Shown here: positions 1 through 57,736 of the stretch, one piece after another
Position numbering within the stretch: the first letter of the stretch is position 1
How the letters are laid out: each line of letters starts with the position of its first letter
From: an archaeon
GTDB taxonomy: Archaea; Asgardarchaeota; Thorarchaeia; Thorarchaeales; Thorarchaeaceae
Direction of reading: 5' to 3'
DNA length: 57,736 nucleotides
NCBI GenBank assembly: GCA_024276825.1
Contig: JAJRWI010000062.1
Span: forward strand, 1 to 57,736
Notes under the pieces: model-generated
The model's input: only the letters and a program-made list of their open reading frames with translations
What the model was told of the DNA's origin: nothing
Database searches by the model: none
Translations under genes and position numbers: made by a program

Positions 1-381
1 GACATTGTGGCAACCTACGACCGTCTTGAGAGAGTCTATTATGCTATGAAAGAAGCAATGGAGAATGCTGATGCCATTGTACTGGCGCATTTCTCACACA
101 TGTACCAAAATGGCGGAAGTATCTATATGATATTTTATACTGCGCAGCCTGATGCTGAAACCGCTTGGCAGACCTACAGGAGGATATGGGATGCTGGCAT
201 TGAGGCTTGCCTTCGCGAGGGCGGCACAATGAGCCATCAACATGGGGTGGGCCTATCAAGAACAACTTACAATGAGAAAGAGTGGGGCAATGCATTTCAA
301 GTACTGAAGATGATCAAGGATGTGCTTGACCCGAATGGGATAATGAACCCTGGCAAGATGGGTCTGGGGAGGAGAGTATGA
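1..381 (+). CDS. FAD-linked oxidase, C-terminal part (GlcD / alkyl-DHAP synthase family); 5'-truncated by window edge
   Basis: AHFSHMY, GGTMSHQHGVG and KDVLDPNGIMNPGK match the FAD-oxidase_C signature; frame is open from base 1. Confidence 0.85.
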   Translation, partial: DIVATYDRLERVYYAMKEAMENADAIVLAHFSHMYQNGGSIYMIFYTAQPDAETAWQTYRRIWDAGIEACLREGGTMSHQHGVGLSRTTYNEKEWGNAFQVLKMIKDVLDPNGIMNPGKMGLGRRV

Positions 382-1481
382 TGGACACTAATGAAATAAT
401 TGAACAGACAAGGATGTGTGCTGCCTGTCCAAAGCTCTGCAGGCATGTGTGTCCTACTTTCTTGGCTTGGCGTTCAGACTCGCCTACTCCTCATGGTCGA
501 GCATTATTGATCTATCAGCAACTCAAGGGTATTAGAGAGATAGATGAGCGGGGAGTCGAGGTCATCTATCAATGCCTTGAGTGCAGCAACTGTCTGACCT
601 ATTGCCTTCCAGAGATTGATATTGCAACAATTGTTGAGCAGTTTCGTAAGAGTCTGGTAAGTGAAAAGAGATTTCCTGAGAGGTTGAACTTTTTGAGGAG
701 ATCAATCGAGAAGGATTACAACCCCTTTGATGAGCCACATTCTAAGCGTAGAGAATGGGTAGGGAGAACCCCACTCAGCAATGGGAGGGTACTGTACTTT
801 GTTGGTTGCACGGCATCATATAGGGAGAAGACAATTGCAAGGGACACAGTGTCAGTCTTGAGTGATCTCGGGCTGAATGTAAGACTAATGTCAGATGAGC
901 GTTGTTGTGGGTCTCCATTATTCAGGACTGGTTTTGCCGATGATGCTCTCAGACTTGCAAAGAGCAATGTCAAAGAGATTAACAACATGGACATTGATGA
1001 GATTGTAGTCACCTGTCCTGGTTGCTACAGAGTCTTAACACAGGATTATCCTGACCATGGACTGGTGATTGAGAAGCCAGTAAAGCACATCACACAGCTA
1101 TTGATGGAACATAAGGAGGGGTTACCAAAATCATCATCAAGAATAACTATCACATATCATGATCCCTGCCATCTTGGAAGACATAGTGGCATTTATGAAG
1201 AACCACGAGAGATAATCAGGTATGTGAGTGGGAATGATGTTGCTGAGATGCTTCGAAACCGGGAGAATGCAATGTGCTGTGGAAATGGAGCTGGACTCAG
1301 AACATTGTTCAAGGAGGGGGCTCGTGCGATTGCGAATGAGAGGATTAAACAGGCAGTCCAGACCGGTGCACAGTATTTGGTGACTTCATGCCCGTTCTGC
1401 AAGAACATGTTGGATTCTCAAGCTGATGACAAAATTATGGTCCTGGACCTTCCCGAGTTCTTGAGAAGAATTATGAAGTAG
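378..1481 (+). CDS. Fe-S oxidoreductase, GlcF/GlpC/HdrD-like (ferredoxin-type Cys motifs plus two CCG domains)
   Basis: CAACPKLCRHVCP, CLECSNCLTYC, YFVGC, RCCGSP, TCPGC, YHDPCHLGR, CCGNG, TSCPFC; ATGA overlap with the upstream oxidase. Confidence 0.9.
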   Translation: MMDTNEIIEQTRMCAACPKLCRHVCPTFLAWRSDSPTPHGRALLIYQQLKGIREIDERGVEVIYQCLECSNCLTYCLPEIDIATIVEQFRKSLVSEKRFPERLNFLRRSIEKDYNPFDEPHSKRREWVGRTPLSNGRVLYFVGCTASYREKTIARDTVSVLSDLGLNVRLMSDERCCGSPLFRTGFADDALRLAKSNVKEINNMDIDEIVVTCPGCYRVLTQDYPDHGLVIEKPVKHITQLLMEHKEGLPKSSSRITITYHDPCHLGRHSGIYEEPREIIRYVSGNDVAEMLRNRENAMCCGNGAGLRTLFKEGARAIANERIKQAVQTGAQYLVTSCPFCKNMLDSQADDKIMVLDLPEFLRRIMK

Positions 1482-1514
1482 ACTAAAAATAACAAATGCC
1501 TGAATAAAAATGAG

Positions 1515-1537
1515 TTGACCCCGATGAACGGGGTCGA
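1515..1537. terminator. Hairpin between convergent genes (possible bidirectional terminator)
   Basis: GACCCCG-ATGAA-CGGGGTC, a perfect 7-bp stem between stops at 1481 and 1546. Confidence 0.5.
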
Positions 1538-1545
1538 TAATCAAA

Positions 1546-2358
1546 CTACTCTCCAGTAAACTTGCCACGTCTCTTCTCAAGAACTGCTGCAATACCCTCT
1601 CCGAGATCCTTTGTCTTGAAACATTCTACAGCAGCTTTGACTTCGAACTTGAGGTTATCATCATAGTCTTCCTCAAAGGCCATATGGGTTGCCTGTTTGG
1701 CCCATTTGAGTGCAATAGGAGCATTGCCACCCAGCTTTGCACCATACCACATTGCCTGACTCATCAGTTCATCGGGTGAAACAACCTTGCTGACAAGACC
1801 ACATTCGAGTGCTTCCTGAGCTGTGAGTTGACCTCCAGTAAGGACAAGTTCGAGTGCCTTGCCAAGACCTACAATTCGTGGCAGTCGCATGCATCCGCCC
1901 CAAGCAGGAATCAGACCAAGGCTGACTTCAGGAGTTCCAATCTTTGCTTCCGTGTCGCAGATTCTTATGTCACAGGCCAATGCAATCTCGGTGCCACCAC
2001 CAAGACAGAGACCATGAATTGCTGCAATCACAGGCTTGCTCAGTTTCGCGATCTTATCAATCACCTTTTGACCCTGTTCAATGAGATCCTTCACCTCATC
2101 AGGCTTTCCAAGAAAGCCCTGTGCCATCTTAAGGTCAGCACCAGTACAGAAGACTTTTGGATGTGCCGAGGCAAGCACAATTGTTCGAACATCAGGGTCA
2201 TTCTCAGCCTCGGTTAGAGCAGCATCAAGATCTTTAATAAACTGGTCATTGATAGCGTTTAGAGCATCAACCCTGTTGAACTTGATGACAGCGACATTCT
2301 TCACGGGTGAGAGAAATGAACCTTCCTTGCTGTACAGCATTGTTTCATATTCGCCCAT
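1546..2358 (-). CDS. Enoyl-CoA hydratase/isomerase (crotonase family)
   Basis: FCTGADLK, KPVIAAIHGLCLGGGTEIALACDIR, PEVSLGLIPAWGG; start moved to ATG 2358 (MGEYETM). Confidence 0.93.
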   Translation of the reverse strand: MGEYETMLYSKEGSFLSPVKNVAVIKFNRVDALNAINDQFIKDLDAALTEAENDPDVRTIVLASAHPKVFCTGADLKMAQGFLGKPDEVKDLIEQGQKVIDKIAKLSKPVIAAIHGLCLGGGTEIALACDIRICDTEAKIGTPEVSLGLIPAWGGCMRLPRIVGLGKALELVLTGGQLTAQEALECGLVSKVVSPDELMSQAMWYGAKLGGNAPIALKWAKQATHMAFEEDYDDNLKFEVKAAVECFKTKDLGEGIAAVLEKRRGKFTGE

Positions 2359-2435
2359 TATATACACCTTCCATTGGAATCTAAATATGCAGTGCAAATC
2401 GGTTCTTAAAATCTATTCCCTCATAAAAGTTGCTG

Positions 2436-2467
2436 AAAAAAGGGGAGATGGTAGCACACGGCTACCA
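2436..2467 (-). terminator. Hairpin plus pyrimidine/U-tract terminator after 3-hydroxyacyl-CoA dehydrogenase
   Basis: Minus strand TGGTAGC-CGTGT-GCTACCA followed by TCTCCCCTTTTTT. Confidence 0.55.
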
Positions 2468-2475
2468 GTTATGTT

Positions 2476-3600
2476 CTATTGCAGCATCTTGGGAACGCTA
2501 TAGCATTCACCATGTTCCTCATAGAGCTTTGTAATCTCCTCACGGACTTTGTCAAGACCAATTCGCTCAGCCATCTCAAAGGGTCCTTCTGGGAAGTTTG
2601 CGCCCAGCTTCATGGCCAGATCAATGTCCTCCCTTGTTGCAATTCCATCATCAACGAGGATCATTGCCTCTCTGATGACAGGCATTGATATACGGGTCAC
2701 GATCCAGTATGGGTCCACGCCTTTTGGAGGCTCGGTTTCTTGCGATGCTCCAGTGTAGTCATAGAAGCCCTTCTTTGACTTGGTGCCAATAGCACCGGAG
2801 TCGACGAGCTTCTTCAGAGAGTCGGGAGGTTTAAAGCAGTCACCAAGTTCACGATAGAGTGTGCTCATTGCATGATATGCGATGTCTAGGCCGACAAAGT
2901 CACCAAGCGTGAATGGGCCGGCTGGGAATTTCGCATGCACACTCATGGCTGTATCAATCTCTTCTTTTGTTGCAACCCCCTGCTCGTATAGGAGGATGGC
3001 CTCTCTTAGGACAGGCATGAGAATCCTATTCACAATGAATCCAGGGCTGTTCTTTGCTTTGACACAGATCTTGCCCTGCTTCTCACCAACTGCAATTGCA
3101 GTGGCTATTGTGTCTTCACTCGTCTTTTCTCCAATGACTACCTCAAGCAGCTTCATGGCAGCGACTGGTGAGAAGTAATGCATGCCAATGAACTTTTCAG
3201 ACCTGCTGGTTGCTGATGCCAGCTCATCAATGCTGAGCGAGGACGTGTTCGTTGCGAGGATTGTGTGTGAGGGAGCAACAGCGTCAATTGCAGCAAAGAC
3301 CTTCTTCTTCACCTCCATGTTCTCGAAGATTGCCTCAATCACAAGGTCTGCATCCTTCACTGCCTCTTCATTACTTGTGCCGTATTTGATGCGGCTCATA
3401 AGGCCCTCAGCCTCAGTCATTGAGATCTTGCCCTTATCAATGCCAGTCATGACGTCGTTTCTAATGCGCTCCATTCCTGCTTCAACAGCAGCATCATTGA
3501 TATCGACCATGTGCACTTCAAACCCGTTCCATGCTGAAACATAGGTTATGCCAGATCCCATGAGTCCAGCACCAATGACGGCGATTCTTTTCACATCCAT
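2476..3600 (-). CDS. 3-hydroxyacyl-CoA dehydrogenase with duplicated C-terminal domain
   Basis: GAGLMGSGI Rossmann motif, VIEAIFE, ATNTSSL, GMHYFSP, PGFIVNRIL; the 3HCDH C-domain recurs (IVTRISMPVIREA...FPEGPF). Confidence 0.93.
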   Translation of the reverse strand: MDVKRIAVIGAGLMGSGITYVSAWNGFEVHMVDINDAAVEAGMERIRNDVMTGIDKGKISMTEAEGLMSRIKYGTSNEEAVKDADLVIEAIFENMEVKKKVFAAIDAVAPSHTILATNTSSLSIDELASATSRSEKFIGMHYFSPVAAMKLLEVVIGEKTSEDTIATAIAVGEKQGKICVKAKNSPGFIVNRILMPVLREAILLYEQGVATKEEIDTAMSVHAKFPAGPFTLGDFVGLDIAYHAMSTLYRELGDCFKPPDSLKKLVDSGAIGTKSKKGFYDYTGASQETEPPKGVDPYWIVTRISMPVIREAMILVDDGIATREDIDLAMKLGANFPEGPFEMAERIGLDKVREEITKLYEEHGECYSVPKMLQ

Positions 3601-3612
3601 GATGTGGACCTC

Positions 3613-3981
3613 CTAGAGTGACATCATTGCTTGCAATATCAGATTGGCCAGTGGATCACTCTCATGAGCATTGCCAATGACTTCAAGCTCCCCAGACTTC
3701 ATCACTTGTTTGAAGGGAGTTTCACCGGTAAATATGCCCATCAGAGTTGCAACAGATGCCTTGTAAATAACATCAGGGCTTGGGTAGATTCCCTCTCTCA
3801 CTTCCATGAATGGCTCGTGGGGCGTTATCACAACATACTTGTTGCCTTCATCTGTGATGACCTGCAAGATCTTGCCATAATAGTGACCAACCCAGTTCTT
3901 TACAAAACTCTGAAGGTCTTCCTTCTCATGAATCTTGCTCTTTAGAAACTGGAAGAATTCATCTAACTGTGACATCTTCAT
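3613..3981 (-). CDS. SCP2 sterol/lipid-binding domain protein
   Basis: PDVIYKAS...LMGIFTGE...MKSGELEVIGN SCP2 pattern; ATGA overlap with the upstream gene. Confidence 0.75.
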   Translation of the reverse strand: MKMSQLDEFFQFLKSKIHEKEDLQSFVKNWVGHYYGKILQVITDEGNKYVVITPHEPFMEVREGIYPSPDVIYKASVATLMGIFTGETPFKQVMKSGELEVIGNAHESDPLANLILQAMMSL

Positions 3982-4250
3982 TCCTCCTTTGCAATCCAAT
4001 CATCCACAGCCTCTTGCATGGCCTCGTCGACGGATGATGCCCAGATATTTCCCTTCCGCTTTCTCACAGCCTCAAGGAACTTGTCGTACTTCTCGCCATC
4101 CATCAGCACCACAACTCGACCCTTTCTATCGTTGATGAAGGCCTGATGTATCATCTTCTTGGAGGTCCAGTATTCATGCTCTATATCGCCTTCCTTGAGA
4201 CGCGGATAGAAGGGCCATTCTCCAGTAGGATGTTTTCTAAACTTCGCCAT
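3978..4250 (-). CDS. Small protein with possible C-terminal ribbon-helix-helix
   Basis: VVVLMDGEKYDKFLEAVRKRKG...VDEAMQEAVDDWI gives a beta-alpha-alpha pattern; abuts its neighbours. Confidence 0.55.
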   Translation of the reverse strand: MAKFRKHPTGEWPFYPRLKEGDIEHEYWTSKKMIHQAFINDRKGRVVVLMDGEKYDKFLEAVRKRKGNIWASSVDEAMQEAVDDWIAKEE

Positions 4251-4508
4251 TTATTCCAACCTCCATTTTGCTACAAGGTCTCCTGTGGCTTCAAGAAATC
4301 CTGGCTTGAAAGGCCATTGAACCACATATCTGAGTCCTTTTACACCATCCTTTTCTCCCTTTGACCAGCGACCAGTGTACACACGGGCACCAGTGTTGTT
4401 CACGAACTCATGTATGACAACCTCAATCAAACCCTCCGGTTTGAGGTTGGCCTCATCTGCTAATTCCTTTAGCTTCTTCATTGTAGCATCATCAAAATTG
4501 ACTTCCAT
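4251..4508 (-). CDS. Small protein with possible N-terminal ribbon-helix-helix
   Basis: MEVNFDDATMKKLKELADEANLKPEGLIEVVIHEFV; tightly packed in the operon. Confidence 0.55.
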   Translation of the reverse strand: MEVNFDDATMKKLKELADEANLKPEGLIEVVIHEFVNNTGARVYTGRWSKGEKDGVKGLRYVVQWPFKPGFLEATGDLVAKWRLE

Positions 4509-4514
4509 TTTGCA

Positions 4515-5276
4515 TCACTCCTTCTTCTTGAAAGCCATGCGCTTGTAGGGAACACCCCAGCGCTCCTCATACATGAGCCCTTCAAGTGGTACTCTGCTTG
4601 GACCTAATGCTCGTGGGGATTCACGCACACCAATACAGAATGCAGTTAGAGGGGTCCAGATTGGAGGAATCCCAAGTCTGTCACGGATTAGTTCAGCATG
4701 GCGGGGATCTGAGCAGACAAGGGCCTCGTAGCCACAGCCATAGCCAAGTTCTGTCGCAACCAGCCACATATTCTGCACTGCCATTCCTGCAACCACTGAG
4801 CCAAAGAGCTGGTTAGGATACATGTATCCAGCATCATGCCAGCTCTCACTTGCACAGACAATGATCACAGCATCACTCTTTTCAGGGTATCTGAATAGTT
4901 TGCCATCCCTCATTCGCGCATAGACAGCAGCTCTATAAGGATCGTTGATGAACCAATTTCTACCAGAAGTGAGTTCAAAGGGCGCTCCTCCGAACGCGGT
5001 TTCTGCCATCTCTTGAGCGATGTCAGCCAGAAACTCCTTGGTTTCCTGGTCATCCCTGATAACAATAAAGCGGATCATCAGCATGTTCTCAGGACTGGGA
5101 GCATGTCTGGCAGCATCCAAAATCAACTCAATGTGTTCATCCGGTATCTTTTCGCCGGTAAACTCTCGAATTGATCTTCTGGCCCTGATGAGATCAATCG
5201 CACTCATCTTTTCAGCAGTCTGTGAACCTGCCTTGGGCGTTGATTTGTCTTTTGATTCTGCAGCACTTCCTGCCAT
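4515..5276 (-). CDS. Nitroreductase family flavoprotein
   Basis: IRARRSIREF, AARHAPSPEN, AVQNMWLVATELGYG. Confidence 0.9.
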   Translation of the reverse strand: MAGSAAESKDKSTPKAGSQTAEKMSAIDLIRARRSIREFTGEKIPDEHIELILDAARHAPSPENMLMIRFIVIRDDQETKEFLADIAQEMAETAFGGAPFELTSGRNWFINDPYRAAVYARMRDGKLFRYPEKSDAVIIVCASESWHDAGYMYPNQLFGSVVAGMAVQNMWLVATELGYGCGYEALVCSDPRHAELIRDRLGIPPIWTPLTAFCIGVRESPRALGPSRVPLEGLMYEERWGVPYKRMAFKKKE

Positions 5277-5362
5277 TGATATACCTCATTTTGCTATTTT
5301 TCAAGCAATAAAGAGGAATATCTCACGCATTTATCCTTTACGAGAGACTTACTTCTCATGAC

Positions 5363-6169
5363 CTATATGGACTCTATATTGGCAGGTTCGGTTTCAGTCC
5401 ACTCAGACGGAATGCCCGAGTAGAAAAACAAGTATGCCATAATCAGAAGGAATCCAAAGGGGGTACTTGGGATCGTAAACAGTGCAGCCCCAGAAACGAA
5501 TAAGACTATGGATATCAATTTTCCATGAGTCCCCAATGCAAGTTCCTTCTCAAGCATCCATAGCACAATGCCAGTGAATGTGAGTAGTATTCCAGCAAGA
5601 AGGCTTTGAGTGACCACAGCAAGAGTGAAATCGGGCATCGCATAGTACATTATGGTATGATATGTTGGGTCACGAAATTCCAGATCTGGTCCATTGACAA
5701 ATATTATGTACGAAATATATGCAAGGTTAAGGCTTAGAGCAATTGAGAGTATTGATCCCCAGAATGCCCAGTTCTCAGTGTAATTCTTGGCAAAACCATA
5801 GTACCCAAATGCCATTAGTAAGAAGCCAATGGAAAGACCAACATACGCATATGCTGGGCCAAGATAATCAATGTCATATCGTAAGTAGTAGAATATTGGG
5901 ATTCCCACAGCATTCTCTGGAGTCCAGACCATTGCCGTGAGTATCAATGGGAGTTGGCTCAGAGCACCAATAATCGTACCAATAAAACCAATCCAGAAAT
6001 ACTTGGCATCAAACCCCTCAATCCGTTTCTTTACCGTAGTCTTTGTACATTCAGCATGACAATACCAGCCTTGATACTTGATCACCTCTCGACCAGCAAG
6101 GGGCTCACCACAAAGAATGCAAGTAGCGGCAGGCTCATCATCCCGATTAGAATCAGTTGAGTCATTCAT
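5363..6169 (-). CDS. Polytopic membrane protein with N-terminal CxxC-x17-HxxC zinc finger
   Basis: CILCGEPL...WYCHAEC followed by about six hydrophobic segments. Confidence 0.7.
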   Translation of the reverse strand: MNDSTDSNRDDEPAATCILCGEPLAGREVIKYQGWYCHAECTKTTVKKRIEGFDAKYFWIGFIGTIIGALSQLPLILTAMVWTPENAVGIPIFYYLRYDIDYLGPAYAYVGLSIGFLLMAFGYYGFAKNYTENWAFWGSILSIALSLNLAYISYIIFVNGPDLEFRDPTYHTIMYYAMPDFTLAVVTQSLLAGILLTFTGIVLWMLEKELALGTHGKLISIVLFVSGAALFTIPSTPFGFLLIMAYLFFYSGIPSEWTETEPANIESI

Positions 6170-6397
6170 TAGTGAGATATCAACCTCGAAGTGAACTATA
6201 GATTATAAACAGATATGTTTTTCTTCATCTAATTGGGTACCATATTTTCTTCCATCATCATTTGAGCAGTTTTGACTCTGGCATTATTAGACTGTTAATA
6301 CAAGAATTCAGAAGGTCAACACTTGTCCAGCAGAGGTTTATTGGAGAACGGAGTGTCTTTCGCAGATGCAGAAAGCGGGAGTTTCTATGTTTTCTCC

Positions 6398-6436
6398 TTA
6401 TAAAGTATGTATTACTCACACACATATTACAATATG
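6398..6436 (+). promoter_or_regulatory. Putative TATA box with downstream inverted repeats, upstream of the RHH gene
   Basis: TTATAAAG (6398-6405), GTA-T-TAC (6409-6415), CATATT-AC-AATATG (6423-6436). Confidence 0.4.
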
Positions 6437-6597
6437 CTCTAGATTGCATCACGGTGATATTCCAATGCGGCTTGTCAAGGCGCCTAAGAAGCTAGTGGAA
6501 TGCCTTGATCACTTGGTGAGCATTCATTGCAATATTCCATTTGACCGCAAAAGGGAACTCATCATAAACAGAGAGAGGAAAAGCAGGAGGAAAAAGA

Positions 6598-6738
6598 ATG
6601 AAACTGGTAACACTTCATGTTCCTGAACAGTATGTAGAAGGACTTGAGAAGCTTGTGGAGAGCAAGTTGTATCCCAATAGATCAGAAGCTATAAGAATAG
6701 CAATCAGGGATCTCTTGAAGCGAGAGTTGTGGGGCTAA
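6598..6738 (+). CDS. Ribbon-helix-helix transcription factor, CdrS/aCcr1-like (46 aa; below ORF-track cutoff)
   Basis: Manual translation MKLVTLHVPEQYVEGLEKLVESKLYPNRSEAIRIAIRDLLKRELWG; GGAGG Shine-Dalgarno upstream; PNRSEAIR is the CopG/CdrS-type RHH motif. Confidence 0.88.
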   Translation: MKLVTLHVPEQYVEGLEKLVESKLYPNRSEAIRIAIRDLLKRELWG

Positions 6739-6812
6739 TTCGCGACTCTCGGCTCTTTTTCGAGCCAGATTCGTTAAAGAAATGTTGATATGCTATTTCA
6801 TAATAGCGTATA

Positions 6813-7853
6813 ATGCGATTTGCCATCACCCCGCCCAAACCGCTTCAGGATCGTGCTTCAATCGTGGGACCGAAGGTATTGACTAAAGAAACAGGGGCTC
6901 AAGTAATAAATGAACCAAGTACAACCCGGTTCCATATAATAAAGGGCTGTCCTTGCTATAAGGAGTTTGAAAATGAGAAAATCTGTATTAATAATGACAA
7001 TCTTATCTCAATCAGTCCAATAATGATAGACCCCACACTGTTCTCACAAATATTATCACTTGAGGACCTGAACGAGTACAAGAGTGATAGGCAGAGTATG
7101 TGCTATCTCACAATAGCACTAGATCGGGAAGAGAATGTAGTCTATTGTATTTGCAAAAACGAATTAATAATAATCAATCAAAGACATGTGAAAGCATCGG
7201 ACCTTGGTTCTGCGCTCAAATTCCTCGAACTCACCGGAGAAACCATGGATAATGCATTTTGTTCCACATGCATATACAAATACATAATTACAATGGGTGA
7301 TGTGTTTGAGGACATTATTTCAACAGATGAGCGTGAGAGAATAACTGTGGGATATATCAAGAATATTGCCAAAGAGACGCTCAGAACTATTGAGATCGAA
7401 GAGATTGATTTTAACGATTTGGAAGCAATGAGAGCACTAATTCAAAGAACTGTTCAGGCGATTGCACAACAAGTATTCGAATATGACATGTTAATTTCAA
7501 TTCATGAGAACAGTCTAGACCAGAGAATTGTGAATATGATAGATAAGTTGAAACAACTGTGCAAACTTAATGCATTGATGATGTTTCAAATCGAGTCAAT
7601 TATTGAACAAGCAGATCGGCAGGTGACCTATCGGCAGGTACAATATATGACTGAAGTAGCGAAAATGATTGCAATGATTAGTGAAGAGTCTGAATCAATG
7701 ATGGCAGAGTTTCAAGACAATGAAGAGTTTCTTATGGTGATGGACAAGATTGGAAACACATGCCTAAAAAGCCCAATCCAGAATGAGAAGAAATATACTG
7801 GCCTAATGAGGGTCTTGTCCAAGATTGGATTGTCATTGGTGTGCAATAAATAG
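6813..7853 (+). CDS. Hypothetical protein with Cys-rich N-terminal domain, paralog of the next gene
   Basis: 346-aa ORF; GCPC..C..CY..YC..CxxC shared with 7935-8918; start uncertain. Confidence 0.75.
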   Translation: MRFAITPPKPLQDRASIVGPKVLTKETGAQVINEPSTTRFHIIKGCPCYKEFENEKICINNDNLISISPIMIDPTLFSQILSLEDLNEYKSDRQSMCYLTIALDREENVVYCICKNELIIINQRHVKASDLGSALKFLELTGETMDNAFCSTCIYKYIITMGDVFEDIISTDERERITVGYIKNIAKETLRTIEIEEIDFNDLEAMRALIQRTVQAIAQQVFEYDMLISIHENSLDQRIVNMIDKLKQLCKLNALMMFQIESIIEQADRQVTYRQVQYMTEVAKMIAMISEESESMMAEFQDNEEFLMVMDKIGNTCLKSPIQNEKKYTGLMRVLSKIGLSLVCNK

Positions 7854-7934
7854 GCCTTTTTCGTCACAATATTTGTTTCTTGGATTGAGTAATGATTATA
7901 TTGATTAGATAGGATTAGAATTGGAGGGAATCTG

Positions 7935-8918
7935 ATGGACACCAATGGATATATACCTGGAATGGTCAATCCACAAGAGAGTGGAAAGACCATCAAGGTG
8001 ATTCGCGGGTGTCCCTGCTTCAAAGTATTTGGTGATGAGAAACTCTGCGTGAATGATGATGACATAATTGAAATTGAGCCCATAGATGTTGATGCATCCA
8101 TATTCTCACTTCATCGGAATAAAGAGAGCATAGAGAGAGAGAAAGCCACTGATGATAATACCTGCTATGTTTCCATCTACATCAACTATCCTAATAATCG
8201 GGTATATTGCATCTCGCAAGGCTGGAAACTCAGGATTCATGGCAAAGACATTCCGGGGAATGACCTTGAAGATGCCCTTCAGTTTCTGACAACAAAGGAC
8301 ACCACAAGTGCTGAGATCTGTTCGGAGTGCCTTTACAAGTTCATTCTCACTCTTGCGGACACCTTCTCAGACATGCTAACGCGAAAAGAGAAGACTGAAG
8401 AAGTGAAGAAATACGTCGACAAGTTCTCATTGATGATAGCTGTGAAGTTTAGTCAGATGGATGGGATGGTACCAATTGGCACTGAGGAGGATATCAAAGC
8501 GGGCATTGATCATTTCTCATTCATTCGACGATACTTAGTTCAACTGCTTGAACAAGAGAGAACTTGGGGGAAGGTACATAGAGAATTGATGAAAGAGGGA
8601 GCAGAAGATTGGATTATTGACCTTATAAACATGAGAGAGAAACTCGCTAGACTCGAGTTTCAGTTCTACAGCCAAACGCTGCAACTCAGAGACATTAATG
8701 ACTTCAACTTGCTGATTAAAATGCTGAAGTTCATCCTTCAGACATCAAACGAGATTCTTGAAACAAACTCGAGAATCCATGATATTATTCGCTCTAAGGA
8801 GTTTCAAGAGTATGCCAATAAAGAGCCACGAGTACGACCACTCATGCAATATGGTGAAAAGAGTAGGAGTATAGAACATAACTTTGGAAACATCCTCCAA
8901 ATCCTATGGAAGATGTAA
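7935..8918 (+). CDS. Hypothetical protein with Cys-rich N-terminal domain, paralog of the previous gene
   Basis: 327-aa ORF with GGAGG RBS; same Cys pattern. Confidence 0.8.
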   Translation: MDTNGYIPGMVNPQESGKTIKVIRGCPCFKVFGDEKLCVNDDDIIEIEPIDVDASIFSLHRNKESIEREKATDDNTCYVSIYINYPNNRVYCISQGWKLRIHGKDIPGNDLEDALQFLTTKDTTSAEICSECLYKFILTLADTFSDMLTRKEKTEEVKKYVDKFSLMIAVKFSQMDGMVPIGTEEDIKAGIDHFSFIRRYLVQLLEQERTWGKVHRELMKEGAEDWIIDLINMREKLARLEFQFYSQTLQLRDINDFNLLIKMLKFILQTSNEILETNSRIHDIIRSKEFQEYANKEPRVRPLMQYGEKSRSIEHNFGNILQILWKM

Positions 8919-8941
8919 ACCACACAGACTCAAACTAAACT

Positions 8942-9553
8942 TTACTGTTTAATGCTGTCTAACAGCGTCTGCAGGTATTTTTCAACAGTGGGCGAGTCAA
9001 TAGTAGTATTCCATCTCTCAACGAATTCTGCATAGTAGGAGAGTTCATTGATGGTCCCACGTCCAAGTTCCAGCAAGAATTTCTTGTCAACATAATCACC
9101 CTTACCAAGGCCAGGACATATGTGACTGATAGCGCTAATCCCCCACCTAAGACCGTTATCTTTCATCTTGAAGGTAAATGGAAAAGTGCGGCACACCGCA
9201 GGGCGGACAGGATATATTATGCATTTATTATCCTCAAGAAATATGCAGGACCCATCCTCCAATTTCCTTATAGCAACATATGCAAGACCCTTCTCTGTCA
9301 TAATTGGCGGGATGTCCCGCATACCTTCAGGAAGAGAGTGCTCATTTTCAATAAGATAGAAATCAAGGGCATGAAGTGTTTCAGATGCATCAAGTCCAAG
9401 TGCTGTTGCAATCCGTAGAATGTCCTTTCCAGTCACAGTGACAACAAGATTGGATTGGCGGCAGCAGGCCCCACAGTTCTGACATTCGAACCGGATATCT
9501 CTAATGAAACTCAGACTCGCCACCTGCTTACAGAAGATTCGGAAGATAGTCAT
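8942..9553 (-). CDS. YkgJ family cysteine-cluster (Zn/Fe-chelating) protein
   Basis: FECQNCGACC, CIFLEDNKCIIYPVRPAVCRTFPF, CPGLG. Confidence 0.88.
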   Translation of the reverse strand: MTIFRIFCKQVASLSFIRDIRFECQNCGACCRQSNLVVTVTGKDILRIATALGLDASETLHALDFYLIENEHSLPEGMRDIPPIMTEKGLAYVAIRKLEDGSCIFLEDNKCIIYPVRPAVCRTFPFTFKMKDNGLRWGISAISHICPGLGKGDYVDKKFLLELGRGTINELSYYAEFVERWNTTIDSPTVEKYLQTLLDSIKQ

Positions 9554-10694
9554 TCAGTCGCTTCATTCCTTCTTCAATATCCTCCATAGATGCGGCGTAG
9601 GAAAATCTCAGGTTATAATCCCATGCATCACCAAAGACCTTGCCAGGTGCGGTGCAGACGCCAGTCTTCTTAAGAATCAATTCTGCAAGAGTCATGCTAC
9701 TGAGACCGTATTCTGAAAAGTCTGGGAATACATAAAATGCGCCCTTGGGATTGGGACAAGAAACGCCATCCATCTCACGGAGAAGTTTCACAATCATGTC
9801 GCGTCGCTTCTGATACGAGTCAATCATTCTTTGTATTGAACTCTGGTCGCCGCGAAGGGCCTCAACACCAGCGATTTGTACAAATGAGGGAGCACAGGAG
9901 GTTGTGTTCTGCTGGATACGAACCATATTATCAATGGTCTCTTCATTTCCGATAGCGAATCCCAGCCTCCAGCCAGTCATTGAATAAGTCTTCGAAAACC
10001 CGCTGATTACAATGGTCTGCTCCATGGACTTGTCAATCTCAAGCATCGAGGGTTGTTTAAACCCATCATAGACAAGAGCCTCGTAGATCTCATCACTAAA
10101 GACTGCAAAGTCACGGTCCACAGCAAGGTCGTATATAAGCCTGAGTTGTTCGCTATCGAGTAATCCACCAGTAGGATTGTTAGGACTGTTAATTACAATT
10201 GCTGACACAGTCTTGGCGGCTGCACATTTAAGCGCCTCCTCATCAAGGTCATAACCTGCACTTGTTGAAACATCAACAGGCTTTGCACCTGCAGTTCTGA
10301 TCATGACCCTGTAAGTGGGCCAAGCAGGCGAGAGTACAAGCACATCATCACCAATATCGAGTGTGGAGAGAAAACCCTGAAACAGTGCCATCTTTGCACC
10401 AGGAGTGACAATGACATTCTTCCTGCCATCAATCTTTATTCCTCGTTTGCCATAGAACTCTTCGATTGCATCGAGCAAAGGAGGTGCACCGCGAGCTGAG
10501 ACATAACGAGTGTATCCATCGCGCAGGGCCTTTATCCCTGCATCCACAATGTTCTTGGGTGTGGGAAAATCTGGCTGCCCTACTTCAAAATGATATATTC
10601 TTTGACCCTTCGCCTCCAGACGCTTGGCTAGGTCGAACATTCTAAGAGTGCCGGAGGGGGGTATTTGTTGCATCTTGTGCGATGTCCAATCCAT
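9528..10694 (-). CDS. PLP-dependent class I/II (aspartate-type) aminotransferase
   Basis: GQPDF, NSPNNPTG, SDEIY, SKTYSMTGWRLG; start at ATG 10694. Confidence 0.93.
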   Translation of the reverse strand: MDWTSHKMQQIPPSGTLRMFDLAKRLEAKGQRIYHFEVGQPDFPTPKNIVDAGIKALRDGYTRYVSARGAPPLLDAIEEFYGKRGIKIDGRKNVIVTPGAKMALFQGFLSTLDIGDDVLVLSPAWPTYRVMIRTAGAKPVDVSTSAGYDLDEEALKCAAAKTVSAIVINSPNNPTGGLLDSEQLRLIYDLAVDRDFAVFSDEIYEALVYDGFKQPSMLEIDKSMEQTIVISGFSKTYSMTGWRLGFAIGNEETIDNMVRIQQNTTSCAPSFVQIAGVEALRGDQSSIQRMIDSYQKRRDMIVKLLREMDGVSCPNPKGAFYVFPDFSEYGLSSMTLAELILKKTGVCTAPGKVFGDAWDYNLRFSYAASMEDIEEGMKRLNDYLPNLL

Positions 10695-10852
10695 TAACAG
10701 ACCACCATCAATCGCATCGCGGCCAAGAGTATGCTTGACTGGAGTGCCTTTCCCACAATACTTCAATTATATGGTTTTTGGATAGACCATTATCATGGAA
10801 CATCACTTTGAAAGGAAGATTTTTATCAAAAGCACCAGACAACAAGCCGATA

Positions 10853-11281
10853 ATGATGAACTCGACTGAGGATGCTATTCAAAAGTTCAAAATGCTAGCT
10901 ATCATATTCATAATTTACTCAGTGGCTCTCCCGATGATGAGCTATGTGATTCAGTCTCCAGTGACGCAGGAGTTGACACTATTATCATGGATGTTCATTC
11001 TCATAATGCCAATGGAGTTTATCATGCTATATCCAATCTATCTCTTCATCAGGAAAAACTTCAATCAGAAATCGCCCATTGGCCCAGCACTGTTGATGTA
11101 CACGCCGAGTGTGACACCAGCGGTATATGCTCTGATGGCCTCATTGATTTCACCATCAATGAGAATACTTGCCGTGGGACTTGGAATAACAAGTTCATTT
11201 ATGGGAATATTATTGGCATTCATCCTGCTCTCGCGGCTAATTGAGGAGGACTTGCCACAGGATCTCGATACTCAGGTTTAA
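10853..11281 (+). CDS. Four-TM membrane protein of unknown function
   Basis: Four hydrophobic segments; start placed at MMNSTED. Confidence 0.6.
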   Translation: MMNSTEDAIQKFKMLAIIFIIYSVALPMMSYVIQSPVTQELTLLSWMFILIMPMEFIMLYPIYLFIRKNFNQKSPIGPALLMYTPSVTPAVYALMASLISPSMRILAVGLGITSSFMGILLAFILLSRLIEEDLPQDLDTQV

Positions 11282-12123
11282 TTCGACCAGTCGCGAATTG
11301 CACTCGAACATGATTCCTTCAATTTATCAATCTGATAATCAGTGCCAAGTTCTTTAATTCTCTCGGGCAGCACTTCACCAAGGCCCAGCTCGTAAGCGCG
11401 TTTCAGAACAGGTATCTGGGGCGGTTCAAGTCTGAATAGAGAAACGCAGTATGAGTCAACTGCGATGGCATCAGTCCCTACAACTACCCCACCAATATGA
11501 CGTATCAGACCATCTTCTCTGTTTCCAATAACAACATCACCCAGTTCCAGTATTGTAAGAGTGGGTCTATAATACTCAAGCAGATCAAGAAGAACATCAT
11601 CAAGGAATGGATGAAGGGGCTCCTTATTCACCTGAGGCAGCAGGCCGAACAGATTCTTGATGGCTCCAGAATAGGTCATATCCTGAGGATTAATCTTGAG
11701 AGTAGCAAGGTTGATTAAAAATGAGTTTCTTGAAATGGAATCAGATAAAACAGCCTCTTTGAGATAATGACCTGACATCCTGTAATTTGAACAATGCGAC
11801 TTTGAGAGATTCACTAGACTGACATTGTCACCCACAAGCTGATCAAGCCTTAAGGCCTTGAAAGCATCATTAGCCGATCTAGTTCTAGTATCGCTTTCAA
11901 CAATGATGATATCTGAAACATTCTCAAATATTCGAACAACACTGCGGATGATATCTGGAGACGTGTTTCCAGGAAGTTCAGGGTCATAGATAGATGGTTT
12001 GATCACAATTTTATCAACTGTTGTATCGATGTTGAGAGAAGAGTGTAATCTGGAGAGAGCTTTTTGCAATGACTCGTGCATGTTGCGTCTGAATGCAACT
12101 GACACCTCAGAACTATGTTTCAT
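11278..12123 (-). CDS. DUF362 family protein
   Basis: IVIKPS, T-S-P, INLATLK, SGAIKNLFGL, DAIAVD, AYELGLG. Confidence 0.8.
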   Translation of the reverse strand: MKHSSEVSVAFRRNMHESLQKALSRLHSSLNIDTTVDKIVIKPSIYDPELPGNTSPDIIRSVVRIFENVSDIIIVESDTRTRSANDAFKALRLDQLVGDNVSLVNLSKSHCSNYRMSGHYLKEAVLSDSISRNSFLINLATLKINPQDMTYSGAIKNLFGLLPQVNKEPLHPFLDDVLLDLLEYYRPTLTILELGDVVIGNREDGLIRHIGGVVVGTDAIAVDSYCVSLFRLEPPQIPVLKRAYELGLGEVLPERIKELGTDYQIDKLKESCSSAIRDWSN

Positions 12124-12184
12124 AGCCGAGCATAGAAGTGTAAGGCTTTAAATTAACTCATATGCATCTTCTAGTGGAATCACA

Positions 12185-13204
12185 ATGAGGCTCACATCAG
12201 AACTCAGAGAGAGATATTCCAGAATGCTTGCCCTGAGGGACTTTTCGGAGGAAGATATGGAACACATCATGAATACAACTGTGACCGTCGCAGGTTCTGG
12301 AGGACTGGGGAGCCCAATTCTTAGACTCGTTTCCGCCATAGGTTTCGGGCGAGTCAGAGTGATTGATAGGGACATCGTGGAACTCTCAAACATACAGCGT
12401 CAGACTGTTTTCAACACCGAAGACATAGGCAAGCCAAAGGCCGAGGCAGCAGTTGAGAACCTACGAAAAATGAACCCGGCTGTAGAATACGAGGCTCTCT
12501 GTATGTCAATAGAAAGTAGGAATGCTATCGATCTTCTTAAGGGGTCCGACATTGTCATAGATGGTCTTGACACATTTCAAGCTAGGCGGCATGTAAACAG
12601 GGCCATTCTGAAACTGGGGATTCCATACATATTCGCAGGCGCAGTTGAGTACTATGCAAACATAACGACAATCGTTCCAGGAAAGACCGGATGTTTGCAC
12701 TGCCTTATTGGTGATGCCAAAGACAATCCTGAGTATACTTGTGCTGTTGTAGGAGTCACACCAACTCTTCTCGCACTTGTCGCCGCTATTCAGGTTCAGG
12801 AGGCCATTCAGATTGCTACTGGCCGGGAGCCCATATTAGTCAACAAACTTATGACAATTGACATGGCCAGTCTTAGTTTTGACAGGTTTGAGATTGAGAG
12901 ATCAATCACATGTCCCATCTGCTCCAACATTGAGGCTGAGGTAGAGGAGAGTAATGATATTTCAGTACATATGCTCTGTTCAGGCAGTTTCAATGTGAGC
13001 CCAACACATATTATGAATCTTGATCTTGATGAGATTCAGCGTAAGATAGAGGCCAAGTATAATATAAAGAGGACACAGAAGCTTCTGATTGTGAAGATTC
13101 GAAAGGGTGTGAAGATGACCCTGATGTCTAGTGGAACTGCTGTTATCAGGGGAGTGAACTCAGTGGATGAGGCAAGAGACCTCTATCAGGAGATTGTCAA
13201 TTAG
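12185..13204 (+). CDS. ThiF/MoeB/UbaA E1-like adenylyltransferase
   Basis: RYSR, AGSGGLG, DRDIVELSNIQRQ, CLHC and CPIC Zn sites, TCAVVGV. Confidence 0.92.
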   Translation: MRLTSELRERYSRMLALRDFSEEDMEHIMNTTVTVAGSGGLGSPILRLVSAIGFGRVRVIDRDIVELSNIQRQTVFNTEDIGKPKAEAAVENLRKMNPAVEYEALCMSIESRNAIDLLKGSDIVIDGLDTFQARRHVNRAILKLGIPYIFAGAVEYYANITTIVPGKTGCLHCLIGDAKDNPEYTCAVVGVTPTLLALVAAIQVQEAIQIATGREPILVNKLMTIDMASLSFDRFEIERSITCPICSNIEAEVEESNDISVHMLCSGSFNVSPTHIMNLDLDEIQRKIEAKYNIKRTQKLLIVKIRKGVKMTLMSSGTAVIRGVNSVDEARDLYQEIVN

Positions 13205-14400
13205 GATTCCGAACCAAAGAATAGCAGCCTAGCACGTCGCTTTCTTTCTTCGTCGGTTTCATCGGGTTCTGGTGGGGGGGGCGGAGGCGGTGGACTTGTT
13301 TCGGAATGACTCTCTTCTAGGGGAGCTGGCACTGACTCCTCTATAGCATCAATATGCTCAACATCATCATCGTCTTTGGGCTCTTCAATATGGGCCTCAG
13401 ACTCATCATATGGACTCCAGACTTCTGTGTGCTCTTCATCTGATTCTTGGGTCTCGGTGGGTTGCACTTCTGGAGGAGGAGGGATGGGAATTGTGGATTC
13501 TCCATCGGGAGGGGTTGCTTCTTCTGTTGATACTGATTCTTCATGAGGAGTGACCATGTCTTCATATTCAGTCCATGTGAATCCTGATGACTCAGCCTCC
13601 TCTTGAGCTTCTGGCTCATGAGTTTCTGGTGTTTCTTCATCACTGACAGACGTTTCTGAGGATGTACTCACATCAGCCTCTTCTGCGGATGGTTGTGGAG
13701 ATGAAACATCGAGGTGATGAGGTTCCTCGATCTCGAATTCAGACTGAAAGTCCCGAGCTTGAGTTTCATCCGTCAATTCATCAAGTTCCTTGAGCCTATG
13801 TTCAGAGTCAAGTCCAATTTCAGGAATCTCTTCATCCTCAATGAATATCGGGGGACCCTCCAATACTTCACTCTCAGATGGTTCTTGAGTGGGAGTCCCT
13901 TCGTCCTCAGAGCGTTGAGGCGGCACTTCTGAATCTAAGACATGTTCATCTTCGACCTGTGCAGAAGGCTCCTTGGCATCAGGCGGGGTCTGTGAAACCT
14001 CGAAAGATGGTTCTGGTTCGGGTGGCTCATCAATTGTTGATGGCTCCTCAGTGGGTTCCCACCCCGTTTCAGATGACTTAGCTTGTGCGAGCTCAGAAGC
14101 CTCTTCTAATGTTTCTAATGGCATTTCAGGCCCAGGAATTGCGGGTTCAGCAGGAGGCTCTGAAGTGTCCCCCTTGCGTTTGAAACTGAGGCCCAGAGAT
14201 CTCTTCAGACAAGACTCGCACCTCCGTGCCGCGGCCTCGATACCTTCAGCAATAAACTCCTCTATGGGCTTTGCCTCATTTGGATGTCTTCGGGCCCATC
14301 TTATGAATGAGTCAATCATTCGAAGTGCATCGCGCACCCCAATCCAATATGAATCGTCTCTTTCTTCTGTTCCCATTGAGTTCACCAGTGTATTTATCAT
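13201..14400 (-). CDS. Acidic Pro/Glu-rich disordered protein with small helical N-domain and C-terminal polyproline-helix motif
   Basis: About 70-aa ordered N-terminus (YWIGVRDALRMIDSF, CESC), about 300 aa of E/P/S/D/T-rich sequence, then PPPPPPPP-EPDETDEERKRRARLLFFG. Confidence 0.75.
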   Translation of the reverse strand: MINTLVNSMGTEERDDSYWIGVRDALRMIDSFIRWARRHPNEAKPIEEFIAEGIEAAARRCESCLKRSLGLSFKRKGDTSEPPAEPAIPGPEMPLETLEEASELAQAKSSETGWEPTEEPSTIDEPPEPEPSFEVSQTPPDAKEPSAQVEDEHVLDSEVPPQRSEDEGTPTQEPSESEVLEGPPIFIEDEEIPEIGLDSEHRLKELDELTDETQARDFQSEFEIEEPHHLDVSSPQPSAEEADVSTSSETSVSDEETPETHEPEAQEEAESSGFTWTEYEDMVTPHEESVSTEEATPPDGESTIPIPPPPEVQPTETQESDEEHTEVWSPYDESEAHIEEPKDDDDVEHIDAIEESVPAPLEESHSETSPPPPPPPPEPDETDEERKRRARLLFFGSES

Positions 14401-14441
14401 ACAAAATTGAGAAAAGGCTTTGTATCATGCAATAACTACGA

Positions 14442-14879
14442 TCATCTGGTTGAGAGAATCTCAGTTATCAAGTCCTCAAGTATATTAATCAATTCTTTGT
14501 TCTTCTTTTTGCTTATTGGTCCAATAATGACTCTGGTCGGAGTTTTATCCCCCAAATTCTTGCGTATCTCATTCCGATACTTGGCCTCGGCCTTTGGATC
14601 CGGCTTTGGCAGTATAATAATGGCACCACTTGCACCCTTGTAGGTCATTGAGAAGAGAAGGTCTAGGGCAGAATGTCTGGGCGACATGAATACTGTCTTT
14701 ACATCCGTATCTTCCGTTTCAATCCCTGCTGAACTAATCTGAATGCCGTCAATTGAGAAAACTGGTTTGTGAAATATTCTCATGAACCTCTCAATCAGCT
14801 TGTCCTCAGGTCCCACCACTGTGATTTTAAAGAGATATCTGGCTTTCGCATCCTCATCAGACATGTTATGAGTCTCCAT
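14442..14879 (-). CDS. Degenerate Rab-like small GTPase (pseudo-GTPase)
   Basis: RYLFKITVVG and TYKGASGAIII align with Rab YLFKxxxxG and YYRGAxGALLV; G1, G3 and G4 motifs are absent. Confidence 0.6.
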   Translation of the reverse strand: METHNMSDEDAKARYLFKITVVGPEDKLIERFMRIFHKPVFSIDGIQISSAGIETEDTDVKTVFMSPRHSALDLLFSMTYKGASGAIIILPKPDPKAEAKYRNEIRKNLGDKTPTRVIIGPISKKKNKELINILEDLITEILSTR

Positions 14880-14971
14880 ATTCGCACAGAGTTAATTTCA
14901 TTACCAAATGAGAGATTCCTTATTTATAGGTATTCCATCTTTCATTGTTCAATAAATTGTGGTGCAAAAGG

Positions 14972-15313
14972 ATGAGATCGAAAGCAAGCCTGTTTTTCAT
15001 TGGCATGCTGATCACATTCGCTGGTGCGTTCCTTATCATACTGGGCTCAAATGTTGAGGGCTCATTCATATTCGTGTTCCCATTCTTCATAATTGGTGAT
15101 GCAGGCTCTGCTATAGTGCCCATTGTCGCTTTCTTTGTGGTTTCACTCCTGATATTCTATTACTTGGCCCTACAGATGACGCATGCTGCCCCTGAGGAGT
15201 ATCAATGGATCAAATGTGAGAATTGTGGAGCTATCATGCCACATACTGCTAATTATTGTGCCAACTGTGGATTTCCATTGAGGGAGAACATTGATGAGCA
15301 ATTCGGAGAGTGA
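14972..15313 (+). CDS. Membrane protein with C-terminal double zinc ribbon
   Basis: Hydrophobic N-terminus, FIFVFPFFIIG, CENCG...CANCG. Confidence 0.7.
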   Translation: MRSKASLFFIGMLITFAGAFLIILGSNVEGSFIFVFPFFIIGDAGSAIVPIVAFFVVSLLIFYYLALQMTHAAPEEYQWIKCENCGAIMPHTANYCANCGFPLRENIDEQFGE

Positions 15314-15319
15314 GTAAAT

Positions 15320-15784
15320 GTGGGGGTAAAATTCCGCTTAATTAATGAGAGGGATGTCAGAACGGTGATTGCGATTGAAAACATGTGCTTTCCAGAACCA
15401 TGGGAGGAGGAGGTGTTTGAGATATTTGCGGAGATGGGGAGCGAGATACATCATGGCCCTGAAATGAGTGTCATGCGAGTTGTTGAGCAGAACGAGGAGA
15501 TTGTGGGTTATGTTTTATGGAACTATCACTATCGAAAGCGATTGGGTCATATTCTAAACATTGCAGTGAGGACAGATCTTCAAGGAAGGGGAATTGGGAG
15601 GGAGATTCTGAAATATGCTCTTAATCAACTCAGAGAGATTGGCGCCGAGGAAGTGTATCTCGAAGTCAGGGAGAGTAATAGCAGGGCCATAAGGCTCTAT
15701 GAAACCTTTGGGATGAAGGCGAGTGGGAGAATCGAAGGATACTATAGCAACGAGGATGCTATCGTCTACTCAATAAAACTATGA
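15320..15784 (+). CDS. rimI: N-terminal protein acetyltransferase (RimI/Ard1 family GNAT)
   Basis: CFPEPW, GHILNIAV, QGRGIG, LEVRESNSRAIRLYE, YYSNEDA. Confidence 0.88.
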   Translation: MGVKFRLINERDVRTVIAIENMCFPEPWEEEVFEIFAEMGSEIHHGPEMSVMRVVEQNEEIVGYVLWNYHYRKRLGHILNIAVRTDLQGRGIGREILKYALNQLREIGAEEVYLEVRESNSRAIRLYETFGMKASGRIEGYYSNEDAIVYSIKL

Positions 15785-18700
15785 CACCTTAATACGTTCC
15801 CTAATTAGCCTTGGTCCTATCACATCGTGGTATAGTTGTAAGTAGGTCTTGTCTTGAGAGATTAATGCGACAGCAGTATCATCATCAGTGGCTCCACCCA
15901 CTAGAATCTCAGCATCATCAATTACTGTAAGCAGAACAGGGTTGTAAGTCTGCCATATTCTCCATCCGGTTAAAGAGGAGAGATCTGGATCAAGTTCATC
16001 AGAGTATGGTACTATCAATATTCTACTACTTGCTTGCTTTGCCTTGTTTAATTGCTTCACATTAATCTGCTTCAAGTCAGTGACTGAAATGAGAATGGAC
16101 TCCTTGGCATTCTTAGCCATGCTAGCAATGTGCGCGCGTATCTCTTCAACCCCTGCCAGATGCCAAGTCCTCTCAATGATTGAGGGTTTCAATTCATCGA
16201 TTATTTCGTTAATTGACTTTACAACCCCCACAATACTGTCAGTGGAAGCTCTAATGCTTTGTGTTGCATCTCCTAGCTGATTATAAATCGAGTCTATGTC
16301 CTTCTTCTGCTCAGTGGCCCAGTCTCTGATGATCTTGTCAGTCGATTCTTCCAGTCTATTAAGTATCTCATTACGCTTTTGTCTGAATTCTGCTGTGCTT
16401 GTGTTTGCTATTGCAGTAGCATTGTTCTCAGCCACATCGAGTTCGTTCTTAATCTCGGATATTTTCGTATCAGCAGTTTCAACAAAGGTCTTTATGCGAT
16501 TGCTCAGGTTGGACTTGAGTTCTATCCCGATTGACTCAAACTTGCGTGCAACTTGTTGATTTGATAGTAGTGAAATCCTGTGCATTTGTTCAGTAAAGTC
16601 CTCATAGCCCTTTATCATATTGTCAGAAATACGCTTGAGTGCTGTCGAGAACTCGTTAACAATACTCTCAGTGGATAATTCAATATCTAGCACTTCGGTG
16701 GATAGCTCATTACGGATGCGGTCATAGAGATTGGCTGCACTGGAAGTGGCGGCATCAATTGCAAGGTTGACGTCTTGTGCAAATCCATCAGGAGCTTCGT
16801 TGATCTTGCTCTGGGCACGTTGAAGTATTTCGAGATTGGCTTTGGCAAATGTGTTTTCTTGAGCCTTGTATATGCCCTCAAGTCGTTCTAGGTGAGTCTT
16901 ATGGATAGTCAGTATTTGTTCAATGTTGGAGGCACTACGCTCTATCATTGTATTCGTGATTGCATCTGACGTTTCTTTTAGCTTGTCAACAGTCAGTTGC
17001 ATATCAGCAGAGAGTTTTGAACATGTGGTGTCTACTTGGGAAACAAGGCCATTGTATAAATTGCGGATGGTCATTGATGCTGCATTAATGGCCAAAGTAG
17101 TTTCCTTTCTACGCTCATCAATAATATCAAAGAGCTCGTTCTTTGTTGCTATTTGTGTGGCATCATGGTCCTTTTTCGTTTCGCTCAATGAGGACGTGAT
17201 CTCGCCAATCTTCTTGGACCATGCCCTTGTTAGTTTAGCAGTGGTCTGATCCAGATTCTGACTGATGTCTGAAACACTTCTGTGACGAATCTCAGACTGT
17301 TCTGATAGCGTTGATTCCAAAGCTTCAATAATCAATCGTGTTGTCTTATCAAGGCTGTTTCTACTATAATCAGTAATGCTGGCAATTCTTTCAGACATAT
17401 TGAACTTAGTGGATTCAGCATTGTTTCTGAACTCATCGAGAACATGGCTGAGTTCATCGCCCATCTTCTTGACAGTGACTTCTTCAACTTCTTGAAGGAC
17501 CGTTTGAGCTGATTGCATGGTCTCCTCAATCTCATCACGGGCGCTTCTTATCAGAACAAACATCTCTTGCTTGCCAGAATGAGCAAATTCGTCAAGGTTG
17601 GCGCTTAGACTCTGACTGGTGTCACGAACATTGCTAAGATGTTGTTCAATATCAATCACGTATTTCTGTTTCAGTTTGGTGACATAGTCTTTGAGAGAGG
17701 TTGACTCGCTTCTCATTGTGGATTTGAACTCGGAGTAGATAGAGTTGATGAGCTCACGTGTTTCAGCTAATTGATTGGTCAATAGTGTATCAAAGGTGGA
17801 CTCAACACTCTGAATTAGACTGACCAGTTGCTCTGTGATATTCATGATCTCACTATGAAAGTTATCTCTAATTGTGAGGGCCTGGTCATCCATTACCGTG
17901 AGCTTTTCATTGATGACTGACTCTATCGATTTCTTAGTCTTGTTTATGTGTGAGGTCAGAGACCTAATTGTACTGGTCAGCTTTGCATCAATCTTGGCAT
18001 TGAATTCGTTATATAGAGCCTCAGCATCAAGTGAATATTGAGATGTTATTGTGGAGAACTCAGAAATCACCTCATTCAGTCGCTCATCAATCTTTGACTC
18101 GAATTCCTCCGCTGAATTGATGACGGTAGACATGAGTTTTGTTGAGGATTGTTTGGTCTTTGTTATCACATCATGAACAGTAGTCTTGATTCTATTTGTG
18201 AAGTTCGTGGATATTGTTGCGAGTTCATCTGTGTTTTGTAGGACAAGATCAATAATCTCCTCACCATTCTTCTTAAGCTGATTCTCCATGCCCTTACTTG
18301 TCTTTTTTGTGATTGTGTTGAGTTCTATCTGAAGACTCTCAATCGACTTTTCAATAATCTGGGTTTCTTTTGCAACTTCATCCCGAAGCTTTGAGAGAAT
18401 GGAACTCTTGGTCTGTTCCAGATGTTGTGAATACTCATCATCAATAGTAGAGATTACAGAAGAGAGAACTCCATAATAGTCATTTACAAAATCATTCACG
18501 CGGTCCATATGACCAGTAATAGTTGTACGAAGAGTGTCCACAAAACTCTGATCAATCTTGGATATTTGCTCAACCTGACTGTTGAGCGTCCGTGACATGT
18601 TATTAAGATACTCATAAGCATCTGCCTTCCAGGTATCCACAGTTTCAATTGTCTGAATGGATATATCGATGAAACTGTTCAACTGCTCCTTTGCTTGTTC

Positions 18701-19687
18701 TATCTCCTCCTCCGAAACCATTTGAGATTGCTGAATTATCTCATCGAATGCTTTCTGTGTTGCATTGAGTGTGTCAATGAGGTCATGCAATAATGACTGC
18801 CTAGCCTCAATAAGGTCCTCATCAAGACCATGCAAAAGGCTGATCAAGTCTTCGACAAGCTCCGTTGACCTCTTATGCAATGATGATGAGAGTTTAGAGA
18901 GGGTTTCTTGCACGGACTTGTTTGACTGCTCGAATGATTCTAGAATTACTTGTTTCGTCCTATCAATGAGCGAAGACGCTTTTTCATGAAATGTCTTGAT
19001 CTGAACCGAGGCAGATGTTCTTTCTTCGGAGAGCCAAGACTTGAATTCTGTCAAGGCCTGGTTTGTGTCCTTCACTATTTTTTTCTGACTCTTGTCTAAT
19101 TCCTTCTGTAACATCAAGAGCCCGTCGCCTAGGTCCGAGTCGACATTTTGGTCCAGATTCTCAATAGTTGCAGCAATACGATCTATCACAGAGCCAAGAT
19201 AGTCACTCGCAATGTTTGTGATTTGCATCAGATGGGTGGTGATAGTATTGAGTAAAGAAGACTCATAGTTATCAAGTTCCTGGCGGGCAGCAAGAGTCAT
19301 ACTCTGTTGTTGGGACAGTGTTGCATCTGTTGCCTTGTCAAGCTGCTTCTCGATTCTTGAAGCGGATCTTTTCAAATCCTTTTCTAGTGATAACATCTTC
19401 TTTGAGACATCACGAAGTGGCTCGTCAATGGCCAATCCAGGGGACAATGCAGCATACACAGGAGTGATTCCATCAATGACTTTTACTAGACCCTTTGCTG
19501 CAAGTCGTTTTAGCGCCCGTTCTACCTTGGACAATGGTTCGTCCAGAACGAGAGCAATTCCTCCAGCAGTCATATTGCCACTGTGATAAAGCGGTAGAAT
19601 GACCCGAGATTCTAACTCCGTGACGTTCAAGTTTGCAATCATCTTATTTCTTACTTCAGTAGCTTTTTTCACGCTCATGTTTACCAC
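15779..19687 (-). CDS. TrmB-family protein with ~1100-aa alpha-helical insertion
   Basis: N-terminal wHTH (VTELESRV...TAGGIA...ALKRLAAKGLV...YAALSP); C-terminal TrmB effector-like domain (TWHLAGVEEI...AKESILIS...IDDAEILVG); long amphipathic helical middle nearly devoid of Pro. Confidence 0.8.
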   Translation of the reverse strand: MVNMSVKKATEVRNKMIANLNVTELESRVILPLYHSGNMTAGGIALVLDEPLSKVERALKRLAAKGLVKVIDGITPVYAALSPGLAIDEPLRDVSKKMLSLEKDLKRSASRIEKQLDKATDATLSQQQSMTLAARQELDNYESSLLNTITTHLMQITNIASDYLGSVIDRIAATIENLDQNVDSDLGDGLLMLQKELDKSQKKIVKDTNQALTEFKSWLSEERTSASVQIKTFHEKASSLIDRTKQVILESFEQSNKSVQETLSKLSSSLHKRSTELVEDLISLLHGLDEDLIEARQSLLHDLIDTLNATQKAFDEIIQQSQMVSEEEIEQAKEQLNSFIDISIQTIETVDTWKADAYEYLNNMSRTLNSQVEQISKIDQSFVDTLRTTITGHMDRVNDFVNDYYGVLSSVISTIDDEYSQHLEQTKSSILSKLRDEVAKETQIIEKSIESLQIELNTITKKTSKGMENQLKKNGEEIIDLVLQNTDELATISTNFTNRIKTTVHDVITKTKQSSTKLMSTVINSAEEFESKIDERLNEVISEFSTITSQYSLDAEALYNEFNAKIDAKLTSTIRSLTSHINKTKKSIESVINEKLTVMDDQALTIRDNFHSEIMNITEQLVSLIQSVESTFDTLLTNQLAETRELINSIYSEFKSTMRSESTSLKDYVTKLKQKYVIDIEQHLSNVRDTSQSLSANLDEFAHSGKQEMFVLIRSARDEIEETMQSAQTVLQEVEEVTVKKMGDELSHVLDEFRNNAESTKFNMSERIASITDYSRNSLDKTTRLIIEALESTLSEQSEIRHRSVSDISQNLDQTTAKLTRAWSKKIGEITSSLSETKKDHDATQIATKNELFDIIDERRKETTLAINAASMTIRNLYNGLVSQVDTTCSKLSADMQLTVDKLKETSDAITNTMIERSASNIEQILTIHKTHLERLEGIYKAQENTFAKANLEILQRAQSKINEAPDGFAQDVNLAIDAATSSAANLYDRIRNELSTEVLDIELSTESIVNEFSTALKRISDNMIKGYEDFTEQMHRISLLSNQQVARKFESIGIELKSNLSNRIKTFVETADTKISEIKNELDVAENNATAIANTSTAEFRQKRNEILNRLEESTDKIIRDWATEQKKDIDSIYNQLGDATQSIRASTDSIVGVVKSINEIIDELKPSIIERTWHLAGVEEIRAHIASMAKNAKESILISVTDLKQINVKQLNKAKQASSRILIVPYSDELDPDLSSLTGWRIWQTYNPVLLTVIDDAEILVGGATDDDTAVALISQDKTYLQLYHDVIGPRLIRERIKVS

Positions 19688-19716
19688 CCCAAATTAAGCA
19701 ATCAAGCATGTATCGA

Positions 19717-20529
19717 TCATTGAGACCTTGGCCTGACAAGATCGAATACTCTATTGAAAAGCATGATCAGATTTCTAACCGGTAATGATGAGTAGTCATT
19801 ATCCAATATGATTTCAATCTCAATACTGGTATTATCATTGTGAGAGTCCAGTCGGAACGATTCAAATGCTTCTGATAGAAAGCTGCGAAGGTCCTTGCTA
19901 GTGCGTTCGGTCATCTTTATTGGTATGTCAAACCTTAGGACCCACCAGTTCAATGTATGGGCCTTTACTTCTGCATTAAGATCGTAGTATTTGTTAAGGA
20001 CTTCCACATATAACTCAAAGAGTTCAAACCTGTTGATGCCAACCTCAGAAGGGTTGAGCACAACAATTCCTCGTGTGAAGTCAAAATGGAAAATATACTC
20101 ATCTGCAGCCACAAGCATGATGTTATGTCTTCGAACCATTGCATAAGGAGCCCATTCATTCTTGAACTTTGCATTGAACTGGCGTATTGAACTCATTTTT
20201 AGCGCAGAAAGGAGATCCTTGATAGGAATACGCCTATCAAGAAGTCTGCTTCCCTTCTTGGCAAGTACATATCTACTAATCCTGTTGCAATATTGTTGAA
20301 AGCAATACTGAGGAAGGTCCTGATTCTCAACACCAAGTTCAATAAGAGCATTCAGAAAATTGCGGTCCTTGCAAGCTGGTCGAATTGTGCATTGAAGGCG
20401 GCTCTCTTGACATTCTTGACACTTTTTCTGATGAAGCTCCATCATCTCTTTGGCCAATTGAAGGTTTGCTGTGCCGTTAAGAACACTCATCCTCTGTGCA
20501 AGTTCTCGATTGTGTCTTACAAGTTCCAT
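19717..20529 (-). CDS. Hypothetical protein with N-terminal Cys cluster
   Basis: CQECQESRLQCTIRPAC...YC; start placed at MELVRHN. Confidence 0.7.
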   Translation of the reverse strand: MELVRHNRELAQRMSVLNGTANLQLAKEMMELHQKKCQECQESRLQCTIRPACKDRNFLNALIELGVENQDLPQYCFQQYCNRISRYVLAKKGSRLLDRRIPIKDLLSALKMSSIRQFNAKFKNEWAPYAMVRRHNIMLVAADEYIFHFDFTRGIVVLNPSEVGINRFELFELYVEVLNKYYDLNAEVKAHTLNWWVLRFDIPIKMTERTSKDLRSFLSEAFESFRLDSHNDNTSIEIEIILDNDYSSLPVRNLIMLFNRVFDLVRPRSQ

Positions 20530-20681
20530 GATTATTCTCAACCCAGACTGAATGCAGATTTGGCGGTCCAATGCTTTGAAAGTATGATTATGCTTGTTCG
20601 AAATGGACCATCATCTTGGACAATAAGAGAGGATACTTTTCAAGGAAATAAACTTATTCAAGTGTTGAACTATTATATTGT

Positions 20682-21764
20682 TCAACTATCAGATATCTCT
20701 TTGAGCTTTTTCTTCCATTCGCGAATTTCTTTGTGAAGACGGGTAATATCATTCTCATTTAGGGTTGCAGTTGGAGGATATGACTTCAGTTCGCGAGCAC
20801 GTTTTCCAAACTGAAAAAGCACGGGAGTTGTTTCAGTGATCAGTGTGGTAAGTTTGTCGCGTACGCGTTCCAATGCCTCTGCCATCTTGATTGCCTCAGT
20901 ACGAGATGAGACCATTGCCAGAAGACTGTCCATCAATTCATCTATTGTTGAGGGCATTGCATCAAGATCTGCTGCTGGCGTTGTCACAACGGGTTTGGTC
21001 TTTGCAGGAGCTGCTTCAGAAATTGTTTCAGGAGATGCTGAGGGCAGTTCTTTGACGACTTTTGTAATGGAATCAACAGCAGTGTTTATCTCCTCAAGAG
21101 CCTTGTTGTATTTTCGCTCAAGATCATCAAGTTGCCTTACAATAATGCTGACAATTTCCTTTGTTTCTTCAAAGCTCTGTGAGAGGTCTGTAATCTTGTC
21201 TTCAAGACCAGACAGACTTGCAACATATTGCTGAAGATCATCAATCTTCTTCAGAATGAGATCGGTGTCATCACTCTCAGAGAGTGCTTTAATCGCTGAG
21301 TGGAGTGCGGTGATTGATGTCAGGGATTCATCAATCTTTGTGGATATTTCTTCATTGTCCGTTGACCCCTCAATTTCTTTTAATGTGGAACTGATGGACT
21401 TGATCGCTTTGAGAACCCCATCAATCCTATCAGTAACTGCAGAGGTGTCAGCACTGGCCTTTACATCCTTTAGTTCCTTAGTAACCTCCGCAATTGATTT
21501 TGTGATTCCTTCTACTTTCTTTAAAAGGATATCAATATCTTTGCCTTTGGCTAGGCCCTCAATCGCAGAAACAGGAGAAACAGTTTCCTTGACATCCTTG
21601 ACACTCTTGTATAGACTCTCAATATTATCAGATATCTTTGGGATTGATGAGATATCCTTGATTGATGTCTTGAGAGATGAGACCTCATCAGCAATCTTAT
21701 CGACTGTCTTTAGTATCTTTTCTAATAAGGGGTCTTTTTCCGAACTCATATACTCCGTCCCCAA
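20682..21764 (-). CDS. Coiled-coil protein with Pro/Ala linker and C-terminal helical bundle
   Basis: Heptad-rich first ~240 aa, PSASPETISEAAPAKTKP linker, helical C-domain ending EIREWKKKL. Confidence 0.75.
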   Translation of the reverse strand: MGTEYMSSEKDPLLEKILKTVDKIADEVSSLKTSIKDISSIPKISDNIESLYKSVKDVKETVSPVSAIEGLAKGKDIDILLKKVEGITKSIAEVTKELKDVKASADTSAVTDRIDGVLKAIKSISSTLKEIEGSTDNEEISTKIDESLTSITALHSAIKALSESDDTDLILKKIDDLQQYVASLSGLEDKITDLSQSFEETKEIVSIIVRQLDDLERKYNKALEEINTAVDSITKVVKELPSASPETISEAAPAKTKPVVTTPAADLDAMPSTIDELMDSLLAMVSSRTEAIKMAEALERVRDKLTTLITETTPVLFQFGKRARELKSYPPTATLNENDITRLHKEIREWKKKLKEISDS

Positions 21765-21827
21765 TGGCAGCTAGATGCAGACAAACGTTGGCGAGTAATT
21801 TATGTTTCGATTATGAATACAGGATGT

Positions 21828-22658
21828 TTATTGATTAAGATACTTTTTGACCTTTAAATATTCAATGCCAAGTTCATCAAGTATTGGGAATAATCGAGCC
21901 TTTTGATCTGCGTTTGTGCCTTTCCAGTCAATCAGAGCTAAACGCACTCTCTCTCTCGCCCTGTTTATCATCTGAGATACTGTATCCATTGCTATTGAAT
22001 CTAACGCATGTTTGGGCGCAATATGACCAATTAGGCCACTTTCTTCGAGGACCACTCTGTTGAACTTGCTGGCATAGTGATTTCCGCCAAAACCAATCAG
22101 AGCCTCTTTCTTGATGGGTGCACTCAGACATTTCATAACAGCCGCTGCGACACAAGCTGCACCTTCTCTGTCTTTCCAATGGGACTCATCACTACCAAGT
22201 TCAACAAATAGCAAAGGAGTGTTCATTGATGTTGGACCATGATGTGTGACTTCCATAGTGACATCATAGTCCTTTAGATCCCGTTCCTCCCGTTGTCTGT
22301 GCAGTTCTTGTAATGCGACTCCAACGAGCGATCCTACCGATACGGACAGTTGCCTTGGATTCCCGCCATAAGAGTTATCAGCACCAAAGTTGCCTGTGCT
22401 ATGAACAAGGAGCGCAGGACGCCCTGATTGTGACCTATGCCTTGAACAATAGATAAAGACTTCTGACTCGAAATGTTCTTCGAGGTGTCCAGTAAAGATC
22501 AGATCATTCTCTGTGGTGATTAGTTCTGTCTTTCCATTAGAATAGATGGGAGACCCCTCAAATGTCTGCCCTGTGTCCTCAAAGTTGTACTCTTCAATTA
22601 GTGTGTCACGAATTGTCAGGCTTGCTATGTCCTTCAATGATGTGATTAAATGTCTCAT
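21828..22658 (-). CDS. dtdA: D-aminoacyl-tRNA deacylase, archaeal DTD2 type
   Basis: SRHRS, LVHSTGN, EVTHHGPT, FVELGS, GFGGNHY, IDWKG. Confidence 0.93.
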   Translation of the reverse strand: MRHLITSLKDIASLTIRDTLIEEYNFEDTGQTFEGSPIYSNGKTELITTENDLIFTGHLEEHFESEVFIYCSRHRSQSGRPALLVHSTGNFGADNSYGGNPRQLSVSVGSLVGVALQELHRQREERDLKDYDVTMEVTHHGPTSMNTPLLFVELGSDESHWKDREGAACVAAAVMKCLSAPIKKEALIGFGGNHYASKFNRVVLEESGLIGHIAPKHALDSIAMDTVSQMINRARERVRLALIDWKGTNADQKARLFPILDELGIEYLKVKKYLNQ

Positions 22659-22670
22659 TGACCAGCCCCA

Positions 22671-23903
22671 TTAAAACTCACATTTTGCAAGTAATGGTTT
22701 AAGTCCCAAGTCTTCGATTTTTATTTTGATAGACTCCTCGAATGAGTCCCTGATCTCCGACTCAATCCTCTGCTTGAACTCCTCTACCTTCTCAATGCGT
22801 TTGTTGATCTCATCACGAATTCGAAGTAAGTCGTTTTTGTGATATTCAAGATTCTTACGAGCCTCCTCCAACTGCTCAGACAGTTCTTCGTGGCGGGCAT
22901 ATACATCAGAACCAGCGAAGTTCTTGCGCTTGGAGATTACATCTTTTGCCATGGCCTGCAGCTCATCAAGGGCACCATTTCGGATTGCCTCAATCTCTTC
23001 AATTGTGCGTCTGGCAAGACGGTCCTTCAACTTCAGTCTGCCTGACTCAATTGCCTTTTGAAGTCCTGTAAGACCCTCCATCAGAGCTGGGAGCCCATCT
23101 GGTTCTTCAACTATTGCACTGAATGGGTCTTCAAAATAGTCGGTCAGTGCTCTCTGTCCAGCAGGACCAATTCTCACACCCGTGTCTTGTTGTAGCAGTT
23201 TCTTCACCGGCTTCTTCAAAATGTTCAGTTTCATTCTTAGTAATGATGCAATTCTTTCTGCCTCTTCGTCCAAGTTCAAGATCTCTGAAACATTCGAAGA
23301 CTCTATGAAGGTGTCATAAGCATTCTTTGCTGACTTGTATTCTTCCTGAGCATGCTCAATCTTTATCCGCACTTGCCGGATCTGCTCCTCGAAAATCTCT
23401 TTACCATGGGTAAGATCTCGAAGAGTTTCGATTCTAGACCCAATGCGTTCAAGGTCCTTGACCCAATTGAACTCGTAGAGAAGTTTTGCAATCCTTTTCA
23501 TCTCACGTGAGAGTTCCTTCATGTAAGTATCAAGGGCCTTTATTGTTGACTTGTGTCGTTTGTCCATCCTACGTATCCAACGGGCACCAGCACCCCATAA
23601 TTCTTGGATAAATCGCTGAATTTCATCTTGCATGATTTCAGTGTTTGAGTAGGTCACATCGTTGCGGAGTTCGAAATTCTGCACAATCTCACTGATTTTT
23701 TGTGCAAATCTAGTTGCAATACCCTCATTTTCCATATCCTCATCACTAGATTCTTTCAGTTCATGAGCTATTAGTTCAATGTCTTTTAGAGTTCTCTCCA
23801 CCACTTTGTAACTCTTCTCGGCTTGCTTTACGAACTCCTTTGATTTCTTACTCAGGCGTTTCCGGTACCATTTCTGAAGCTGGTCAATTGTCAATTCAGT
23901 CAT
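22671..23903 (-). CDS. Long alpha-helical/coiled-coil hypothetical protein
   Basis: Charged helical 410-aa ORF with no Walker motifs; start at MTELT. Confidence 0.75.
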   Translation of the reverse strand: MTELTIDQLQKWYRKRLSKKSKEFVKQAEKSYKVVERTLKDIELIAHELKESSDEDMENEGIATRFAQKISEIVQNFELRNDVTYSNTEIMQDEIQRFIQELWGAGARWIRRMDKRHKSTIKALDTYMKELSREMKRIAKLLYEFNWVKDLERIGSRIETLRDLTHGKEIFEEQIRQVRIKIEHAQEEYKSAKNAYDTFIESSNVSEILNLDEEAERIASLLRMKLNILKKPVKKLLQQDTGVRIGPAGQRALTDYFEDPFSAIVEEPDGLPALMEGLTGLQKAIESGRLKLKDRLARRTIEEIEAIRNGALDELQAMAKDVISKRKNFAGSDVYARHEELSEQLEEARKNLEYHKNDLLRIRDEINKRIEKVEEFKQRIESEIRDSFEESIKIKIEDLGLKPLLAKCEF

Positions 23904-24006
23904 TATAACGACACACTCAAATGCTAGTCGCACAATATGAAGCGATTTATCAAGTTTGCTCCAAATCTTGCAACCTTAATGTTTTGGTTCAATGCATTTC
24001 ATCGTA

Positions 24007-24014
24007 TTTATAAA
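24007..24014 (+). promoter_or_regulatory. TATA box of the putative selenoprotein gene
   Basis: TTTATAAA about 33 nt upstream of ATG 24047. Confidence 0.5.
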
Positions 24015-24046
24015 ACTCGGATTATGAATACATCACGGGATTGACT

Positions 24047-24850
24047 ATGTATGAAACATTAGATACTGGACGTCGAAGACCCAGACTGGACATGACCTAT
24101 TCGGTCGAATGTTCATCATGAGGAAGAGGTCGCAAAGGGTTCTACATCAAGCGTCTGAGCCTAGTTGATTCTGATGGAGTGGATCGTCTGTTGCTAAGAA
24201 ATCCCACAAGTTACAAGGGAGGGTTTTGGTTCTCCTATTTATTCGATGACTATGTGCAGACGGTACAGTCAATGGAGGGCAAGACAATAGAGGTCTGTAG
24301 CACAAATACCAAGAAGAACAAGTTGACTGTGGTTCTGGAACATGTTCCAAGAGGATACAGGCATTCCGTTGTTCAGTTCACTCTTGAAATCTGGAGCTAC
24401 AACCAGCCCATCATGTTGATGCGTCATAAGACTAAGAACATCTGGCGGGACAAGATTGTAGATGCCAAGTTGTATAATATTATGGACTTTGACATCGGGG
24501 GTCCAAGAAGCTACAAGGACGATTATGGAGAGTATGACATACAATCGAGTGTTATGACTCTCTACGACAACAACCCGCTGTGCGTCTGCATGACTTCTAG
24601 GCCCAAGCCACACAGATGGGACATTTTACCTCCGGCTAAGATTAAGATTGATGAGAACCGACGCGACCTAAATAATGGAGTTTCTCTGGGACCCAAGGAT
24701 GTTGCATCTGCCCTACAATGGGACTTAGGAAACCTTGAGCCTGGTGATGAACGGTCCGTGGAGATGGTAGTTGTTGCATCAGGAACAAGGGAGAATTCAT
24801 CAGAACTCCTGGAGAAAGCATGGGAACTCTTTGACAAGAAGATGCAATGA
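24047..24850 (+). CDS. Putative selenoprotein (267 aa, C22-S-S-U25) with beta-rich C-terminal domain
   Basis: ORF 24179-24850 extends in frame upstream through a single TGA (24119-24121) to ATG 24047: MYETLDTGRRRPRLDMTYSVECSS-U-GRGRKGFYIKRLSLVDSDGVDRLLL; CxxU motif; SECIS-like hairpin at the 3' end. Confidence 0.78.
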
Positions 24851-24918
24851 TGGGAATCGTTAAACCATTGGGATTCTCTGAGCCGAGGGTAGCACCTGGG
24901 TTCTTGTCAAGAGCTCCC
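24822..24918 (+). promoter_or_regulatory. Eukaryote/Asgard-type SECIS-like element
   Basis: AUGA (24847-50), GGGAAUC pairing with GAUUCUC, AAA 11 nt after AUGA, 3' UGAG (24879-82); long basal stem GGGAACUCUUUGACAAGAA / UUCUUGUCAAGAGCUCCC. Confidence 0.72.
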
Positions 24919-24939
24919 TAATTTGTTGTTTTAAGCTCA

Positions 24940-25347
24940 TTATCTTATCACACATGGGGTCTTGCAAGAGTTCCGTAGATGTGTGACAAGCATTATTCCG
25001 GGCTCGGTCATCTCAGCCTTGACTCCTTTGTTGTTCTCATTGCCACCCTTGACAAGCCCGAGCCGGATCAACTCCCTAAGGTTCCATTTCACTGTACTAT
25101 AGGGAAGACCGCTTTTCCTAGAAACTTGGTCTGCCAGTCCCGTGATTGTGTAGCTGTCATACTTTAGCATTTGCGCACATGAACACAGAACTGTCTTCTG
25201 TGTCCTGCTTAGCTTTGTTTCTGCAAACACAAGGAATGTGTTGACCAAAGTCTCAAAAAATTGCCATGAAGAATTCAGTTCGTTCTCTTCGCGAGCCTTA
25301 TACCCACTGGAGAACAAGTCCACCTCGTGAGTGGATTTGACACTCAC
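24940..25347 (-). CDS. Winged-helix DNA-binding protein
   Basis: LSRTQKTVL...TITGLADQVSRKSGLPYSTVKWNLRELIRLGLVKGG...AEMTEPG; start uncertain. Confidence 0.75.
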   Translation of the reverse strand: MSVKSTHEVDLFSSGYKAREENELNSSWQFFETLVNTFLVFAETKLSRTQKTVLCSCAQMLKYDSYTITGLADQVSRKSGLPYSTVKWNLRELIRLGLVKGGNENNKGVKAEMTEPGIMLVTHLRNSCKTPCVIR

Positions 25348-25472
25348 CTTTTGAATGAGTGACCCGACATTGATGGGTGTCGGATGTACTATCTGTACCC
25401 ATTGCGTTTTTCACCTCTCATTAATTGGGTCATGTGCAGAATGTGTCGTTTCTACTTAAATCTATGCAAGAA

Positions 25473-25964
25473 TTATGACTCGCTGGGTATCTCGAAACCT
25501 GCACTGCTTAATTGAGCAAATCCCTTTGAATAAAGGCTCATATGATGTCTGATGTCCTCTTCGATTTCTATCAGTTCGCTGAGGTGGGGGACAATCTCAT
25601 CCAGGCCACCACTCTTGTACTCTTCAATCATCACACTAAACACATCACTCATCTTCAGCATGATGTCTTCAATCACATGATTCAGATCTATCATCGACCG
25701 CACGGTCCTAATGGAGTCCATATCGGGCATGAAGGGCACAAAGTCCTCAAGGGCGACTCCTGCCATGCGACAATGATCCACACGACTAGGGATTATTTCA
25801 TCACGCATGTGATACATCCAGCCAAGGCGCTCTTTATCAGTAAGAGTACGCAGGTTCTCAATCGAAAAATAGCCTGTCCAAGGACCAAACTCTGAACTCT
25901 CATACTCAATCCAGTCTTCAAAGGCTCTGAGGACGCGCCTCCATTCCTCTTCGTGCTCAGTCAT
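25473..25964 (-). CDS. Hypothetical helical protein
   Basis: Acidic helical-bundle-like ORF starting at MTEHEEEW; the upstream extension looks non-coding. Confidence 0.65.
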   Translation of the reverse strand: MTEHEEEWRRVLRAFEDWIEYESSEFGPWTGYFSIENLRTLTDKERLGWMYHMRDEIIPSRVDHCRMAGVALEDFVPFMPDMDSIRTVRSMIDLNHVIEDIMLKMSDVFSVMIEEYKSGGLDEIVPHLSELIEIEEDIRHHMSLYSKGFAQLSSAGFEIPSES

Positions 25965-26004
25965 TTTTCTCTCGCTTTTATTGATACAGTACTCGTTATA
26001 AACT

Positions 26005-26133
26005 AAGGTTGTATAAGAATAGTAAGTTTCAGAAGTGGAAAAGTTGTACAAGGTTGTCAGGTTAGTCAGAATTGGAGTCATGGCAAAAAGACTTGATGTT
26101 TCCACTTCCACTCTCAGAAGATGAGAACGCTGA
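26005..26133 (+). mobile_element. Decayed IS607-like fragment (short direct repeats plus MerR-type HTH of TnpA broken by stops)
   Basis: Frame from 26044 reads LYKVVRLVRIGVMAKRLDVSTSTLRR*ER*, resembling RIGEAAKLLGVSxxTLRRWE; AAGGTTGTA / AAGTTGTAC / AAGGTTGTC repeats upstream. Confidence 0.5.
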
Positions 26134-26197
26134 TCCTTGTTTAGGCGGTTCATCTTCTAATGACAAGTTTGAATAAGTCCAGGTCGTCAGCAAGGCA

Positions 26198-26869
26198 ATG
26201 CAAATGGAAAGGATTGCGAGAATTGTGGAACTGCTACGTAAGACAAGGGAAGACCCCCGAATTAAACAGATTGAAGAGGGGTATAGAAGGGTTCTCGAAG
26301 AAGAGAGAATATCATCCAATGAAAATGGAGTATGGATCATTAAGCGTGAGCATAGGATACAACTAGCCATTAGAGCAATTGAGCTTGGCGCTTCCCCTGA
26401 ACGGGTAATCAAGGAACTCACATGGAAGGACTTTGAAGGACTGATAGCTTCAATACTCCAAGCCAATGGATTTCGCTGTATCCAGAGCTTTCGAAGACGT
26501 GGGGATGGCAGCAATCGTGGAATGGAGATTGATGTGATTGGAGTCAGAGGACATCGAATACTCTCGATTGATGCAAAGATGTGGGGTGTACGTTCTGGAA
26601 AGAGTTCTGCGCTTCAAGCGGCAGCCGAGAAGCAAGTAGAGAGGTCAAAGCGTCTGGCAAATGATCTTCATGCTCTACGTGAGAGAATGGGACATTTGAA
26701 TGAAGGCAGATATGATATAATACCAGTACTCACAACATGGCTGATTGAGGATATCGAGTTTCACGAGGGTGTTCCGATAGTGCCAGTGTTCAAGTTCAAC
26801 ACTTTTGTTCTACAACTCGAGGAGTTTGAGGACATGCTATTTAGAGTGAACACAAATCTGCACGACTAA
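26198..26869 (+). CDS. PD-(D/E)xK nuclease domain protein (Mrr_cat/NERD-like)
   Basis: LTWKDFEGLIASILQANGF, EIDVIG, IDAKMW. Confidence 0.8.
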   Translation: MQMERIARIVELLRKTREDPRIKQIEEGYRRVLEEERISSNENGVWIIKREHRIQLAIRAIELGASPERVIKELTWKDFEGLIASILQANGFRCIQSFRRRGDGSNRGMEIDVIGVRGHRILSIDAKMWGVRSGKSSALQAAAEKQVERSKRLANDLHALRERMGHLNEGRYDIIPVLTTWLIEDIEFHEGVPIVPVFKFNTFVLQLEEFEDMLFRVNTNLHD

Positions 26870-26874
26870 TGGTT

Positions 26875-27807
26875 TCAGCCAATCTCCAGAATTCTGCCTG
26901 TGAGCGTGTCCATTGCGATAATGAATATCAACTCATCTAGGTCAATACCATTCCTTCTGGCCACCTCAATAGCAGGATAACTTCTAATGTTTGCTTCTGT
27001 GGCCTTGGCAAGGGCGAGCGCTCCATCCTTTGGATCATCTCTAAGCTCATCCTCAAACCGGGATGCATCAGATGTAATGGCGCTTATGACCTCACTGAGA
27101 AACCGTTCAGAGATAGCATTCGCATTAATTGATGCCTCTGCTGCGCTGCAGTGGGGGCATTCGACCACAAAGCCGCCATGCTTAATGATGAGTATCTGTT
27201 TAGGGCTACAGATTGAAAACCACTCTTTGAAGAAAGCGTCAAATTGAGTGCATTCGCCATGGTTTTTGTCATATCTTGGAATGTGAGCTCCTAGAGTTTG
27301 GATCGCGAGAGGCATTCCTTCTGGAAATACTGGCGGTTGCACTCTGGAGTCCGAACATAACAGAATAAGACAGCTTGGATCAATGGGCAGTGGTACAACA
27401 ACTCGCTGATACAGACTCTCCTCCAGACTCGCATCGCGCAGGTAGTCATGTTCAATAGAATGAATGATTCCGTCCTCATAGTTCACAAGGAATGCAAGTA
27501 TAGGAATTCCATCAATACTGGGATGCTCCGCTATATTGTATAGGGATTCATTAATTATTGATTGAGGCTCGTTCTCATCAAACGCTATTATCACGCCGGC
27601 ATGTCTTGGAAAATGGCTGTTATAGGCAGCAGGCCCTGAGAAGAGGAACAGATATTCAGATGAGTGCAGAATTGGGTGCCCGGTAACTCGCGTGGAATGA
27701 GATGCATCGCCCTGCAACATTCCTAACATCTGCAAATCTTGAGCACTAGGATGGATTGAGGAGATAATCAGAAATTCAGGTTCCTGACCAGATCTTGCAT
27801 GTTCCAT
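26875..27807 (-). CDS. Beta-carbonic-anhydrase-like protein with uncharacterised N-terminal domain
   Basis: CSDSRV and QTLGA motifs, H...CPHC; start uncertain. Confidence 0.55.
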   Translation of the reverse strand: MEHARSGQEPEFLIISSIHPSAQDLQMLGMLQGDASHSTRVTGHPILHSSEYLFLFSGPAAYNSHFPRHAGVIIAFDENEPQSIINESLYNIAEHPSIDGIPILAFLVNYEDGIIHSIEHDYLRDASLEESLYQRVVVPLPIDPSCLILLCSDSRVQPPVFPEGMPLAIQTLGAHIPRYDKNHGECTQFDAFFKEWFSICSPKQILIIKHGGFVVECPHCSAAEASINANAISERFLSEVISAITSDASRFEDELRDDPKDGALALAKATEANIRSYPAIEVARRNGIDLDELIFIIAMDTLTGRILEIG

Positions 27808-28004
27808 TTTTCCACGAAGCAATGGTTTCGCAACTGTTCGCGTTCTGTTTCATCTGATATCACTCGTACCTCTCGCTTCATGTATTATATCTCATTGTCG
27901 TAAGTGATTACATTCAAAGTGAATCAACTTTAGTTCTTTGCAGAATACGGGCTCAACAAGGAATTTATCAAGAGAGCGTCTTTGAATATCACGGAGAGAA
28001 AAGC

Positions 28005-28901
28005 ATGGTCAAATATCTTTTCGGAATTTCATACCATGAGAATGTAAACAACTGGGCCACAAAGAGTCTAATAAAAGCAATTAGAGCAAAGGGGCACGAA
28101 GCCAAGCCATTTAGGCTCCCTGATGTGGCCGCTGAGATTCCGCATAGATTCACGCACCTAGAGGAAGAGGACCTCTCAGATATGGCAGGAGTCATCATTC
28201 GAACCATTGGCTTTGGTACAGGAGATCAAATAACATTTAGAATCAGTCTATTGGAGCACTTTGAGGATGCGGGCATTTACGTGATGAATCCAGCATACTC
28301 ATTCAGACGGGCTAAGGACAAATATGCCACGCTCACAGCACTACACAAGGCAGGTATCAAGGTCCCTAGGACTTTTATTGGAGAGAATTTAGAGGCAGCG
28401 GTTCATTTTGTGGAGGAGGTTGGGGATGTTATAATAAAACCATTAATCGGTGCTCGTGGAATGGGTGCGATGAGACCTCAGCATCCCGAACTCACATATC
28501 GAGCAATGAAATTCATCCATCAGCTCGGGCAGGTCATTTATGTCCAAGAGGTAATCGAAAAACCAGATAGAGACATCAGGGCGTTTGTCATTGGGAATCA
28601 AGTAGTCGGAGCAATGTATCGATATCTTCCCAAGGGAGCAGAAAACGAGTGGAGGACCAATGTTCATGGAGGGGGGCGTGCGGAACTCACCAAACTGTCT
28701 GAGGAGTATGAAGAATGTGCAATAAGGACTGCTGAAGTGCTAAAGTTGGACTACACTGGAGTGGACATAATTGAGTCAAAGGATGGACCCTGTGTCATTG
28801 AAGCAAATGCCTCACCCTCATGGAGCGCACTCTCACGAGTGACCGGACTAGATATTGCAGGAATGATAATTGACAGACTGATAGAATGTGTAAGGCATTA
28901 G
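28005..28901 (+). CDS. RimK-family ATP-grasp alpha-L-glutamate ligase (MptN/CofF-like)
   Basis: AKDKY, IKPLIGARGMG, DIRAFVIG, WRTNVHGGG, GVDIIE, EANASP. Confidence 0.88.
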   Translation: MVKYLFGISYHENVNNWATKSLIKAIRAKGHEAKPFRLPDVAAEIPHRFTHLEEEDLSDMAGVIIRTIGFGTGDQITFRISLLEHFEDAGIYVMNPAYSFRRAKDKYATLTALHKAGIKVPRTFIGENLEAAVHFVEEVGDVIIKPLIGARGMGAMRPQHPELTYRAMKFIHQLGQVIYVQEVIEKPDRDIRAFVIGNQVVGAMYRYLPKGAENEWRTNVHGGGRAELTKLSEEYEECAIRTAEVLKLDYTGVDIIESKDGPCVIEANASPSWSALSRVTGLDIAGMIIDRLIECVRH

Positions 28902-29638
28902 GTACCCATGGCTCGGAGTATCTCTTCAACCTCATTAGTTGGAAGGATTTTGAAGAGCTTGTCCTCAGAGGATATCATGCCAATCTCAATCAACTTTGCC
29001 TTTTCAGTGAGGTCAACCTCACCCTGATCACCACGGGCCTTCATAATGCCTTCAATTGCCAGCTTAAGTGCACCATCAAGATCAATGGATGGTGAGTAAT
29101 TGTCCTTGAAGTAGTCACGGACAACATCAGACTCTTTTCCTATTGCAGTGGCCTTCCAACCCCAGAATGAACCTGAAGGGTCAGTAGTAAAGAGTTGAGG
29201 ACCGCCATCATCAATACCACCAACTAGGAGAGAAACACCGAATGGTCGGGCTCCTGCATATTGTGTGTGTAGCTGCTTGGTGTCGCAGATGTCAACAACA
29301 AGAGAACGAATCTGAATCGGTTCATCATAACTAAGACGATTAATCTGAGCACGGATTCTTGCCTGATCAATGAGCTTTCGGGCATCCGCATGAAGACCTG
29401 CAATTGCAGTGCCAACATGATCGTCAATCAAGAGGACCTTCTTCAACGAAGAAATGTCAACCAGTGGATGAGGAGCACGCTTTTCCCCTGCAAGAACAAC
29501 GCCATTGCTTCCCTTCACCCCTACAGCCAATGGTCCATATCTGACTGCCTCAGTGGCATATTCCACCTGATACAGTCTGCCCTCGGGGCTGAATACTGTG
29601 ATTGCTCTGTCATAACCCATAGATTGTGTTGGGAACAC
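28898..29638 (-). CDS. psmA: Proteasome subunit alpha
   Basis: GYDRAITVFSPEGRLYQVEYA, RPFGVSLL, TDPSG; GTG start with GGAGG upstream. Confidence 0.96.
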   Translation of the reverse strand: MFPTQSMGYDRAITVFSPEGRLYQVEYATEAVRYGPLAVGVKGSNGVVLAGEKRAPHPLVDISSLKKVLLIDDHVGTAIAGLHADARKLIDQARIRAQINRLSYDEPIQIRSLVVDICDTKQLHTQYAGARPFGVSLLVGGIDDGGPQLFTTDPSGSFWGWKATAIGKESDVVRDYFKDNYSPSIDLDGALKLAIEGIMKARGDQGEVDLTEKAKLIEIGMISSEDKLFKILPTNEVEEILRAMGT

Positions 29639-29745
29639 CTCAGATTTCCTCCAGAATATTATCACACTGGTTGTAACTGCTCATTTTCATGAAGGTAAGA
29701 CCTGTTTTTAAGGTTATTTCTGTGAACTTGAAGAGTGCTTTGAGT

Positions 29746-30441
29746 CTAACGCCATTCGAGTTTCACTCTGATGTCTTCAGGCGCATGCTCCATGACATTC
29801 TGAATCTCAGACCTTTCGGGCACCTTGCATCGTTCCTTCATCTCCTCACGCACACCAGATGATGAAACAAAGTTCTGAATTAGATATGTCCCAGCAAACC
29901 CCATGGAATTCAGAAAATCAAGGATTGCAATCACATCATCGGGATTCATGAGACCTGAAACATATGTTGTTCTTGGCCAGAGTTCAACATTGGATTCCAT
30001 AAGCATTTTGAAACTCTTGACTATCTTTGGCCATGGATTGCCGCGAACTCCAGCGACAATCGAATATCTCTCAGGAGCCGCTTTTAGGTCAAACCAGACT
30101 GAGTCCAGATATGGTATACATCTCTTTAGCACATAAGGTATTGAGCCCTGTGTGTTCAGGTTGATATGACATTTACAAGACTCTTTCAGAGCCTTGAGTA
30201 ATTCTGGCAGATCATTATGAAGTGTGGGTTCTCCCCCTGTGATGCAGAAACCATCAGAGAGTGAGCCAGACGCCTTTCTAAAAAGGGTGTCAATTGGAAC
30301 TTCTTCCCCAGAATCCAGAGGGATCAGTTGTGCATTATGGCAATATGGACAATTAAAGTTGCAACCCCCAGTGAAGATTACTGTCACTGGAATTCCGGGA
30401 ACATCAACTAGACTAACATCAAGAATTGAAGCAATTCGCAT
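29746..30441 (-). CDS. nrdG: Anaerobic ribonucleotide reductase activating radical SAM enzyme
   Basis: SLVDVPG, FTGGCNFNCPYCHN, ITGGEPTL, DLKA, RTT. Confidence 0.82.
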   Translation of the reverse strand: MRIASILDVSLVDVPGIPVTVIFTGGCNFNCPYCHNAQLIPLDSGEEVPIDTLFRKASGSLSDGFCITGGEPTLHNDLPELLKALKESCKCHINLNTQGSIPYVLKRCIPYLDSVWFDLKAAPERYSIVAGVRGNPWPKIVKSFKMLMESNVELWPRTTYVSGLMNPDDVIAILDFLNSMGFAGTYLIQNFVSSSGVREEMKERCKVPERSEIQNVMEHAPEDIRVKLEWR

Positions 30442-30522
30442 ATGCAAGACTCCTAATATTAGATGAGTGTGACCGCTTATGTGAGCATCATCATCATAGG
30501 CACTACTTACTACTGAAGCTTA

Positions 30523-32280
30523 CTATTCATGACATTCAATCGCCTTACTCAACTCGTCTAATACGCGCTTCTTTAATGACTCGATATCTCGAGCCTGGGC
30601 ATCAATTGAAACCTCTTGCAGGAGCTTGTGCTTCCGGTCGTATGTCAGAGTTATCGCTGCTAAATGAACACCATTATTATCATGCATATTGTATAGAACG
30701 CGGACAGTTTCTCTGTCGACTAGAAATTCCTCATCCATTGATATAACGTCCTTCTTCGATAGGAATTCTTCTATTGCTTCGGGATCGCATTTCATATTTA
30801 TTGAGATTCTCACAAGGTGATTGCGTTCAACACGGGACTTTATCCAGTCCATTCCTTTCTTTAATATTATGACAATAATAAGCCACATTAGTGCACTTAG
30901 AAAGAAGAAGAGAAATTGGAATTCGGGATTCATGGCCAAAGCTGATAATGGTGTATTATATTCGCCCACGATTGCAACAATGATGTCAAAAGCAATTGAT
31001 CCTGAAAGGATGAGTTCAATCACATTAAGAGCGTCGCCCGTACGCTCGCTAGCTCTAATGACTTCACTTGTGCTTCTTGTGTTATCACGTAAGGCATTGT
31101 ATACACGACGCATTTGTTGTTCAATCTGTGTTGAGAGTAAGGTCTGAAGGCCTTCAACCTCGCTGGAAAGACTCTGAAGTACAAGTCCAACATCATTGAT
31201 TCGTTTCAAAAGGGAAGTGAGTGAGTGATCAATCTGTATTGCATTTCGCAAAGATGTGTTTGTGCTGTCCTTAATCTGGTGCCAGCGTTCATAGATCAAC
31301 TCAAAGCCCCGATCCAAATAACTCACTGTTGAGTTCAGAATGGTGAAGTTTGCAGTTGCCTCAGTCAGAATGTTCTGTGCACGCGTAATTACAGAATAAT
31401 CTCCTTCAGAGGTCTTTTCAATCAGCTTGCGGGCCTGAAACAATTCATCCCAGAGTAGTTCAAGTCTATGAAACAGGCTGTCAATAAATATCTCTGCACT
31501 TTTCAAGAGTGAGTAAAAGGTGACAAGTAATTCATATTTTTCAGATTCTTTTGTAATGATTATAATGCCTGCATCGCCAATAAAAGCAATAGTTCCATCT
31601 TCTTCATTCTTGTGAACAAGCTGAAGATTATCAATAAGTTGTTCCATTTCATTCTGATACTCTTCACCATCAGCATAATCATTCACATCATCAAAGTGGG
31701 GATCTATAATATCAGCGATTATGCCAACGAATTTGTATCTGCTTGTTGGAGTGCCCTTGAATATGCAATCAATTATGCGCCGTTGGTGATGAGTAATGAG
31801 CGTGTCCATCAGAAGTGATGAGTCATTCATTAGATCCACAACTATCCTTGCTATGTGGTCCAAAGAAAACTGAGGGGTCCCATTCTCAACACGGTCATAT
31901 ATTCTCGTAATTTGGGCACCATATATGACATGACCTTCATGACTAAAGAACATCCCAATGACTTCTTCTTGTTCAACTACATCATCGGGATCCTGCATAG
32001 ATGCTTCGCAGGACAAGTAGTCTGAACCAAGACTATCTACCACTCTTACGCTATTACACCATGGCTCAGAAACAAATGTGGTGCTCTCAGGGAAATGGTC
32101 CATCAACATAGTAACAAATTCGCCATGCAGGGTTCGCTTTGACATGAGCTTTTGACCAATTGATTCAAGAGTGTTGCGATCGCATGGGATCAGCTCACTA
32201 AGTATTATGCGAACATTTCCCAATTTTATAGATTCAAGAAGATCATCTTTTATATAATCATCACCCAACAATTCAGTCAT
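30523..32280 (-). CDS. CorA/RMD1-like membrane protein (large soluble domain, long helices, two C-terminal TMs, no GMN motif)
   Basis: Helical stalk followed by NVIELILSGSIAFDIIVAIVG and FLFFFLSALMWLIIVIIL; overlaps the upstream stop. Confidence 0.55.
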   Translation of the reverse strand: MTELLGDDYIKDDLLESIKLGNVRIILSELIPCDRNTLESIGQKLMSKRTLHGEFVTMLMDHFPESTTFVSEPWCNSVRVVDSLGSDYLSCEASMQDPDDVVEQEEVIGMFFSHEGHVIYGAQITRIYDRVENGTPQFSLDHIARIVVDLMNDSSLLMDTLITHHQRRIIDCIFKGTPTSRYKFVGIIADIIDPHFDDVNDYADGEEYQNEMEQLIDNLQLVHKNEEDGTIAFIGDAGIIIITKESEKYELLVTFYSLLKSAEIFIDSLFHRLELLWDELFQARKLIEKTSEGDYSVITRAQNILTEATANFTILNSTVSYLDRGFELIYERWHQIKDSTNTSLRNAIQIDHSLTSLLKRINDVGLVLQSLSSEVEGLQTLLSTQIEQQMRRVYNALRDNTRSTSEVIRASERTGDALNVIELILSGSIAFDIIVAIVGEYNTPLSALAMNPEFQFLFFFLSALMWLIIVIILKKGMDWIKSRVERNHLVRISINMKCDPEAIEEFLSKKDVISMDEEFLVDRETVRVLYNMHDNNGVHLAAITLTYDRKHKLLQEVSIDAQARDIESLKKRVLDELSKAIECHE

Positions 32281-32857
32281 CACCCTTCTTTCCAGACATG
32301 AACCATTTGAAATCAAATGATGGGAGATATGGTCTTGTGGCATAGGGCACATCTTCAATATCATCAATGCCTATTTTCTGCTCGTAGCCGCATGATTCGC
32401 AATGGTAGAATATCTTATGATTCTTAATTATGACCTGAAAAATGGTGTCGCAGGTTTTGCATAATATTATACTGCGCACTTCATCACGTATCTTTTGCGG
32501 AATGTTCTTTATTGCCCTTTTACCAAGTTCGGTAGGACGATAAGCGGTGACATAGCCATATTGAGATGTGCTGATTCGTAGAATTGAAATGAGTCTAAGG
32601 TTTAGAAGGTCTTCAACATCGTCTTTACCCTCTCTACTTACATTCATCCATTGACGGGTCCCGTCAAGCATAGGAACGCTCCATGGTGCATAATCATAGT
32701 CTTTGAATATGCCCTTAATTATTCCATCATATATTATTGCAAGGATTGGTAGCTCCTTCACCCAGATTGGATTCTCTTCGTCGCCCTTCTTTGTATACTG
32801 GTCAATGACAAAGAGCAATCTCATTTGATCTTCTGTCAATTCAGACTCCATCGCCAT
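32273..32857 (-). CDS. Hypothetical protein, winged-helix-like with C-terminal zinc ribbon
   Basis: YDGIIKGIFKDYDYAP, NVSREGKDDVEDL, YRPTELG, CKTC...CESC. Confidence 0.75.
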   Translation of the reverse strand: MAMESELTEDQMRLLFVIDQYTKKGDEENPIWVKELPILAIIYDGIIKGIFKDYDYAPWSVPMLDGTRQWMNVSREGKDDVEDLLNLRLISILRISTSQYGYVTAYRPTELGKRAIKNIPQKIRDEVRSIILCKTCDTIFQVIIKNHKIFYHCESCGYEQKIGIDDIEDVPYATRPYLPSFDFKWFMSGKKGDD

Positions 32858-32934
32858 CCACTCGGCCTAGGGCAAATAATAACATGCAAAGTTCCTAAAA
32901 ACAATTTCTGAATAATTCGACCGCGAATTAATTC

Positions 32935-34707
32935 TCATGGTTTTATCTCATAAAGCCAAAGAGTGAATTTAGTGCCAAGATCAGGCCTGTCTGCGATTCT
33001 GTTCTCAACCTCGAGTCTGCCGCCATATTTCTTGGCAATCTGTGAAACAAGAGTAAGGCCAACACCGCCAAAGCGCCGCTTTTTGTCAAATATCACTTTC
33101 TTCTTAGAAGGAGAGATGCCAGGACCATTATCAGCAATAGAGATTCCAATCATTGCAGATTTTCGCTTGAATGAAACCCAGATGTGCTTGTCCTTTTTGG
33201 GGTTATGTGATGCAGCATTCTCAAGCAAGTTCCATATCAACTCACCAAAAAGCATATCTGCATTGACATAGATGGGTTCTGTTTGCTTTTTCATATGTAT
33301 TGTGGCACCAAAGATGCGCTTTACTACTGCGATTTTCTCGTTCAGAATCTGTGTCAAGTCTATGACTTCCATGGGAATGTCCCTTATCTGACTGGCACGT
33401 TTCACTTTTGTAATAAGCCGATTGCACAGCTGCACTGCATCCATTATGTTCTTCTGAACATCAGGAATCAATGATGGAGGGATGTCAGAGTCCAGCATTC
33501 CCGATGCAGTGAGGATAATCTGGAGTTGATTTGCAATGTCATGCGTCAAAAGGTCCAGATAGAATTGTGTTGTATCTTGAAACTCCTTTAAATCGGTAAT
33601 GTCTGTCACAACAGCAAAGGACCCCTTGAACTCGCCATCTGCATCAAAGTAAGGAGCTGCTGATATGATTGTGTAGAGAATGCTTCCATCTTTTCTTACG
33701 AATGAAGCATGATATCGCTCAGATTTACCATTCATTCTGTCAATCAGGCGTTGCTTCGCCTGCTCTTCAACAATATCTGGTGAATAAACAAACCAAGGCT
33801 GTCCAACAAGCTCTTTTTCAGAATAACCCAGCATTTTGCAATATGCTTCATTCACAAATATGACCAAGTCTTTCTCATCACATATGGCAAACCCTTCATT
33901 CATCGCCTCTACGAGAAGACGATACCATCTCTCTTTTTCCTCAAGACTCTTGATTGTTGTTTCATATTCTGTTATATCAAGAAAATGAATAGCTGTCATT
34001 TGCCCTATGATTGGGCAATTTGCGAATTTAGCATTGATATCAACAATTGCCTTCTTTCCACCCTTGCCAACAATTTCAATCTGATAGGATTCAGGAACTG
34101 GGTTATTGGACCGTCTCAAGAGGTTTATGTCGATCAATGATGAACTGAGATCGGGTGGCAAAATGCTTCTAAAGTCCTGATTGAGGATTTCGTTCTTCTT
34201 GAATCCAGACTGTTTGAAGAACTTCTTTGATGCAAATTCAATCTTGAAGTCTTCATTGAATAATATCATAATGTCATGTGTGTTTTCAATGATGAGGTCC
34301 AAGAGTCTGTCAGTGACTGGAAGTATGCCATTAAGAGGAGATGGCGGACTTGGATCAAGCAGAAATGCATATATGAAGGAGAAGGTCTTGGTGGGACGCT
34401 TGCATATCATCCTGAAAACTTGGCTCTTCTTTTTCTTTCTTGATTGCAATCTGATAAGAGGTATCTCCACCTCAATTCTTGACTTCAACTTTGAAAAGCT
34501 TGAGGACAGAGCGTCAGTATCTTCAGCTCGAATGAATTCATCGAGATTGAGGTCCATGTCTTTTTTTGATACCCCCAGAAGATTCCTAGCCTTTGCATTC
34601 AAGGAGAGTATCTTATGATTGATGTCCATGATCATAAATGCAATAGGCAAGTTCTCAGCAAACCCCGCCAAGGTTTCTGATTCTGCTTTTGAAGGGGGTA
34701 TTTTCAT
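32935..34707 (-). CDS. Cytoplasmic multi-PAS histidine kinase
   Basis: Three PAS repeats; H-box LLTHDIANQL, N-box NLLENA, DNGPG, GVGL. Confidence 0.92.
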   Translation of the reverse strand: MKIPPSKAESETLAGFAENLPIAFMIMDINHKILSLNAKARNLLGVSKKDMDLNLDEFIRAEDTDALSSSFSKLKSRIEVEIPLIRLQSRKKKKSQVFRMICKRPTKTFSFIYAFLLDPSPPSPLNGILPVTDRLLDLIIENTHDIMILFNEDFKIEFASKKFFKQSGFKKNEILNQDFRSILPPDLSSSLIDINLLRRSNNPVPESYQIEIVGKGGKKAIVDINAKFANCPIIGQMTAIHFLDITEYETTIKSLEEKERWYRLLVEAMNEGFAICDEKDLVIFVNEAYCKMLGYSEKELVGQPWFVYSPDIVEEQAKQRLIDRMNGKSERYHASFVRKDGSILYTIISAAPYFDADGEFKGSFAVVTDITDLKEFQDTTQFYLDLLTHDIANQLQIILTASGMLDSDIPPSLIPDVQKNIMDAVQLCNRLITKVKRASQIRDIPMEVIDLTQILNEKIAVVKRIFGATIHMKKQTEPIYVNADMLFGELIWNLLENAASHNPKKDKHIWVSFKRKSAMIGISIADNGPGISPSKKKVIFDKKRRFGGVGLTLVSQIAKKYGGRLEVENRIADRPDLGTKFTLWLYEIKP

Positions 34708-34781
34708 TGTTATTTGCTCCTTGAGGATAATGTCCTAATGAGTCAAGTTACATTGTAATATGGGGCAGATTTTGAAAACCA

Positions 34782-35825
34782 TTATTCAAAATAAATTCTT
34801 CTTTGGAGTTCTTCCTTAACAAACTGCTCACGATCATCATCAGTCATTCTAGTCACAAATGAGTAAATCTCAGTAACAAAGTCTGAAATACTCTTGACAT
34901 CTGAGGTATACTCTTCAATGGCATTGTCATATTTTGCAATTGAATATGCTGCAAATTCACCACTTTCCACTGCGAGTCTGATACCCTCTCCTGACAAGGG
35001 GTTGCAAAGTCCCGCAGCATCACCCACAAGTAAAACATTGCCAACACCGGGTTGGAAGAATCCAAAGGGGATAGACCACATTTCTTGCTTCTTAATGATT
35101 GCATTTCCTAAAGAGAACTCTTTAGCAAGCCATTTCTTAAACAATTCAAGAGACTCAATAATGGTGGGGGAATTCTTCGGAATAACCCCAGCGCCCAAAA
35201 TAACAACATCATCCTTGGGAATGGCATAGGCATATGATGGAGAGATATCGCCTCGTAGGAAGGCATAGAAATAGCTGCCTAGGTCTGAGTCAGCTATGAT
35301 GTGTTCTTGCCTTACTGTCATTATCTGAAACTTTTCATTTGGAAATAGGAAAGATCGGACTCGTGATCTGACACCATCGGCGCCTACAATATACCTTGAC
35401 TTGAACTTAGTCATTCCATTAGGGGTTTCAACAATCACTGTGTTTGGGTCAACAGTTGAGAATGACAGAAATCTTGAGTTGTATTTGATCTCTGCACCTG
35501 CATCTTCTGCGAGATTGCGAAGCCACTGGTCGAACCTTATTCTGTTGATATTATGAATCTTATAATTTTTGACCGCACCACCATTTTCCACACCACTTGG
35601 AGGAACATAATATAGACCAAGAATTGCGGGAGTAGACTTGACATAATCTGGAATTGATTCGCCAAAGACGCCTTCTATTACTTCATCAACAATCCAAGGC
35701 AAGACTCCACCGCATGGTTTGTCCCGATTTTTTGAGCCACGTTCTAAGAGAAGCACGTTCAGTCCAAGAGAAGAGCAAGACATTGCGGTACTAGCACCTG
35801 CAGGGCCACCGCCAATAACTATCAC
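34782..35825 (-). CDS. Geranylgeranyl-reductase-family FAD oxidoreductase (LipT-like by context)
   Basis: IGGGPAG, KPCGG, GADGVRS, VGDAAG, PLSGEGI. Confidence 0.85.
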   Translation of the reverse strand: MIVIGGGPAGASTAMSCSSLGLNVLLLERGSKNRDKPCGGVLPWIVDEVIEGVFGESIPDYVKSTPAILGLYYVPPSGVENGGAVKNYKIHNINRIRFDQWLRNLAEDAGAEIKYNSRFLSFSTVDPNTVIVETPNGMTKFKSRYIVGADGVRSRVRSFLFPNEKFQIMTVRQEHIIADSDLGSYFYAFLRGDISPSYAYAIPKDDVVILGAGVIPKNSPTIIESLELFKKWLAKEFSLGNAIIKKQEMWSIPFGFFQPGVGNVLLVGDAAGLCNPLSGEGIRLAVESGEFAAYSIAKYDNAIEEYTSDVKSISDFVTEIYSFVTRMTDDDREQFVKEELQRRIYFE

Positions 35826-35835
35826 ATCATACTCC

Positions 35836-37449
35836 CTAATCGAGTTTCACCTCATTTCGTAGCACTCCCTTCTCCCACAGACGTTTGATAAGGTGTGAGA
35901 GAAGGTCCATCTTAAGAACAGTCTGACCTTCAAATTCCCCAATGTATGCCTCCCGTTCTTCGCCCAGCTCATAACATGTGGAATCATCTACATCGACAAG
36001 TAGTGCTGGAACGCCGGTTGCTACAAAATCATCATGATGTTTGTTATAGAAACCTTCACAGCAAGAACCTATGTATCCACGTGCACCCTTCTGCTTGAAC
36101 TCCATTATTGTGTCAATCAAATGTTCGAAATTTTGAATCGTACGTACTGGGACTCCAAGATCTTCAATTATTTCATAGATATCACCAATAGTGCATCGCC
36201 CACATATTGTACATCCTTCAATCTTCCTATACTCACAGTCAACTTCCTTAGCGCAGTAGGGGAGCAGCACATAGTCAAATCGCTGATTCTCAAGTTCATC
36301 AGGCATGAAGTTCACGGTCATCAAATGATTGGCATCCTCCAATGAAACACCCCATTTCACGAAGGCCTTCTTTTTCACAGCTTCAAGAATTAGATTCACA
36401 ATATCATCTGGGCTCACACCAAAGATTTGGGTTCCAGTTTCTTCAAAGAACTTGTATACCGTGTCCCGGATATCATCGTCATCAGCAGATGAGTTCTTCA
36501 AGCGAGCCTCAAGATCAAGGATCGCTCGTTGAGGGAACACTTGGAAATCACCTGTAATGAATGAGCTGATAATGTAGTTGCCTATCAGATCGAGAGCAAG
36601 TGAAACCCTGATCAGCCCACCAGGTGTCTTTCGAGCTGCCATCAATTGCCCCGTTGCGGTTTCTTGCTTCCGAACAAGATAGATCCAATCATCAGATTTG
36701 AAATAGGGGAGCCTTCTTTCATACATCTCTTGTTCTTCAGGATAAAGATCTTCTGGCTTTAAGACCATATCAAAGACCTCTTGGAATCCCTCAATGAATG
36801 CCTTCTTGATCACATCCAAGGGGGGAACATATCCAAGTTCTCGGCCAAGCCAAGTGACCCTCTCTTTCACACTCTCAATCTCTTTATCTTTCAGCTTCTC
36901 AACTGGGATCCTGAGAGTCTTTAGCATTAGTTCCACATCAAAGTCGATTAGAAGTGTACCTTGATAGAGAAAGGCAGCGCCGCGTTCTGTTCCACCAGTC
37001 CCTGAGATCTTTCTGCCCTCAATCTCGATGTCATTTTTTGGCCGGAAATTTGCGTCCACACCAAGGGCATTGAGTGCCCTTACTGCACCAGAACAGACCT
37101 TTCGTGCAAGGCGCTCGAGATCATAACGTAGATCATCAATTCCAGGGGTTGATTTGTCAGCAAATACTTCCCAGCCTAGACAGGTGGGAGTGAAAAGGAT
37201 TGCTCCACCGCCAGTGATTCTTCTGTTTATGTCTATATTATTTCGAGAAACATAGTCAAGACGTATCTCTTGCTCGATGGACTGATGATAACCCACAAGG
37301 GCTGCAGAAGGGTTGAATTGTAAGAATCTGAATGTGTTCGGAGTCTTGCCTTCCGACTTGCACTCCAGTATCACATCATCCAAGGCCATGTTCTGTGCGC
37401 CAGTAAGAACACCGGTATCTAGAAGTCGCCATCTGGTCATTGTGTTCAC
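35836..37449 (-). CDS. Lipoate:protein ligase sLpl(AB) fused to Cys-rich DUF116-like domain
   Basis: NMALD, RRITGGGAI, NDIEIEGRKISG, TPGG small domain, then LPYCAK..C..CTICGRC..CC. Confidence 0.88.
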   Translation of the reverse strand: MNTMTRWRLLDTGVLTGAQNMALDDVILECKSEGKTPNTFRFLQFNPSAALVGYHQSIEQEIRLDYVSRNNIDINRRITGGGAILFTPTCLGWEVFADKSTPGIDDLRYDLERLARKVCSGAVRALNALGVDANFRPKNDIEIEGRKISGTGGTERGAAFLYQGTLLIDFDVELMLKTLRIPVEKLKDKEIESVKERVTWLGRELGYVPPLDVIKKAFIEGFQEVFDMVLKPEDLYPEEQEMYERRLPYFKSDDWIYLVRKQETATGQLMAARKTPGGLIRVSLALDLIGNYIISSFITGDFQVFPQRAILDLEARLKNSSADDDDIRDTVYKFFEETGTQIFGVSPDDIVNLILEAVKKKAFVKWGVSLEDANHLMTVNFMPDELENQRFDYVLLPYCAKEVDCEYRKIEGCTICGRCTIGDIYEIIEDLGVPVRTIQNFEHLIDTIMEFKQKGARGYIGSCCEGFYNKHHDDFVATGVPALLVDVDDSTCYELGEEREAYIGEFEGQTVLKMDLLSHLIKRLWEKGVLRNEVKLD

Positions 37450-37450
37450 C

Positions 37451-38467
37451 CTAGTTGTCCGTCAGAGCCCTATCAAGCAACGAGCAACATTCCTCGGACA
37501 TAATAATATTAAGTCCACGTTCTAGGGCATAATTGTAGCCGGCCTCAGTTGGATAAGCAATCGCACTTACTCCAGCATCTATTGCCAGACGATCGGTTTC
37601 TCGTCTATGTTCGCCATGAGGACGGGCACAACCAAGTATCGTTGGACGATCAGGCATCGCAAGTCGTGATGCCAGAATAACTCTTGCGATATCAAGTGGA
37701 CTTGCGGGAGTGGTCGATTCCATTGGCGTTCCATCAAGTGGCTTGAATGCAACCACAATCACAGAATCGGACTTGTGGCGAGATATCATTCTTATCGCTT
37801 CATCCTCACCTTTGAGTTGTCCGTAATGTAATCCCACTACAATATGAGGCATGATTGGAATGCCATTCTCTTCAAGTAGAGTGAGTGACTCTTCAAAAAC
37901 ATCCACTGACATATCAAGATGATAAATATCCTTCAATGTTTCTTCGGAACCGATAATGTCAAGCATCGCACCGTCAATTCCCACTGATGCCAAGGCTGAT
38001 GCAATCTCAGGGTAGACAACACCCGTGTGAACAACTATATCCAAATCCAGTTCTTTCTTCGCGCGCTTGAGAGTAGGAATATACTTCATCAGTGGAGTAT
38101 TTCCTTTTGGAGTGGAGCCGCCGCTGATGAGACAACCCTTGCCACCAGCTCTGTCAATCTCAAGCAGAGTTTCCCAGAGTTTCTCAGGAGTAGTTGTGGG
38201 GATCATGGTTTCCAGCAGGTGAGCGTTGCAATGTTCACAGTTCAATGAACATTGGGGTCCTGTGATTGATAGGCTTGGAAAGCGAAGCGGGTCTGTGGCC
38301 TCATAGAACTCTGTTTCATAATGTACCATACCAGGCATATGAAATGCAATCTTGTTGGAGAATTTTCTCCGTGATTCTTCAAAGGCCCGTGTGAAAAGCG
38401 GAGCGAGTGACTCTGCCGGACCATATAGGCAGGCATTAATTATATAATCAATATTATCAGTCTTCAT
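37451..38467 (-). CDS. lipS1: Radical SAM lipoyl synthase component LipS1
   Basis: CSLNCEHC, LGCARP and terminal CC motifs; adjacent to lipoate ligase. Confidence 0.8.
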   Translation of the reverse strand: MKTDNIDYIINACLYGPAESLAPLFTRAFEESRRKFSNKIAFHMPGMVHYETEFYEATDPLRFPSLSITGPQCSLNCEHCNAHLLETMIPTTTPEKLWETLLEIDRAGGKGCLISGGSTPKGNTPLMKYIPTLKRAKKELDLDIVVHTGVVYPEIASALASVGIDGAMLDIIGSEETLKDIYHLDMSVDVFEESLTLLEENGIPIMPHIVVGLHYGQLKGEDEAIRMISRHKSDSVIVVAFKPLDGTPMESTTPASPLDIARVILASRLAMPDRPTILGCARPHGEHRRETDRLAIDAGVSAIAYPTEAGYNYALERGLNIIMSEECCSLLDRALTDN

Positions 38468-39587
38468 CAAGTTCCAGCCCATCCACCTGATATGTTAATG
38501 AGTAATCGTTAAGCTGCTCACGAATCAGCTTCAGGTCTTCTTGATTAGGCTTAAAGGGGAAGTTTCGCCAGTGACCAATTGATGCTTGAGAAGGTGTACA
38601 GTTGCCAAAAGGCCTGTTGCAGGCGTATTCGACAGTATCACCCGAACATCCCGATGTCATGAAGGCCTCTCCATCATTAAGCAGTTCATCAAATGTTTCC
38701 TTGCTCAGTCCAAAGTCGATGATCTGATCAATCTCGTTAAATCTCATGTTTTCAAACCGACCGATTTCCTTGTTGATGATCAGGCGTGCAAGTTGAATCC
38801 GCCTATACATTCCTATTGGGGGTTGGGACTGGTCCTCAAGAAGAGACCCCTCTTCTGGGAAAAATGAGAACAGATGAGTATTGGCACCCATGTCCTGTGC
38901 TCGTTGAATGGTTTCAGCCATTTGTTTCTCAGTCTCACCGATTCCAACAATTAGATGGATTCCAACATTGCCTTTGCCAAATATCTCAACAGCATCACGA
39001 ATTGTCTGCCAGTATTTCTCCCACTTGTGAGGTCCACTGACACCCTGGCCGCGAAGCTTGTCAAAGAGCTCTGGAGTGGCTGCATCAACGGCAATTCCAA
39101 TCTTATCAACACCAGCATTCTTGGCCCTGACCAGCCAGTCCCTGTTGATAATTGTGGGAGTGATTAATAATGAGATATGATTGATGACTTCACTGAGTTC
39201 AGAGGCAACTGCAAGGCAGTCCTCGCGGGCACGACCCAAGGTTATCATTGAGATACAGACACGTTCAACATGCGGACATACACCCGAACGAATCGCCTCT
39301 TTCACGTCTTCTAGTGGGAAGACAGGCCAATCAACTCTAATGAATGAGTTATCGGTCCATTCGGTTTCGGTTTCCCTTGAACCAGAGAGACCGCAGTATG
39401 CACATTTTGCATGACATCCCTCATCATAAGTCAATAGAAGGTTGATGCAGTAAAGCTTTGCATCTCGATAGAACTTGCCAGGAATCTTTCCCATCGTGAT
39501 TGCAGCTGCAAGACTTGTTCGAACATATTCTGGAGACTCGCCATCATGGCAGGTCTTGTCTGAGGAGGATACATCGGGTGTTTCCAT
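38457..39587 (-). CDS. lipS2: Radical SAM lipoyl synthase component LipS2
   Basis: CHAKCAYC, TSGC...CNRP; same operon. Confidence 0.8.
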   Translation of the reverse strand: METPDVSSSDKTCHDGESPEYVRTSLAAAITMGKIPGKFYRDAKLYCINLLLTYDEGCHAKCAYCGLSGSRETETEWTDNSFIRVDWPVFPLEDVKEAIRSGVCPHVERVCISMITLGRAREDCLAVASELSEVINHISLLITPTIINRDWLVRAKNAGVDKIGIAVDAATPELFDKLRGQGVSGPHKWEKYWQTIRDAVEIFGKGNVGIHLIVGIGETEKQMAETIQRAQDMGANTHLFSFFPEEGSLLEDQSQPPIGMYRRIQLARLIINKEIGRFENMRFNEIDQIIDFGLSKETFDELLNDGEAFMTSGCSGDTVEYACNRPFGNCTPSQASIGHWRNFPFKPNQEDLKLIREQLNDYSLTYQVDGLELDED

Positions 39588-39645
39588 TGGTTTCCACCTG
39601 CATTGGTTGCACTTTGCAAGATATCACACTTCTTTATTATGATTT

Positions 39646-40740
39646 TCAAAGCTCTATTTCATTCATATCAATTCCAAATTTCGGAAATATAAGCTGTTTG
39701 ACTTCGAGCACGTTTTCTCGAACGATAGCCCAAATGTCATCATCATCATCGAATGGCGGTTGTTGAGATGGAGGAATGTAATCATGACCAGTGAGAATTG
39801 ACATGACAACGCCAACACCCCAACATAATGCATCTGGATGATAGCCTCCGCCTGAGAGCACGCACAGCTGTCCATTACTGTATCGGTGAGATGCATTATG
39901 AATGAATTCTGCAACATATGCAATCATGTCAGTTGTGAGGTTCAGGTGTGCAAGACGGTCCATATAATGAGCATCATAACCAGGCAAGAAGAGAATGAAT
40001 TCAGGCTGAAACTTTTCAATTAGTGGGGGCACGAGTTCATCGAAGGCGTACTTGTATACATTGTTTCCTGAGTCCATTGGAAAATGCATGTTAATATTAT
40101 ATCCAAGCCCTTCGCCAAGACCAATATCTTTGATATGTCCATCATGTGGATACAACCACTCTGGGTCTTCATGAAATGAGATGATCATGACATCAGGGTC
40201 AGACATGAAGTATCGTTGTGTTCCATTTCCATGATGCACATCAAAGTCGGCTATCATTATTCTCTGAATACCATTGCCTCGCAAATACTGAACAGAAGCA
40301 GCAAGGTCATTGAACACACAGAAACCACCGCCGCCATCATAATGGGCATGATGGAATCCGCCTGTGGGCGAGAGGACATGTTCAATTTCACCACGAAGAA
40401 TTGCTCTGATTCCTGAAATTGTCCCGCCTGTAGAGATGCGTGCAGTGTCATAAATACCCTTGAACCCGGGCGTATCAATAGATATCTCACCCTCACCAGT
40501 TTCGGACATCTTCTTCACTCTAGATATGTAGTCCTTTGAGTGTATTTTGGCCAAGAGTTCAAGGGGCAGAGGCTTTGGTTCAACTATTCTGACATTTGGT
40601 TGTGATAGAAAGCCAGCTTCTCTCAGAAAGTCATGAATCATCTGGAATCTACCAACTCTTATTGGGTGCAATCGGCCGAAGTCGAATCGTTCAAGCAATG
40701 GACTCCAAATGAAGCCAGTCTTACAGTGATCATTAGTCAT
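39646..40740 (-). CDS. Zn-dependent histone deacetylase / AcuC family protein
   Basis: HP..R, GGFHHA, GFCVFND, DFDVHHGNGT, GYDAH, GGGY. Confidence 0.93.
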   Translation of the reverse strand: MTNDHCKTGFIWSPLLERFDFGRLHPIRVGRFQMIHDFLREAGFLSQPNVRIVEPKPLPLELLAKIHSKDYISRVKKMSETGEGEISIDTPGFKGIYDTARISTGGTISGIRAILRGEIEHVLSPTGGFHHAHYDGGGGFCVFNDLAASVQYLRGNGIQRIMIADFDVHHGNGTQRYFMSDPDVMIISFHEDPEWLYPHDGHIKDIGLGEGLGYNINMHFPMDSGNNVYKYAFDELVPPLIEKFQPEFILFLPGYDAHYMDRLAHLNLTTDMIAYVAEFIHNASHRYSNGQLCVLSGGGYHPDALCWGVGVVMSILTGHDYIPPSQQPPFDDDDDIWAIVRENVLEVKQLIFPKFGIDMNEIEL

Positions 40741-40806
40741 TGGTTTGAAAATCTCTCCTCAAGTTTATATGCCTATAGAACAATACATCATATGGTGCAA
40801 AGGTAA

Positions 40807-42240
40807 TTGCGGATACACCCCGTTGCAAAGATCTCAACGCCGGCCAATGTGTATTCTGTTTATGTTCGTCAACGGAAGGATGCAAGGTCGCAGATCTTTT
40901 CGCTCGATTATAGTGATAGAATGAGAATCTATGATGCTCGTGGCACTCTCAGGTCCACAAGAAAGTGGAGCAGTGAGGTCAGATGCATAGCAGTAGCTGA
41001 TATTGAGGGCGAGGGCAAGGATGCGGTTGTGGGAGGAGTTGGTAAGAAGGTCCTTGTTGTAGACCATCGGGGAAGGCCAATCTGGAACATTACTCTTGAG
41101 AGTTCTGTTGTTGCATGCGATGCCAGAGACATTGATGGCGATGGTGCAGCTGAAGTCGTTGTTGCACTTCATAACAGAAGAGTGATTCTCTGGAATGACG
41201 ATAAGAATGCCCTGTTCAGTAAGACTATGGAACGACCCATAACTGATGTCTGGCTAGAGGACATCACAAATGATACAGAATTGGAAGTTGTCATTGCTGA
41301 TAAGAAAGGACATGTCACAATACTCACTGCAGCTGGCTATCAGATTAAGGAGTTGCGACTCGGTGATTCAATAACAGCATTCGCGGTGCTGATTTTTGGT
41401 GAAAGAAGGCTCTTTGTCACTGGGAATCATAGCAAGACCCTGAAGATTTGGGACATTGATGGGAATCAGATCACTCAGATAGAAGTAGGCGCACCGCCGA
41501 AAGCAATGGCGACTGGTATTCCCGATGATATTTCAGACATCGCTTACTTGGTTGTCAGTACAAAAGATAAGAAACTGAGCTTCTGGGAGATTCAAGAAAC
41601 GGGAGAGGTTTCGCAGACAGAGTCAATCATTCTTCAACAGATTGCTTCTACAAAAGACACAATCTATCGTAGGGCTATCAAGTGTGGAAACTGTGGTGCT
41701 CCGGTTTCACCCGAGTCAGAAGTCTGTGAGTCTTGTGGTGCTCATCTTGAAATCATGGCAGAATATGTGATTGAAGAATTCATACAAGAGAGCATTGACT
41801 CTATCACTTCTAAGCACCCTAGAATCAAGTTGAGAGACCTTGATAGAATTCTACGTAGAACTCTGCCCCGACCTGCAGCATACAACCTGAGACGTTCTTT
41901 GCAGGCAATGATCCAGAGCGGTACAATAGAGGGACATATTGAGGGAAACATGTTCATTCGTAAGAAGATTGCAAGGCGGGTGAAAGCATCAAGCATGAGC
42001 ACCATCAAAAGAGCGCTCAAAGTTGTGCAAGATATTCTTCAGGAAAACAACACCCTTGATGTTGAGATGGTAGAAAAAGAAACAGGAATCGACAGGAGCA
42101 TTTTACGAAGGACGATTCTAATACTTCTAGGAGAGGGTGAGATCAATGGAACTTTCTCCGATGAAACATTCACATTGGATTCCAATCAGGATGCAACTGA
42201 GTTCTTAGAAAAACTGAAGGCAGAACTTGTTCAGGCATGA
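40807..42240 (+). CDS. FG-GAP/WD40 beta-propeller plus zinc ribbon plus two winged-helix (PCI-like) domains
   Basis: DIEGEG, DIDGDG and DITND repeats, LKIWD, LSFWE; CGNC..CESC; two GxIxG-type wing motifs. Confidence 0.7.
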   Translation: MRIHPVAKISTPANVYSVYVRQRKDARSQIFSLDYSDRMRIYDARGTLRSTRKWSSEVRCIAVADIEGEGKDAVVGGVGKKVLVVDHRGRPIWNITLESSVVACDARDIDGDGAAEVVVALHNRRVILWNDDKNALFSKTMERPITDVWLEDITNDTELEVVIADKKGHVTILTAAGYQIKELRLGDSITAFAVLIFGERRLFVTGNHSKTLKIWDIDGNQITQIEVGAPPKAMATGIPDDISDIAYLVVSTKDKKLSFWEIQETGEVSQTESIILQQIASTKDTIYRRAIKCGNCGAPVSPESEVCESCGAHLEIMAEYVIEEFIQESIDSITSKHPRIKLRDLDRILRRTLPRPAAYNLRRSLQAMIQSGTIEGHIEGNMFIRKKIARRVKASSMSTIKRALKVVQDILQENNTLDVEMVEKETGIDRSILRRTILILLGEGEINGTFSDETFTLDSNQDATEFLEKLKAELVQA

Positions 42241-42308
42241 ATTGTTCGAATCCAAAATATTACATGGAAACGAAGTGAGTTTGATAATGCAAGAAGGAGG
42301 AAAATTGC

Positions 42309-45158
42309 GTGGACATTAGCAAGAGGATAATAATCATTTTTGTAACGGTTTCTTTAATTCCCATTTTAGTAATATCAGCAATCTCAGGATACACTATCTT
42401 TGGTGTGTCGCAAGAGAATGCCAACGACTCATCTCAGGCACTTCAAGCAGAAGAGCTTGCAAACCTGCAGAGGATTTCATCTGATACTGCTTTGTTCATT
42501 GATGAACGAATGCAACAGTATTTTGATGGAGTCTATATGATGGAACATTATGCAGAAGATCTGTTCAATGATAGAATCAATGCAACACCAAGATATTCCT
42601 ATTTTTGGGACCCCGTGCTTGAAGCAGGGAGGGGGCACCCAGTACCTGGCCTTACATCAGACTATTATGATATCTACGAGTCTACGCAGATCTCCTTTGA
42701 TGTGAGTTGCTATTACATGCCCCGCAGTTATTATCAGACACCAGGAGACCCATTTGATTGGAGTCCTAGTACACAGTACTTTATCGAGAAGTCAAGTAAT
42801 ATGGATAATGTGTTCAAGGCTCTTCATCAGATGAGCTCAGACTATATCTGGCTTTACATGGGGTTTGATGATCAGTATTGTGACAGCCACTTGTTTCGGA
42901 ACTATCCCTATGACAATCTAGAGTACTTCCTTAACTGGTATGGACCCGATGATGACTATGACCCACTTCGTGAAGACTGGTACAACAATGCTGCCAGTTT
43001 TACAAACGACTCAATAGCATTTACAAAACCTTATGGAGACCCATCTACAGGACTTGTCATATCAATGGGCAGACCTGTAAGGTTTGATAACGGCTCTCTA
43101 TTTGGAGTAGTTTCTGCGGATGTCACAATTGACACTCTTGTTTCCAGTGTGACAAACATCCAAGTTCTAGAGAGTGGCTATGCGTTCCTTCTCACTGATG
43201 ATGGTGATGTAATTACACATCCTGATTATGCAGAAGAAGGTCAGACAATATATGATCTTGAGTTTGGATCTTCAACAAGTCAGGAAGCCACTCAGTTTCA
43301 TCAGGTCATGACTAGCATTCTGAATTCGGCTTCAGGGCTTACAGAGTATTACAAGAACGGAAAGAAATGGTATCTTGCATTTACCAAGTCTTCCGTGACT
43401 GGCTTTGTACTTGCAATCGTTGTTCCCGCCAATGAGGTGATTCAACCCGCCCTGGATATTCTGAGCCTTGTGCAGAATAATACAATGACTATGACTATCA
43501 TACTCATTGGAGTTCTTGCACTGGTGGCAATCGTGGTGACCAAGGCATCATATAGCAAGGCAGAATCTGTTGTTAGACCCATTAAGGACATGACTACGCT
43601 TGTCAGGAAAATGGCCAAGCAGGACTTCACTCGAAGTGTGTATACTTCAGGTGCCATGTACGAGGAGGTGGGCACTACAGTAGATGCCCTGCTGAGCTTC
43701 CAAGAGGCATGCCGATTCGGAAATGAGGCATTTATCAGAGGGGATCTGAACAGGGCACTTTCCAACTATCAAAACCTCCTCGAGATAAGTCAACGTCTGA
43801 ACATTGAGGTCGGCGTCCAGACCATGTATCTGAACATCGGAAATGTGTTCAGACAACGTGGTGATGTTGATGACGCGCTGGATTATTACAACAAGGCGCT
43901 TGAGATTGCCAAGAAAATGCTGGAGAGAGCAAAGGAGCATGGCGCCAAAGAGGATGATGCATTAAACAGGATTGCCTCAGCATATCATAACATCGCACTT
44001 GTGGAGATGGACATGGAGAATTACGAGGAGGCAATTAGGTATCTGGAGGATGCAGAGGCCATCGACAAGACTCTAGGAAATATGAGAGGTCTTGCAAAGA
44101 GGTATGATGCTATGGGTCTTGTGTTCATGCATCAGGGTCGTGACAGTGAGGCACTCAGTAAGTTCAATGAAGCGATTAAGATTGCTACTGAGGAGCAGTA
44201 TGACAGGAGTCTTGCATACATACATTTCCACCTCGGCGAGTTCTACTTCGGACAGGAGAGATGGAGGGATGCTGAAGAGGAGTTCAGTAAGGCAATTGAG
44301 CTTGGGAAGAGGACTGATGAGATGTGGCTCGTAGTGTATGCTATGAACAACCTTGCTGAGGTCTATGATCAACTGGACAAGTCCAGTCATGAGCTGAGAG
44401 TAAAGGCAGAAAGGCTTCGAAGATCAATTCAGTATAGAAAGAGCGTGACATTTGTCATTGACTACTCTGGGAGCATGCGTGCAGAGGGACGAATCAAAGC
44501 TGCAATTGCTGGTGCGAAAGAGATACTCGACACCCAGATTAACCCTCAAGACCAAGTGGGAATCATCGTGTTCAATGCATCCTATAGGGAGTTGCTACCA
44601 TTGACTCCTAAGGGTGACTACGGTGATCCCAATGACAGCCCAATCATTCGCGCACTCGATTCATTGAAATACCCCAACAGTTCAACAGCATTCTACGACG
44701 CACTTGGAAAAGCCCTTGAAGAACTCGATAAGGTTGAATCAAGTGAGCATCGATGGATCATAGCACTCACAGATGGTGAGGACAATAGCTCCAAGAAGTA
44801 TTCACTTGATTGGATAGAGGGAATCTATTCTGAGAAAGATCGAATGAAGAGGAGGAAGAAGGCACGTCCGACAATTGAGGGATTCATCAAGGAGAAGCAT
44901 CTTGATGTGAACTTGATCATAATCGGTGTGGGTGGCGAATTGAGAAAGATTGTGGATCCACCTGTGCGCTCCAAGGAAACAGGCGAATACCTCACAATTG
45001 AGGATCTTCTGAAATCAGTCTGTGATCATGTGCCTCAGGGACAGTATATCTCTGTTGTACACAGCAGGGATGTGAAAGCTGATATACAGAGAGCATTCCA
45101 GCAGGTTGGAGTCATGATGGCCCAGTTGGAGGTGGGTGGATCAACAGTGGACTATTAG
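42309..45158 (+). CDS. Membrane receptor: TM-dCache_1-TM-HAMP-TPR-vWA
   Basis: Two TMs flanking a Cache region (YDPLREDWY, PYGD, GVVSADV, SGYAFLL..G.VITHP); HAMP (VRPIKDM...EEVG); TPRs; vWA with intact MIDAS (DYSGS, TAFYDA, TDGEDN). Confidence 0.85.
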   Translation: MDISKRIIIIFVTVSLIPILVISAISGYTIFGVSQENANDSSQALQAEELANLQRISSDTALFIDERMQQYFDGVYMMEHYAEDLFNDRINATPRYSYFWDPVLEAGRGHPVPGLTSDYYDIYESTQISFDVSCYYMPRSYYQTPGDPFDWSPSTQYFIEKSSNMDNVFKALHQMSSDYIWLYMGFDDQYCDSHLFRNYPYDNLEYFLNWYGPDDDYDPLREDWYNNAASFTNDSIAFTKPYGDPSTGLVISMGRPVRFDNGSLFGVVSADVTIDTLVSSVTNIQVLESGYAFLLTDDGDVITHPDYAEEGQTIYDLEFGSSTSQEATQFHQVMTSILNSASGLTEYYKNGKKWYLAFTKSSVTGFVLAIVVPANEVIQPALDILSLVQNNTMTMTIILIGVLALVAIVVTKASYSKAESVVRPIKDMTTLVRKMAKQDFTRSVYTSGAMYEEVGTTVDALLSFQEACRFGNEAFIRGDLNRALSNYQNLLEISQRLNIEVGVQTMYLNIGNVFRQRGDVDDALDYYNKALEIAKKMLERAKEHGAKEDDALNRIASAYHNIALVEMDMENYEEAIRYLEDAEAIDKTLGNMRGLAKRYDAMGLVFMHQGRDSEALSKFNEAIKIATEEQYDRSLAYIHFHLGEFYFGQERWRDAEEEFSKAIELGKRTDEMWLVVYAMNNLAEVYDQLDKSSHELRVKAERLRRSIQYRKSVTFVIDYSGSMRAEGRIKAAIAGAKEILDTQINPQDQVGIIVFNASYRELLPLTPKGDYGDPNDSPIIRALDSLKYPNSSTAFYDALGKALEELDKVESSEHRWIIALTDGEDNSSKKYSLDWIEGIYSEKDRMKRRKKARPTIEGFIKEKHLDVNLIIIGVGGELRKIVDPPVRSKETGEYLTIEDLLKSVCDHVPQGQYISVVHSRDVKADIQRAFQQVGVMMAQLEVGGSTVDY

Positions 45159-45167
45159 GAGGCGATT

Positions 45168-46619
45168 ATGATGGCGAAGACACCAGAATATACAAAGAAG
45201 AAGGGCAGTTTCCGAAGAAATGTGGTTGCCACATTCTTATTGATATCTGTTGTTTCATTGGGAGTGACTGGCGTCATTTCATTGAGCTTCTTCAATATAA
45301 TAGGGAACTATACGACTAACGAGAGTGCTAATGCGCTTAAGACACAGATTGAGAGAAACATGGAGCAGACAGCTGAACAGAATGCCCTTGTTATAAGACA
45401 GAAACTTGAAACTGCAGAATCGTTTGTGAGAACCATGGCTGAGGAATGCGAGGGTTTGTTTGCTAGTGATTCAACATTTCAACCCAGAGAAGTGTATTAT
45501 GACTACTTCTTCGAAAATCCCCTCGAAGGCCCGGCACCGTCTGACCTTCAGTGGGACAGTTGGAGAAATGTATGGCTCTCTTGGAACTACAGTAGTTGGT
45601 ATGTTCCCGGATCTAATTCCATAAACTACATTGATTACGAGAATCAGTATAGTGACATTTTACACAAGATATCAAATCTTGACTATATGTTCAAGTACAT
45701 TCACAATCAGGCACCCGAGTTCAGATGGCTCTATGTTGCATTCAGAAATGACATCTTCATCAATTATCCTGGAAGCATTGTGGGAGGCAGCAACGCGGAA
45801 CGGAACAATCCCGCTCAGCAGTTCAAAGCATCACAAGAAGAGTGGTACAGTGCAATCCTCGCGGGTCAGGGAGCTATTGTTTATGATGGCCCCTATTATG
45901 ACCCAATTGATGGAGTGCTATTGCTCTCAATTGGAAGAGCATTCTATCATGAGAATGGTACTGCATTGGGAATAATTGCTGGCGACATAACTGTCGATGA
46001 CATAAAATCAAAGGTCTTGGATGTGCGTGTGCTCGAGAGCGGCAATGCATCCCTGATCACAGCAGATGGCAGAATCGTTGCCCATCATGAGGTGAATGAT
46101 GCTGTCTATGCATACTACGAGCCGGATCTGCCGCCACTTTCAGACTTTGAAGCGGTTTCAGCAGCACAGATAGTACAGATAACTTCAGGAAACAGCGGGA
46201 CGATTGAATACACGGATAATGGAGAAGACATGGTCCTTGCCTATGCCCCTGTTGGAGTTGGAGGATACATCTGCATTATCATCGTGCCTGTTGATGAGGC
46301 CCTAGCGGCCATACCACAACTGCAAAGTAGGATAAATGAGACAAACAGTTCAGCGACCCTGTTCATCCTTGCAATAACGGTTGGTGGTATCGTGCTTGCT
46401 GGTGCGGCGGCTGTTGTTGTGACCAATCAGATAGCACGTCCCCTTCAGTACCTGATGGACCTTGCCATGAGAAATGTGGAGGCAATGATCAAGCAGGAGG
46501 ATATGAGTGCCGAGGACTTGCAGGTGGACACTTCATTCACCGAGCAGGATGACGAGATCGGAGAACTGGCACGTGCATTTCAGGGTATGCTAGAAACAAT
46601 CAGAGAAGATGAAGAGTAG
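45168..46619 (+). CDS. Membrane receptor without output domain: TM-dCache_1-TM-HAMP
   Basis: FKASQEEWY, PYYD, GIIAGDI, SGNASLI..GRIVAH; ends right after HAMP (DDEIGELARAFQGML). Confidence 0.85.
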   Translation: MMAKTPEYTKKKGSFRRNVVATFLLISVVSLGVTGVISLSFFNIIGNYTTNESANALKTQIERNMEQTAEQNALVIRQKLETAESFVRTMAEECEGLFASDSTFQPREVYYDYFFENPLEGPAPSDLQWDSWRNVWLSWNYSSWYVPGSNSINYIDYENQYSDILHKISNLDYMFKYIHNQAPEFRWLYVAFRNDIFINYPGSIVGGSNAERNNPAQQFKASQEEWYSAILAGQGAIVYDGPYYDPIDGVLLLSIGRAFYHENGTALGIIAGDITVDDIKSKVLDVRVLESGNASLITADGRIVAHHEVNDAVYAYYEPDLPPLSDFEAVSAAQIVQITSGNSGTIEYTDNGEDMVLAYAPVGVGGYICIIIVPVDEALAAIPQLQSRINETNSSATLFILAITVGGIVLAGAAAVVVTNQIARPLQYLMDLAMRNVEAMIKQEDMSAEDLQVDTSFTEQDDEIGELARAFQGMLETIREDEE

Positions 46620-46628
46620 TGTGTTATA

Positions 46629-48464
46629 ATGAGTGATGAGTGGTCGATAGACAAATCAAAACTAGTGTTCGGAGTTGGCAGGAATGACTTGCGGTTCCTC
46701 GATATAAACGAGGAGGGCGAACTTGTTCTGGTTATTAATGGCCACTCAATCACATTCTCTGAGATAGTTAGACGCATTGAGCAGGAGAATGGCAATCATC
46801 CAAGGTATACATCATCATTCACTCTGAGGATTCCACAACTGATCAGTTCTCAGGTATTAAGACTGAGAGCTGCTTTTGAGAATGCCCGTAATGAATTAGA
46901 ATACAATGGCCGCTTCTTGGCAGTATATCCTGTAAAGGTCAACCAGAGGTATGATTGTGTTGCTGCTGTTATTGCTTCAGACAAAGAGTACGGTCTTGAA
47001 GCTGGTACTAAGGCAGAACTCTTACTGATTAAAAGAATCATCAGCAATGAGAAACATCGTAGAATTGTCTGTAATGGTGCGAAGGACCCAGAGTATCTTA
47101 AAATGATCCATGAGTGCATCAAAGAAGGATACAATATGACAATATCCATCGAGTCCTTGCATGAAGCGAGTCTGATTATTGATAGATTCAATCCTGATGA
47201 AACGGAACTTGTCCTCAGATTAAAGCCCTATATAGAAGTCGAAGGGCATTGGTCCCACTCAATAGGCAGGGACTCAAAGTTTGGACTGAGTGTCCATGAT
47301 CTGTATGATGTTATTGATCTGTTTAAACGGACAGGTTTCATAAACTCGGTAACTACAATTCTGGCGCATGTTGGGTCGCAGATAGAGGATGTCACAAGCT
47401 TCAGACGATTTGGCAGGTACATGACAAGAATCTTCCACCAACTGAGAAGAATGGGGCTTGAAAATCTCAAAATCATCGATTTCGGTGGAGGCCTTGCCAT
47501 TGATTACACTAGCTCCAATCTTCCAGACTTCATGGAAACCTATGCTAGGATGTTGATTGAAGGAATTAAGGAGGGGCTCTCCGAAGTCTCAACAGAGGTT
47601 GAACCTGACATCCTGATTGAGGCTGGTCGGGGGATTACCGCTTTGGGATCTCTCGTGATTGTGAAGGCTCTTGAAGTACGTTCAGTGTTTCCACACAGGG
47701 ACGGACTCTCTGAGGAGTATGACAAGAAGAAGATTGCGTGGACCAAAAGAATTCAAGAAACCACAACACTCAAGGAACTGATTGATGTTTGGAACGAGTT
47801 TCACACAGAGCTCTCCTCGGAAGACCCACTATTGACAAAAACTCTTGATGATGAAGCTCTTGTTGGAGAGTTGGAAAGGGTAACCAGAGAACACATAGCA
47901 AAAGTGCTTGTTGCTAGAGGAGAGAGAGATTTCAAGCAGTTCAAACCAAACAGAGATCTCTGGTATCCCGAGCATATTGTTATTGGAAACTTCAGCGTGT
48001 TCAATTCAATAGGCGACTACGTGCTTGTGGATCAGCACTTCCCAATCATTCCAATTCGGGACCTCAATGTACGCCCTGAAACCACCGTAAGACTCGTTGA
48101 CATCACTTGCGACTCAGATGGTGAGTGCTCGCGTTTCTTCAGACCTGCATATGACATGATACTCTTTACTAGAGATCACAGACCCTTGACCATGCCTACA
48201 TCTCAATTTAATCAAGGCATTCCAGTGGGCATTCTGGGAAATGTGCAGGGTTCTTGTTTTGTCATTGCACTTACAGGTGCATATCAAGATGTGATTGAGA
48301 TGGATCACAACTTACTCGGAGACCTCCCTGATGTGCAAATCACTGTGAATGACAATGGAGAGTGGACATTGCTCTGGTTGGAGGGCGCTGAAACCATGCA
48401 AGAAATTCTCCGGGAAGTCGGCTTTGACATAGAAACAAAATATGATCCTTACATGTCAGACTAG
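46629..48464 (+). CDS. speA: Biosynthetic PLP-dependent arginine decarboxylase (fold III)
   Basis: VYPVKVNQ (PLP Lys), GLEAGTKAEL, CNGAKD, SKFGL, HVGSQI, DFGGGLAIDY, TCDSDG, GAYQD. Confidence 0.85.
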   Translation: MSDEWSIDKSKLVFGVGRNDLRFLDINEEGELVLVINGHSITFSEIVRRIEQENGNHPRYTSSFTLRIPQLISSQVLRLRAAFENARNELEYNGRFLAVYPVKVNQRYDCVAAVIASDKEYGLEAGTKAELLLIKRIISNEKHRRIVCNGAKDPEYLKMIHECIKEGYNMTISIESLHEASLIIDRFNPDETELVLRLKPYIEVEGHWSHSIGRDSKFGLSVHDLYDVIDLFKRTGFINSVTTILAHVGSQIEDVTSFRRFGRYMTRIFHQLRRMGLENLKIIDFGGGLAIDYTSSNLPDFMETYARMLIEGIKEGLSEVSTEVEPDILIEAGRGITALGSLVIVKALEVRSVFPHRDGLSEEYDKKKIAWTKRIQETTTLKELIDVWNEFHTELSSEDPLLTKTLDDEALVGELERVTREHIAKVLVARGERDFKQFKPNRDLWYPEHIVIGNFSVFNSIGDYVLVDQHFPIIPIRDLNVRPETTVRLVDITCDSDGECSRFFRPAYDMILFTRDHRPLTMPTSQFNQGIPVGILGNVQGSCFVIALTGAYQDVIEMDHNLLGDLPDVQITVNDNGEWTLLWLEGAETMQEILREVGFDIETKYDPYMSD

Positions 48465-48519
48465 ATTGCCAGATGATTTAATTCATAAGTCTAACAAAGA
48501 TATTCTCGATGAGCGCAAA

Positions 48520-49329
48520 ATGAACAAATCACTCTCAGAAAAGATCAGCAGAATACATGAGATGTTTGAGGGAAAAAAGGTTCTAGTTGCCTTTAGCGGC
48601 GGTGTCGATAGTTCCACATTGGCAGCAATAGCCAAGACCTGCGCAAAGTCTGTAAATCTGATCTTCGTGGATGGCACTCTTACTCCCGATGAAGATGTCG
48701 TTTATGCAAGGAAAGTGGCAGATGAACTCGGTATCGACTTGACTGTCATAGAAATAGACCAATTAGAAGACCCCAAGTTCAGGGGAAATCCAATAGACCG
48801 CTGCTATTTATGCAAGAAGGGCCTCTCGAAGGAATGGATTCGTTTCGGGAACGAGATTGGGGCAGACATTATTGTTGATGGCACCAATGCCAGCGATCTT
48901 AACGAGTATCGTCCTGGGAAGAGGGCACTGAAAGAGGCAGGAGTCAGATCTCCATTCCTAGAGGTGGGAATGACAAAGAAAGATATCAGAGAGTATGCGA
49001 GATCGATTGATCTGTCCGTGGGCGACAGGCCATCAATGGCATGCTTTGGCTCAAGGTTCCCCTACAATACTGAAATCACACCCGAGAGAGTCAGGAAGAT
49101 AGCCGAGGTCGAGAGAATCGCGAGAGAAGTGTTTGGAATCAGAACCCTCAGAGCAAGGTATCATGGAAACCTAGTCAGACTTGAGATTGGACGCGATGAG
49201 CGACACAAGGCCTTTGATGAGAGTCTTCTGGATCAGTTTGTAGAGCTTGTGAAATCTGTGGGCTTCACATATGTCGCCATAGATGCATTTGGGTACAGAG
49301 CAGGGTCAATGAACGAGGGAACATCTTAG
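48520..49329 (+). CDS. larE: LarE-family ATP-dependent sulfur transferase (TIGR00268-like)
   Basis: AFSGGVDS PP-loop, RCYLCK, DGTNASD, RPG, PSMACFGSRFPY, GYRAGSMN. Confidence 0.88.
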   Translation: MNKSLSEKISRIHEMFEGKKVLVAFSGGVDSSTLAAIAKTCAKSVNLIFVDGTLTPDEDVVYARKVADELGIDLTVIEIDQLEDPKFRGNPIDRCYLCKKGLSKEWIRFGNEIGADIIVDGTNASDLNEYRPGKRALKEAGVRSPFLEVGMTKKDIREYARSIDLSVGDRPSMACFGSRFPYNTEITPERVRKIAEVERIAREVFGIRTLRARYHGNLVRLEIGRDERHKAFDESLLDQFVELVKSVGFTYVAIDAFGYRAGSMNEGTS

Positions 49330-49382
49330 AACTGGGATGCTTGTTTATATCATCTCACCAATCAAAAGAGATGAAGAACGAA

Positions 49383-50564
49383 TCAATTCACGATACATAT
49401 CAGCTCTCTTTGGGGCCTTGATAGAAATTTGCAACCAGCACTTGTCACAAGTACATCTTCTTCAAGGCTCACCTGTCCATAGTTCTTTGTGGTCACATAG
49501 AGTTCCAGTGTGAACACATTTCCAGACTCAACTTTGCCTTTTGGTGAATCACTGTAACGCTCCCATAGCGGACCAAGTAATGTACCACCATCATGAGCAT
49601 GACGACCGAGTTGATGACCGAGGGCATGCTGGTACTCCTCATATCCATGATCTTTCACATAATCTCGCGCTATCGCATCCACCTCAAAGCCTCTCACGCC
49701 GGGCCTGATGAACTCTGATGCCTTCTGAATTGCATCACGCACTGTTTCAAATGCTGCTGATACCTCATCAGGAATGTCAGATTTTGCGCCCATAAAGAGC
49801 ATACGCTGAATGTCCGAGCAGTAGCCATTCCATCTCACACCAAAGTCGAAATGAACAAGATGACCCGCCTTGACCTTATTGTCAGATGGGAGACCATGAC
49901 CAAACTGCTTGTTGGGGCCCGCATCAACAGCGGGATTATGATCAATGTTCCAAGCGGGGCCCACGCCAAGCTCGGTCATTAGTCTGTGAAACTGATCAGC
50001 AATCTCAATCTCAGTCATCCCCACCCTGACAAATGATTGAGCCTTCTTGTAGATCTCCTCTGTTATGTCAATGGCCTTCTGAATCCGCCGGACCTCTTCT
50101 TCGGTCTTTCTTCCTCGAAGATGCTCTATCAAGGTTTCAGCACTGGTCAATCGTTTCAAGTAAGGAGTACCATCCAGCATCTCTCTCAGAATCATGAACA
50201 TGCCATGAGTGAGACCATCAGCGGCCACGTTGTTCTTGCTGTAATTGATTGCGATGCTAATGGGATTGATTCTTTGTATCTCTTCAAGTAGGACAGGTCT
50301 GATGTCCTTTGTGTAAGGTACAACCCTCTGAAAGACACCCTTCGACTCCACTGCATCAGCATCAAAGTTTCCTACAATTGCGATACGTTCCCCGCTCTTT
50401 GTATAGATCAGTGCAGAGTTCCAGACTAAGTCAATTCCCGCAATCAGAGGCAAGACAGGATCTAGTGTCTGGGAGGTCTCTCGCACCCAGACAAGCCACA
50501 TGTCAATGTCAATCTTACTCAGGATTTCACAGGATTGTTTTGACTTTTCAAGTTCCAGAGTCAT
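49383..50564 (-). CDS. Xaa-Pro aminopeptidase (M24 family)
   Basis: RGRKTEEE, DFGV..GYCSDIQR, HALGHQLG..HD, TLE, LEED. Confidence 0.9.
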   Translation of the reverse strand: MTLELEKSKQSCEILSKIDIDMWLVWVRETSQTLDPVLPLIAGIDLVWNSALIYTKSGERIAIVGNFDADAVESKGVFQRVVPYTKDIRPVLLEEIQRINPISIAINYSKNNVAADGLTHGMFMILREMLDGTPYLKRLTSAETLIEHLRGRKTEEEVRRIQKAIDITEEIYKKAQSFVRVGMTEIEIADQFHRLMTELGVGPAWNIDHNPAVDAGPNKQFGHGLPSDNKVKAGHLVHFDFGVRWNGYCSDIQRMLFMGAKSDIPDEVSAAFETVRDAIQKASEFIRPGVRGFEVDAIARDYVKDHGYEEYQHALGHQLGRHAHDGGTLLGPLWERYSDSPKGKVESGNVFTLELYVTTKNYGQVSLEEDVLVTSAGCKFLSRPQRELICIVN

Positions 50565-50642
50565 GGCAATCATCACAATTAATTGAACAACACATGACAT
50601 TGAAACAATCATCTATAAGAGATATTTGAAAGGACACAACGC

Positions 50643-51044
50643 ATGGGAGAAGGCATATTCACTCTGAACCTTCGTGATATTCAACCGAGTCAGCTCTATA
50701 TTAGCAGTTCAAAACTTGCCAAGGTACTTGAACTATTCAAGAGAGGAAGACTTGATGATGTCGAGCCTGTGCCTGTCAAGGTTCTAGATGGAGAGTATGT
50801 GTCTACTGATGGTCATACCAGAATGATGGCTTGGTTTTTAAATGGATATTCTGAGATTCCTGTTGTCTGGGAGAATGAAGAGCTCTCTTGGGATGCTTAC
50901 AGAACTTGTGTGAGATGGTGCAAGGAAGAAGGAATCACATGGATTGGTGATCTAGAAGACAGGATTGTTAGCGATAGTGGATATCAGAGGCTTTGGTATG
51001 ATAGATGTGACACACTCCATAAAGAACTAGAACTAGAAGAGTGA
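50643..51044 (+). CDS. ParB/Srx-like N-terminal domain protein
   Basis: LRDIQPSQLYIS, PVPVKVLDGEYVSTDGHTR. Confidence 0.65.
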   Translation: MGEGIFTLNLRDIQPSQLYISSSKLAKVLELFKRGRLDDVEPVPVKVLDGEYVSTDGHTRMMAWFLNGYSEIPVVWENEELSWDAYRTCVRWCKEEGITWIGDLEDRIVSDSGYQRLWYDRCDTLHKELELEE

Positions 51045-51101
51045 TTCAATCCATATTTACTGATTTTTTTTCAGACCACTAAGGTTAAATATGTATGACA
51101 C

Positions 51102-51129
51102 TTAACAATAGTTAGTTAACAATAGTTAG
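51102..51129. repeat. Perfect 14-bp tandem repeat (TTAACAATAGTTAG x2), candidate operator
   Basis: Lies between a TATA-like TTAAATAT (~51085) and the tusA start; each unit contains TAAC-N4-GTTA. Confidence 0.7.
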
Positions 51130-51130
51130 T

Positions 51131-51382
51131 GTGATGAAGATGACCGAAGAAGCACCTGTGAAGAGCATAGACTGCACAGGACTGTATTGTCCTCAGCCAA
51201 TATTCGAGGTCAAGAAGGCGATAAACACAGTAGAGATTGGCGAAGTACTGGAGATGTTCGCCGACGATCCAGGTGCTGAAGAGGACATGAAGAGATTTGC
51301 TAAACGAATGGGACATGAGTTGCTCTTGGTTGAACATCAGGAATACGGTGTGATCAGGTTTCTCTTTCGAAGGTTGAAATAG
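51131..51382 (+). CDS. tusA: Sulfur carrier, TusA/SirA family
   Basis: IDCTGLYCPQP, ADDPGAEED. Confidence 0.9.
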   Translation: MMKMTEEAPVKSIDCTGLYCPQPIFEVKKAINTVEIGEVLEMFADDPGAEEDMKRFAKRMGHELLLVEHQEYGVIRFLFRRLK

Positions 51383-51393
51383 AGAGGATTAAG

Positions 51394-52560
51394 ATGTCAA
51401 ACACAGTCTATCTGGACTATCACACAGCAAAGCCTGTAGACCCACGAGTATTGGACGAGATGATGCCGTGGTTCACTGAGAGGTTTGCGAACCCATCTTC
51501 GTTGCACAGGGATGGTGACCTCGCTACTGAAGCTCTTGAGGCAAGTAGAGAGAAAGTTGCACAATTCGTCAATGCGGACAATGATGAGATAATCTTCACA
51601 TCAGGAGCCACCGAGTCCATCAATCTTGCGATTATTGGCTACATGATGAAGAACAGGAAGAGAGGAAACCACCTGATAATTTCAGAAGTGGAGCACATCT
51701 CAATTCACAACATTGCGAAGTATCTTGAGAGGCTTGGATTCAATGTTTCAAAGGTTCCAGTGGATCAGTACGGACGTGTGAAACTCTCAAAGTTAGAGAG
51801 GCGAGTCACGGACAAGACAATTCTCATTTCAATCCAATATGCAAACAATGAGATAGGCACTGTTCAGAATATCCAAGAGATTGGAGAATTTGCAAACGAG
51901 AGGGGCATTGCATTTCACACAGATGCGGTTGCTGCAGAAGGCCTGGTCCCAATCAATGTAGAGAGGGACAATATCAACCTGATGTCAATATCATCCAACG
52001 ACATCTATGGACCCCGAGGCGTTGGGGCACTTGTGATGAGAAAGAGGTATCGTGTGAATCCAGTGATGATTGGCGGAGGTCAGGAGCGAGGACTGCGTTC
52101 AGGCTCAGAGGACATTCCGGGAATAGTGGGGATGGCAAAAGCTGCAGAAATAATGCAGAGCGAGATGGATGATGAGGTCAGGAGATTCAAAGCCTGGCGG
52201 GACAGACTGATTAGAGAAGTACTGAGCATAATTCCAGACGCCCATTTGAATGGCCATCCAACCGACAGATTGGCGAGCAATGCACACTTCCGATTTGAGG
52301 GGGTGGAGGGCGAGGCCCTGCTATTGTCATTCAAGGACAAGGGGATCTCTGTATCGACAGGTTCTGCATGCTCCTCAAAGACACTTGAACCATCGCATAC
52401 ACTGATATCAACAGGATTGTTGCACGAGGAGGCACATGACTCTCTGCAACTGACAATTGGCAGGTTCACAAAGAATGAGGACATAGATACAGTCCTTAAA
52501 GCACTGCCTGAGATTGTTGGAAAACTGCGGGAGATGTCCCCCATCTACAAAGGGAGATAA
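51394..52560 (+). CDS. iscS: IscS-like cysteine desulfurase homolog (PLP Lys replaced by Asp)
   Basis: ANPSSLH, FTSGATES, NNEIGT, GGGQERGLRSG, STGSACSS; SSNDIYGP in place of SxHKxYGP. Confidence 0.88.
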   Translation: MSNTVYLDYHTAKPVDPRVLDEMMPWFTERFANPSSLHRDGDLATEALEASREKVAQFVNADNDEIIFTSGATESINLAIIGYMMKNRKRGNHLIISEVEHISIHNIAKYLERLGFNVSKVPVDQYGRVKLSKLERRVTDKTILISIQYANNEIGTVQNIQEIGEFANERGIAFHTDAVAAEGLVPINVERDNINLMSISSNDIYGPRGVGALVMRKRYRVNPVMIGGGQERGLRSGSEDIPGIVGMAKAAEIMQSEMDDEVRRFKAWRDRLIREVLSIIPDAHLNGHPTDRLASNAHFRFEGVEGEALLLSFKDKGISVSTGSACSSKTLEPSHTLISTGLLHEEAHDSLQLTIGRFTKNEDIDTVLKALPEIVGKLREMSPIYKGR

Positions 52561-52563
52561 ATT

Positions 52564-53343
52564 ATGATGAAATCAACAAGTTATTCAGAGAAAGTTTTGG
52601 ATCACTTCAGAAATCCGCGCAATGTCGGAGTTCTTGAGGGTGACGATGTAGCAGTTGGAAGAGTTGGAAATCCCACTTGCGGAGACCTCATGGAGGTGTT
52701 CATCCGTGTAGATGGTGACAGGATCGTGGATGCCAAGTTCAGAACATTTGGCTGCGGTTCTGCAATTGCAACAAGCAGCATGACAACCGAGCTTGTGAAA
52801 GGAATGACTCTGGAGGAGGCATTGCAGGTCACAAGATCGGATGTTGCTGACGCCTTAGATGGACTGCCACCAATTAAGATGCATTGCAGTAATTTAGCTG
52901 CTGATGCACTTCATGAGGCCATAAGGAATTACAGATCACGAGGAATCAAAGTCAACGATAGCGAGGGAGGCGAGGCCTTTGACAAGAGCTGTCTGATCGG
53001 ACTTGATGAGTATTTAGACAGAGGGCTCTACTTGTCATATGACGAAGCTGAGATCTTCGAGGGGCAACGCACCCTTGTGCTTCATACTGGCGATGAGTCT
53101 CTCAGGGCGGCAATCGAACTGACTGGTGTCACTAACCGAGTGATACTCCTCAGTGCTGCAGACCACATTGTCACTACTGAAGAACTTCAGAGAGAACTTG
53201 AGTCTTCAAATGTGAAGATTCTTACAATGTCAAAGCTTCTCGAGATTCGCGGTGATGATGAAGTAGAAAAGGTATTGATACACAACGTTGAGGAAGACGA
53301 GGACTACGAACTCTTTGTAGATGCTGTGCTCATCATTGATTGA
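52564..53343 (+). CDS. iscU: IscU/NifU scaffold fused to a degenerate thioredoxin-reductase NADPH-binding domain
   Basis: DHFRNPRNVG, NPTCGD, FGCGSAIA, LPPIKMHCS; the C-terminal 120 aa follow the TrxB middle-domain pattern. Confidence 0.85.
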   Translation: MMKSTSYSEKVLDHFRNPRNVGVLEGDDVAVGRVGNPTCGDLMEVFIRVDGDRIVDAKFRTFGCGSAIATSSMTTELVKGMTLEEALQVTRSDVADALDGLPPIKMHCSNLAADALHEAIRNYRSRGIKVNDSEGGEAFDKSCLIGLDEYLDRGLYLSYDEAEIFEGQRTLVLHTGDESLRAAIELTGVTNRVILLSAADHIVTTEELQRELESSNVKILTMSKLLEIRGDDEVEKVLIHNVEEDEDYELFVDAVLIID

Positions 53344-53502
53344 AAACTGATGAACATGCTGTTTCACCAGCAATATTAATCTGAAGTAGTTTCATGAGTA
53401 TTCGCCTGTATTAGTCATCAAATCTGCTTGAGGAGAGGAGTTTCTATCTGTTTTAATTAAATTCATATTCATTTGTTAAGGGCAAAGAACAAGGTTCTGA
53501 GT

Positions 53503-54594
53503 ATGACACTGTCAACGATTGGGATTATCCTGTATTTCTTTGAGCAGATGGCTTTCATCAGTGGTGCTTCACTGATGTGGAGCATCTACCGCAGATACAG
53601 ATTTGCATCGCATGGATACATGGTTCTGTCGTTTATTTCGTGGATAATCAGTTCATCAAGCAGAATGATGCTGAACAGCATGGAAATCATTGATGCACTT
53701 CTTCAACAGGCCTTTTGGATTATGATGAACTTCTTTCTAGTGATAGGAATAATAACTACATTCTATTCGTTCTTCTATTTCCAATACAACAGAATGCCCG
53801 CGAGAGCAAACATTGCATCACTCCTTGGAGGCGCAACACTACTCGCATTTTGTAACCCTGATTGGTTTGAGTTGTCATATATATCGGACCTTGGAATATT
53901 CATTGCAACATATGACTCGAGAATCAATCTTTTTGCGGGACCTCTCATTCTACTCTTTGTGATTGTGTTCTTATTGCCCATCTACACAAAGTATCGCCTA
54001 GCCACAACAAAGGAGATCAAGCATGAGAGCCTGAGCCTGTTAATTGTGCTCTCATTTCTTCTACTCTGGGCCGCAATGAGCGCAATATCCTCAATCACAC
54101 TCGTGCAGATCATTCGGCCGTTCTTTTTTGCTGCCGGATGGATTGTCTGGGTTGTCCTGACAAAGCGGCGTCCCTTGAACCTAATCTTCACACAGCGCAG
54201 ATTTGAGAAGGTCCTTGTGATGACAGATTCAGGATATCCAATCTTGCTATATGATTTTGAGACCCATGAGTTAGATGATCCTTCATTGTTCTCAGCATTG
54301 TTCTCTGCACTTCAGAGTATGATGAAGGACCTCATGAGCTCAAGCGCTGCACTAAAGTCAATATACTATGAGAACAAGGTTGTCACTGTGGAGAAACGAA
54401 ACGAGATTATCTTTCTTGGTATTGGCGACGAGCCTGACACAGCACTGACTGTGGCCCTGCAGGTCTTTGCGGACAACATATTGGAGAAGTATAAGACATT
54501 GGTGTCCTCAGATGGCTCGGTAATAGTGGACTTGAACGATGATGATGAGATCAGAGAGATAATTGCTAGGTCATTTGAGAGAGTGATATTCTAA
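53503..54594 (+). CDS. 7-TM membrane protein with C-terminal longin-like domain
   Basis: Seven hydrophobic segments, then VLVMTDSGYPIL...LFSALFSALQSMMKD...KSIYYENKVVTVE. Confidence 0.7.
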   Translation: MTLSTIGIILYFFEQMAFISGASLMWSIYRRYRFASHGYMVLSFISWIISSSSRMMLNSMEIIDALLQQAFWIMMNFFLVIGIITTFYSFFYFQYNRMPARANIASLLGGATLLAFCNPDWFELSYISDLGIFIATYDSRINLFAGPLILLFVIVFLLPIYTKYRLATTKEIKHESLSLLIVLSFLLLWAAMSAISSITLVQIIRPFFFAAGWIVWVVLTKRRPLNLIFTQRRFEKVLVMTDSGYPILLYDFETHELDDPSLFSALFSALQSMMKDLMSSSAALKSIYYENKVVTVEKRNEIIFLGIGDEPDTALTVALQVFADNILEKYKTLVSSDGSVIVDLNDDDEIREIIARSFERVIF

Positions 54595-54633
54595 TCAGAC
54601 GACTGCAAGTATTGGCAGGTCATTCTGGTCCGG

Positions 54634-55287
54634 TCATAGCAAATCTTTCAACATAACTGCAGCTCGGTCCAGTTCAACATCCACCTTTCCCACTCGGCGT
54701 TCTTTACGTGCAATCGCAACACGCCAGTTCTCATCCTCAGGAACAAGAATAAACCGCTTGGACTCGCCATCCAGAAGTGCACCAGTGATTTCGCCAAGTT
54801 CGATGTTTGCTGAGAGCATCTGAATGCCAGACCAGAGGGCTGTTGTCGCACTGAATAAATGGGTCTCATCGATAGAACTGTCAAGTGACTCGGGCTCAGA
54901 AACACCAGTGGAAGTGACAAGAATGCTTCTTTCTGTTTGATCAGGACTGATTGAGATCTTTCGACCGAACGATGGTGAAACTGCAACGAACCAAGAGAGT
55001 AGACTGCCATCAGGCTTTCTCAGCGGTTTCACAATGACATTTCGAGAAGTACCACCAACAAGGATGTGCTCAGATTGCCCCAGATTCAGTTCGGAACTTG
55101 CTCTGTCAAAGATTGAGAAGATTGTTCTTGCAGCAACTCCAAGATTCATGTCAATTCCAACAGAAGCAACAGGAAGCCCAAGTGATGAGATTAAGGCAAT
55201 GCTCTCAAGACCACCGCGTTTGTGAGCGTGGCTTATCACAGCCTGAATTGCATTCATATCTGTCCCCATTTTGTACACCTTGTTCAT
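54634..55287 (-). CDS. Tandem Roadblock/LC7 domain protein
   Basis: IALISSLGLPVAS...ASSELNLGQSEHILVGG and ILVTSTGV...LSANIELGEITGALLDG. Confidence 0.7.
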   Translation of the reverse strand: MNKVYKMGTDMNAIQAVISHAHKRGGLESIALISSLGLPVASVGIDMNLGVAARTIFSIFDRASSELNLGQSEHILVGGTSRNVIVKPLRKPDGSLLSWFVAVSPSFGRKISISPDQTERSILVTSTGVSEPESLDSSIDETHLFSATTALWSGIQMLSANIELGEITGALLDGESKRFILVPEDENWRVAIARKERRVGKVDVELDRAAVMLKDLL

Positions 55288-55349
55288 CTGATTAAACAGT
55301 AGTGGCTCTCACAGGTCATACGTAAGAATCATAGAAAAACAATTGTCGC

Positions 55350-56177
55350 TTATACTTGCATCTTCTCAACAAAGTCTGTGAGAAGTTGTATGTATTTTTT
55401 GCTCTGAATCAGGTATGGAAAGTGATTTGCACTACTGTCAAATGTGAATATATCCGCGTCAGGATATGCATTCACAATCTCAGTCTGTAACTCTTCTGGA
55501 ACAAGAGGATCATTCTCGGTATTGATGATCAGCACATGCTCAACATCAGGAGGTTTAACAAGATCTTCAAATATGAAACTCTTCAATCGAGCCATGATTG
55601 CATCCTTGGACACGGTTGTGAATAGTTCATCTGTCAGGTACTGCCGAGCTGCTTCATGTCTGATGTTCTTCAGAGGGCTTTTCATCACACTCTTTATGAT
55701 GAAGCCAGGAATGAGCCTTGAGAGCTTCAATACTCGGTGAAACTTCATCCTGTAATATTGAGATGAGCAGAACGTGTTTCCTAGAACAAGCCCCTTTACA
55801 ATTTCTGGATACTTGATAGCAAAGTATTGACCAATGAATCCCCCGAATGATGTCCCCAATAGGACTATCTTTTTAATACTCAGTTCATCGAGAAACAGCT
55901 TAAGTTGAACCGAGATCTCTTCAGCTGATGTTATTGGTGGGACATTGACACCAATGACTCGCATTCGTTTTGAAAGCTCTCGCATCTGCAGCCAGAAGAT
56001 CTCAGCATTTCCGATTGTGCCATGAATAAACACAAATGCAAATGGCAAGGGGTTATCGCAATTTGTCAGATCATGATACTGCCAATCAAAACCATTAACT
56101 GTCATTGAGTGTAGTTTGTTGACCTCACGAAAGTTGTGAAGCTCTTCAAGAGTCCAGTCATCATTTATCTCATTCAT
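55350..56177 (-). CDS. Alpha/beta hydrolase, maspardin-like
   Basis: FIHG, GTSFGG nucleophile elbow, NDPLV, NHFPYL. Confidence 0.85.
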   Translation of the reverse strand: MNEINDDWTLEELHNFREVNKLHSMTVNGFDWQYHDLTNCDNPLPFAFVFIHGTIGNAEIFWLQMRELSKRMRVIGVNVPPITSAEEISVQLKLFLDELSIKKIVLLGTSFGGFIGQYFAIKYPEIVKGLVLGNTFCSSQYYRMKFHRVLKLSRLIPGFIIKSVMKSPLKNIRHEAARQYLTDELFTTVSKDAIMARLKSFIFEDLVKPPDVEHVLIINTENDPLVPEELQTEIVNAYPDADIFTFDSSANHFPYLIQSKKYIQLLTDFVEKMQV

Positions 56178-56221
56178 GATTCAGATAAGAGGACTTTCTA
56201 ATGCTATAAAGATGGCGGATC

Positions 56222-56860
56222 TCATTTCTCACGTCCTTCTCGTTCTAGAGCAACGGTTCTCCATGCAAGACAGGTGCCCACGGTCTCAAGGGGACTCCAA
56301 TGAGCGGCAATCTCCTTGACCTTCTTTGGTGTAGGGAGTTCATTGAGCTTGTAGAGTATCTGAACACCTTTCCTGACTCCAAGATCGTTTGGAGCCAGAA
56401 CATCCAGTCTACCCAGTGAGAAAATGAGATACATCTGCACGGTCCATTCACCAACTCCCTTGATTGCGGAGAACAACTTGCAGATCTCATCAGATGATAG
56501 ACTGCTGAGGGAGTCTGCAGTGCCATATTCTGCAAGAAAGCCATTGGGACTGAAAGCCTCTACAATGTTGTGCACATATGATGCCTTCTGCCTTGATAGG
56601 CCCACACTTCGCAACTCGTCTTGATCCTTTGATAGCAGGGACTCGGGAGTCAATTCGCCAACCAGATCAGTCAGTCTGCCGAGAATCGTCTTTGCCGCTT
56701 TACCTGACAGCTGCTGATAGACCACGGATTTTACAAGCATCAAAAAGGGATCTTCGAGTGTGGGCTTCAGGTTTAGATCTGCGCTTCTTATTGCAGACTC
56801 CAGTTCGGGTGCCTGTTTGATGAATCGCTCAAGCACTCTCTTTGTGAATATGTTCCTCAT
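56222..56860 (-). CDS. alkA: DNA-3-methyladenine glycosylase II (HhH-GPD)
   Basis: VYQQLSGKAA, GLSRQKASY, IKGVGEWT, DVLAPNDLGV, HWSP. Confidence 0.9.
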   Translation of the reverse strand: MRNIFTKRVLERFIKQAPELESAIRSADLNLKPTLEDPFLMLVKSVVYQQLSGKAAKTILGRLTDLVGELTPESLLSKDQDELRSVGLSRQKASYVHNIVEAFSPNGFLAEYGTADSLSSLSSDEICKLFSAIKGVGEWTVQMYLIFSLGRLDVLAPNDLGVRKGVQILYKLNELPTPKKVKEIAAHWSPLETVGTCLAWRTVALEREGREK

Positions 56861-57035
56861 ACGGTTAAGTAGGATGTTGGATTATTAATGGTATGTTTCA
56901 CGAACTTGAAAACAGAAATGAAAGAAATTTTGAACGATTGATTTAGCGGACTGACTGAGAGATAAATACGAAATCTGATTGAAATTAAAAGTGGAAGGAG
57001 TATCTAAAGAGGAAGATATCTGGTAAAATCTCCAT

Positions 57036-57736
57036 TTATAGGTGATACCTATGTCTGTCAATGAACTCCTGCTTCTTTGACTTGTTCCATGATGACAGAC
57101 TCTGCAGATATCCAGTGACCCGTGAGATGATATCCACGCCCACAAAGCCGCACTTCGGACAGGGAATCCTGTCGAGGTCTTCAACTGTCGCAAACCGCGC
57201 GTTTCGCCAGTCAATGCCCTCTTGGTGGCCACACCGAGAGCAATGCAGAATGTCTTTTGTGAAGGCCCAATATGAATTTAACGTCGACCTAGCGATTTTC
57301 AGGGTCAGCTTCCAGAGTGCATCGGGATCGGGATTAGCCTCGCCGAGGTAGATGTGAGTCAGAGCACCGCCGTCCATATAGGGATGAAACATTCCCTCCT
57401 TCCTAATGCGTTCACTGAGAGGCAGATCGGCACCGACGTAGAGAGTGGTAGAGTTGGTGTAGTAAACATTGGGGGCCTCGCCCTTTAGGTACTTACGAAT
57501 ACCGGGATAGGCCCGATAGTCCTTAGCAGCAAGGCGGCCTGCAGCACTCTCAGCAGGTGTCCGGGTGACACCGAAGGACAGGCCTGTTTCCTCTTCAAAC
57601 TCCTTAGCCTTTGCCTTAAGGTATTTCAGGACCTTGATACCGAACCGTGTGCCCTCTCTCTCATGTAGATGGTGACCTGTGAGTATATAGGCCATTTCTT
57701 CAAAGCCAACGGTGCCCAGCAGAAACTCGCGTTTAC
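57036..57736 (-). CDS. nrdD: Anaerobic (class III) ribonucleoside-triphosphate reductase, C-terminal part; 5'-truncated by window edge
   Basis: TPAESAAGRLA, YYTNS, GGALTHI, CSRC..CPKC, SRVTGYL glycyl-radical loop, WNKSKKQE. Confidence 0.93.
   Translation of the reverse strand, partial: KREFLLGTVGFEEMAYILTGHHLHEREGTRFGIKVLKYLKAKAKEFEEETGLSFGVTRTPAESAAGRLAAKDYRAYPGIRKYLKGEAPNVYYTNSTTLYVGADLPLSERIRKEGMFHPYMDGGALTHIYLGEANPDPDALWKLTLKIARSTLNSYWAFTKDILHCSRCGHQEGIDWRNARFATVEDLDRIPCPKCGFVGVDIISRVTGYLQSLSSWNKSKKQEFIDRHRYHL

Follow-up and report, generated by a model that had tools for sequence, protein, structure and literature searches.

The window, by which we mean the whole stretch of 57,736 nucleotides of Thorarchaeaceae DNA analysed here, contains at 24822-24918 an RNA element that is very probably a functional SECIS of the Asgard type, i.e., a eukaryote-like type I SECIS devoid of an apical ministem. 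Judged from sequence, it would direct selenocysteine (Sec) to UGA-25 of a CxxU selenoprotein that is specific to Thorarchaeia. Four lines of evidence lead to this reading: the element is conserved, its stems covary, it is restricted to Sec-encoding genes, and the same design is met again in SelD. Asgard SECIS elements are a proposed bridge between archaeal and eukaryotic Sec decoding. The features on which the discussion turns are the following.

24047 to 24850, plus strand: predicted selenoprotein gene, 267 codons plus UGA stop, translated with TGA as U
24119 to 24121, plus strand: predicted Sec codon (UGA, codon 25) of the CxxU motif, context E-C-S-S-U-G, invariant in 20 orthologs
24822 to 24839, plus strand: basal helix I, 5' strand, within the coding sequence (MFE fold; cognate-duplex test)
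24843 to 24845, plus strand: 5' strand of the kink-turn C-stem (U-G-C), C24845 being invariant (ortholog pair counts)
24846 to 24850, plus strand: kink-turn bulge A-A-U and G.A tandem, including the UGA stop 24848-50; T, G and A invariant in 20 orthologs
24852 to 24858, plus strand: helix II (upper stem), 5' strand GGGAAUC (covariation)
24859 to 24871, plus strand: 13-nt apical loop that includes AAA at 24862-64; AA invariant, the third A nearly so
24872 to 24878, plus strand: helix II, 3' strand GAUUCUC (covariation)
24880 to 24884, plus strand: 3' G-A of the tandem sheared pairs (24880-81) and 3' strand of the C-stem, G-C-C (24882-84) (conservation)
24885 to 24899, plus strand: hairpin 2, a GGG/CCC-type stem with NAGCAC loop between the kink-turn and the 3' strand of helix I (4 of 5 pairs covary)
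24902 to 24918, plus strand: 3' strand of basal helix I, situated in the 3'UTR (MFE fold; cognate-duplex test)
24922 to 24932, plus strand: T-rich tract TTTGTTGTTTT just 3' of the element (read from the sequence)

RNAfold assigns -38.2 kcal/mol to 24815-24925 (z -3.1), and only 1 of 200 shuffles folds as well. The fold has a basal stem of 16 bp, 24822-39 with 24902-18, plus a second small hairpin. A basal stem lying partly in coding sequence had already been proposed in the earlier note, as had most of the other landmarks, and they were found where they had been placed: AUGA at 24847-24850, whose UGA (24848-50) serves the host gene as stop codon; a 7-bp helix GGGAAUC/GAUUCUC formed by 24852-58 with 24872-78, free of mismatches and with one G.U; AAA at 24862-64, starting 11 nt after AUGA. 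The presumed quartet of G.A pairs between AUGA and UGAG calls for one refinement. Both motifs are in place (UGAG at 24879-82), but the partner of G24882 is C24845, not U24848. Because the conserved G24882 pairs with C24845, the structure is to be read as a kink-turn with a 3-nt bulge, A-A-U. In the sequence of the window the C-stem has just 2 bp, and when the element is folded by itself the MFE structure spends 24882-84 on extending hairpin 2. As to an apical ministem, 2 bp of the type GC..GC (CC..GG in the window) are possible; they are absent from some orthologs and, for this reason, a ministem is not claimed.

Conservation of the element exceeds chance. Among the full-length orthologs, 19/20 stop at TGA as compared to 40% TGA among the stops of long ORFs in the genome, although the orthologs are kin and counts such as 19/20 overstate independence. 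The core reads AUGA in 17 and GUGA in 3 orthologs, i.e., A or G precedes UGA, and an invariant C stands three positions 5' of the U in UGA. The 3' tandem GA is seen in 18/20; its A and the next G are invariant, the first G is kept in 18/20. In most orthologs the apical loop starts with G-U-A-A-A-G-C, and N-G-A-G follows the stem. An AUGA-to-AA spacing of 11 nt is shown by 17 of the 19 orthologs scanned; in the strict pattern scan L024 yielded no match. Upper stems comprise 6-10 bp and loops 8-17 nt, both 6-bp cases being the deviant L017 and L018.

The stems covary, as the earlier note had asked of the orthologs, and they do so strongly. By RNAalifold and pair counting, compensatory changes are found at 8/8 pairs of helix II, with 90% of the cells paired. 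None of 500 column shuffles reached this covariation, and sliding the pair partners by 1-3 columns lowered pairing from 87% to 40-49%. In the C-stem the pair C30-G70 (alignment columns) is formed in 20/20 orthologs, the pair 29-71 in 15/20, seven of them changed on both sides, and the pair 28-72 in 16/20. Hairpin 2 covaries at 4/5 pairs. The basal stem resists clean alignment, and helix I was therefore tested by duplex energies: across 20 orthologs the cognate duplexes average -18.4 kcal/mol versus -11.9 kcal/mol for non-cognate ones, thus are 6.5 stronger (permutation p<5e-5), with helix I being weak in about five orthologs.

By these data the core is a canonical kink-turn: a C-stem U-N-C with G-N-A, a bulge N-A/G-U, the tandem G.A/A.G and an 8-bp upper stem. 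The stop UGA provides L3 of the kink-turn and both sheared purines. The basal stem pairs the last ~6 codons with the 3'UTR and, since hairpin 2 sits between kink-turn and basal stem, a three-way junction results. The last sense codon has to be C-N-R because it supplies the kink-turn positions -1b, L1 and L2. In keeping with this, no ortholog ends in a residue other than Q, R or P, as encoded by CNR codons; the bases shared by core and stop thus limit the choice at the C-terminus.

The frame of the host gene runs from ATG 24047 past one TGA to the stop at 24848-50; the listed ORF 24179..24850 shares this stop. A recoded UGA had been suspected about 730 nt upstream of the stop, and 24119-21 is 729 nt away from it. 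A six-frame search was made of 40 related genomes; 24 of these belong to the same family, and 21 of the 24 have the gene. The full-length orthologs, about 20 and from Thorarchaeia, share 39-56% identity; the range of the family is restricted to this class. Every copy that spans codon 25 has exactly one in-frame TGA, which is always codon 25, and the 24 codons upstream of it are conserved. Public databases know the family only as 'hypothetical protein' of ~234-238 residues starting after the Sec codon. One entry (P0049) displays W at the Sec position, meaning that TGA had been read as Trp.

By profile search, distant homologs were obtained that cover the Sec site (P0058, P0081, P0153, P0063 and P0091). 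U25 aligns with the second Cys of their CxxC motif, and both motif columns are invariant; this is the classic Sec/Cys signature. With a UGA aligned with Cys, an ORF conserved on both sides of it and a SECIS present, the host gene counts by the usual criteria as a predicted selenoprotein gene. Within the texts compared, the family is apparently, and provisionally, undescribed. An AF2 model from a 20-sequence alignment (pLDDT 93, pTM 0.91) is all-beta with a C-terminal helix. It is a confident model, displays a supersandwich fold and has CxxU on a beta-hairpin loop. By Foldseek it resembles supersandwich domains at the N-terminus of GH94 phosphorylases, of GH116 enzymes and of aldose epimerases of the GalM type, with E about 1e-8, TMq 0.5-0.72 and an identity of about 10-14%; a Pfam search with the protein gave no significant match. 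A redox or metal-binding role of the CxxU would be a guess.

The assembly, of which the window is contig 56, amounts to 2.9 Mb and is 98% complete. Its contig 4 carries a cluster of PSTK, tRNA-Sec, SepSecS and SelB:

30452 to 31135, contig 4: PSTK
31217 to 31303, contig 4: tRNA-Sec (62.6 bits, above the Rfam cut-off)
32012 to 33280, contig 4: SepSecS
33846 to 34676, contig 4: SelB/EFSec

SelD is encoded on contig 81 and has its own in-frame TGA, thus is Sec-containing. The host gene was not found in three genomes of the family, and the comparison of the Sec machinery covers one of them alone: G004 (92% complete) is without the host gene, without a SepSecS match and without a SelD match above cut-off.

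Homologs that do without Sec serve as a control. Five such genes were examined (L086, L087, L089, L090 and L029), four of them with CxxC and L029 without the segment. All five end with TAA or TAG, none has AUGA at the stop, and their 3' ends fold like shuffles (z -1.3 to +1.3) versus -3.3 for the element described here. The loss of the hairpin from Cys homologs, which the earlier note had proposed as a check, is therefore borne out, and an ortholog lacking the UGA but retaining the hairpin was not found. An in-frame TGA 7 codons upstream of the ATG of L029 (genome G032) was rejected as a Sec codon: no start codon precedes it. In the AT-rich 3' flank of L029, AUGA...AAA...GA can be seen by eye, yet z is -0.2. 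A hairpin of the bacterial type right after the Sec UGA was not detected either; over 63 nt from UGA-25 the mean z of 20 orthologs is -0.15 versus -2.63 for the 3' element.

SelD, a bona fide selenoprotein, offers a second family for comparison. In the source genome its gene ends with CCG-UGA, followed by the stem AUCUUCC/GGAGGAU, a loop starting with UAAAC, then UGAGGA and a hairpin GCUGC/GCAGC; a 3' CGGUCUC pairs with GAGACCG in the coding sequence. In all 19 Thorarchaeia genomes with a Sec-type SelD (the source and 18 relatives) the stop is TGA, with A, G or, in a single case, C in front of it. The modules recur in 19/19 and in the same register, [CNR][UGA], which can be written as UCC / C-R-U / GA ... 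GA / GGA. The upper stem, hairpin 2 and 3/7 pairs of the basal stem covary, and a hairpin analogous to hairpin 2, with an NGCRA loop, belongs to all 19 elements. Taken over the two families, stop and core overlap in 38/39 genes, in one and the same frame register. The eukaryote-like SECIS postulated in the earlier note is hence strongly supported by the covariation among orthologs, by the missing structure in Cys homologs and by the design shared with SelD.

A relaxed pattern scan of the source genome (G000) gave 124 matches versus 65 in a reversed-sequence control. Being noisy alone, it is informative only in combination with an in-frame ORF test. When each match is scored by how long an ORF stops at its core UGA, SelD and the host gene take the first two places and are the sole long ORFs; the upstream bound of each is an in-frame UGA, beyond which the frame stays open for another 43 and 35 codons. 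The next candidates (C49, C33, C73 and C77) translate to nonsense frames and were rejected, and the other matches are nonsense frames as well. A covariance model (R1) built from a 19-sequence core alignment retrieved, with 150 of 743 candidates scored in its own genome, the element itself alone (35 bits) and not the SECIS of SelD. R1 is too family-specific; the two elements share architecture rather than sequence. The VhuD/FlpD and NiFe hydrogenase genes of the source genome have no in-frame TGA within the matched region and added no further SECIS examples.

How can one UGA be read as Sec and the other one as stop? We infer that a factor bound to the SECIS, together with the Sec elongation factor SelB, would deliver Sec-tRNA to ribosomes at the distant UGA-25. 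By the time the terminal UGA reaches the A site, the ribosome would have unwound both helix I and the C-stem, and the 5' strand of the upper stem would lie in the mRNA channel. The SECIS would thereby be gone when the terminal UGA is read, and a release factor could terminate. The argument of melting and minimal distance is not ours; it has been published for Lokiarchaeota (PMC4989117).

The overlap of core and stop could also be taken as dual coding, with the terminal UGA being decoded as Sec to an appreciable extent and giving rise to a C-terminally extended or Sec-terminated isoform. The frame of L025 does cross the core, to end at UAA in the apical loop, which implies that ribosomes can traverse it. 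In the orthologs, however, the next in-frame stop comes anywhere from 2 to 123 codons downstream of the terminal UGA and no extension is conserved, which fits termination at this codon; further 3' the sequence changes in the manner of paired RNA rather than of codons, and it has been argued that a SECIS must keep a minimum distance to the UGA for which it acts (PMC4989117). Occasional read-through would be compatible with the data, but we consider appreciable dual coding very improbable. A kink-turn of other purpose, be it L7Ae-dependent translational control or a C/D-box-like sRNA without any tie to Sec decoding, would account for the canonical core, and the AUGAUG...CUGA of the window does resemble C and D boxes. 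Weak, sub-threshold C/D sRNA matches even occur nearby. These two, however, are chance-level matches obtained at E<=10 inside the coding sequence (E 0.35-2.1, far below gathering), and on the element itself Rfam finds no C/D match. Because the positions that follow AUGA are variable and show the covariation of a helix, there is no guide and there are no C'/D' boxes in the element. Moreover, it is strictly tied to genes with an in-frame UGA (39 genes of two families), the G000 scan disclosed no such element at the end of a long ORF without an in-frame UGA, and the AAA at fixed spacing is regarded as SECIS-specific (PMC4989117). A role of this kind is thus highly improbable.

Another explanation would be that of a mere terminator, or of a stem that stabilises the mRNA, between two convergent genes, 24047-24850 (plus strand) and 24940-25347 (minus strand). 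The element fills their 89-nt gap, and a stable stem of -38 kcal/mol precedes the T-rich tract 24922-32. Archaeal transcription termination relies on oligo-T, and this tract is likely, by inference, the archaeal termination signal. It stands apart, however, downstream of the stem. Nor would a terminator keep AUGA, AAA and GAG unpaired or a C-G pair invariant while its stems covary; it would not be confined to Sec-encoding genes and absent from their Cys homologs, and SelD has the same element in other genomic contexts. To see nothing but a terminator in the structure appears extremely improbable to us, and a SECIS that serves UGA-25 remains the reading we adopt.

Among the checks proposed in the earlier note, the match to a SECIS model failed. 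Rfam reports no SECIS or other family on the element, be it at gathering threshold over the whole window or at E<=10 within the 1 kb of 24000-25000. Of course, no standard SECIS tool detects the Lokiarchaeal elements either (Mariotti 2016, PMC4989117), and the miss was therefore to be expected.

Some further ideas are tentative and, taken together, rather doubtful. The lock of the register, with C-N-R as -1b/L1/L2 and UGA as L3 plus sheared purines, might in two unrelated families be a selected device and not an accident of compaction; it might ensure termination at the second UGA and reset the SECIS with each terminating ribosome. Hairpin 2 might be the docking site of an archaeal counterpart of SBP2, a protein that two surveys did not find in Asgard archaea (PMC4989117, PMC11227280). 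The host gene might represent an eighth, lineage-specific Asgard selenoprotein family with a galactose-mutarotase-like supersandwich fold and its CxxU on a beta-hairpin.

Independent of these ideas, the locus adds a well-supported SECIS for a family that is outside the seven Asgard selenoprotein families in the literature compared and that public annotations truncate at the Sec codon. In almost every selenoprotein gene examined, one Asgard family being covered, SECIS core and stop share three bases in one fixed register. The conserved extra hairpin could guide the search for the binding factor. For annotators a simple rule emerges for Sec genes of Thorarchaeia: a C-N-R codon, a UGA stop, then a stem with AAA.

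Eukaryote-like SECIS elements are known from Loki-, Thor- and other Asgard archaea, and the overlap of stop codon and AUGA as such is not new. In VhuU.1 of Lokiarchaeota the AUGA motif is also the stop codon (Mariotti 2016, PMC4989117), and in Lokiarchaeia UGA stops "often overlap" AUGA, as worded in Huang 2024 (PMC11227280). What appears to be new, within the literature compared, are the host selenoprotein family, the fixed register of kink-turn and frame across an archaeal family and the extra hairpin. The Asgard selenoprotein families listed in Huang 2024, a homology-based search (PMC11227280), are seven: SelD, FrhA, HdrA, FrhD, Prx-like, AhpF-N and DsbA-like. A 2026 review likewise names only seven, none of them like the host gene family. 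Contig names of the orthologs are absent from the supplements of Huang 2024 (PMC11227280).

Among the closest known systems is the Asgard eSECIS-like type I of Huang, Xiao & Zhang 2024 (PMC11227280), which has a GA_GA core, an upper stem of 7-15 bp and a loop of 8-20 nt, and the element fits. The core 5'-GA_[G/A]A-3', preferably with AU or GU in front, is represented by AUGA 24847-50 and GA 24880-81. The upper stem, for which 7-15 bp with <=2 mismatches are admitted, has 7 bp, and the loop, for which 8-20 nt are admitted, has 13 nt. Adenines that stay unpaired where the apical loop begins on its 5' side are represented by AAA 24862-64. As to location, -30 to +600 nt of the 3' end of a Sec gene, the element overlaps the stop; the model further asks for Sec machinery in the genome, and this is present. 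From the same survey, the G[U/G]AAA loop of Thorarchaeia frhA matches the loop found here, and the GUGA_GA core and G[A/U]G_C[U/A]C lower stem of Thorarchaeia selD match our SelD elements. A second hairpin and a frame register, both features of the elements described here, are not mentioned in its main text.

The lokiSECIS (PMC4989117) likewise has AUGA before the stem, an A-rich start of the apical loop and GA after the stem, and is located at, or overlaps, the 3' end of the coding sequence. It differs in that its stem is always 9 bp long and its loop, of 11 nt, begins with AAAAA, whereas here the stem has 7-9 bp and the loop of ~13 nt mostly starts with G-U-A-A-A-G-C. The near-universal overlap (38/39) in one register, the extra hairpin and the host gene family also set the present elements apart from it. 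With the eukaryotic SECIS (RF00031, SECIS_1), an SBP2-bound kink-turn, the element shares AUGA...AA...GA, the tandem sheared G.A, the 11 nt from AUGA to AA, the two stems and an action at distance from the 3' end of the mRNA. In contrast to the eukaryotic one, which resides in a long 3'UTR, it abuts and overlaps the coding sequence, has the extra hairpin and does not match RF00031. The euryarchaeal eaSECIS of Methanococcales resembles it in being located in the 3'UTR near the stop and in being served by archaeal PSTK, SepSecS and SelB; the GAA_A bulge and the GC-only upper stem of 3 bp of that element are, however, absent from the conserved structure, the core of which is a G.A/A.G kink-turn. 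Finally, canonical kink-turns of the Kt-7 type, such as the L7Ae sites in C/D box sRNAs, have in common with it the C-stem ending in C-G, the 3-nt bulge, the tandem G.A/A.G and the non-canonical stem that follows. Unlike the L7Ae sites, the element has no C', D' or guide regions, and its C-stem opens into a three-way junction.

In all orthologs of the new selenocysteine (Sec) family the C-terminal residue is glutamine, arginine or proline only, and it is always encoded by a C-N-R codon (window 24845-24847). The restriction arises because this last codon provides the C at position -1b of the SECIS kink-turn together with two bases of its bulge. In SelD, the second Thorarchaeia selenoprotein family with the same SECIS design, the C-terminal residue is proline (CCA or CCG) in every genome but two, where it is leucine (CTA) or arginine (CGA).

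Three orthologs of the element deviate:
L025:1404-1515, minus strand, ortholog in genome G006
L017:2267-2378, ortholog from the same genus as the next
L018:1421-1532, ortholog from the same genus as the preceding one

In L025, a frame difference of 1 nt directly upstream of the core puts the GUGA out of frame; the reading frame acquires five extra codons and then stops at the UAA within the conserved apical-loop GUAAAG. Apart from the frame of GUGA, the SECIS is intact. Either genuine variation or a sequencing error in the metagenome-assembled genome could account for the difference. In L017 and L018, a UAG is found 3' of the upper stem, where all other orthologs have GAG; this means either that something else has taken the place of the 3' G.A pair or that the register has moved by 3 nt.

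Within the coding sequence (window 24644-24769, plus strand), two sub-threshold matches to C/D-box sRNAs, sR35 (E 0.35) and sR23 (E 2.1), are most likely due to chance. In the public entries of the family (P0002-P0037), the gene calls begin downstream of the Sec codon and yield 192-239 instead of 267 amino acids (compare window 24179-24850); one public call reads TGA as tryptophan.

Homologs without Sec occur in other Asgard lineages:
L089:439-2451, CxxC form
L090:526-2469, CxxC form
L029:74-2079, lacking the segment

Immediately upstream of these three lies a small GTPase gene (Arf/Ras/Roc/RagA-type); the selenoprotein gene of the window instead neighbours a divergent gene for a 420-aa coiled-coil protein (22671-23933, minus strand). 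The convergent 135-aa frame (24940-25347, minus strand) has weak winged-helix matches, TrmB and HTH_24 (E ~1e-3), under the Pfam cut-offs.

The window's genome clusters PSTK, tRNA-Sec, SepSecS and SelB within ~4 kb (contig 4, 30452-34676). In three Thorarchaeia genomes that carry the new Sec gene as well as SepSecS, the sole strong SelD match has no in-frame TGA and sits in an open frame of ~750 aa:
G008, contig C8, 32609-33535, SelD match without Sec
G013, contig C7, 33975-34898, SelD match without Sec
G023, contig C194, 17390-18316, SelD match without Sec

Here SelD is a fused form without Sec, and these genomes may encode very few selenoproteins besides the new family.

Follow-up and report, generated by a model that had tools for sequence, protein, structure and literature searches.

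In the amino acid receptors of the dCache_1AA type (PctA/PctB/PctC, Mlp24/Mlp37, Tlp3; Gumerov et al. 2022, PMC8915833), residue R126 of PctA binds the ligand carboxylate, and the exchange R126A lowers affinity 61-fold. In TlpQ and McpU, a Y-x-D...D triad clamps the primary amine within a strongly acidic pocket and agmatine is bound at 0.15-0.48 uM; a second acidic residue of TlpQ, Glu170, binds the distal nitrogen (PMC6234866). The dCache_1AM receptors (PctD, PacA, McpX and M. mazei 3LIB; Cerna-Vargas et al. 2023, PMC10589655) descend from amino acid sensors that lost the residues binding the carboxylate but kept an aromatic pair and the distal Asp; their definition also includes an upstream insertion with an R103-D133 salt bridge, the cation-pi residue W155, M215 and S217. 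The tested dCache_1AM domains bind small or quaternary amines and not agmatine or putrescine, 3LIB binds methylamines, and archaeal reports concern Halobacteriota only (PMC10589655). Finally, dCache_1 is combined with a vWA/MIDAS domain in the eukaryotic proteins alpha2delta and CACHD1.

The Q-A-B-speA locus

The window analysed here is a stretch of 57,736 nt from a thorarchaeal contig, in which genes for two dCache_1 receptors, A and B, precede a gene for a SpeA-type arginine decarboxylase (Table 1). A, B and speA are arranged head to tail on the plus strand with 9-nt gaps between neighbours, as the sequence-only reading had described. That reading took the operon to consist of these three genes; however, the gene upstream of A, here denoted Q, is a fourth conserved member, and the unit is Q-A-B-speA.

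Table 1. Features of the Q-A-B-speA unit, with positions in the window
Feature	Position	Strand	Description
Q	40807-42240	+	cytoplasmic beta-propeller, CxxC...CxxC zinc ribbon, two winged-helix-like units
Receptor A	42309-45158	+	949 aa: dCache_1 outside the cell between TM1 and TM2, then a HAMP-like linker, about six TPRs and a vWA whose MIDAS is intact
A, pocket N-terminal motif YDPLREDWY	42957-42983	+	residues 217-225; E222 (42972-42974) at the PctA R126 position
A, pocket amino-group half	43029-43121	+	P-Y242-G-D244 and D271
A, cytoplasmic TPR array	43716-44408	+	about residues 470-700; Pfam TPR_12, TPR_1, TPR_2
A, cytoplasmic vWA	44442-45008	+	Pfam VWA_2, 55 bits; MIDAS D718-x-S720-G-S722, T793, D822
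Receptor B	45168-46619	+	483 aa: TM1, extracellular dCache_1, TM2, HAMP, then stop
B, pocket N-terminal motif FKASQEEWY	45822-45848	+	residues 219-227; E224 (45837-45839) at the PctA R126 position
B, pocket amino-group half	45891-45986	+	P-Y243-Y-D245 and D273
SpeA	46629-48464	+	611 aa; PLP-dependent biosynthetic arginine decarboxylase type

Both receptors belong to the dCache_1 family according to their Pfam scores (52.3 bits for A and 76 bits for B, gathering cut-off 45), their fold and the flanking TM1 and TM2. Topology prediction gave two strong TM segments per receptor and a basic N terminus for B, and none for Q and SpeA. The model of A residues 1-420 reached a pLDDT of 86 and its Cache domain matched dCache folds at Z 18-22, while the model of B (pLDDT 79 overall, above 90 across the Cache domain) confirmed the same fold. 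The architecture previously read from the sequence, dCache-HAMP-TPR-vWA for A and dCache-HAMP only for B, was recovered by Pfam for B and, in A, for the dCache, TPR and vWA parts; for A, HAMP is matched weakly in the window copy (E 0.0089) and clearly in a distant orthologue. The metal-site residues of the vWA domain are invariant in a 17-sequence alignment.

The lack of a kinase, also part of the earlier description, was corroborated. Pfam searches detected no kinase, cyclase or MCP domain in A and B, and neither HisKA/HATPase_c nor an MCP signalling domain in any of the four proteins. About 20 kinases are encoded elsewhere in the genome, the nearest 8 kb from the cluster. TlpQ and McpU signal via MCP domains to chemotaxis, whereas MCPsignal had no match anywhere in this genome. 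No exporter or importer gene was found within the cluster.

Two neighbouring genes were considered and left out of the unit. A LarE-like gene (48442-49329) comes after speA at no more than about half of the loci and is absent from rearranged ones; it is grouped with downstream TusA/IscS/NifU genes. An HDAC-family gene (39646-40740), considered as a possible acetylpolyamine amidohydrolase and hence a tie to polyamines, lies upstream as the first gene of an operon on the minus strand that also includes two radical-SAM genes.

Ligand pockets of receptors A and B

A and B share the fold of the dCache_1AA receptors (Z 18-20; 220-240 residues matched with an rmsd of about 2.5-3 A; 18-25% identity) and their TM-Cache-TM-HAMP layout, but have a Cache domain about 100 residues longer and an output of TPR-vWA or nothing instead of an MCP, kinase or cyclase domain. 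In the alignment to PctA and PctB, the segment Y217-DPLR-E222-D-W224-Y225 of A matches Y121...R126.W128.Y129 of PctA residue for residue, and the corresponding residues of B are F219...E224.W226.Y227, followed by PY243-Y-D245 and D273. The equivalents of W128, Y129, Y144 and D173 are thus kept in A (W224, Y225, Y242, D271) and in B (W226, Y227, Y243, D273), and Y121 is conserved as Y217 in A and only as a generic aromatic, F219, in B. The hallmark Arg at position 126, in contrast, is absent from both, its place being taken by Glu in A and B and by Glu, Asp or Gln in their relatives.

The Y-x-D...D clamp of TlpQ and McpU (PDB 6FU4, 6F9G) is likewise present in A (PY-G-D...D) and B (PY-Y-D...D); these receptors are distant in sequence (6FU4, Z 17.4 and 15% identity), and 6FU4 does not appear among the sequence matches of A and B. 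Judged by its spacing, Glu170 of TlpQ is probably not equivalent to the R126 site. With respect to dCache_1AM, the aromatic pair F188/Y189 and D235 are matched by W-Y and D271/D273, and 3LIB is the best solved sequence match of B (E 4e-17, family profile), in alignments that begin downstream of the R103-D133 insertion region.

Neither R nor K occurred at the R126 site in any of 206 related sequences (121 and 41 of A, 44 of B). Among the 121 homologues of A, the site is occupied by E in 107, Q in 13 and L in one, and among 41 species loci by E (35), Q (4), W (1) and Y (1); 44 species loci of B hold E (21), D (19) or Q (4). On the opposite side of the pocket, D244 and D271 of A are invariant and Y242 is a tyrosine in 118/121 homologues, while PY-x-D and D273 of B are invariant in 44/44 loci. 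The homologue search for A covered the best 120 matches, all at least 59% identical; the named ones among them belong to Asgard archaea, one being labelled Lokiarchaeota. The Glu residues at the Arg position and the retained W, Y-x-D and distal D, all pointed out in the sequence-only reading, hold up in the alignments. Its caveat, an Arg one residue earlier in A, can be dropped: R221 was ruled out as a shifted carboxylate binder, since R or K is found there in only 4/121 homologues.

Gene linkage, arginine decarboxylase and the predicted ligand

The order Q-A-B-speA or A-B-speA was found wherever contigs allow (18/24 family relatives in the first search), and the linkage is also present at about 40 species-level loci named Thor-, Hermod- or Heimdallarchaeota. 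In a 301-genome sample of the phylum, speA adjoins the receptor genes in families f1, f5, f14, f22 and f27. Even at loci with altered order and strand the four genes remain clustered, speA being divergent from A-B and Q convergent; in several families the adjacency has outlasted inversions and sequence divergence to about 30-40% protein identity. The linkage, the conservation of which the earlier reading had left to be checked, is therefore kept in five Asgard families, rearrangements included. Nevertheless, the conserved core across Asgard families is A-B-Q: Q adjoins A-B in all of them, also in f9 and f24, which have A-B-Q without speA. Conversely, speA is present in at least 14 genomes without the receptors, and one genome (G003) kept speA and has B reduced to a decayed remnant.

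Replacement of the R126-site Arg by an acidic residue or Gln is near-universal among the speA-linked copies. In family f24, lacking speA, both receptors show the canonical amino acid motif YDPRxRxWY. In the tree, the sequences of A and B separate into reciprocal clades, each with a single clade of speA-linked members (SH-aLRT 94 and 91), from which it follows that the Arg was lost in parallel in A and B. The conserved loss and the canonical Arg of f24 fit the earlier suggestion that the pockets were retuned for a decarboxylated product of the co-encoded enzyme, whereas family f9, with acidic residues at this site despite the absence of speA (0/68), does not. The correlation between acidic pocket and speA is imperfect and rests on very few evolutionary events.

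Because the clamp for the amino group is kept and the Arg for the carboxylate is replaced, the ligand is most likely a carboxylate-free cationic amine. A and B are paralogues in the membrane whose dCache_1 domains face outward, and they probably act as a pair. Their distal pockets retain the clamp for a primary amino group, Y-x-D and the distal D, the Arg for the ligand carboxylate having been exchanged for Glu, Asp or Gln. Leading candidates would be agmatine or a downstream polyamine. As far as the pocket residues tell, the unit probably senses agmatine or polyamines in a way not described before. Loss of R126 is common among dCache_1 domains for non-amino-acid ligands, and the change at this site therefore does not name the ligand. 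It may merely abolish amino acid binding, and the true ligand may be unrelated to the SpeA product (methylamines, ethanolamine, another cation or a compound of a host or partner), gene adjacency then reflecting shared inheritance or co-regulation only. Methylamine binding by the closest solved relative of B and the acidic pocket of f9 agree with this, as does the monophyly of the speA-linked clade, given that the linkage may go back to one historical event. We regard an unrelated ligand as rather unlikely, however, in view of an adjacency that survives inversions and deep divergence in several families, and of the same site having been altered in both paralogues in the lineage in which speA became linked.

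The usual archaeal arginine decarboxylase is a pyruvoyl enzyme, which is replaced by SpeA in this Thorarchaeota locus. SpeA of the window contains the Pfam domain Orn_Arg_deC_N and aligns with the "biosynthetic arginine decarboxylase" model NF003763 over residues 3-603 of 611 at 348 bits, just under the cut-off of 369 (TIGR01273: 331 bits, cut-off 624). Alignments to the structures from C. jejuni and V. vulnificus (3NZP, 3N2O) are near end-to-end, and YPVKVNQ with the PLP Lys, GGGLAIDY and CDSDGE are kept; arginine is the predicted substrate. The protein thus shares full-length alignment and the PLP-Lys and CDSDG motifs with SpeA of E. coli, V. vulnificus and C. jejuni, and differs from them in scoring just below the curated NCBIfam cut-offs and in being fixed beside a receptor module.

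The gene is single copy in the genome, which also has one AdoMet_dc gene, TiaS and an agmatinase-family gene. In family f1, the pyruvoyl enzyme PvlArgDC was found in 0/76 against 68/76 for SpeA. SpeA is therefore a housekeeping enzyme in this family and the only arginine decarboxylase detected there. TiaS requires agmatine, for the agmatidine of tRNA-Ile, and SpeA as the only detected agmatine source of f1 would serve both this modification and polyamines.

These results weigh against the synthase-plus-receptor layout of the sequence-only reading, in which agmatine made by SpeA would be released as an autoinducer-like or paracrine signal and received by A and B in the manner of LuxI/LuxR. A synthase gene does adjoin outward-facing receptors with pockets suiting its product, and some genomes of families f14 and f5 encode PvlArgDC in addition to the A-B-speA cluster, so that SpeA could serve there as an additional enzyme dedicated to the signal. 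Yet a dedicated synthase is co-inherited with its receptor in LuxI/LuxR-like systems, whereas speA and the receptors each occur without the other: speA was retained after receptor loss, as in the genome with the decayed B remnant, and A-B-Q stands without speA in f9 and f24. The housekeeping role in f1, where TiaS needs the product, and a cluster devoid of an exporter likewise argue against it. We consider such a circuit very unlikely, and the layout is not upheld.

Instead, we propose that A and B form an outward-facing sensor of agmatine or polyamines that would match SpeA to the external supply, with the TPR-vWA arm docking Q as the likely output, and we give this proposal about an even chance of being correct. 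Its most economical purpose would be homeostatic, with SpeA activity or expression tuned to the amine supply outside. The tie of the module to SpeA is predicted from gene adjacency. A point against the proposal is that SpeA resides in the cytoplasm while the sensors are turned to the outside.

Signal output and implications for sensing in Asgard archaea

According to our proposal, the signal would pass without a kinase from TM2 through HAMP to the cytoplasmic TPR-vWA arm of A and on to soluble Q. Pfam matches of Q comprise propeller, FG-GAP_3 and Zn_Ribbon_1 families, the propeller being FG-GAP/WD-like with DxDGD loops, and the C-terminal part gave weak PCI/WH matches. A search of the Q profile against solved structures returned weak WD40 matches only, and nothing for the C-terminal half. 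When A(465-949) and Q were folded together, the median ipSAE was 0.38 (0.38, 0.35 and 0.53 in the individual runs) against 0.00 for the best control, a weak pass; contacts agreed to at least 73% between runs, and the partner pLDDT was at least 80. In the calibration, the mark was reached by 58/80 solved complexes and 2/110 mismatched pairs, but passes at values up to 0.60 came from only 7 of the 80 solved complexes and from both of the mismatched pairs that passed. The models thus lend weak support to docking of Q on the A tail. In family f12, B itself ends in a C-terminal Zn-ribbon and HEAT repeats.

The same evidence might be taken to indicate a membrane scaffold without a signalling role, loosely integrin-head-like in its TPR, vWA and propeller parts, which would tether cytoplasmic proteins, possibly SpeA, and in which the Cache domains would be structural or adhesive. 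All cytoplasmic parts are indeed protein-docking modules, the MIDAS is intact, and the folding result is compatible with such a contact. The clamp residues, however, are invariant in both Cache pockets and HAMP is kept, which points to ligand-driven signalling and makes a pure scaffold highly improbable.

The best and longest structural match of the A Cache model was alpha2delta-1 (Z 20-22, 285-299 residues), and CACHD1 was the top sequence match of the A profile, tied with PctA. In alpha2delta, the vWA domain lies inside the Cache region and is extracellular, whereas the vWA of A is cytoplasmic and located behind TM2, HAMP and TPR. The structural similarity of this Cache domain to alpha2delta, and the presence of a vWA domain in the same protein, merit an evolutionary look. 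A far-reaching interpretation would regard A-B-Q as a new kinase-free class of transmembrane signalling in Asgard archaea, namely a heterodimeric dCache sensor of agmatine or polyamines whose TPR-vWA arm captures Q through an integrin-head-like vWA-propeller contact and gates arginine decarboxylase, with a Cache-plus-vWA receptor related to eukaryotic alpha2delta/CACHD1; taken as a whole, this is quite unlikely.

No closer relatives of eukaryotes are known than the Asgard archaea and, to our knowledge, almost nothing has been learned about what these archaea sense or how. Q-A-B-speA provides a concrete and testable case: a ligand class is predicted for its two receptors, sister receptors with the amino acid motif serve as a natural control, and the output is built from protein-docking modules only (TPR, vWA/MIDAS, propeller, winged helix) in place of a kinase. 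If our proposal is true, it would extend the framework for predicting Cache ligands to a new pocket variant, reveal a new way of linking a sensor in the membrane with an enzyme of core metabolism, and offer a first handle on polyamine and agmatine homeostasis in Asgard archaea.

The Q-A-B-speA unit and its surroundings

The gene of the arginine decarboxylase SpeA closes a run of four co-oriented genes, in which it follows a propeller gene (Q) and the paired dCache_1 membrane receptors A and B. The sequence-only reading had described A, B and speA as a three-gene unit with 9-nt gaps; both gaps (A-B and B-speA) were recovered, but the unit has to be enlarged to four genes by Q, which ends 68 nt before A. 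Close relatives of the locus carry the name Candidatus Thorarchaeota, identifying the host as an Asgard archaeon.

Features of the unit, its neighbours and selected related loci (window coordinates unless a locus is named)
Feature	Coordinates	Strand	Description
HDAC-family gene	39646-40740	-	histone-deacetylase family
Q-A-B-speA unit	40807-48464	+	four genes
Q	40807-42240	+	477 aa; beta-propeller (FG-GAP/WD-like repeats), CxxC...CxxC zinc ribbon, C-terminal two winged-helix-like units
A	42309-45158	+	949 aa; TM1, dCache_1, TM2, weak HAMP match, ~six TPRs, vWA
A Cache	42411-43463	+	region aligned to alpha2delta-1
B	45168-46619	+	483 aa; TM1, dCache_1, TM2, HAMP, then end of protein
SpeA	46629-48464	+	611 aa; biosynthetic arginine decarboxylase profile, full-length alignment
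Downstream of speA	48442-53343	+ (M24 peptidase on -)	LarE-type sulfur transferase, M24 peptidase, TusA, IscS-like aminotransferase, NifU-Pyr_redox fusion
L040 (G039, f14)	2505-4463		EutA (ethanolamine ammonia-lyase reactivase) homologue just past speA; single genome
L044 (G003)	~6453-7053 (G003:C7:15034-15408)		B remnant, 55% identity over residues 342-465, TAG and TAA stops
L141 (G131, f12)	12110-13860		B running on into zinc ribbon and HEAT repeats, 583 aa at contig end
L143 (G049, f5)	4643-9402		two tandem SpeA paralogues, genome without A/B

The dCache_1 domain scored 52.3 bits in A (cut-off 45) and 76 bits in B, and the HAMP match of A had an E-value of 0.0089 when the excised linker was the query. 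Among 17 orthologues of A, a protein publicly annotated as "tetratricopeptide repeat protein" or "cache domain-containing protein", the vWA domain shows no variation in its MIDAS residues. SpeA scored 348 bits against its profile, below the curated cut-off of 369, and keeps the PLP-lysine and CDSDG motifs of the C. jejuni and V. vulnificus structures. We found no transmembrane (TM) segment in Q, no kinase, cyclase or MCP domain in Q, A, B or SpeA, and no transporter within the cluster; the genome encodes ~20 histidine kinases elsewhere, and an MCP signalling domain was not found genome-wide.

Divergent from Q, with conserved synteny, an HDAC-family gene comes first in an operon on the minus strand that also includes two radical-SAM genes, and may encode an acetylpolyamine amidohydrolase; in two genomes without Q-A-B (G003, G006) it directly adjoins speA. 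The genes downstream of speA form a sulfur/Fe-S trafficking neighbourhood, to which LarE probably belongs rather than to the speA unit. The first ATG of the LarE frame overlaps speA by 23 nt, and its orthologues align from about residue 26. In the one locus examined from family f14 (L040), A lacks an adjoining Q gene.

Ligand pockets of the two receptors

The Cache models fold confidently as dCache (pLDDT 86; B >90 over the domain), with Z scores of 18-22 against solved dCache_1 domains. In PctA, the ligand carboxylate is held by Y121, R126 and W128 and the amino group by Y144 and D173; binding is 61-fold weaker in the R126A mutant and abolished in D173A (Gumerov et al., PMC8915833). HMMER alignment of YDPLREDWY in A to YDPRSRPWY of PctA and YDPRRRPWY of PctB placed E222 on R126, with R221 one residue earlier, and in FKASQEEWY of B E224 falls on R126 and F219 on Y121. 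The P-Y-x-D motif and the distal Asp are present in both (Y242/D244/D271 in A, Y243/D245/D273 in B), the two Asp being invariant across species-level genome loci. The Glu at the Arg position of both receptors, noted from the sequence alone, thus holds up and recurs across homologues: the site in A is E in 107, Q in 13 and L in 1 of 121 cluster representatives (E 35, Q 4, W 1 and Y 1 among species-level loci), and in B it is E 21, D 19 and Q 4 among the latter. R221, which had been raised as a caveat, is unconserved, with R or K at position 221 in just 4 of the 121 representatives.

With the amine clamp kept and an anion replacing the cation that would face a carboxylate, the pocket would suit a carboxylate-free cationic amine. 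The comparison of relatives supports such retuning short of proof, and R126 is missing from many Cache domains with non-amino-acid ligands, so that its loss does not by itself identify the ligand. The closest functional precedent is TlpQ/McpU, whose strongly acidic pocket clamps the primary amine by Y-x-D...D and which bind agmatine at 0.15-0.48 uM (PMC6234866). Judged by spacing, Glu170 of TlpQ probably lies at another position than the site changed in A and B. By fold and layout A and B are dCache_1/HAMP receptors; they lack the defining Arg of the amino-acid sensors (dCache_1AA) and are not placed among the amine sensors (dCache_1AM). The best solved sequence match of B is 3LIB, which binds methylamines; Cerna-Vargas et al. 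saw no binding of agmatine or putrescine by the dCache_1AM domains that they assayed.

Linkage to speA and the role of the decarboxylase

In the first set searched, A-B adjoined speA in 18 of 24 same-family relatives, and Q adjoined A-B/speA in the 14 loci that could be scored for it. The four-gene order persists where protein identity to the window is 35-45%, and a one-genome-per-species scan yielded ~45 Asgard loci with A upstream of B and speA adjacent wherever the contig continues. Of 301 genomes sampled across the phylum, 97 carried B-type genes and 100 SpeA, with B-speA adjacency in families f1 (the window's own), f5, f14, f22 and f27; A and speA share a contig in one f12 genome, with speA ~6 kb upstream. 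Several lineages show an altered order, with speA divergent from A-B and Q convergent after B, the four genes still together. The linkage is conserved in five families. That it survives rearrangement speaks for a functional connection rather than for an operon simply inherited.

In families f24 and f9 the gene order is A-B-Q with speA not nearby, and SpeA was found in 0/7 and 0/68 of their genomes, respectively; A-B-Q is the core of the unit. Both f24 receptors have the canonical amino-acid motif YDPRxRxWY and serve as a natural control. A joint Cache-domain tree splits cleanly into an A and a B clade, each with a single speA-linked group (SH-aLRT 94 and 91), outside which the f24 and f9 groups fall with their branching order unresolved. 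Together with the f24 motif, this paralogue tree indicates that the ancestor of A and B had the Arg and that each paralogue lost it at least once. The same site thus changed in parallel in both paralogues of the speA-adjoining lineage, a consistent pattern rather than statistical proof, as it rests on few events and f9 is an exception (acidic R126 site without speA, the A pocket otherwise degenerate).

Pyruvoyl arginine decarboxylase (PvlArgDC, PF01862), the enzyme usual in archaea, was found neither in the window's genome (98% complete) nor in the 76 genomes of its family; most other Asgard families have it. The genome has a single AdoMet_dc gene, an agmatinase-family gene, a weak spermidine-synthase match and TiaS, which modifies tRNA-Ile using agmatine. 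With PvlArgDC not found, one AdoMet_dc gene and TiaS present, SpeA is the organism's housekeeping entry to agmatine and polyamines. Arginine-decarboxylating SpeD variants are reported from genomes without SpeA (Li et al., PMC10407285). By family, PvlArgDC and SpeA are nearly mutually exclusive: f1 (0/76 vs 68/76) and f27 (0/11 vs 10/11) have SpeA only, f9 (59/68 vs 0/68) and f24 (7/7 vs 0/7) PvlArgDC only. Both occur in f14 (5/11 vs 6/11) and parts of f5; f12 and f22 mostly have neither and may use a third route.

In every lineage that has speA, as far as contiguity permits, the receptors adjoin it; speA is kept in at least 14 sampled genomes without A/B, one of which, G003, retains it beside a decayed B remnant with two stop codons. 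Since speA outlives the receptors and the receptors track speA, they seem accessory to SpeA, which does not itself look like a dedicated signal synthase. An autoinducer-like circuit, in which the enzyme makes the signal that the co-encoded receptors sense, had been proposed for this layout; it is not supported, SpeA being the sole arginine decarboxylase detected in the family and speA being retained where receptors were lost. The G003 remnant sits between speA and the HDAC-family gene and appears to reflect recent loss of the receptor module. The first of the tandem SpeA frames in G049 encodes 874 aa with a long N-terminal extension.

A possible output arm and its relatives

Two strong TM segments per receptor and the basic N-terminus of B indicate that the Cache domains face outward. 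HAMP acts as a dimeric four-helix bundle, and A and B are paralogues co-inherited 1:1, B ending after HAMP; the simplest reading would be an A-B heterodimer, whose cytoplasmic output would be solely the TPR-vWA arm of A. Folded with Q, this arm gave a median ipSAE of 0.38 (runs 0.38, 0.35 and 0.53; best of three controls 0.00), a weak pass. In the calibration of the tool the threshold was cleared by 58 of 80 solved complexes and 2 of 110 mismatched pairs; among those clearing it, only 7 of the 80 complexes and both mismatches scored <=0.60. The runs agreed in >=73% of contacts, with partner pLDDT >=80. The fusion of B to a zinc ribbon and HEAT repeats in f12, by which B is not without output in every family, hints that something like Q acts at the cytoplasmic end of the receptor. 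Open frames of f12 B span 585-670 aa in three genomes. Candidate routes to SpeA would be transcriptional control through the winged helices of Q, or the enzyme docking directly.

Our literature search found no description of the architecture or of its speA link, and the predicted output arm of A/B appears to be without precedent there. The Cache domain of A aligns best and longest to eukaryotic alpha2delta-1 (Z 20-22, 285-299 residues vs ~236 for bacterial dCache), and CACHD1, tied with PctA, is the top sequence match of the A profile. The B profile (residues 127-233) matches the alpha2delta VWA_N region (E ~1e-7), and an f24 orthologue of A has a weak Pfam VWA_N match. The three-gene observation is confirmed and enlarged to four genes, directly testable, and of interest to signal-transduction and Asgard specialists, and the Asgard Cache-plus-vWA protein may merit evolutionary comparison with alpha2delta and CACHD1.

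Follow-up and report, generated by a model that had tools for sequence, protein, structure and literature searches.

The LONG gene, located at positions 42309-45158 (+) of a 57,736-nucleotide stretch of Thorarchaeaceae DNA (the window), encodes a receptor of 949 aa consisting of a transmembrane segment (TM), a dCache_1 domain, a second TM, a HAMP-like unit, six TPR pairs, a vWA domain and an acidic tail. The usual classification of bacterial and archaeal transmembrane sensors relies on an enzymatic or chemotaxis output; the LONG family has neither. This enzyme-free Cache-HAMP-TPR-vWA sensor is kept across Asgard archaea, which are the closest archaeal relatives of eukaryotes, and in giant viruses and some protists, from which full-length relatives were obtained. 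A check of whether the architecture had already been characterised found no description of dCache-HAMP-TPR-vWA proteins or their relatives in the literature searched.

The initial annotation was based on positions 43560-45158, which correspond to the C-terminal 532 residues of LONG (418-949), and described a receptor output without an enzyme. The lack of an enzyme was upheld. LONG does not stand alone, however: it belongs to a conserved pair with a second receptor gene, SHORT, to which a beta-propeller protein, here called PROP, is linked.

Domain organization and topology of LONG

Pfam and NCBIfam searches were performed on the complete LONG protein. The Pfam dCache_1 domain was matched at residues 212-370 (52.3 bits against a cut-off of 45), within an extracellular ectodomain spanning residues 30-391 (42396-43481, +), for which PDB profile matches to alpha2delta-1, CACHD1, Mlp37 and PctA/B and a comparison of pocket motifs were also obtained. 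Matches to TPR_12 (E 1e-26), TPR_1 and TPR_2 were located at about residues 470-690, and the vWA domain was recognized by VWA_2 (residues 713-824, E 1.5e-14, 55 bits) and VWA (713-831). These searches revealed no family of kinases, cyclases, phosphatases or MCPs in LONG, in agreement with the enzyme-free output claimed initially. The MCP signalling domain (MCPsignal, PF00015) was found neither in LONG nor in the whole 98.3%-complete host genome, in which LONG and SHORT are the sole dCache_1 genes. Residues 418-949 form the arm, in which the HAMP-like unit leads through the six TPR pairs to the vWA domain; an enzyme domain is lacking.

For the HAMP-like unit (residues 420-466; 43566-43706, +), Pfam HAMP (PF00672) matched LONG over the first helix only, with 16.6 bits against a 25-bit cut-off (E 0.0098). 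The Lokiarchaeum orthologue reached 23.4 bits, and HAMP was matched at E <= 0.001 by 16 of the 55 family members. The AlphaFold2 model of residues 415-949 (pLDDT 89.2, pTM 0.78) placed HAMP-like helices at 416-436 and 452-476 with a connector between them. The label "HAMP-like" is considered fair because some relatives match Pfam HAMP and the model gives a helix-connector-helix arrangement.

The TPR region (residues 467-707; 43707-44429, +) comprises six pairs and a capping helix. Between residues 452 and 707 the model contains 12 helices, i.e. six helix pairs, which corresponds to the "about six TPRs" counted initially. The second helix of the HAMP-like unit and the first TPR helix form a single continuous helix (452-476), and all 55 family members have exactly 61 residues from E452 to N512, with no indels at the HAMP-TPR junction; both observations confirm that the HAMP runs directly into the TPRs. 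The best Foldseek matches of the TPR region were the TPR scaffolds of LGN/Pins and kinesin light chain. No solved structure combining TPR and vWA was found by Foldseek; the best query-normalised TM-score was 0.36, and the structures reaching it look TPR-only. The initially proposed protein-protein interaction surface, which ligand binding would switch, fits such a rigid, indel-free HAMP-TPR-vWA arm.

The vWA domain itself (residues 708-940; 44430-45128, +) carries an insertion at about residues 830-865 and was modelled with a pLDDT of 87.9. BatB (3ibs) was its top structural match in Foldseek, which also listed TFIIH p44, CMG2 and Rpn10, while the vWA profile of LONG weakly matched vWA2 (5a8j), the structure of an ArnB homologue (E 1.1e-4). 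As noted from the initial reading of the motifs (DYSGS / T / TDG), the MIDAS is complete, with D718-Y-S720-G-S722 (44460-44474, +), T793 (44685-44687, +) and D822 within TDG (44772-44774, +). The residues D718, S720, S722, T793 and D822 are invariant among 24 close orthologues; among 55 relatives down to about 20% identity, D718, S720, T793 and D822 are again invariant, while conservation of S722 is 90% or higher. This pattern supports a MIDAS under strong purifying selection. The features expected of a vWA domain with a functional MIDAS, namely D-x-S-x-S after beta1, a Thr between alpha3 and alpha4, an Asp following beta4 and a Rossmann-like fold, are all present.

LONG ends in a conserved acidic C-terminal tail, E941-V-G-G-S-T-V-D-Y (45129-45155, +). 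The motif of the family at this place, delineated from alignments, is hydrophobic-x-V-E-[G/S]-hydrophobic, with a conserved Glu, and it immediately follows the last vWA helix. The tail was disordered in both the vWA-only and the HAMP-TPR-vWA models of AlphaFold2, with a pLDDT below 50 in each. Docking of the tail in cis, either in the TPR groove or at the MIDAS, was considered and received no support from these models.

Two hydrophobic segments were located in LONG, at about residues 7-29 (TM1) and 392-412 (TM2). Two K/R residues precede TM1, none (and four acidic residues) are present in the 21 residues past TM1, and four K/R occur in the 21 residues past TM2. By the positive-inside rule alone, this distribution points to a predicted topology with the N-terminus inside, the Cache domain outside and the HAMP-TPR-vWA arm in the cytoplasm. 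The cytoplasmic vWA predicted in the initial annotation is therefore retained, likewise as a prediction.

SHORT, PROP and the distribution of the family

The SHORT gene (45168-46619, +) starts 9 nt past the LONG stop codon and encodes a receptor of 483 aa with a TM, dCache_1, a second TM and a canonical HAMP, and with no output domain (Pfam dCache_1, 76 bits, and HAMP). Wherever the downstream flank of an Asgard locus was readable, SHORT follows LONG; in one giant-virus locus a SHORT homologue is situated directly upstream of LONG. Some proteins of 1500-1640 aa, including one from a protist, carry a SHORT-like half fused to the N-terminal side of LONG. Five of the six N-terminal halves tested matched SHORT best, and that of Mallomonas gave a single weak match only, to LONG; in a paralogue-rooted tree all six fell in the SHORT clade. 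LONG and SHORT are reciprocally monophyletic in this tree (SH-aLRT 99), with matching clade order on both sides, and by this phylogeny they are shown to be ancient paralogues. The giant-virus and protist members branch within Asgard diversity beside a Heimdall subgroup in both paralogue subtrees.

At least 120 LONG orthologues with 59-82% identity were found, and about 100 clusters align end to end with LONG at 22-45% identity. With about 60% identity across Thorarchaeota, LONG is among the better conserved Asgard membrane proteins. Besides Thor archaea, full-length members are known from Heimdall/Hod, Loki, Hermod and Sigyn archaea, as well as from giant-virus MAGs and the protist Mallomonas. 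The best 80 prokaryotic loci are all Asgard archaea by label, except one labelled Bathyarchaeia, and no bacterial member was found among these relatives.

PROP (40807-42240, +) is a soluble protein in which Pfam recognized a beta-propeller (FG-GAP/BBS2-like), a zinc ribbon and a pair of winged helices, of which the second is PCI-like; a hydrophobic segment is lacking. Among its orthologues the zinc ribbon was detected in 17 out of 17 and PCI in 9 out of 17 (best E 1.1e-5, the PCI-like matches being mostly below threshold). Comparison of the C-terminal half with solved structures gave zinc-ribbon noise only (E >= 0.2). Outside Thorarchaeota, the propeller is the sole conserved part of PROP. The gene lies upstream of LONG in those Thor loci whose upstream flank was readable, and it adjoins LONG/SHORT in the Loki, Hermod and Sigyn groups as well as at three Heimdall/Hod loci; it is not adjacent in the giant-virus locus and was not seen inside the fetched flanks of several Heimdall-type loci. 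Within the family to which the window belongs, a PROP orthologue is present in all 14 assessable genomes with LONG and absent from all four genomes without it. In one genome a single deletion scar runs from residue 67 of the propeller to residue 378 of SHORT, and the decarboxylase gene described below is intact beside it. PROP travels with the receptor pair and is lost together with LONG and SHORT, and it is the best candidate for a docking partner of the LONG arm.

The gene following SHORT, here called ADC (46629-48464, +), starts 9 nt past it and encodes a PLP-dependent Orn/Arg decarboxylase-like protein of 611 aa (Pfam Orn_Arg_deC_N). ADC is adjacent in Thor and most Heimdall-type loci but not in those of Loki, Hermod or Sigyn, and it is kept where the receptors are lost. 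It represents linked context and a non-obligate part of the system. A divergent HDAC-like gene (39646-40740) is found beside ADC where the receptors are missing; a link of this gene to polyamine deacetylation was considered.

The ligand pocket

In the PDB profile search, the Cache similarity of LONG to alpha2delta (E 2e-23) and CACHD1 (E 9e-21) was significant. The ectodomain profile matched alpha2delta-1, with 85.9 bits summed over split stretches, and CACHD1 about as strongly as bacterial amino-acid chemoreceptors, which gave 74-77 bits. The dCache_1AA amino-acid sensors, including PctA/PctB/PctC and Mlp24/Mlp37 (Gumerov et al. 2022, PMC8915833), are defined by an AA_motif comprising Y121, R126, W128, Y129, Y144 and D173 in PctA numbering (PMC8915833). 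The corresponding positions in LONG are Y217, E222, W224, Y225, Y242 and D271, so that the full motif is not present: E222 occupies the R126 position, and SHORT likewise has Glu. At the other pocket positions, Y, W, Y, Y and D are maintained across the family in LONG as well as in SHORT. The full Y-R-W-Y-Y-D motif is present in Loki, a Heimdall subgroup and giant-virus relatives.

The identity of this residue was compared with the gene neighbourhood. Arg was found at the PctA R126 position in none of the 48 ADC-linked loci, and the six loci with Arg in LONG all lack an adjacent ADC gene. In the ADC-adjacent lineages another residue, in most cases Glu or Asp, stands in place of the carboxylate-binding Arg; the Hermod and Sigyn loci have Glu or Asp despite the lack of an adjacent ADC gene. 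Because the counted genomes are related, the correlation between the Arg-to-Glu change and ADC represents few independent events. Taken together, the Glu at the Arg position in both pockets, the retention of the amino-group residues and the presence of ADC as the next gene suggest that the ligand of Thor LONG and SHORT is probably a cationic amine, e.g. agmatine or a polyamine. The Loki and giant-virus members probably sense amino acids, as they have kept the Arg.

Amine sensors derived from the dCache_1AA group, designated dCache_1AM, include PctD, PacA and McpX (Cerna-Vargas et al. 2023, PMC10589655) and are characterized by an AM_motif together with an inserted segment above the pocket in which an Arg-Asp pair is conserved (PMC10589655). 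Their comparison with LONG covered the aromatic and Asp positions common to both, and the absence of the Arg. The dCache_1AA and dCache_1AM sensors have the extracellular fold, the TM-Cache-TM-HAMP topology and the pocket positions in common with LONG. They differ in their MCP, kinase, cyclase or phosphatase output, whereas LONG has a TPR-vWA arm, paired paralogous subunits and Glu in place of Arg.

Proposed mechanism and alternative explanations

A heteromeric two-subunit sensor, in which a ligand would drive the repositioning of a docking arm and PROP would be the best partner candidate, is given about an even chance of being correct. From synteny and gene fusion we infer that LONG and SHORT would assemble as a heterodimer with two Cache pockets facing outward and one arm facing inward; homodimers of LONG and of SHORT separately are possible as well. 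In the Thor lineage a cationic amine would be bound at the Cache pockets, and the binding signal would be relayed via the HAMP bundle to move the rigid TPR-vWA arm. This movement could change which partner is bound by the MIDAS, by the TPR groove or by the tail, and the winged helices of PROP could pass the signal onward. Binding of a partner's Glu by a MIDAS site is known for midasin with the WD40 protein WDR12 and for integrins (PMC6509490). If the arm works by regulated docking, the system would represent a prokaryotic case of the adaptor-recruiting receptor logic that is usually tied to eukaryotes.

In the ArnA-ArnB module of the archaeon Sulfolobus acidocaldarius, a regulatory vWA protein whose MIDAS is intact forms a regulated complex with a zinc-finger-bearing partner, and a Glu of the partner is proposed to sit at the MIDAS (PMC6509490). 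LONG resembles this module in its intact MIDAS, and PROP, with its zinc ribbon, would be the counterpart of the partner. The ArnA-ArnB module differs in combining a soluble vWA protein, which has a beta-sandwich and a phosphorylated four-helix bundle, with a zinc-finger FHA partner; LONG, SHORT and PROP showed neither an FHA domain nor a beta-sandwich or four-helix bundle, and they were not assigned to this type.

The docking partner could also be ADC. In that case the TPR-vWA arm would bind or release the decarboxylase, external amine would feed back on agmatine/polyamine synthesis, and PROP would be only accessory. The close spacing of ADC and SHORT, their adjacency in Thor and most Heimdall-type loci and the pocket change from Arg to Glu that follows ADC linkage are in favour of this explanation, as is the reported action of RavA-ViaA, a MoxR-vWA pair, on the lysine decarboxylase complex (PMC7159879). 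It is nevertheless regarded as unlikely, given that the pair occurs without an adjacent ADC in the Loki, Hermod, Sigyn and giant-virus loci, that ADC persists after receptor deletion, and that PROP rather than ADC follows the presence and loss of the receptors. Similar weighing makes a constitutive scaffold or adhesion-type anchor improbable, in which the Cache domains would serve for surface contact and the arm would permanently tether a cytoplasmic complex as an integrin-like link between outside and inside. The missing enzymatic output and the likeness of the TPR to the LGN/Pins and kinesin light chain scaffolds would suit such an anchor. By analogy, LONG also recalls an integrin as a non-enzymatic receptor with a MIDAS vWA beside an FG-GAP-type propeller, as in the integrin head, and with a conserved acidic residue, a Glu, just past the C-terminal vWA helix; in integrin alpha-I this residue is the intrinsic ligand for a second MIDAS (PMC4495637). 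Integrin heads, however, are extracellular with both parts in TM subunits, while the vWA of LONG and PROP are predicted to be cytoplasmic and PROP is soluble. In addition, the pocket conserved in both subunits is as expected for small-molecule binding, and a HAMP unit with a fixed-length junction indicates conformational signalling, both of which argue against a permanent tether.

The top structural match to BatB raises the question of a co-chaperone adaptor of a MoxR AAA+ ATPase, with the receptor feeding substrates to MoxR. The MoxR-vWA systems (BatA-E and the ternary type, Kaur et al. 2020, PMC7159879) include MIDAS vWA proteins with TPRs and beta-propellers, but they have no Cache-HAMP sensor and a different domain order. 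No MoxR was present among the receptor-flanking ORFs screened against Pfam, and the single clear MoxR of the genome is located on a different contig, where it shares a separate operon with a DUF58/vWA protein. A MoxR partnership was rejected on these grounds and is considered very unlikely. Even less credible is an archaeal counterpart of alpha2delta/CACHD1, i.e. an auxiliary ion-channel subunit, as might be proposed from the parallel drawn in the initial annotation. Both systems possess two dCache_1 domains and one MIDAS-bearing vWA, and alpha2delta-1 and CACHD1 rank highest among the solved structures for the ectodomain profile; this rank is due to the summed split stretches, and per domain the score equals that of the bacterial amino-acid sensors. 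The vWA of alpha2delta is inserted in the Cache domain and extracellular, in a protein without TM-HAMP-TPR (PMC8915833), whereas that of LONG is C-terminal, after TM2, HAMP and TPRs, and predicted cytoplasmic. The LONG vWA profile did not match alpha2delta at E <= 0.01, so that no specific kinship of the two vWA domains was found by it. Only in the Cache half does the parallel hold; it does not extend to the vWA, and the order of the domains and the membrane side of the vWA differ. No conserved channel gene was seen among the neighbours matched across loci.

The dCache_1-plus-vWA pairing of alpha2delta/CACHD1 is currently attributed to transfer from bacteria. A doubtful but wider proposal would be that the LONG and SHORT system was born in Asgard archaea and inherited by eukaryotes. 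Its MIDAS, the Glu past the last vWA helix and the FG-GAP-type propeller would then form a ligand-controlled cytoplasmic complex with integrin-like signalling, and the system could be the source of the alpha2delta/CACHD1 pairing, which would have been rearranged later.

The two-subunit sensor preferred here offers a direct way to test the sensing of amines or amino acids by Asgard archaea. The module is also encoded in the complete genome of Lokiarchaeum ossiferum, an organism that is in culture.

Architecture and topology of the receptor

The region at 43560-45158 (+) encodes the C-terminal 532 residues of a 949-aa receptor, here called LONG, which is translated from a single ORF (42309-45158, +). 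Pfam searches placed a dCache_1 domain at residues 212-370, with its first PDC module at 171-277, a TPR array at about 470-690 and a vWA domain at 713-831. The MIDAS, the vWA domain's metal site, is complete (D718-Y-S720-G-S722, T793 and D822), and no kinase, cyclase, phosphatase or MCP domain was found in Pfam or NCBIfam, confirming the initial annotation of a TPR array followed by a vWA domain without enzymatic or MCP output. Hydrophobic segments are located at about residues 7-29 (TM1) and 392-412 (TM2). Two K/R residues precede TM1, the 21 residues after it contain no K/R and four acidic residues, and four K/R are present within the 21 residues after TM2. Based on this distribution, the positive-inside rule predicts the Cache domain outside the cell and the HAMP-TPR-vWA part in the cytoplasm, in agreement with the cytoplasmic vWA proposed initially. 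The HAMP assignment was sustained in part. The region is predicted to fold as helix, connector and helix, as expected for HAMP, and 16 of 55 LONG relatives match the Pfam domain at E <= 0.001, but LONG itself remains below threshold (16.6 bits), and 'HAMP-like' is the careful wording for this unit.

The suggested likeness of the Cache and vWA pair to eukaryotic alpha2delta/CACHD1 stood for the ectodomain but not for the vWA domain. Among solved structures, the ectodomain profile ranked alpha2delta-1 (85.9 bits) and CACHD1 (77.4 bits) first; the alpha2delta score is the sum of two pieces of a split Cache domain (27.6 + 48.7 bits) and a weak third stretch, and the bacterial Mlp37, PctB and PctA reach 74-77 bits in one piece. 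The vWA profile matched ITIH4, CLCA1, CMG2 and BatB, with alpha2delta absent from its matches among solved structures. According to Gumerov et al., every eukaryotic dCache_1 protein has a vWA inserted within the Cache domain, and eukaryotic dCache_1 is attributed to transfer from bacteria (PMC8915833). Mallomonas and giant viruses have linear Cache-TM-TPR-vWA proteins, which therefore represent an architecture not listed in that paper. No description of the LONG architecture was found in the searched literature. Its sensor half is a classical Cache-HAMP receptor. For the probable heteromeric build and the proposed TPR-vWA docking output, no description was met in the same literature.

The LONG-SHORT pair and its distribution

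The gene of the paralogous receptor SHORT (45168-46619, +; 483 aa) begins 9 nt downstream of LONG, and its product (TM-dCache_1-TM-HAMP in Pfam) carries no output domain. SHORT is located 3' of LONG on the same strand in every Asgard locus with a readable downstream flank, nearly always about 2-20 nt after the LONG stop, and in a giant-virus locus (L102) a SHORT homologue is situated immediately upstream of LONG. Fused proteins of 1500-1640 aa with four TM segments also occur. SHORT was the best match of their N-terminal halves in five of six tested; the Mallomonas half gave a single weak match, to LONG. In a tree built on the Cache-TM-HAMP part common to LONG and SHORT (67 rows, short IQ-TREE search, some long branches), all six N-terminal halves fell within the SHORT clade. 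Conserved adjacency together with natural fusion is a classic signature of physical partnership. LONG is one half of a LONG-SHORT pair, and we infer a heterodimer with one cytoplasmic arm.

The LONG and SHORT halves of the tree are separated with SH-aLRT 99 and show the same clade order, so the duplication is older than the divergence of the sampled Asgard classes. In both halves, virus and protist rows branch within the Asgard archaea, next to a Heimdall subgroup (support 97 for LONG, 85-86 for SHORT), which, given the short search and long branches, is a lead and not a result.

More than 120 full-length LONG orthologues (59-82% identity) carry Thorarchaeota-type labels, and when 1.84 billion cluster representatives were scanned in full, about 100 more clusters emerged, 850-950 aa in length and aligning end to end at 22-45% identity. 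Among 55 cluster representatives, dCache_1, TPR_12 and VWA were each matched in 54, and MIDAS residues D718, S720, T793 and D822 are invariant. In a survey of one genome per prokaryotic species, the best 80 loci were all labelled Asgard archaea (among them Thor, Heimdall/Hodarchaeum, Hermod, Promethearchaeum, Sigynarchaeum and the complete genome of Lokiarchaeum ossiferum), apart from one record labelled Candidatus Bathyarchaeia. This record (L074, DATKZI010000011.1) carries a Heimdall-type block of LONG, SHORT and a decarboxylase gene (ADC) at 35-40% identity to the window, and appears to be misbinned or mislabelled, not a case of the block outside Asgard archaea. No bacterial member was found in the cluster scan or the species survey. 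The remotest members are non-prokaryotic: P0193 on a giant-virus MAG contig, P0164 on a 650-kb contig annotated 'uncultured virus', and P0229 (1636 aa) from the chrysophyte Mallomonas annulata. The scan also returned the still larger P0250 (2134 aa) and P0163 (3107 aa), the former with extra N-terminal sequence, a Cache region matching both LONG and SHORT, and a LONG-like half.

The cytoplasmic arm and its possible output

In the AlphaFold2 model of LONG 415-949 (pLDDT 89.2, pTM 0.78), a single continuous helix (452-476) serves as both the second HAMP helix and the first TPR helix, bearing out the direct run of HAMP into the TPRs noted initially. Twelve helices make six TPR pairs, the number estimated from the sequence, and a capping helix (694-707) leads into the first vWA strand. 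The span E452-N512 measures 61 residues in 55 of 55 family members, at identities down to about 20%, and the first HAMP helix plus connector measures 27-31 residues across them, with a single outlier at 37. The junction is rigid, and the arm therefore resembles a lever that is rigidly fixed to the HAMP output helix. By structure comparison, the TPR part is closest to the peptide-binding scaffolds LGN/Pins and kinesin light chain, and no solved structure pairing such a TPR with a vWA was found. The TPR array also gave a weak RPN7 match (E 7.9e-5). The vWA part, modelled separately (688-949; pLDDT 87.9, pTM 0.85), is closest to BatB, the TFIIH p44/Ssl1 vWA, CMG2/TEM8, Rpn10, ITIH and integrin I domains.

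In the family alignments (A2, A3), a conserved tail motif (45129-45155, +) immediately follows the last vWA helix; it reads Q-[LV]-[ED]-V-E-G-F-x-x-D in Asgard proteins, while virus and protist proteins terminate exactly at ...V-E-S-L. The final eight residues of LONG are disordered in both AlphaFold2 models. The tail Glu may be analogous in position to a conserved acidic residue of integrin alpha-I, located just after the C-terminal helix, which a second MIDAS binds as its intrinsic ligand (PMC4495637). A partner Glu is commonly bound by MIDAS sites, examples being integrins and the pairing of midasin with the WD40 protein WDR12 (PMC6509490).

For the output, a chemotaxis role and a MoxR partnership were both considered. 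The genome encodes no MCP domain and no further dCache_1 gene, and its one clear MoxR is located elsewhere with its own vWA partner; both readings therefore fail. As a docking output, the heterodimer would carry one arm, ligand-driven HAMP motion would reposition the TPR-vWA lever, and partner binding could thereby be altered at the MIDAS, in the TPR groove or at the free C-terminal motif.

Genomic neighbourhood and candidate ligand

The gene upstream of LONG (40807-42240, +) encodes a soluble beta-propeller (FG-GAP/BBS2-like matches in Pfam) with a zinc ribbon and two winged helices, of which the last, in the C-terminal half (41653-42237), is PCI-like; PCI matches come from 9 of the 17 orthologues, the best at E 1.1e-5. 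Subunits of the proteasome lid, CSN and eIF3 combine TPR-like repeats with a PCI winged helix, and by analogy this helix and the LONG TPR array may give a clue to how the two would dock.

The propeller gene lies 5' of LONG in Thor loci with a readable upstream flank. In Loki, Hermod and Sigyn loci, as well as three Heimdall/Hod loci, a relative of this gene adjoins the pair. Within the GTDB family of the window, an orthologue is present in all 14 assessable LONG-bearing genomes and missing in all four genomes without LONG. In G003, a related Thorarchaeota genome, a single deletion extends from propeller residue 67 through SHORT residue 378. The scar (locus L104, G003:C7:9000-21000, about 5985-6454), between intact ADC and HDAC-like genes, holds a 39-residue propeller remnant (residues 29-67) and a frameshifted SHORT remnant (378-482), with LONG entirely absent; G018, of the same genus, retains the whole block. 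ADC, a PLP-dependent Orn/Arg decarboxylase-like gene downstream of SHORT (46629-48464, +), adjoins the receptors in Thor and most Heimdall-type loci, not in Loki, Hermod and Sigyn loci, and is kept in three of the four genomes that lost the receptors. The propeller gene thus shares the presence and loss of the receptors and ADC does not; the functional unit is therefore propeller, LONG and SHORT, with ADC a lineage-specific associate.

The dCache_1 amino-acid motif comprises Y121, R126, W128, Y129, Y144 and D173 in PctA (PMC8915833). It is complete in both Loki receptors, in a Heimdall subgroup and in nearly every LONG protein from giant viruses. Both subunits of Thor and of the main Heimdall clade retain Y, W, Y, Y and D, with Glu, Asp or Gln at the Arg position (E222 in LONG and E224 in SHORT of the window). 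Among the related genomes, counts that reflect few independent events, Arg is found at this position in none of 48 loci with adjacent ADC, and none of the six loci with Arg in LONG has an adjacent ADC. Amine sensors derived from amino-acid sensors by losing the carboxylate-binding Arg while keeping the amino-binding Asp and the aromatics (PMC10589655). Because the same pattern is seen here, the best guess for the ligand in this lineage is an amine, possibly agmatine, the ADC product, or a polyamine.

A PP-loop ATPase-like gene (48442-49329, +; 295 aa, SGGVDSS motif) overlaps the ADC 3' end by 23 nt; it also follows ADC in several other Thor loci, so both may be on the same transcript. A histone-deacetylase-family gene (39646-40740, -) is transcribed divergently from the block in most Thor loci and directly adjoins ADC in G006 (locus L106), which lacks the receptors. 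Several Thorarchaeota genomes encode a protein of about 2270 aa with a propeller related, at 25-31% identity across some 180 residues, to the one encoded upstream of LONG; it lies at G003:C1:304537-305073 and matching places in G008, G012, G013, G014, G017 and G018.
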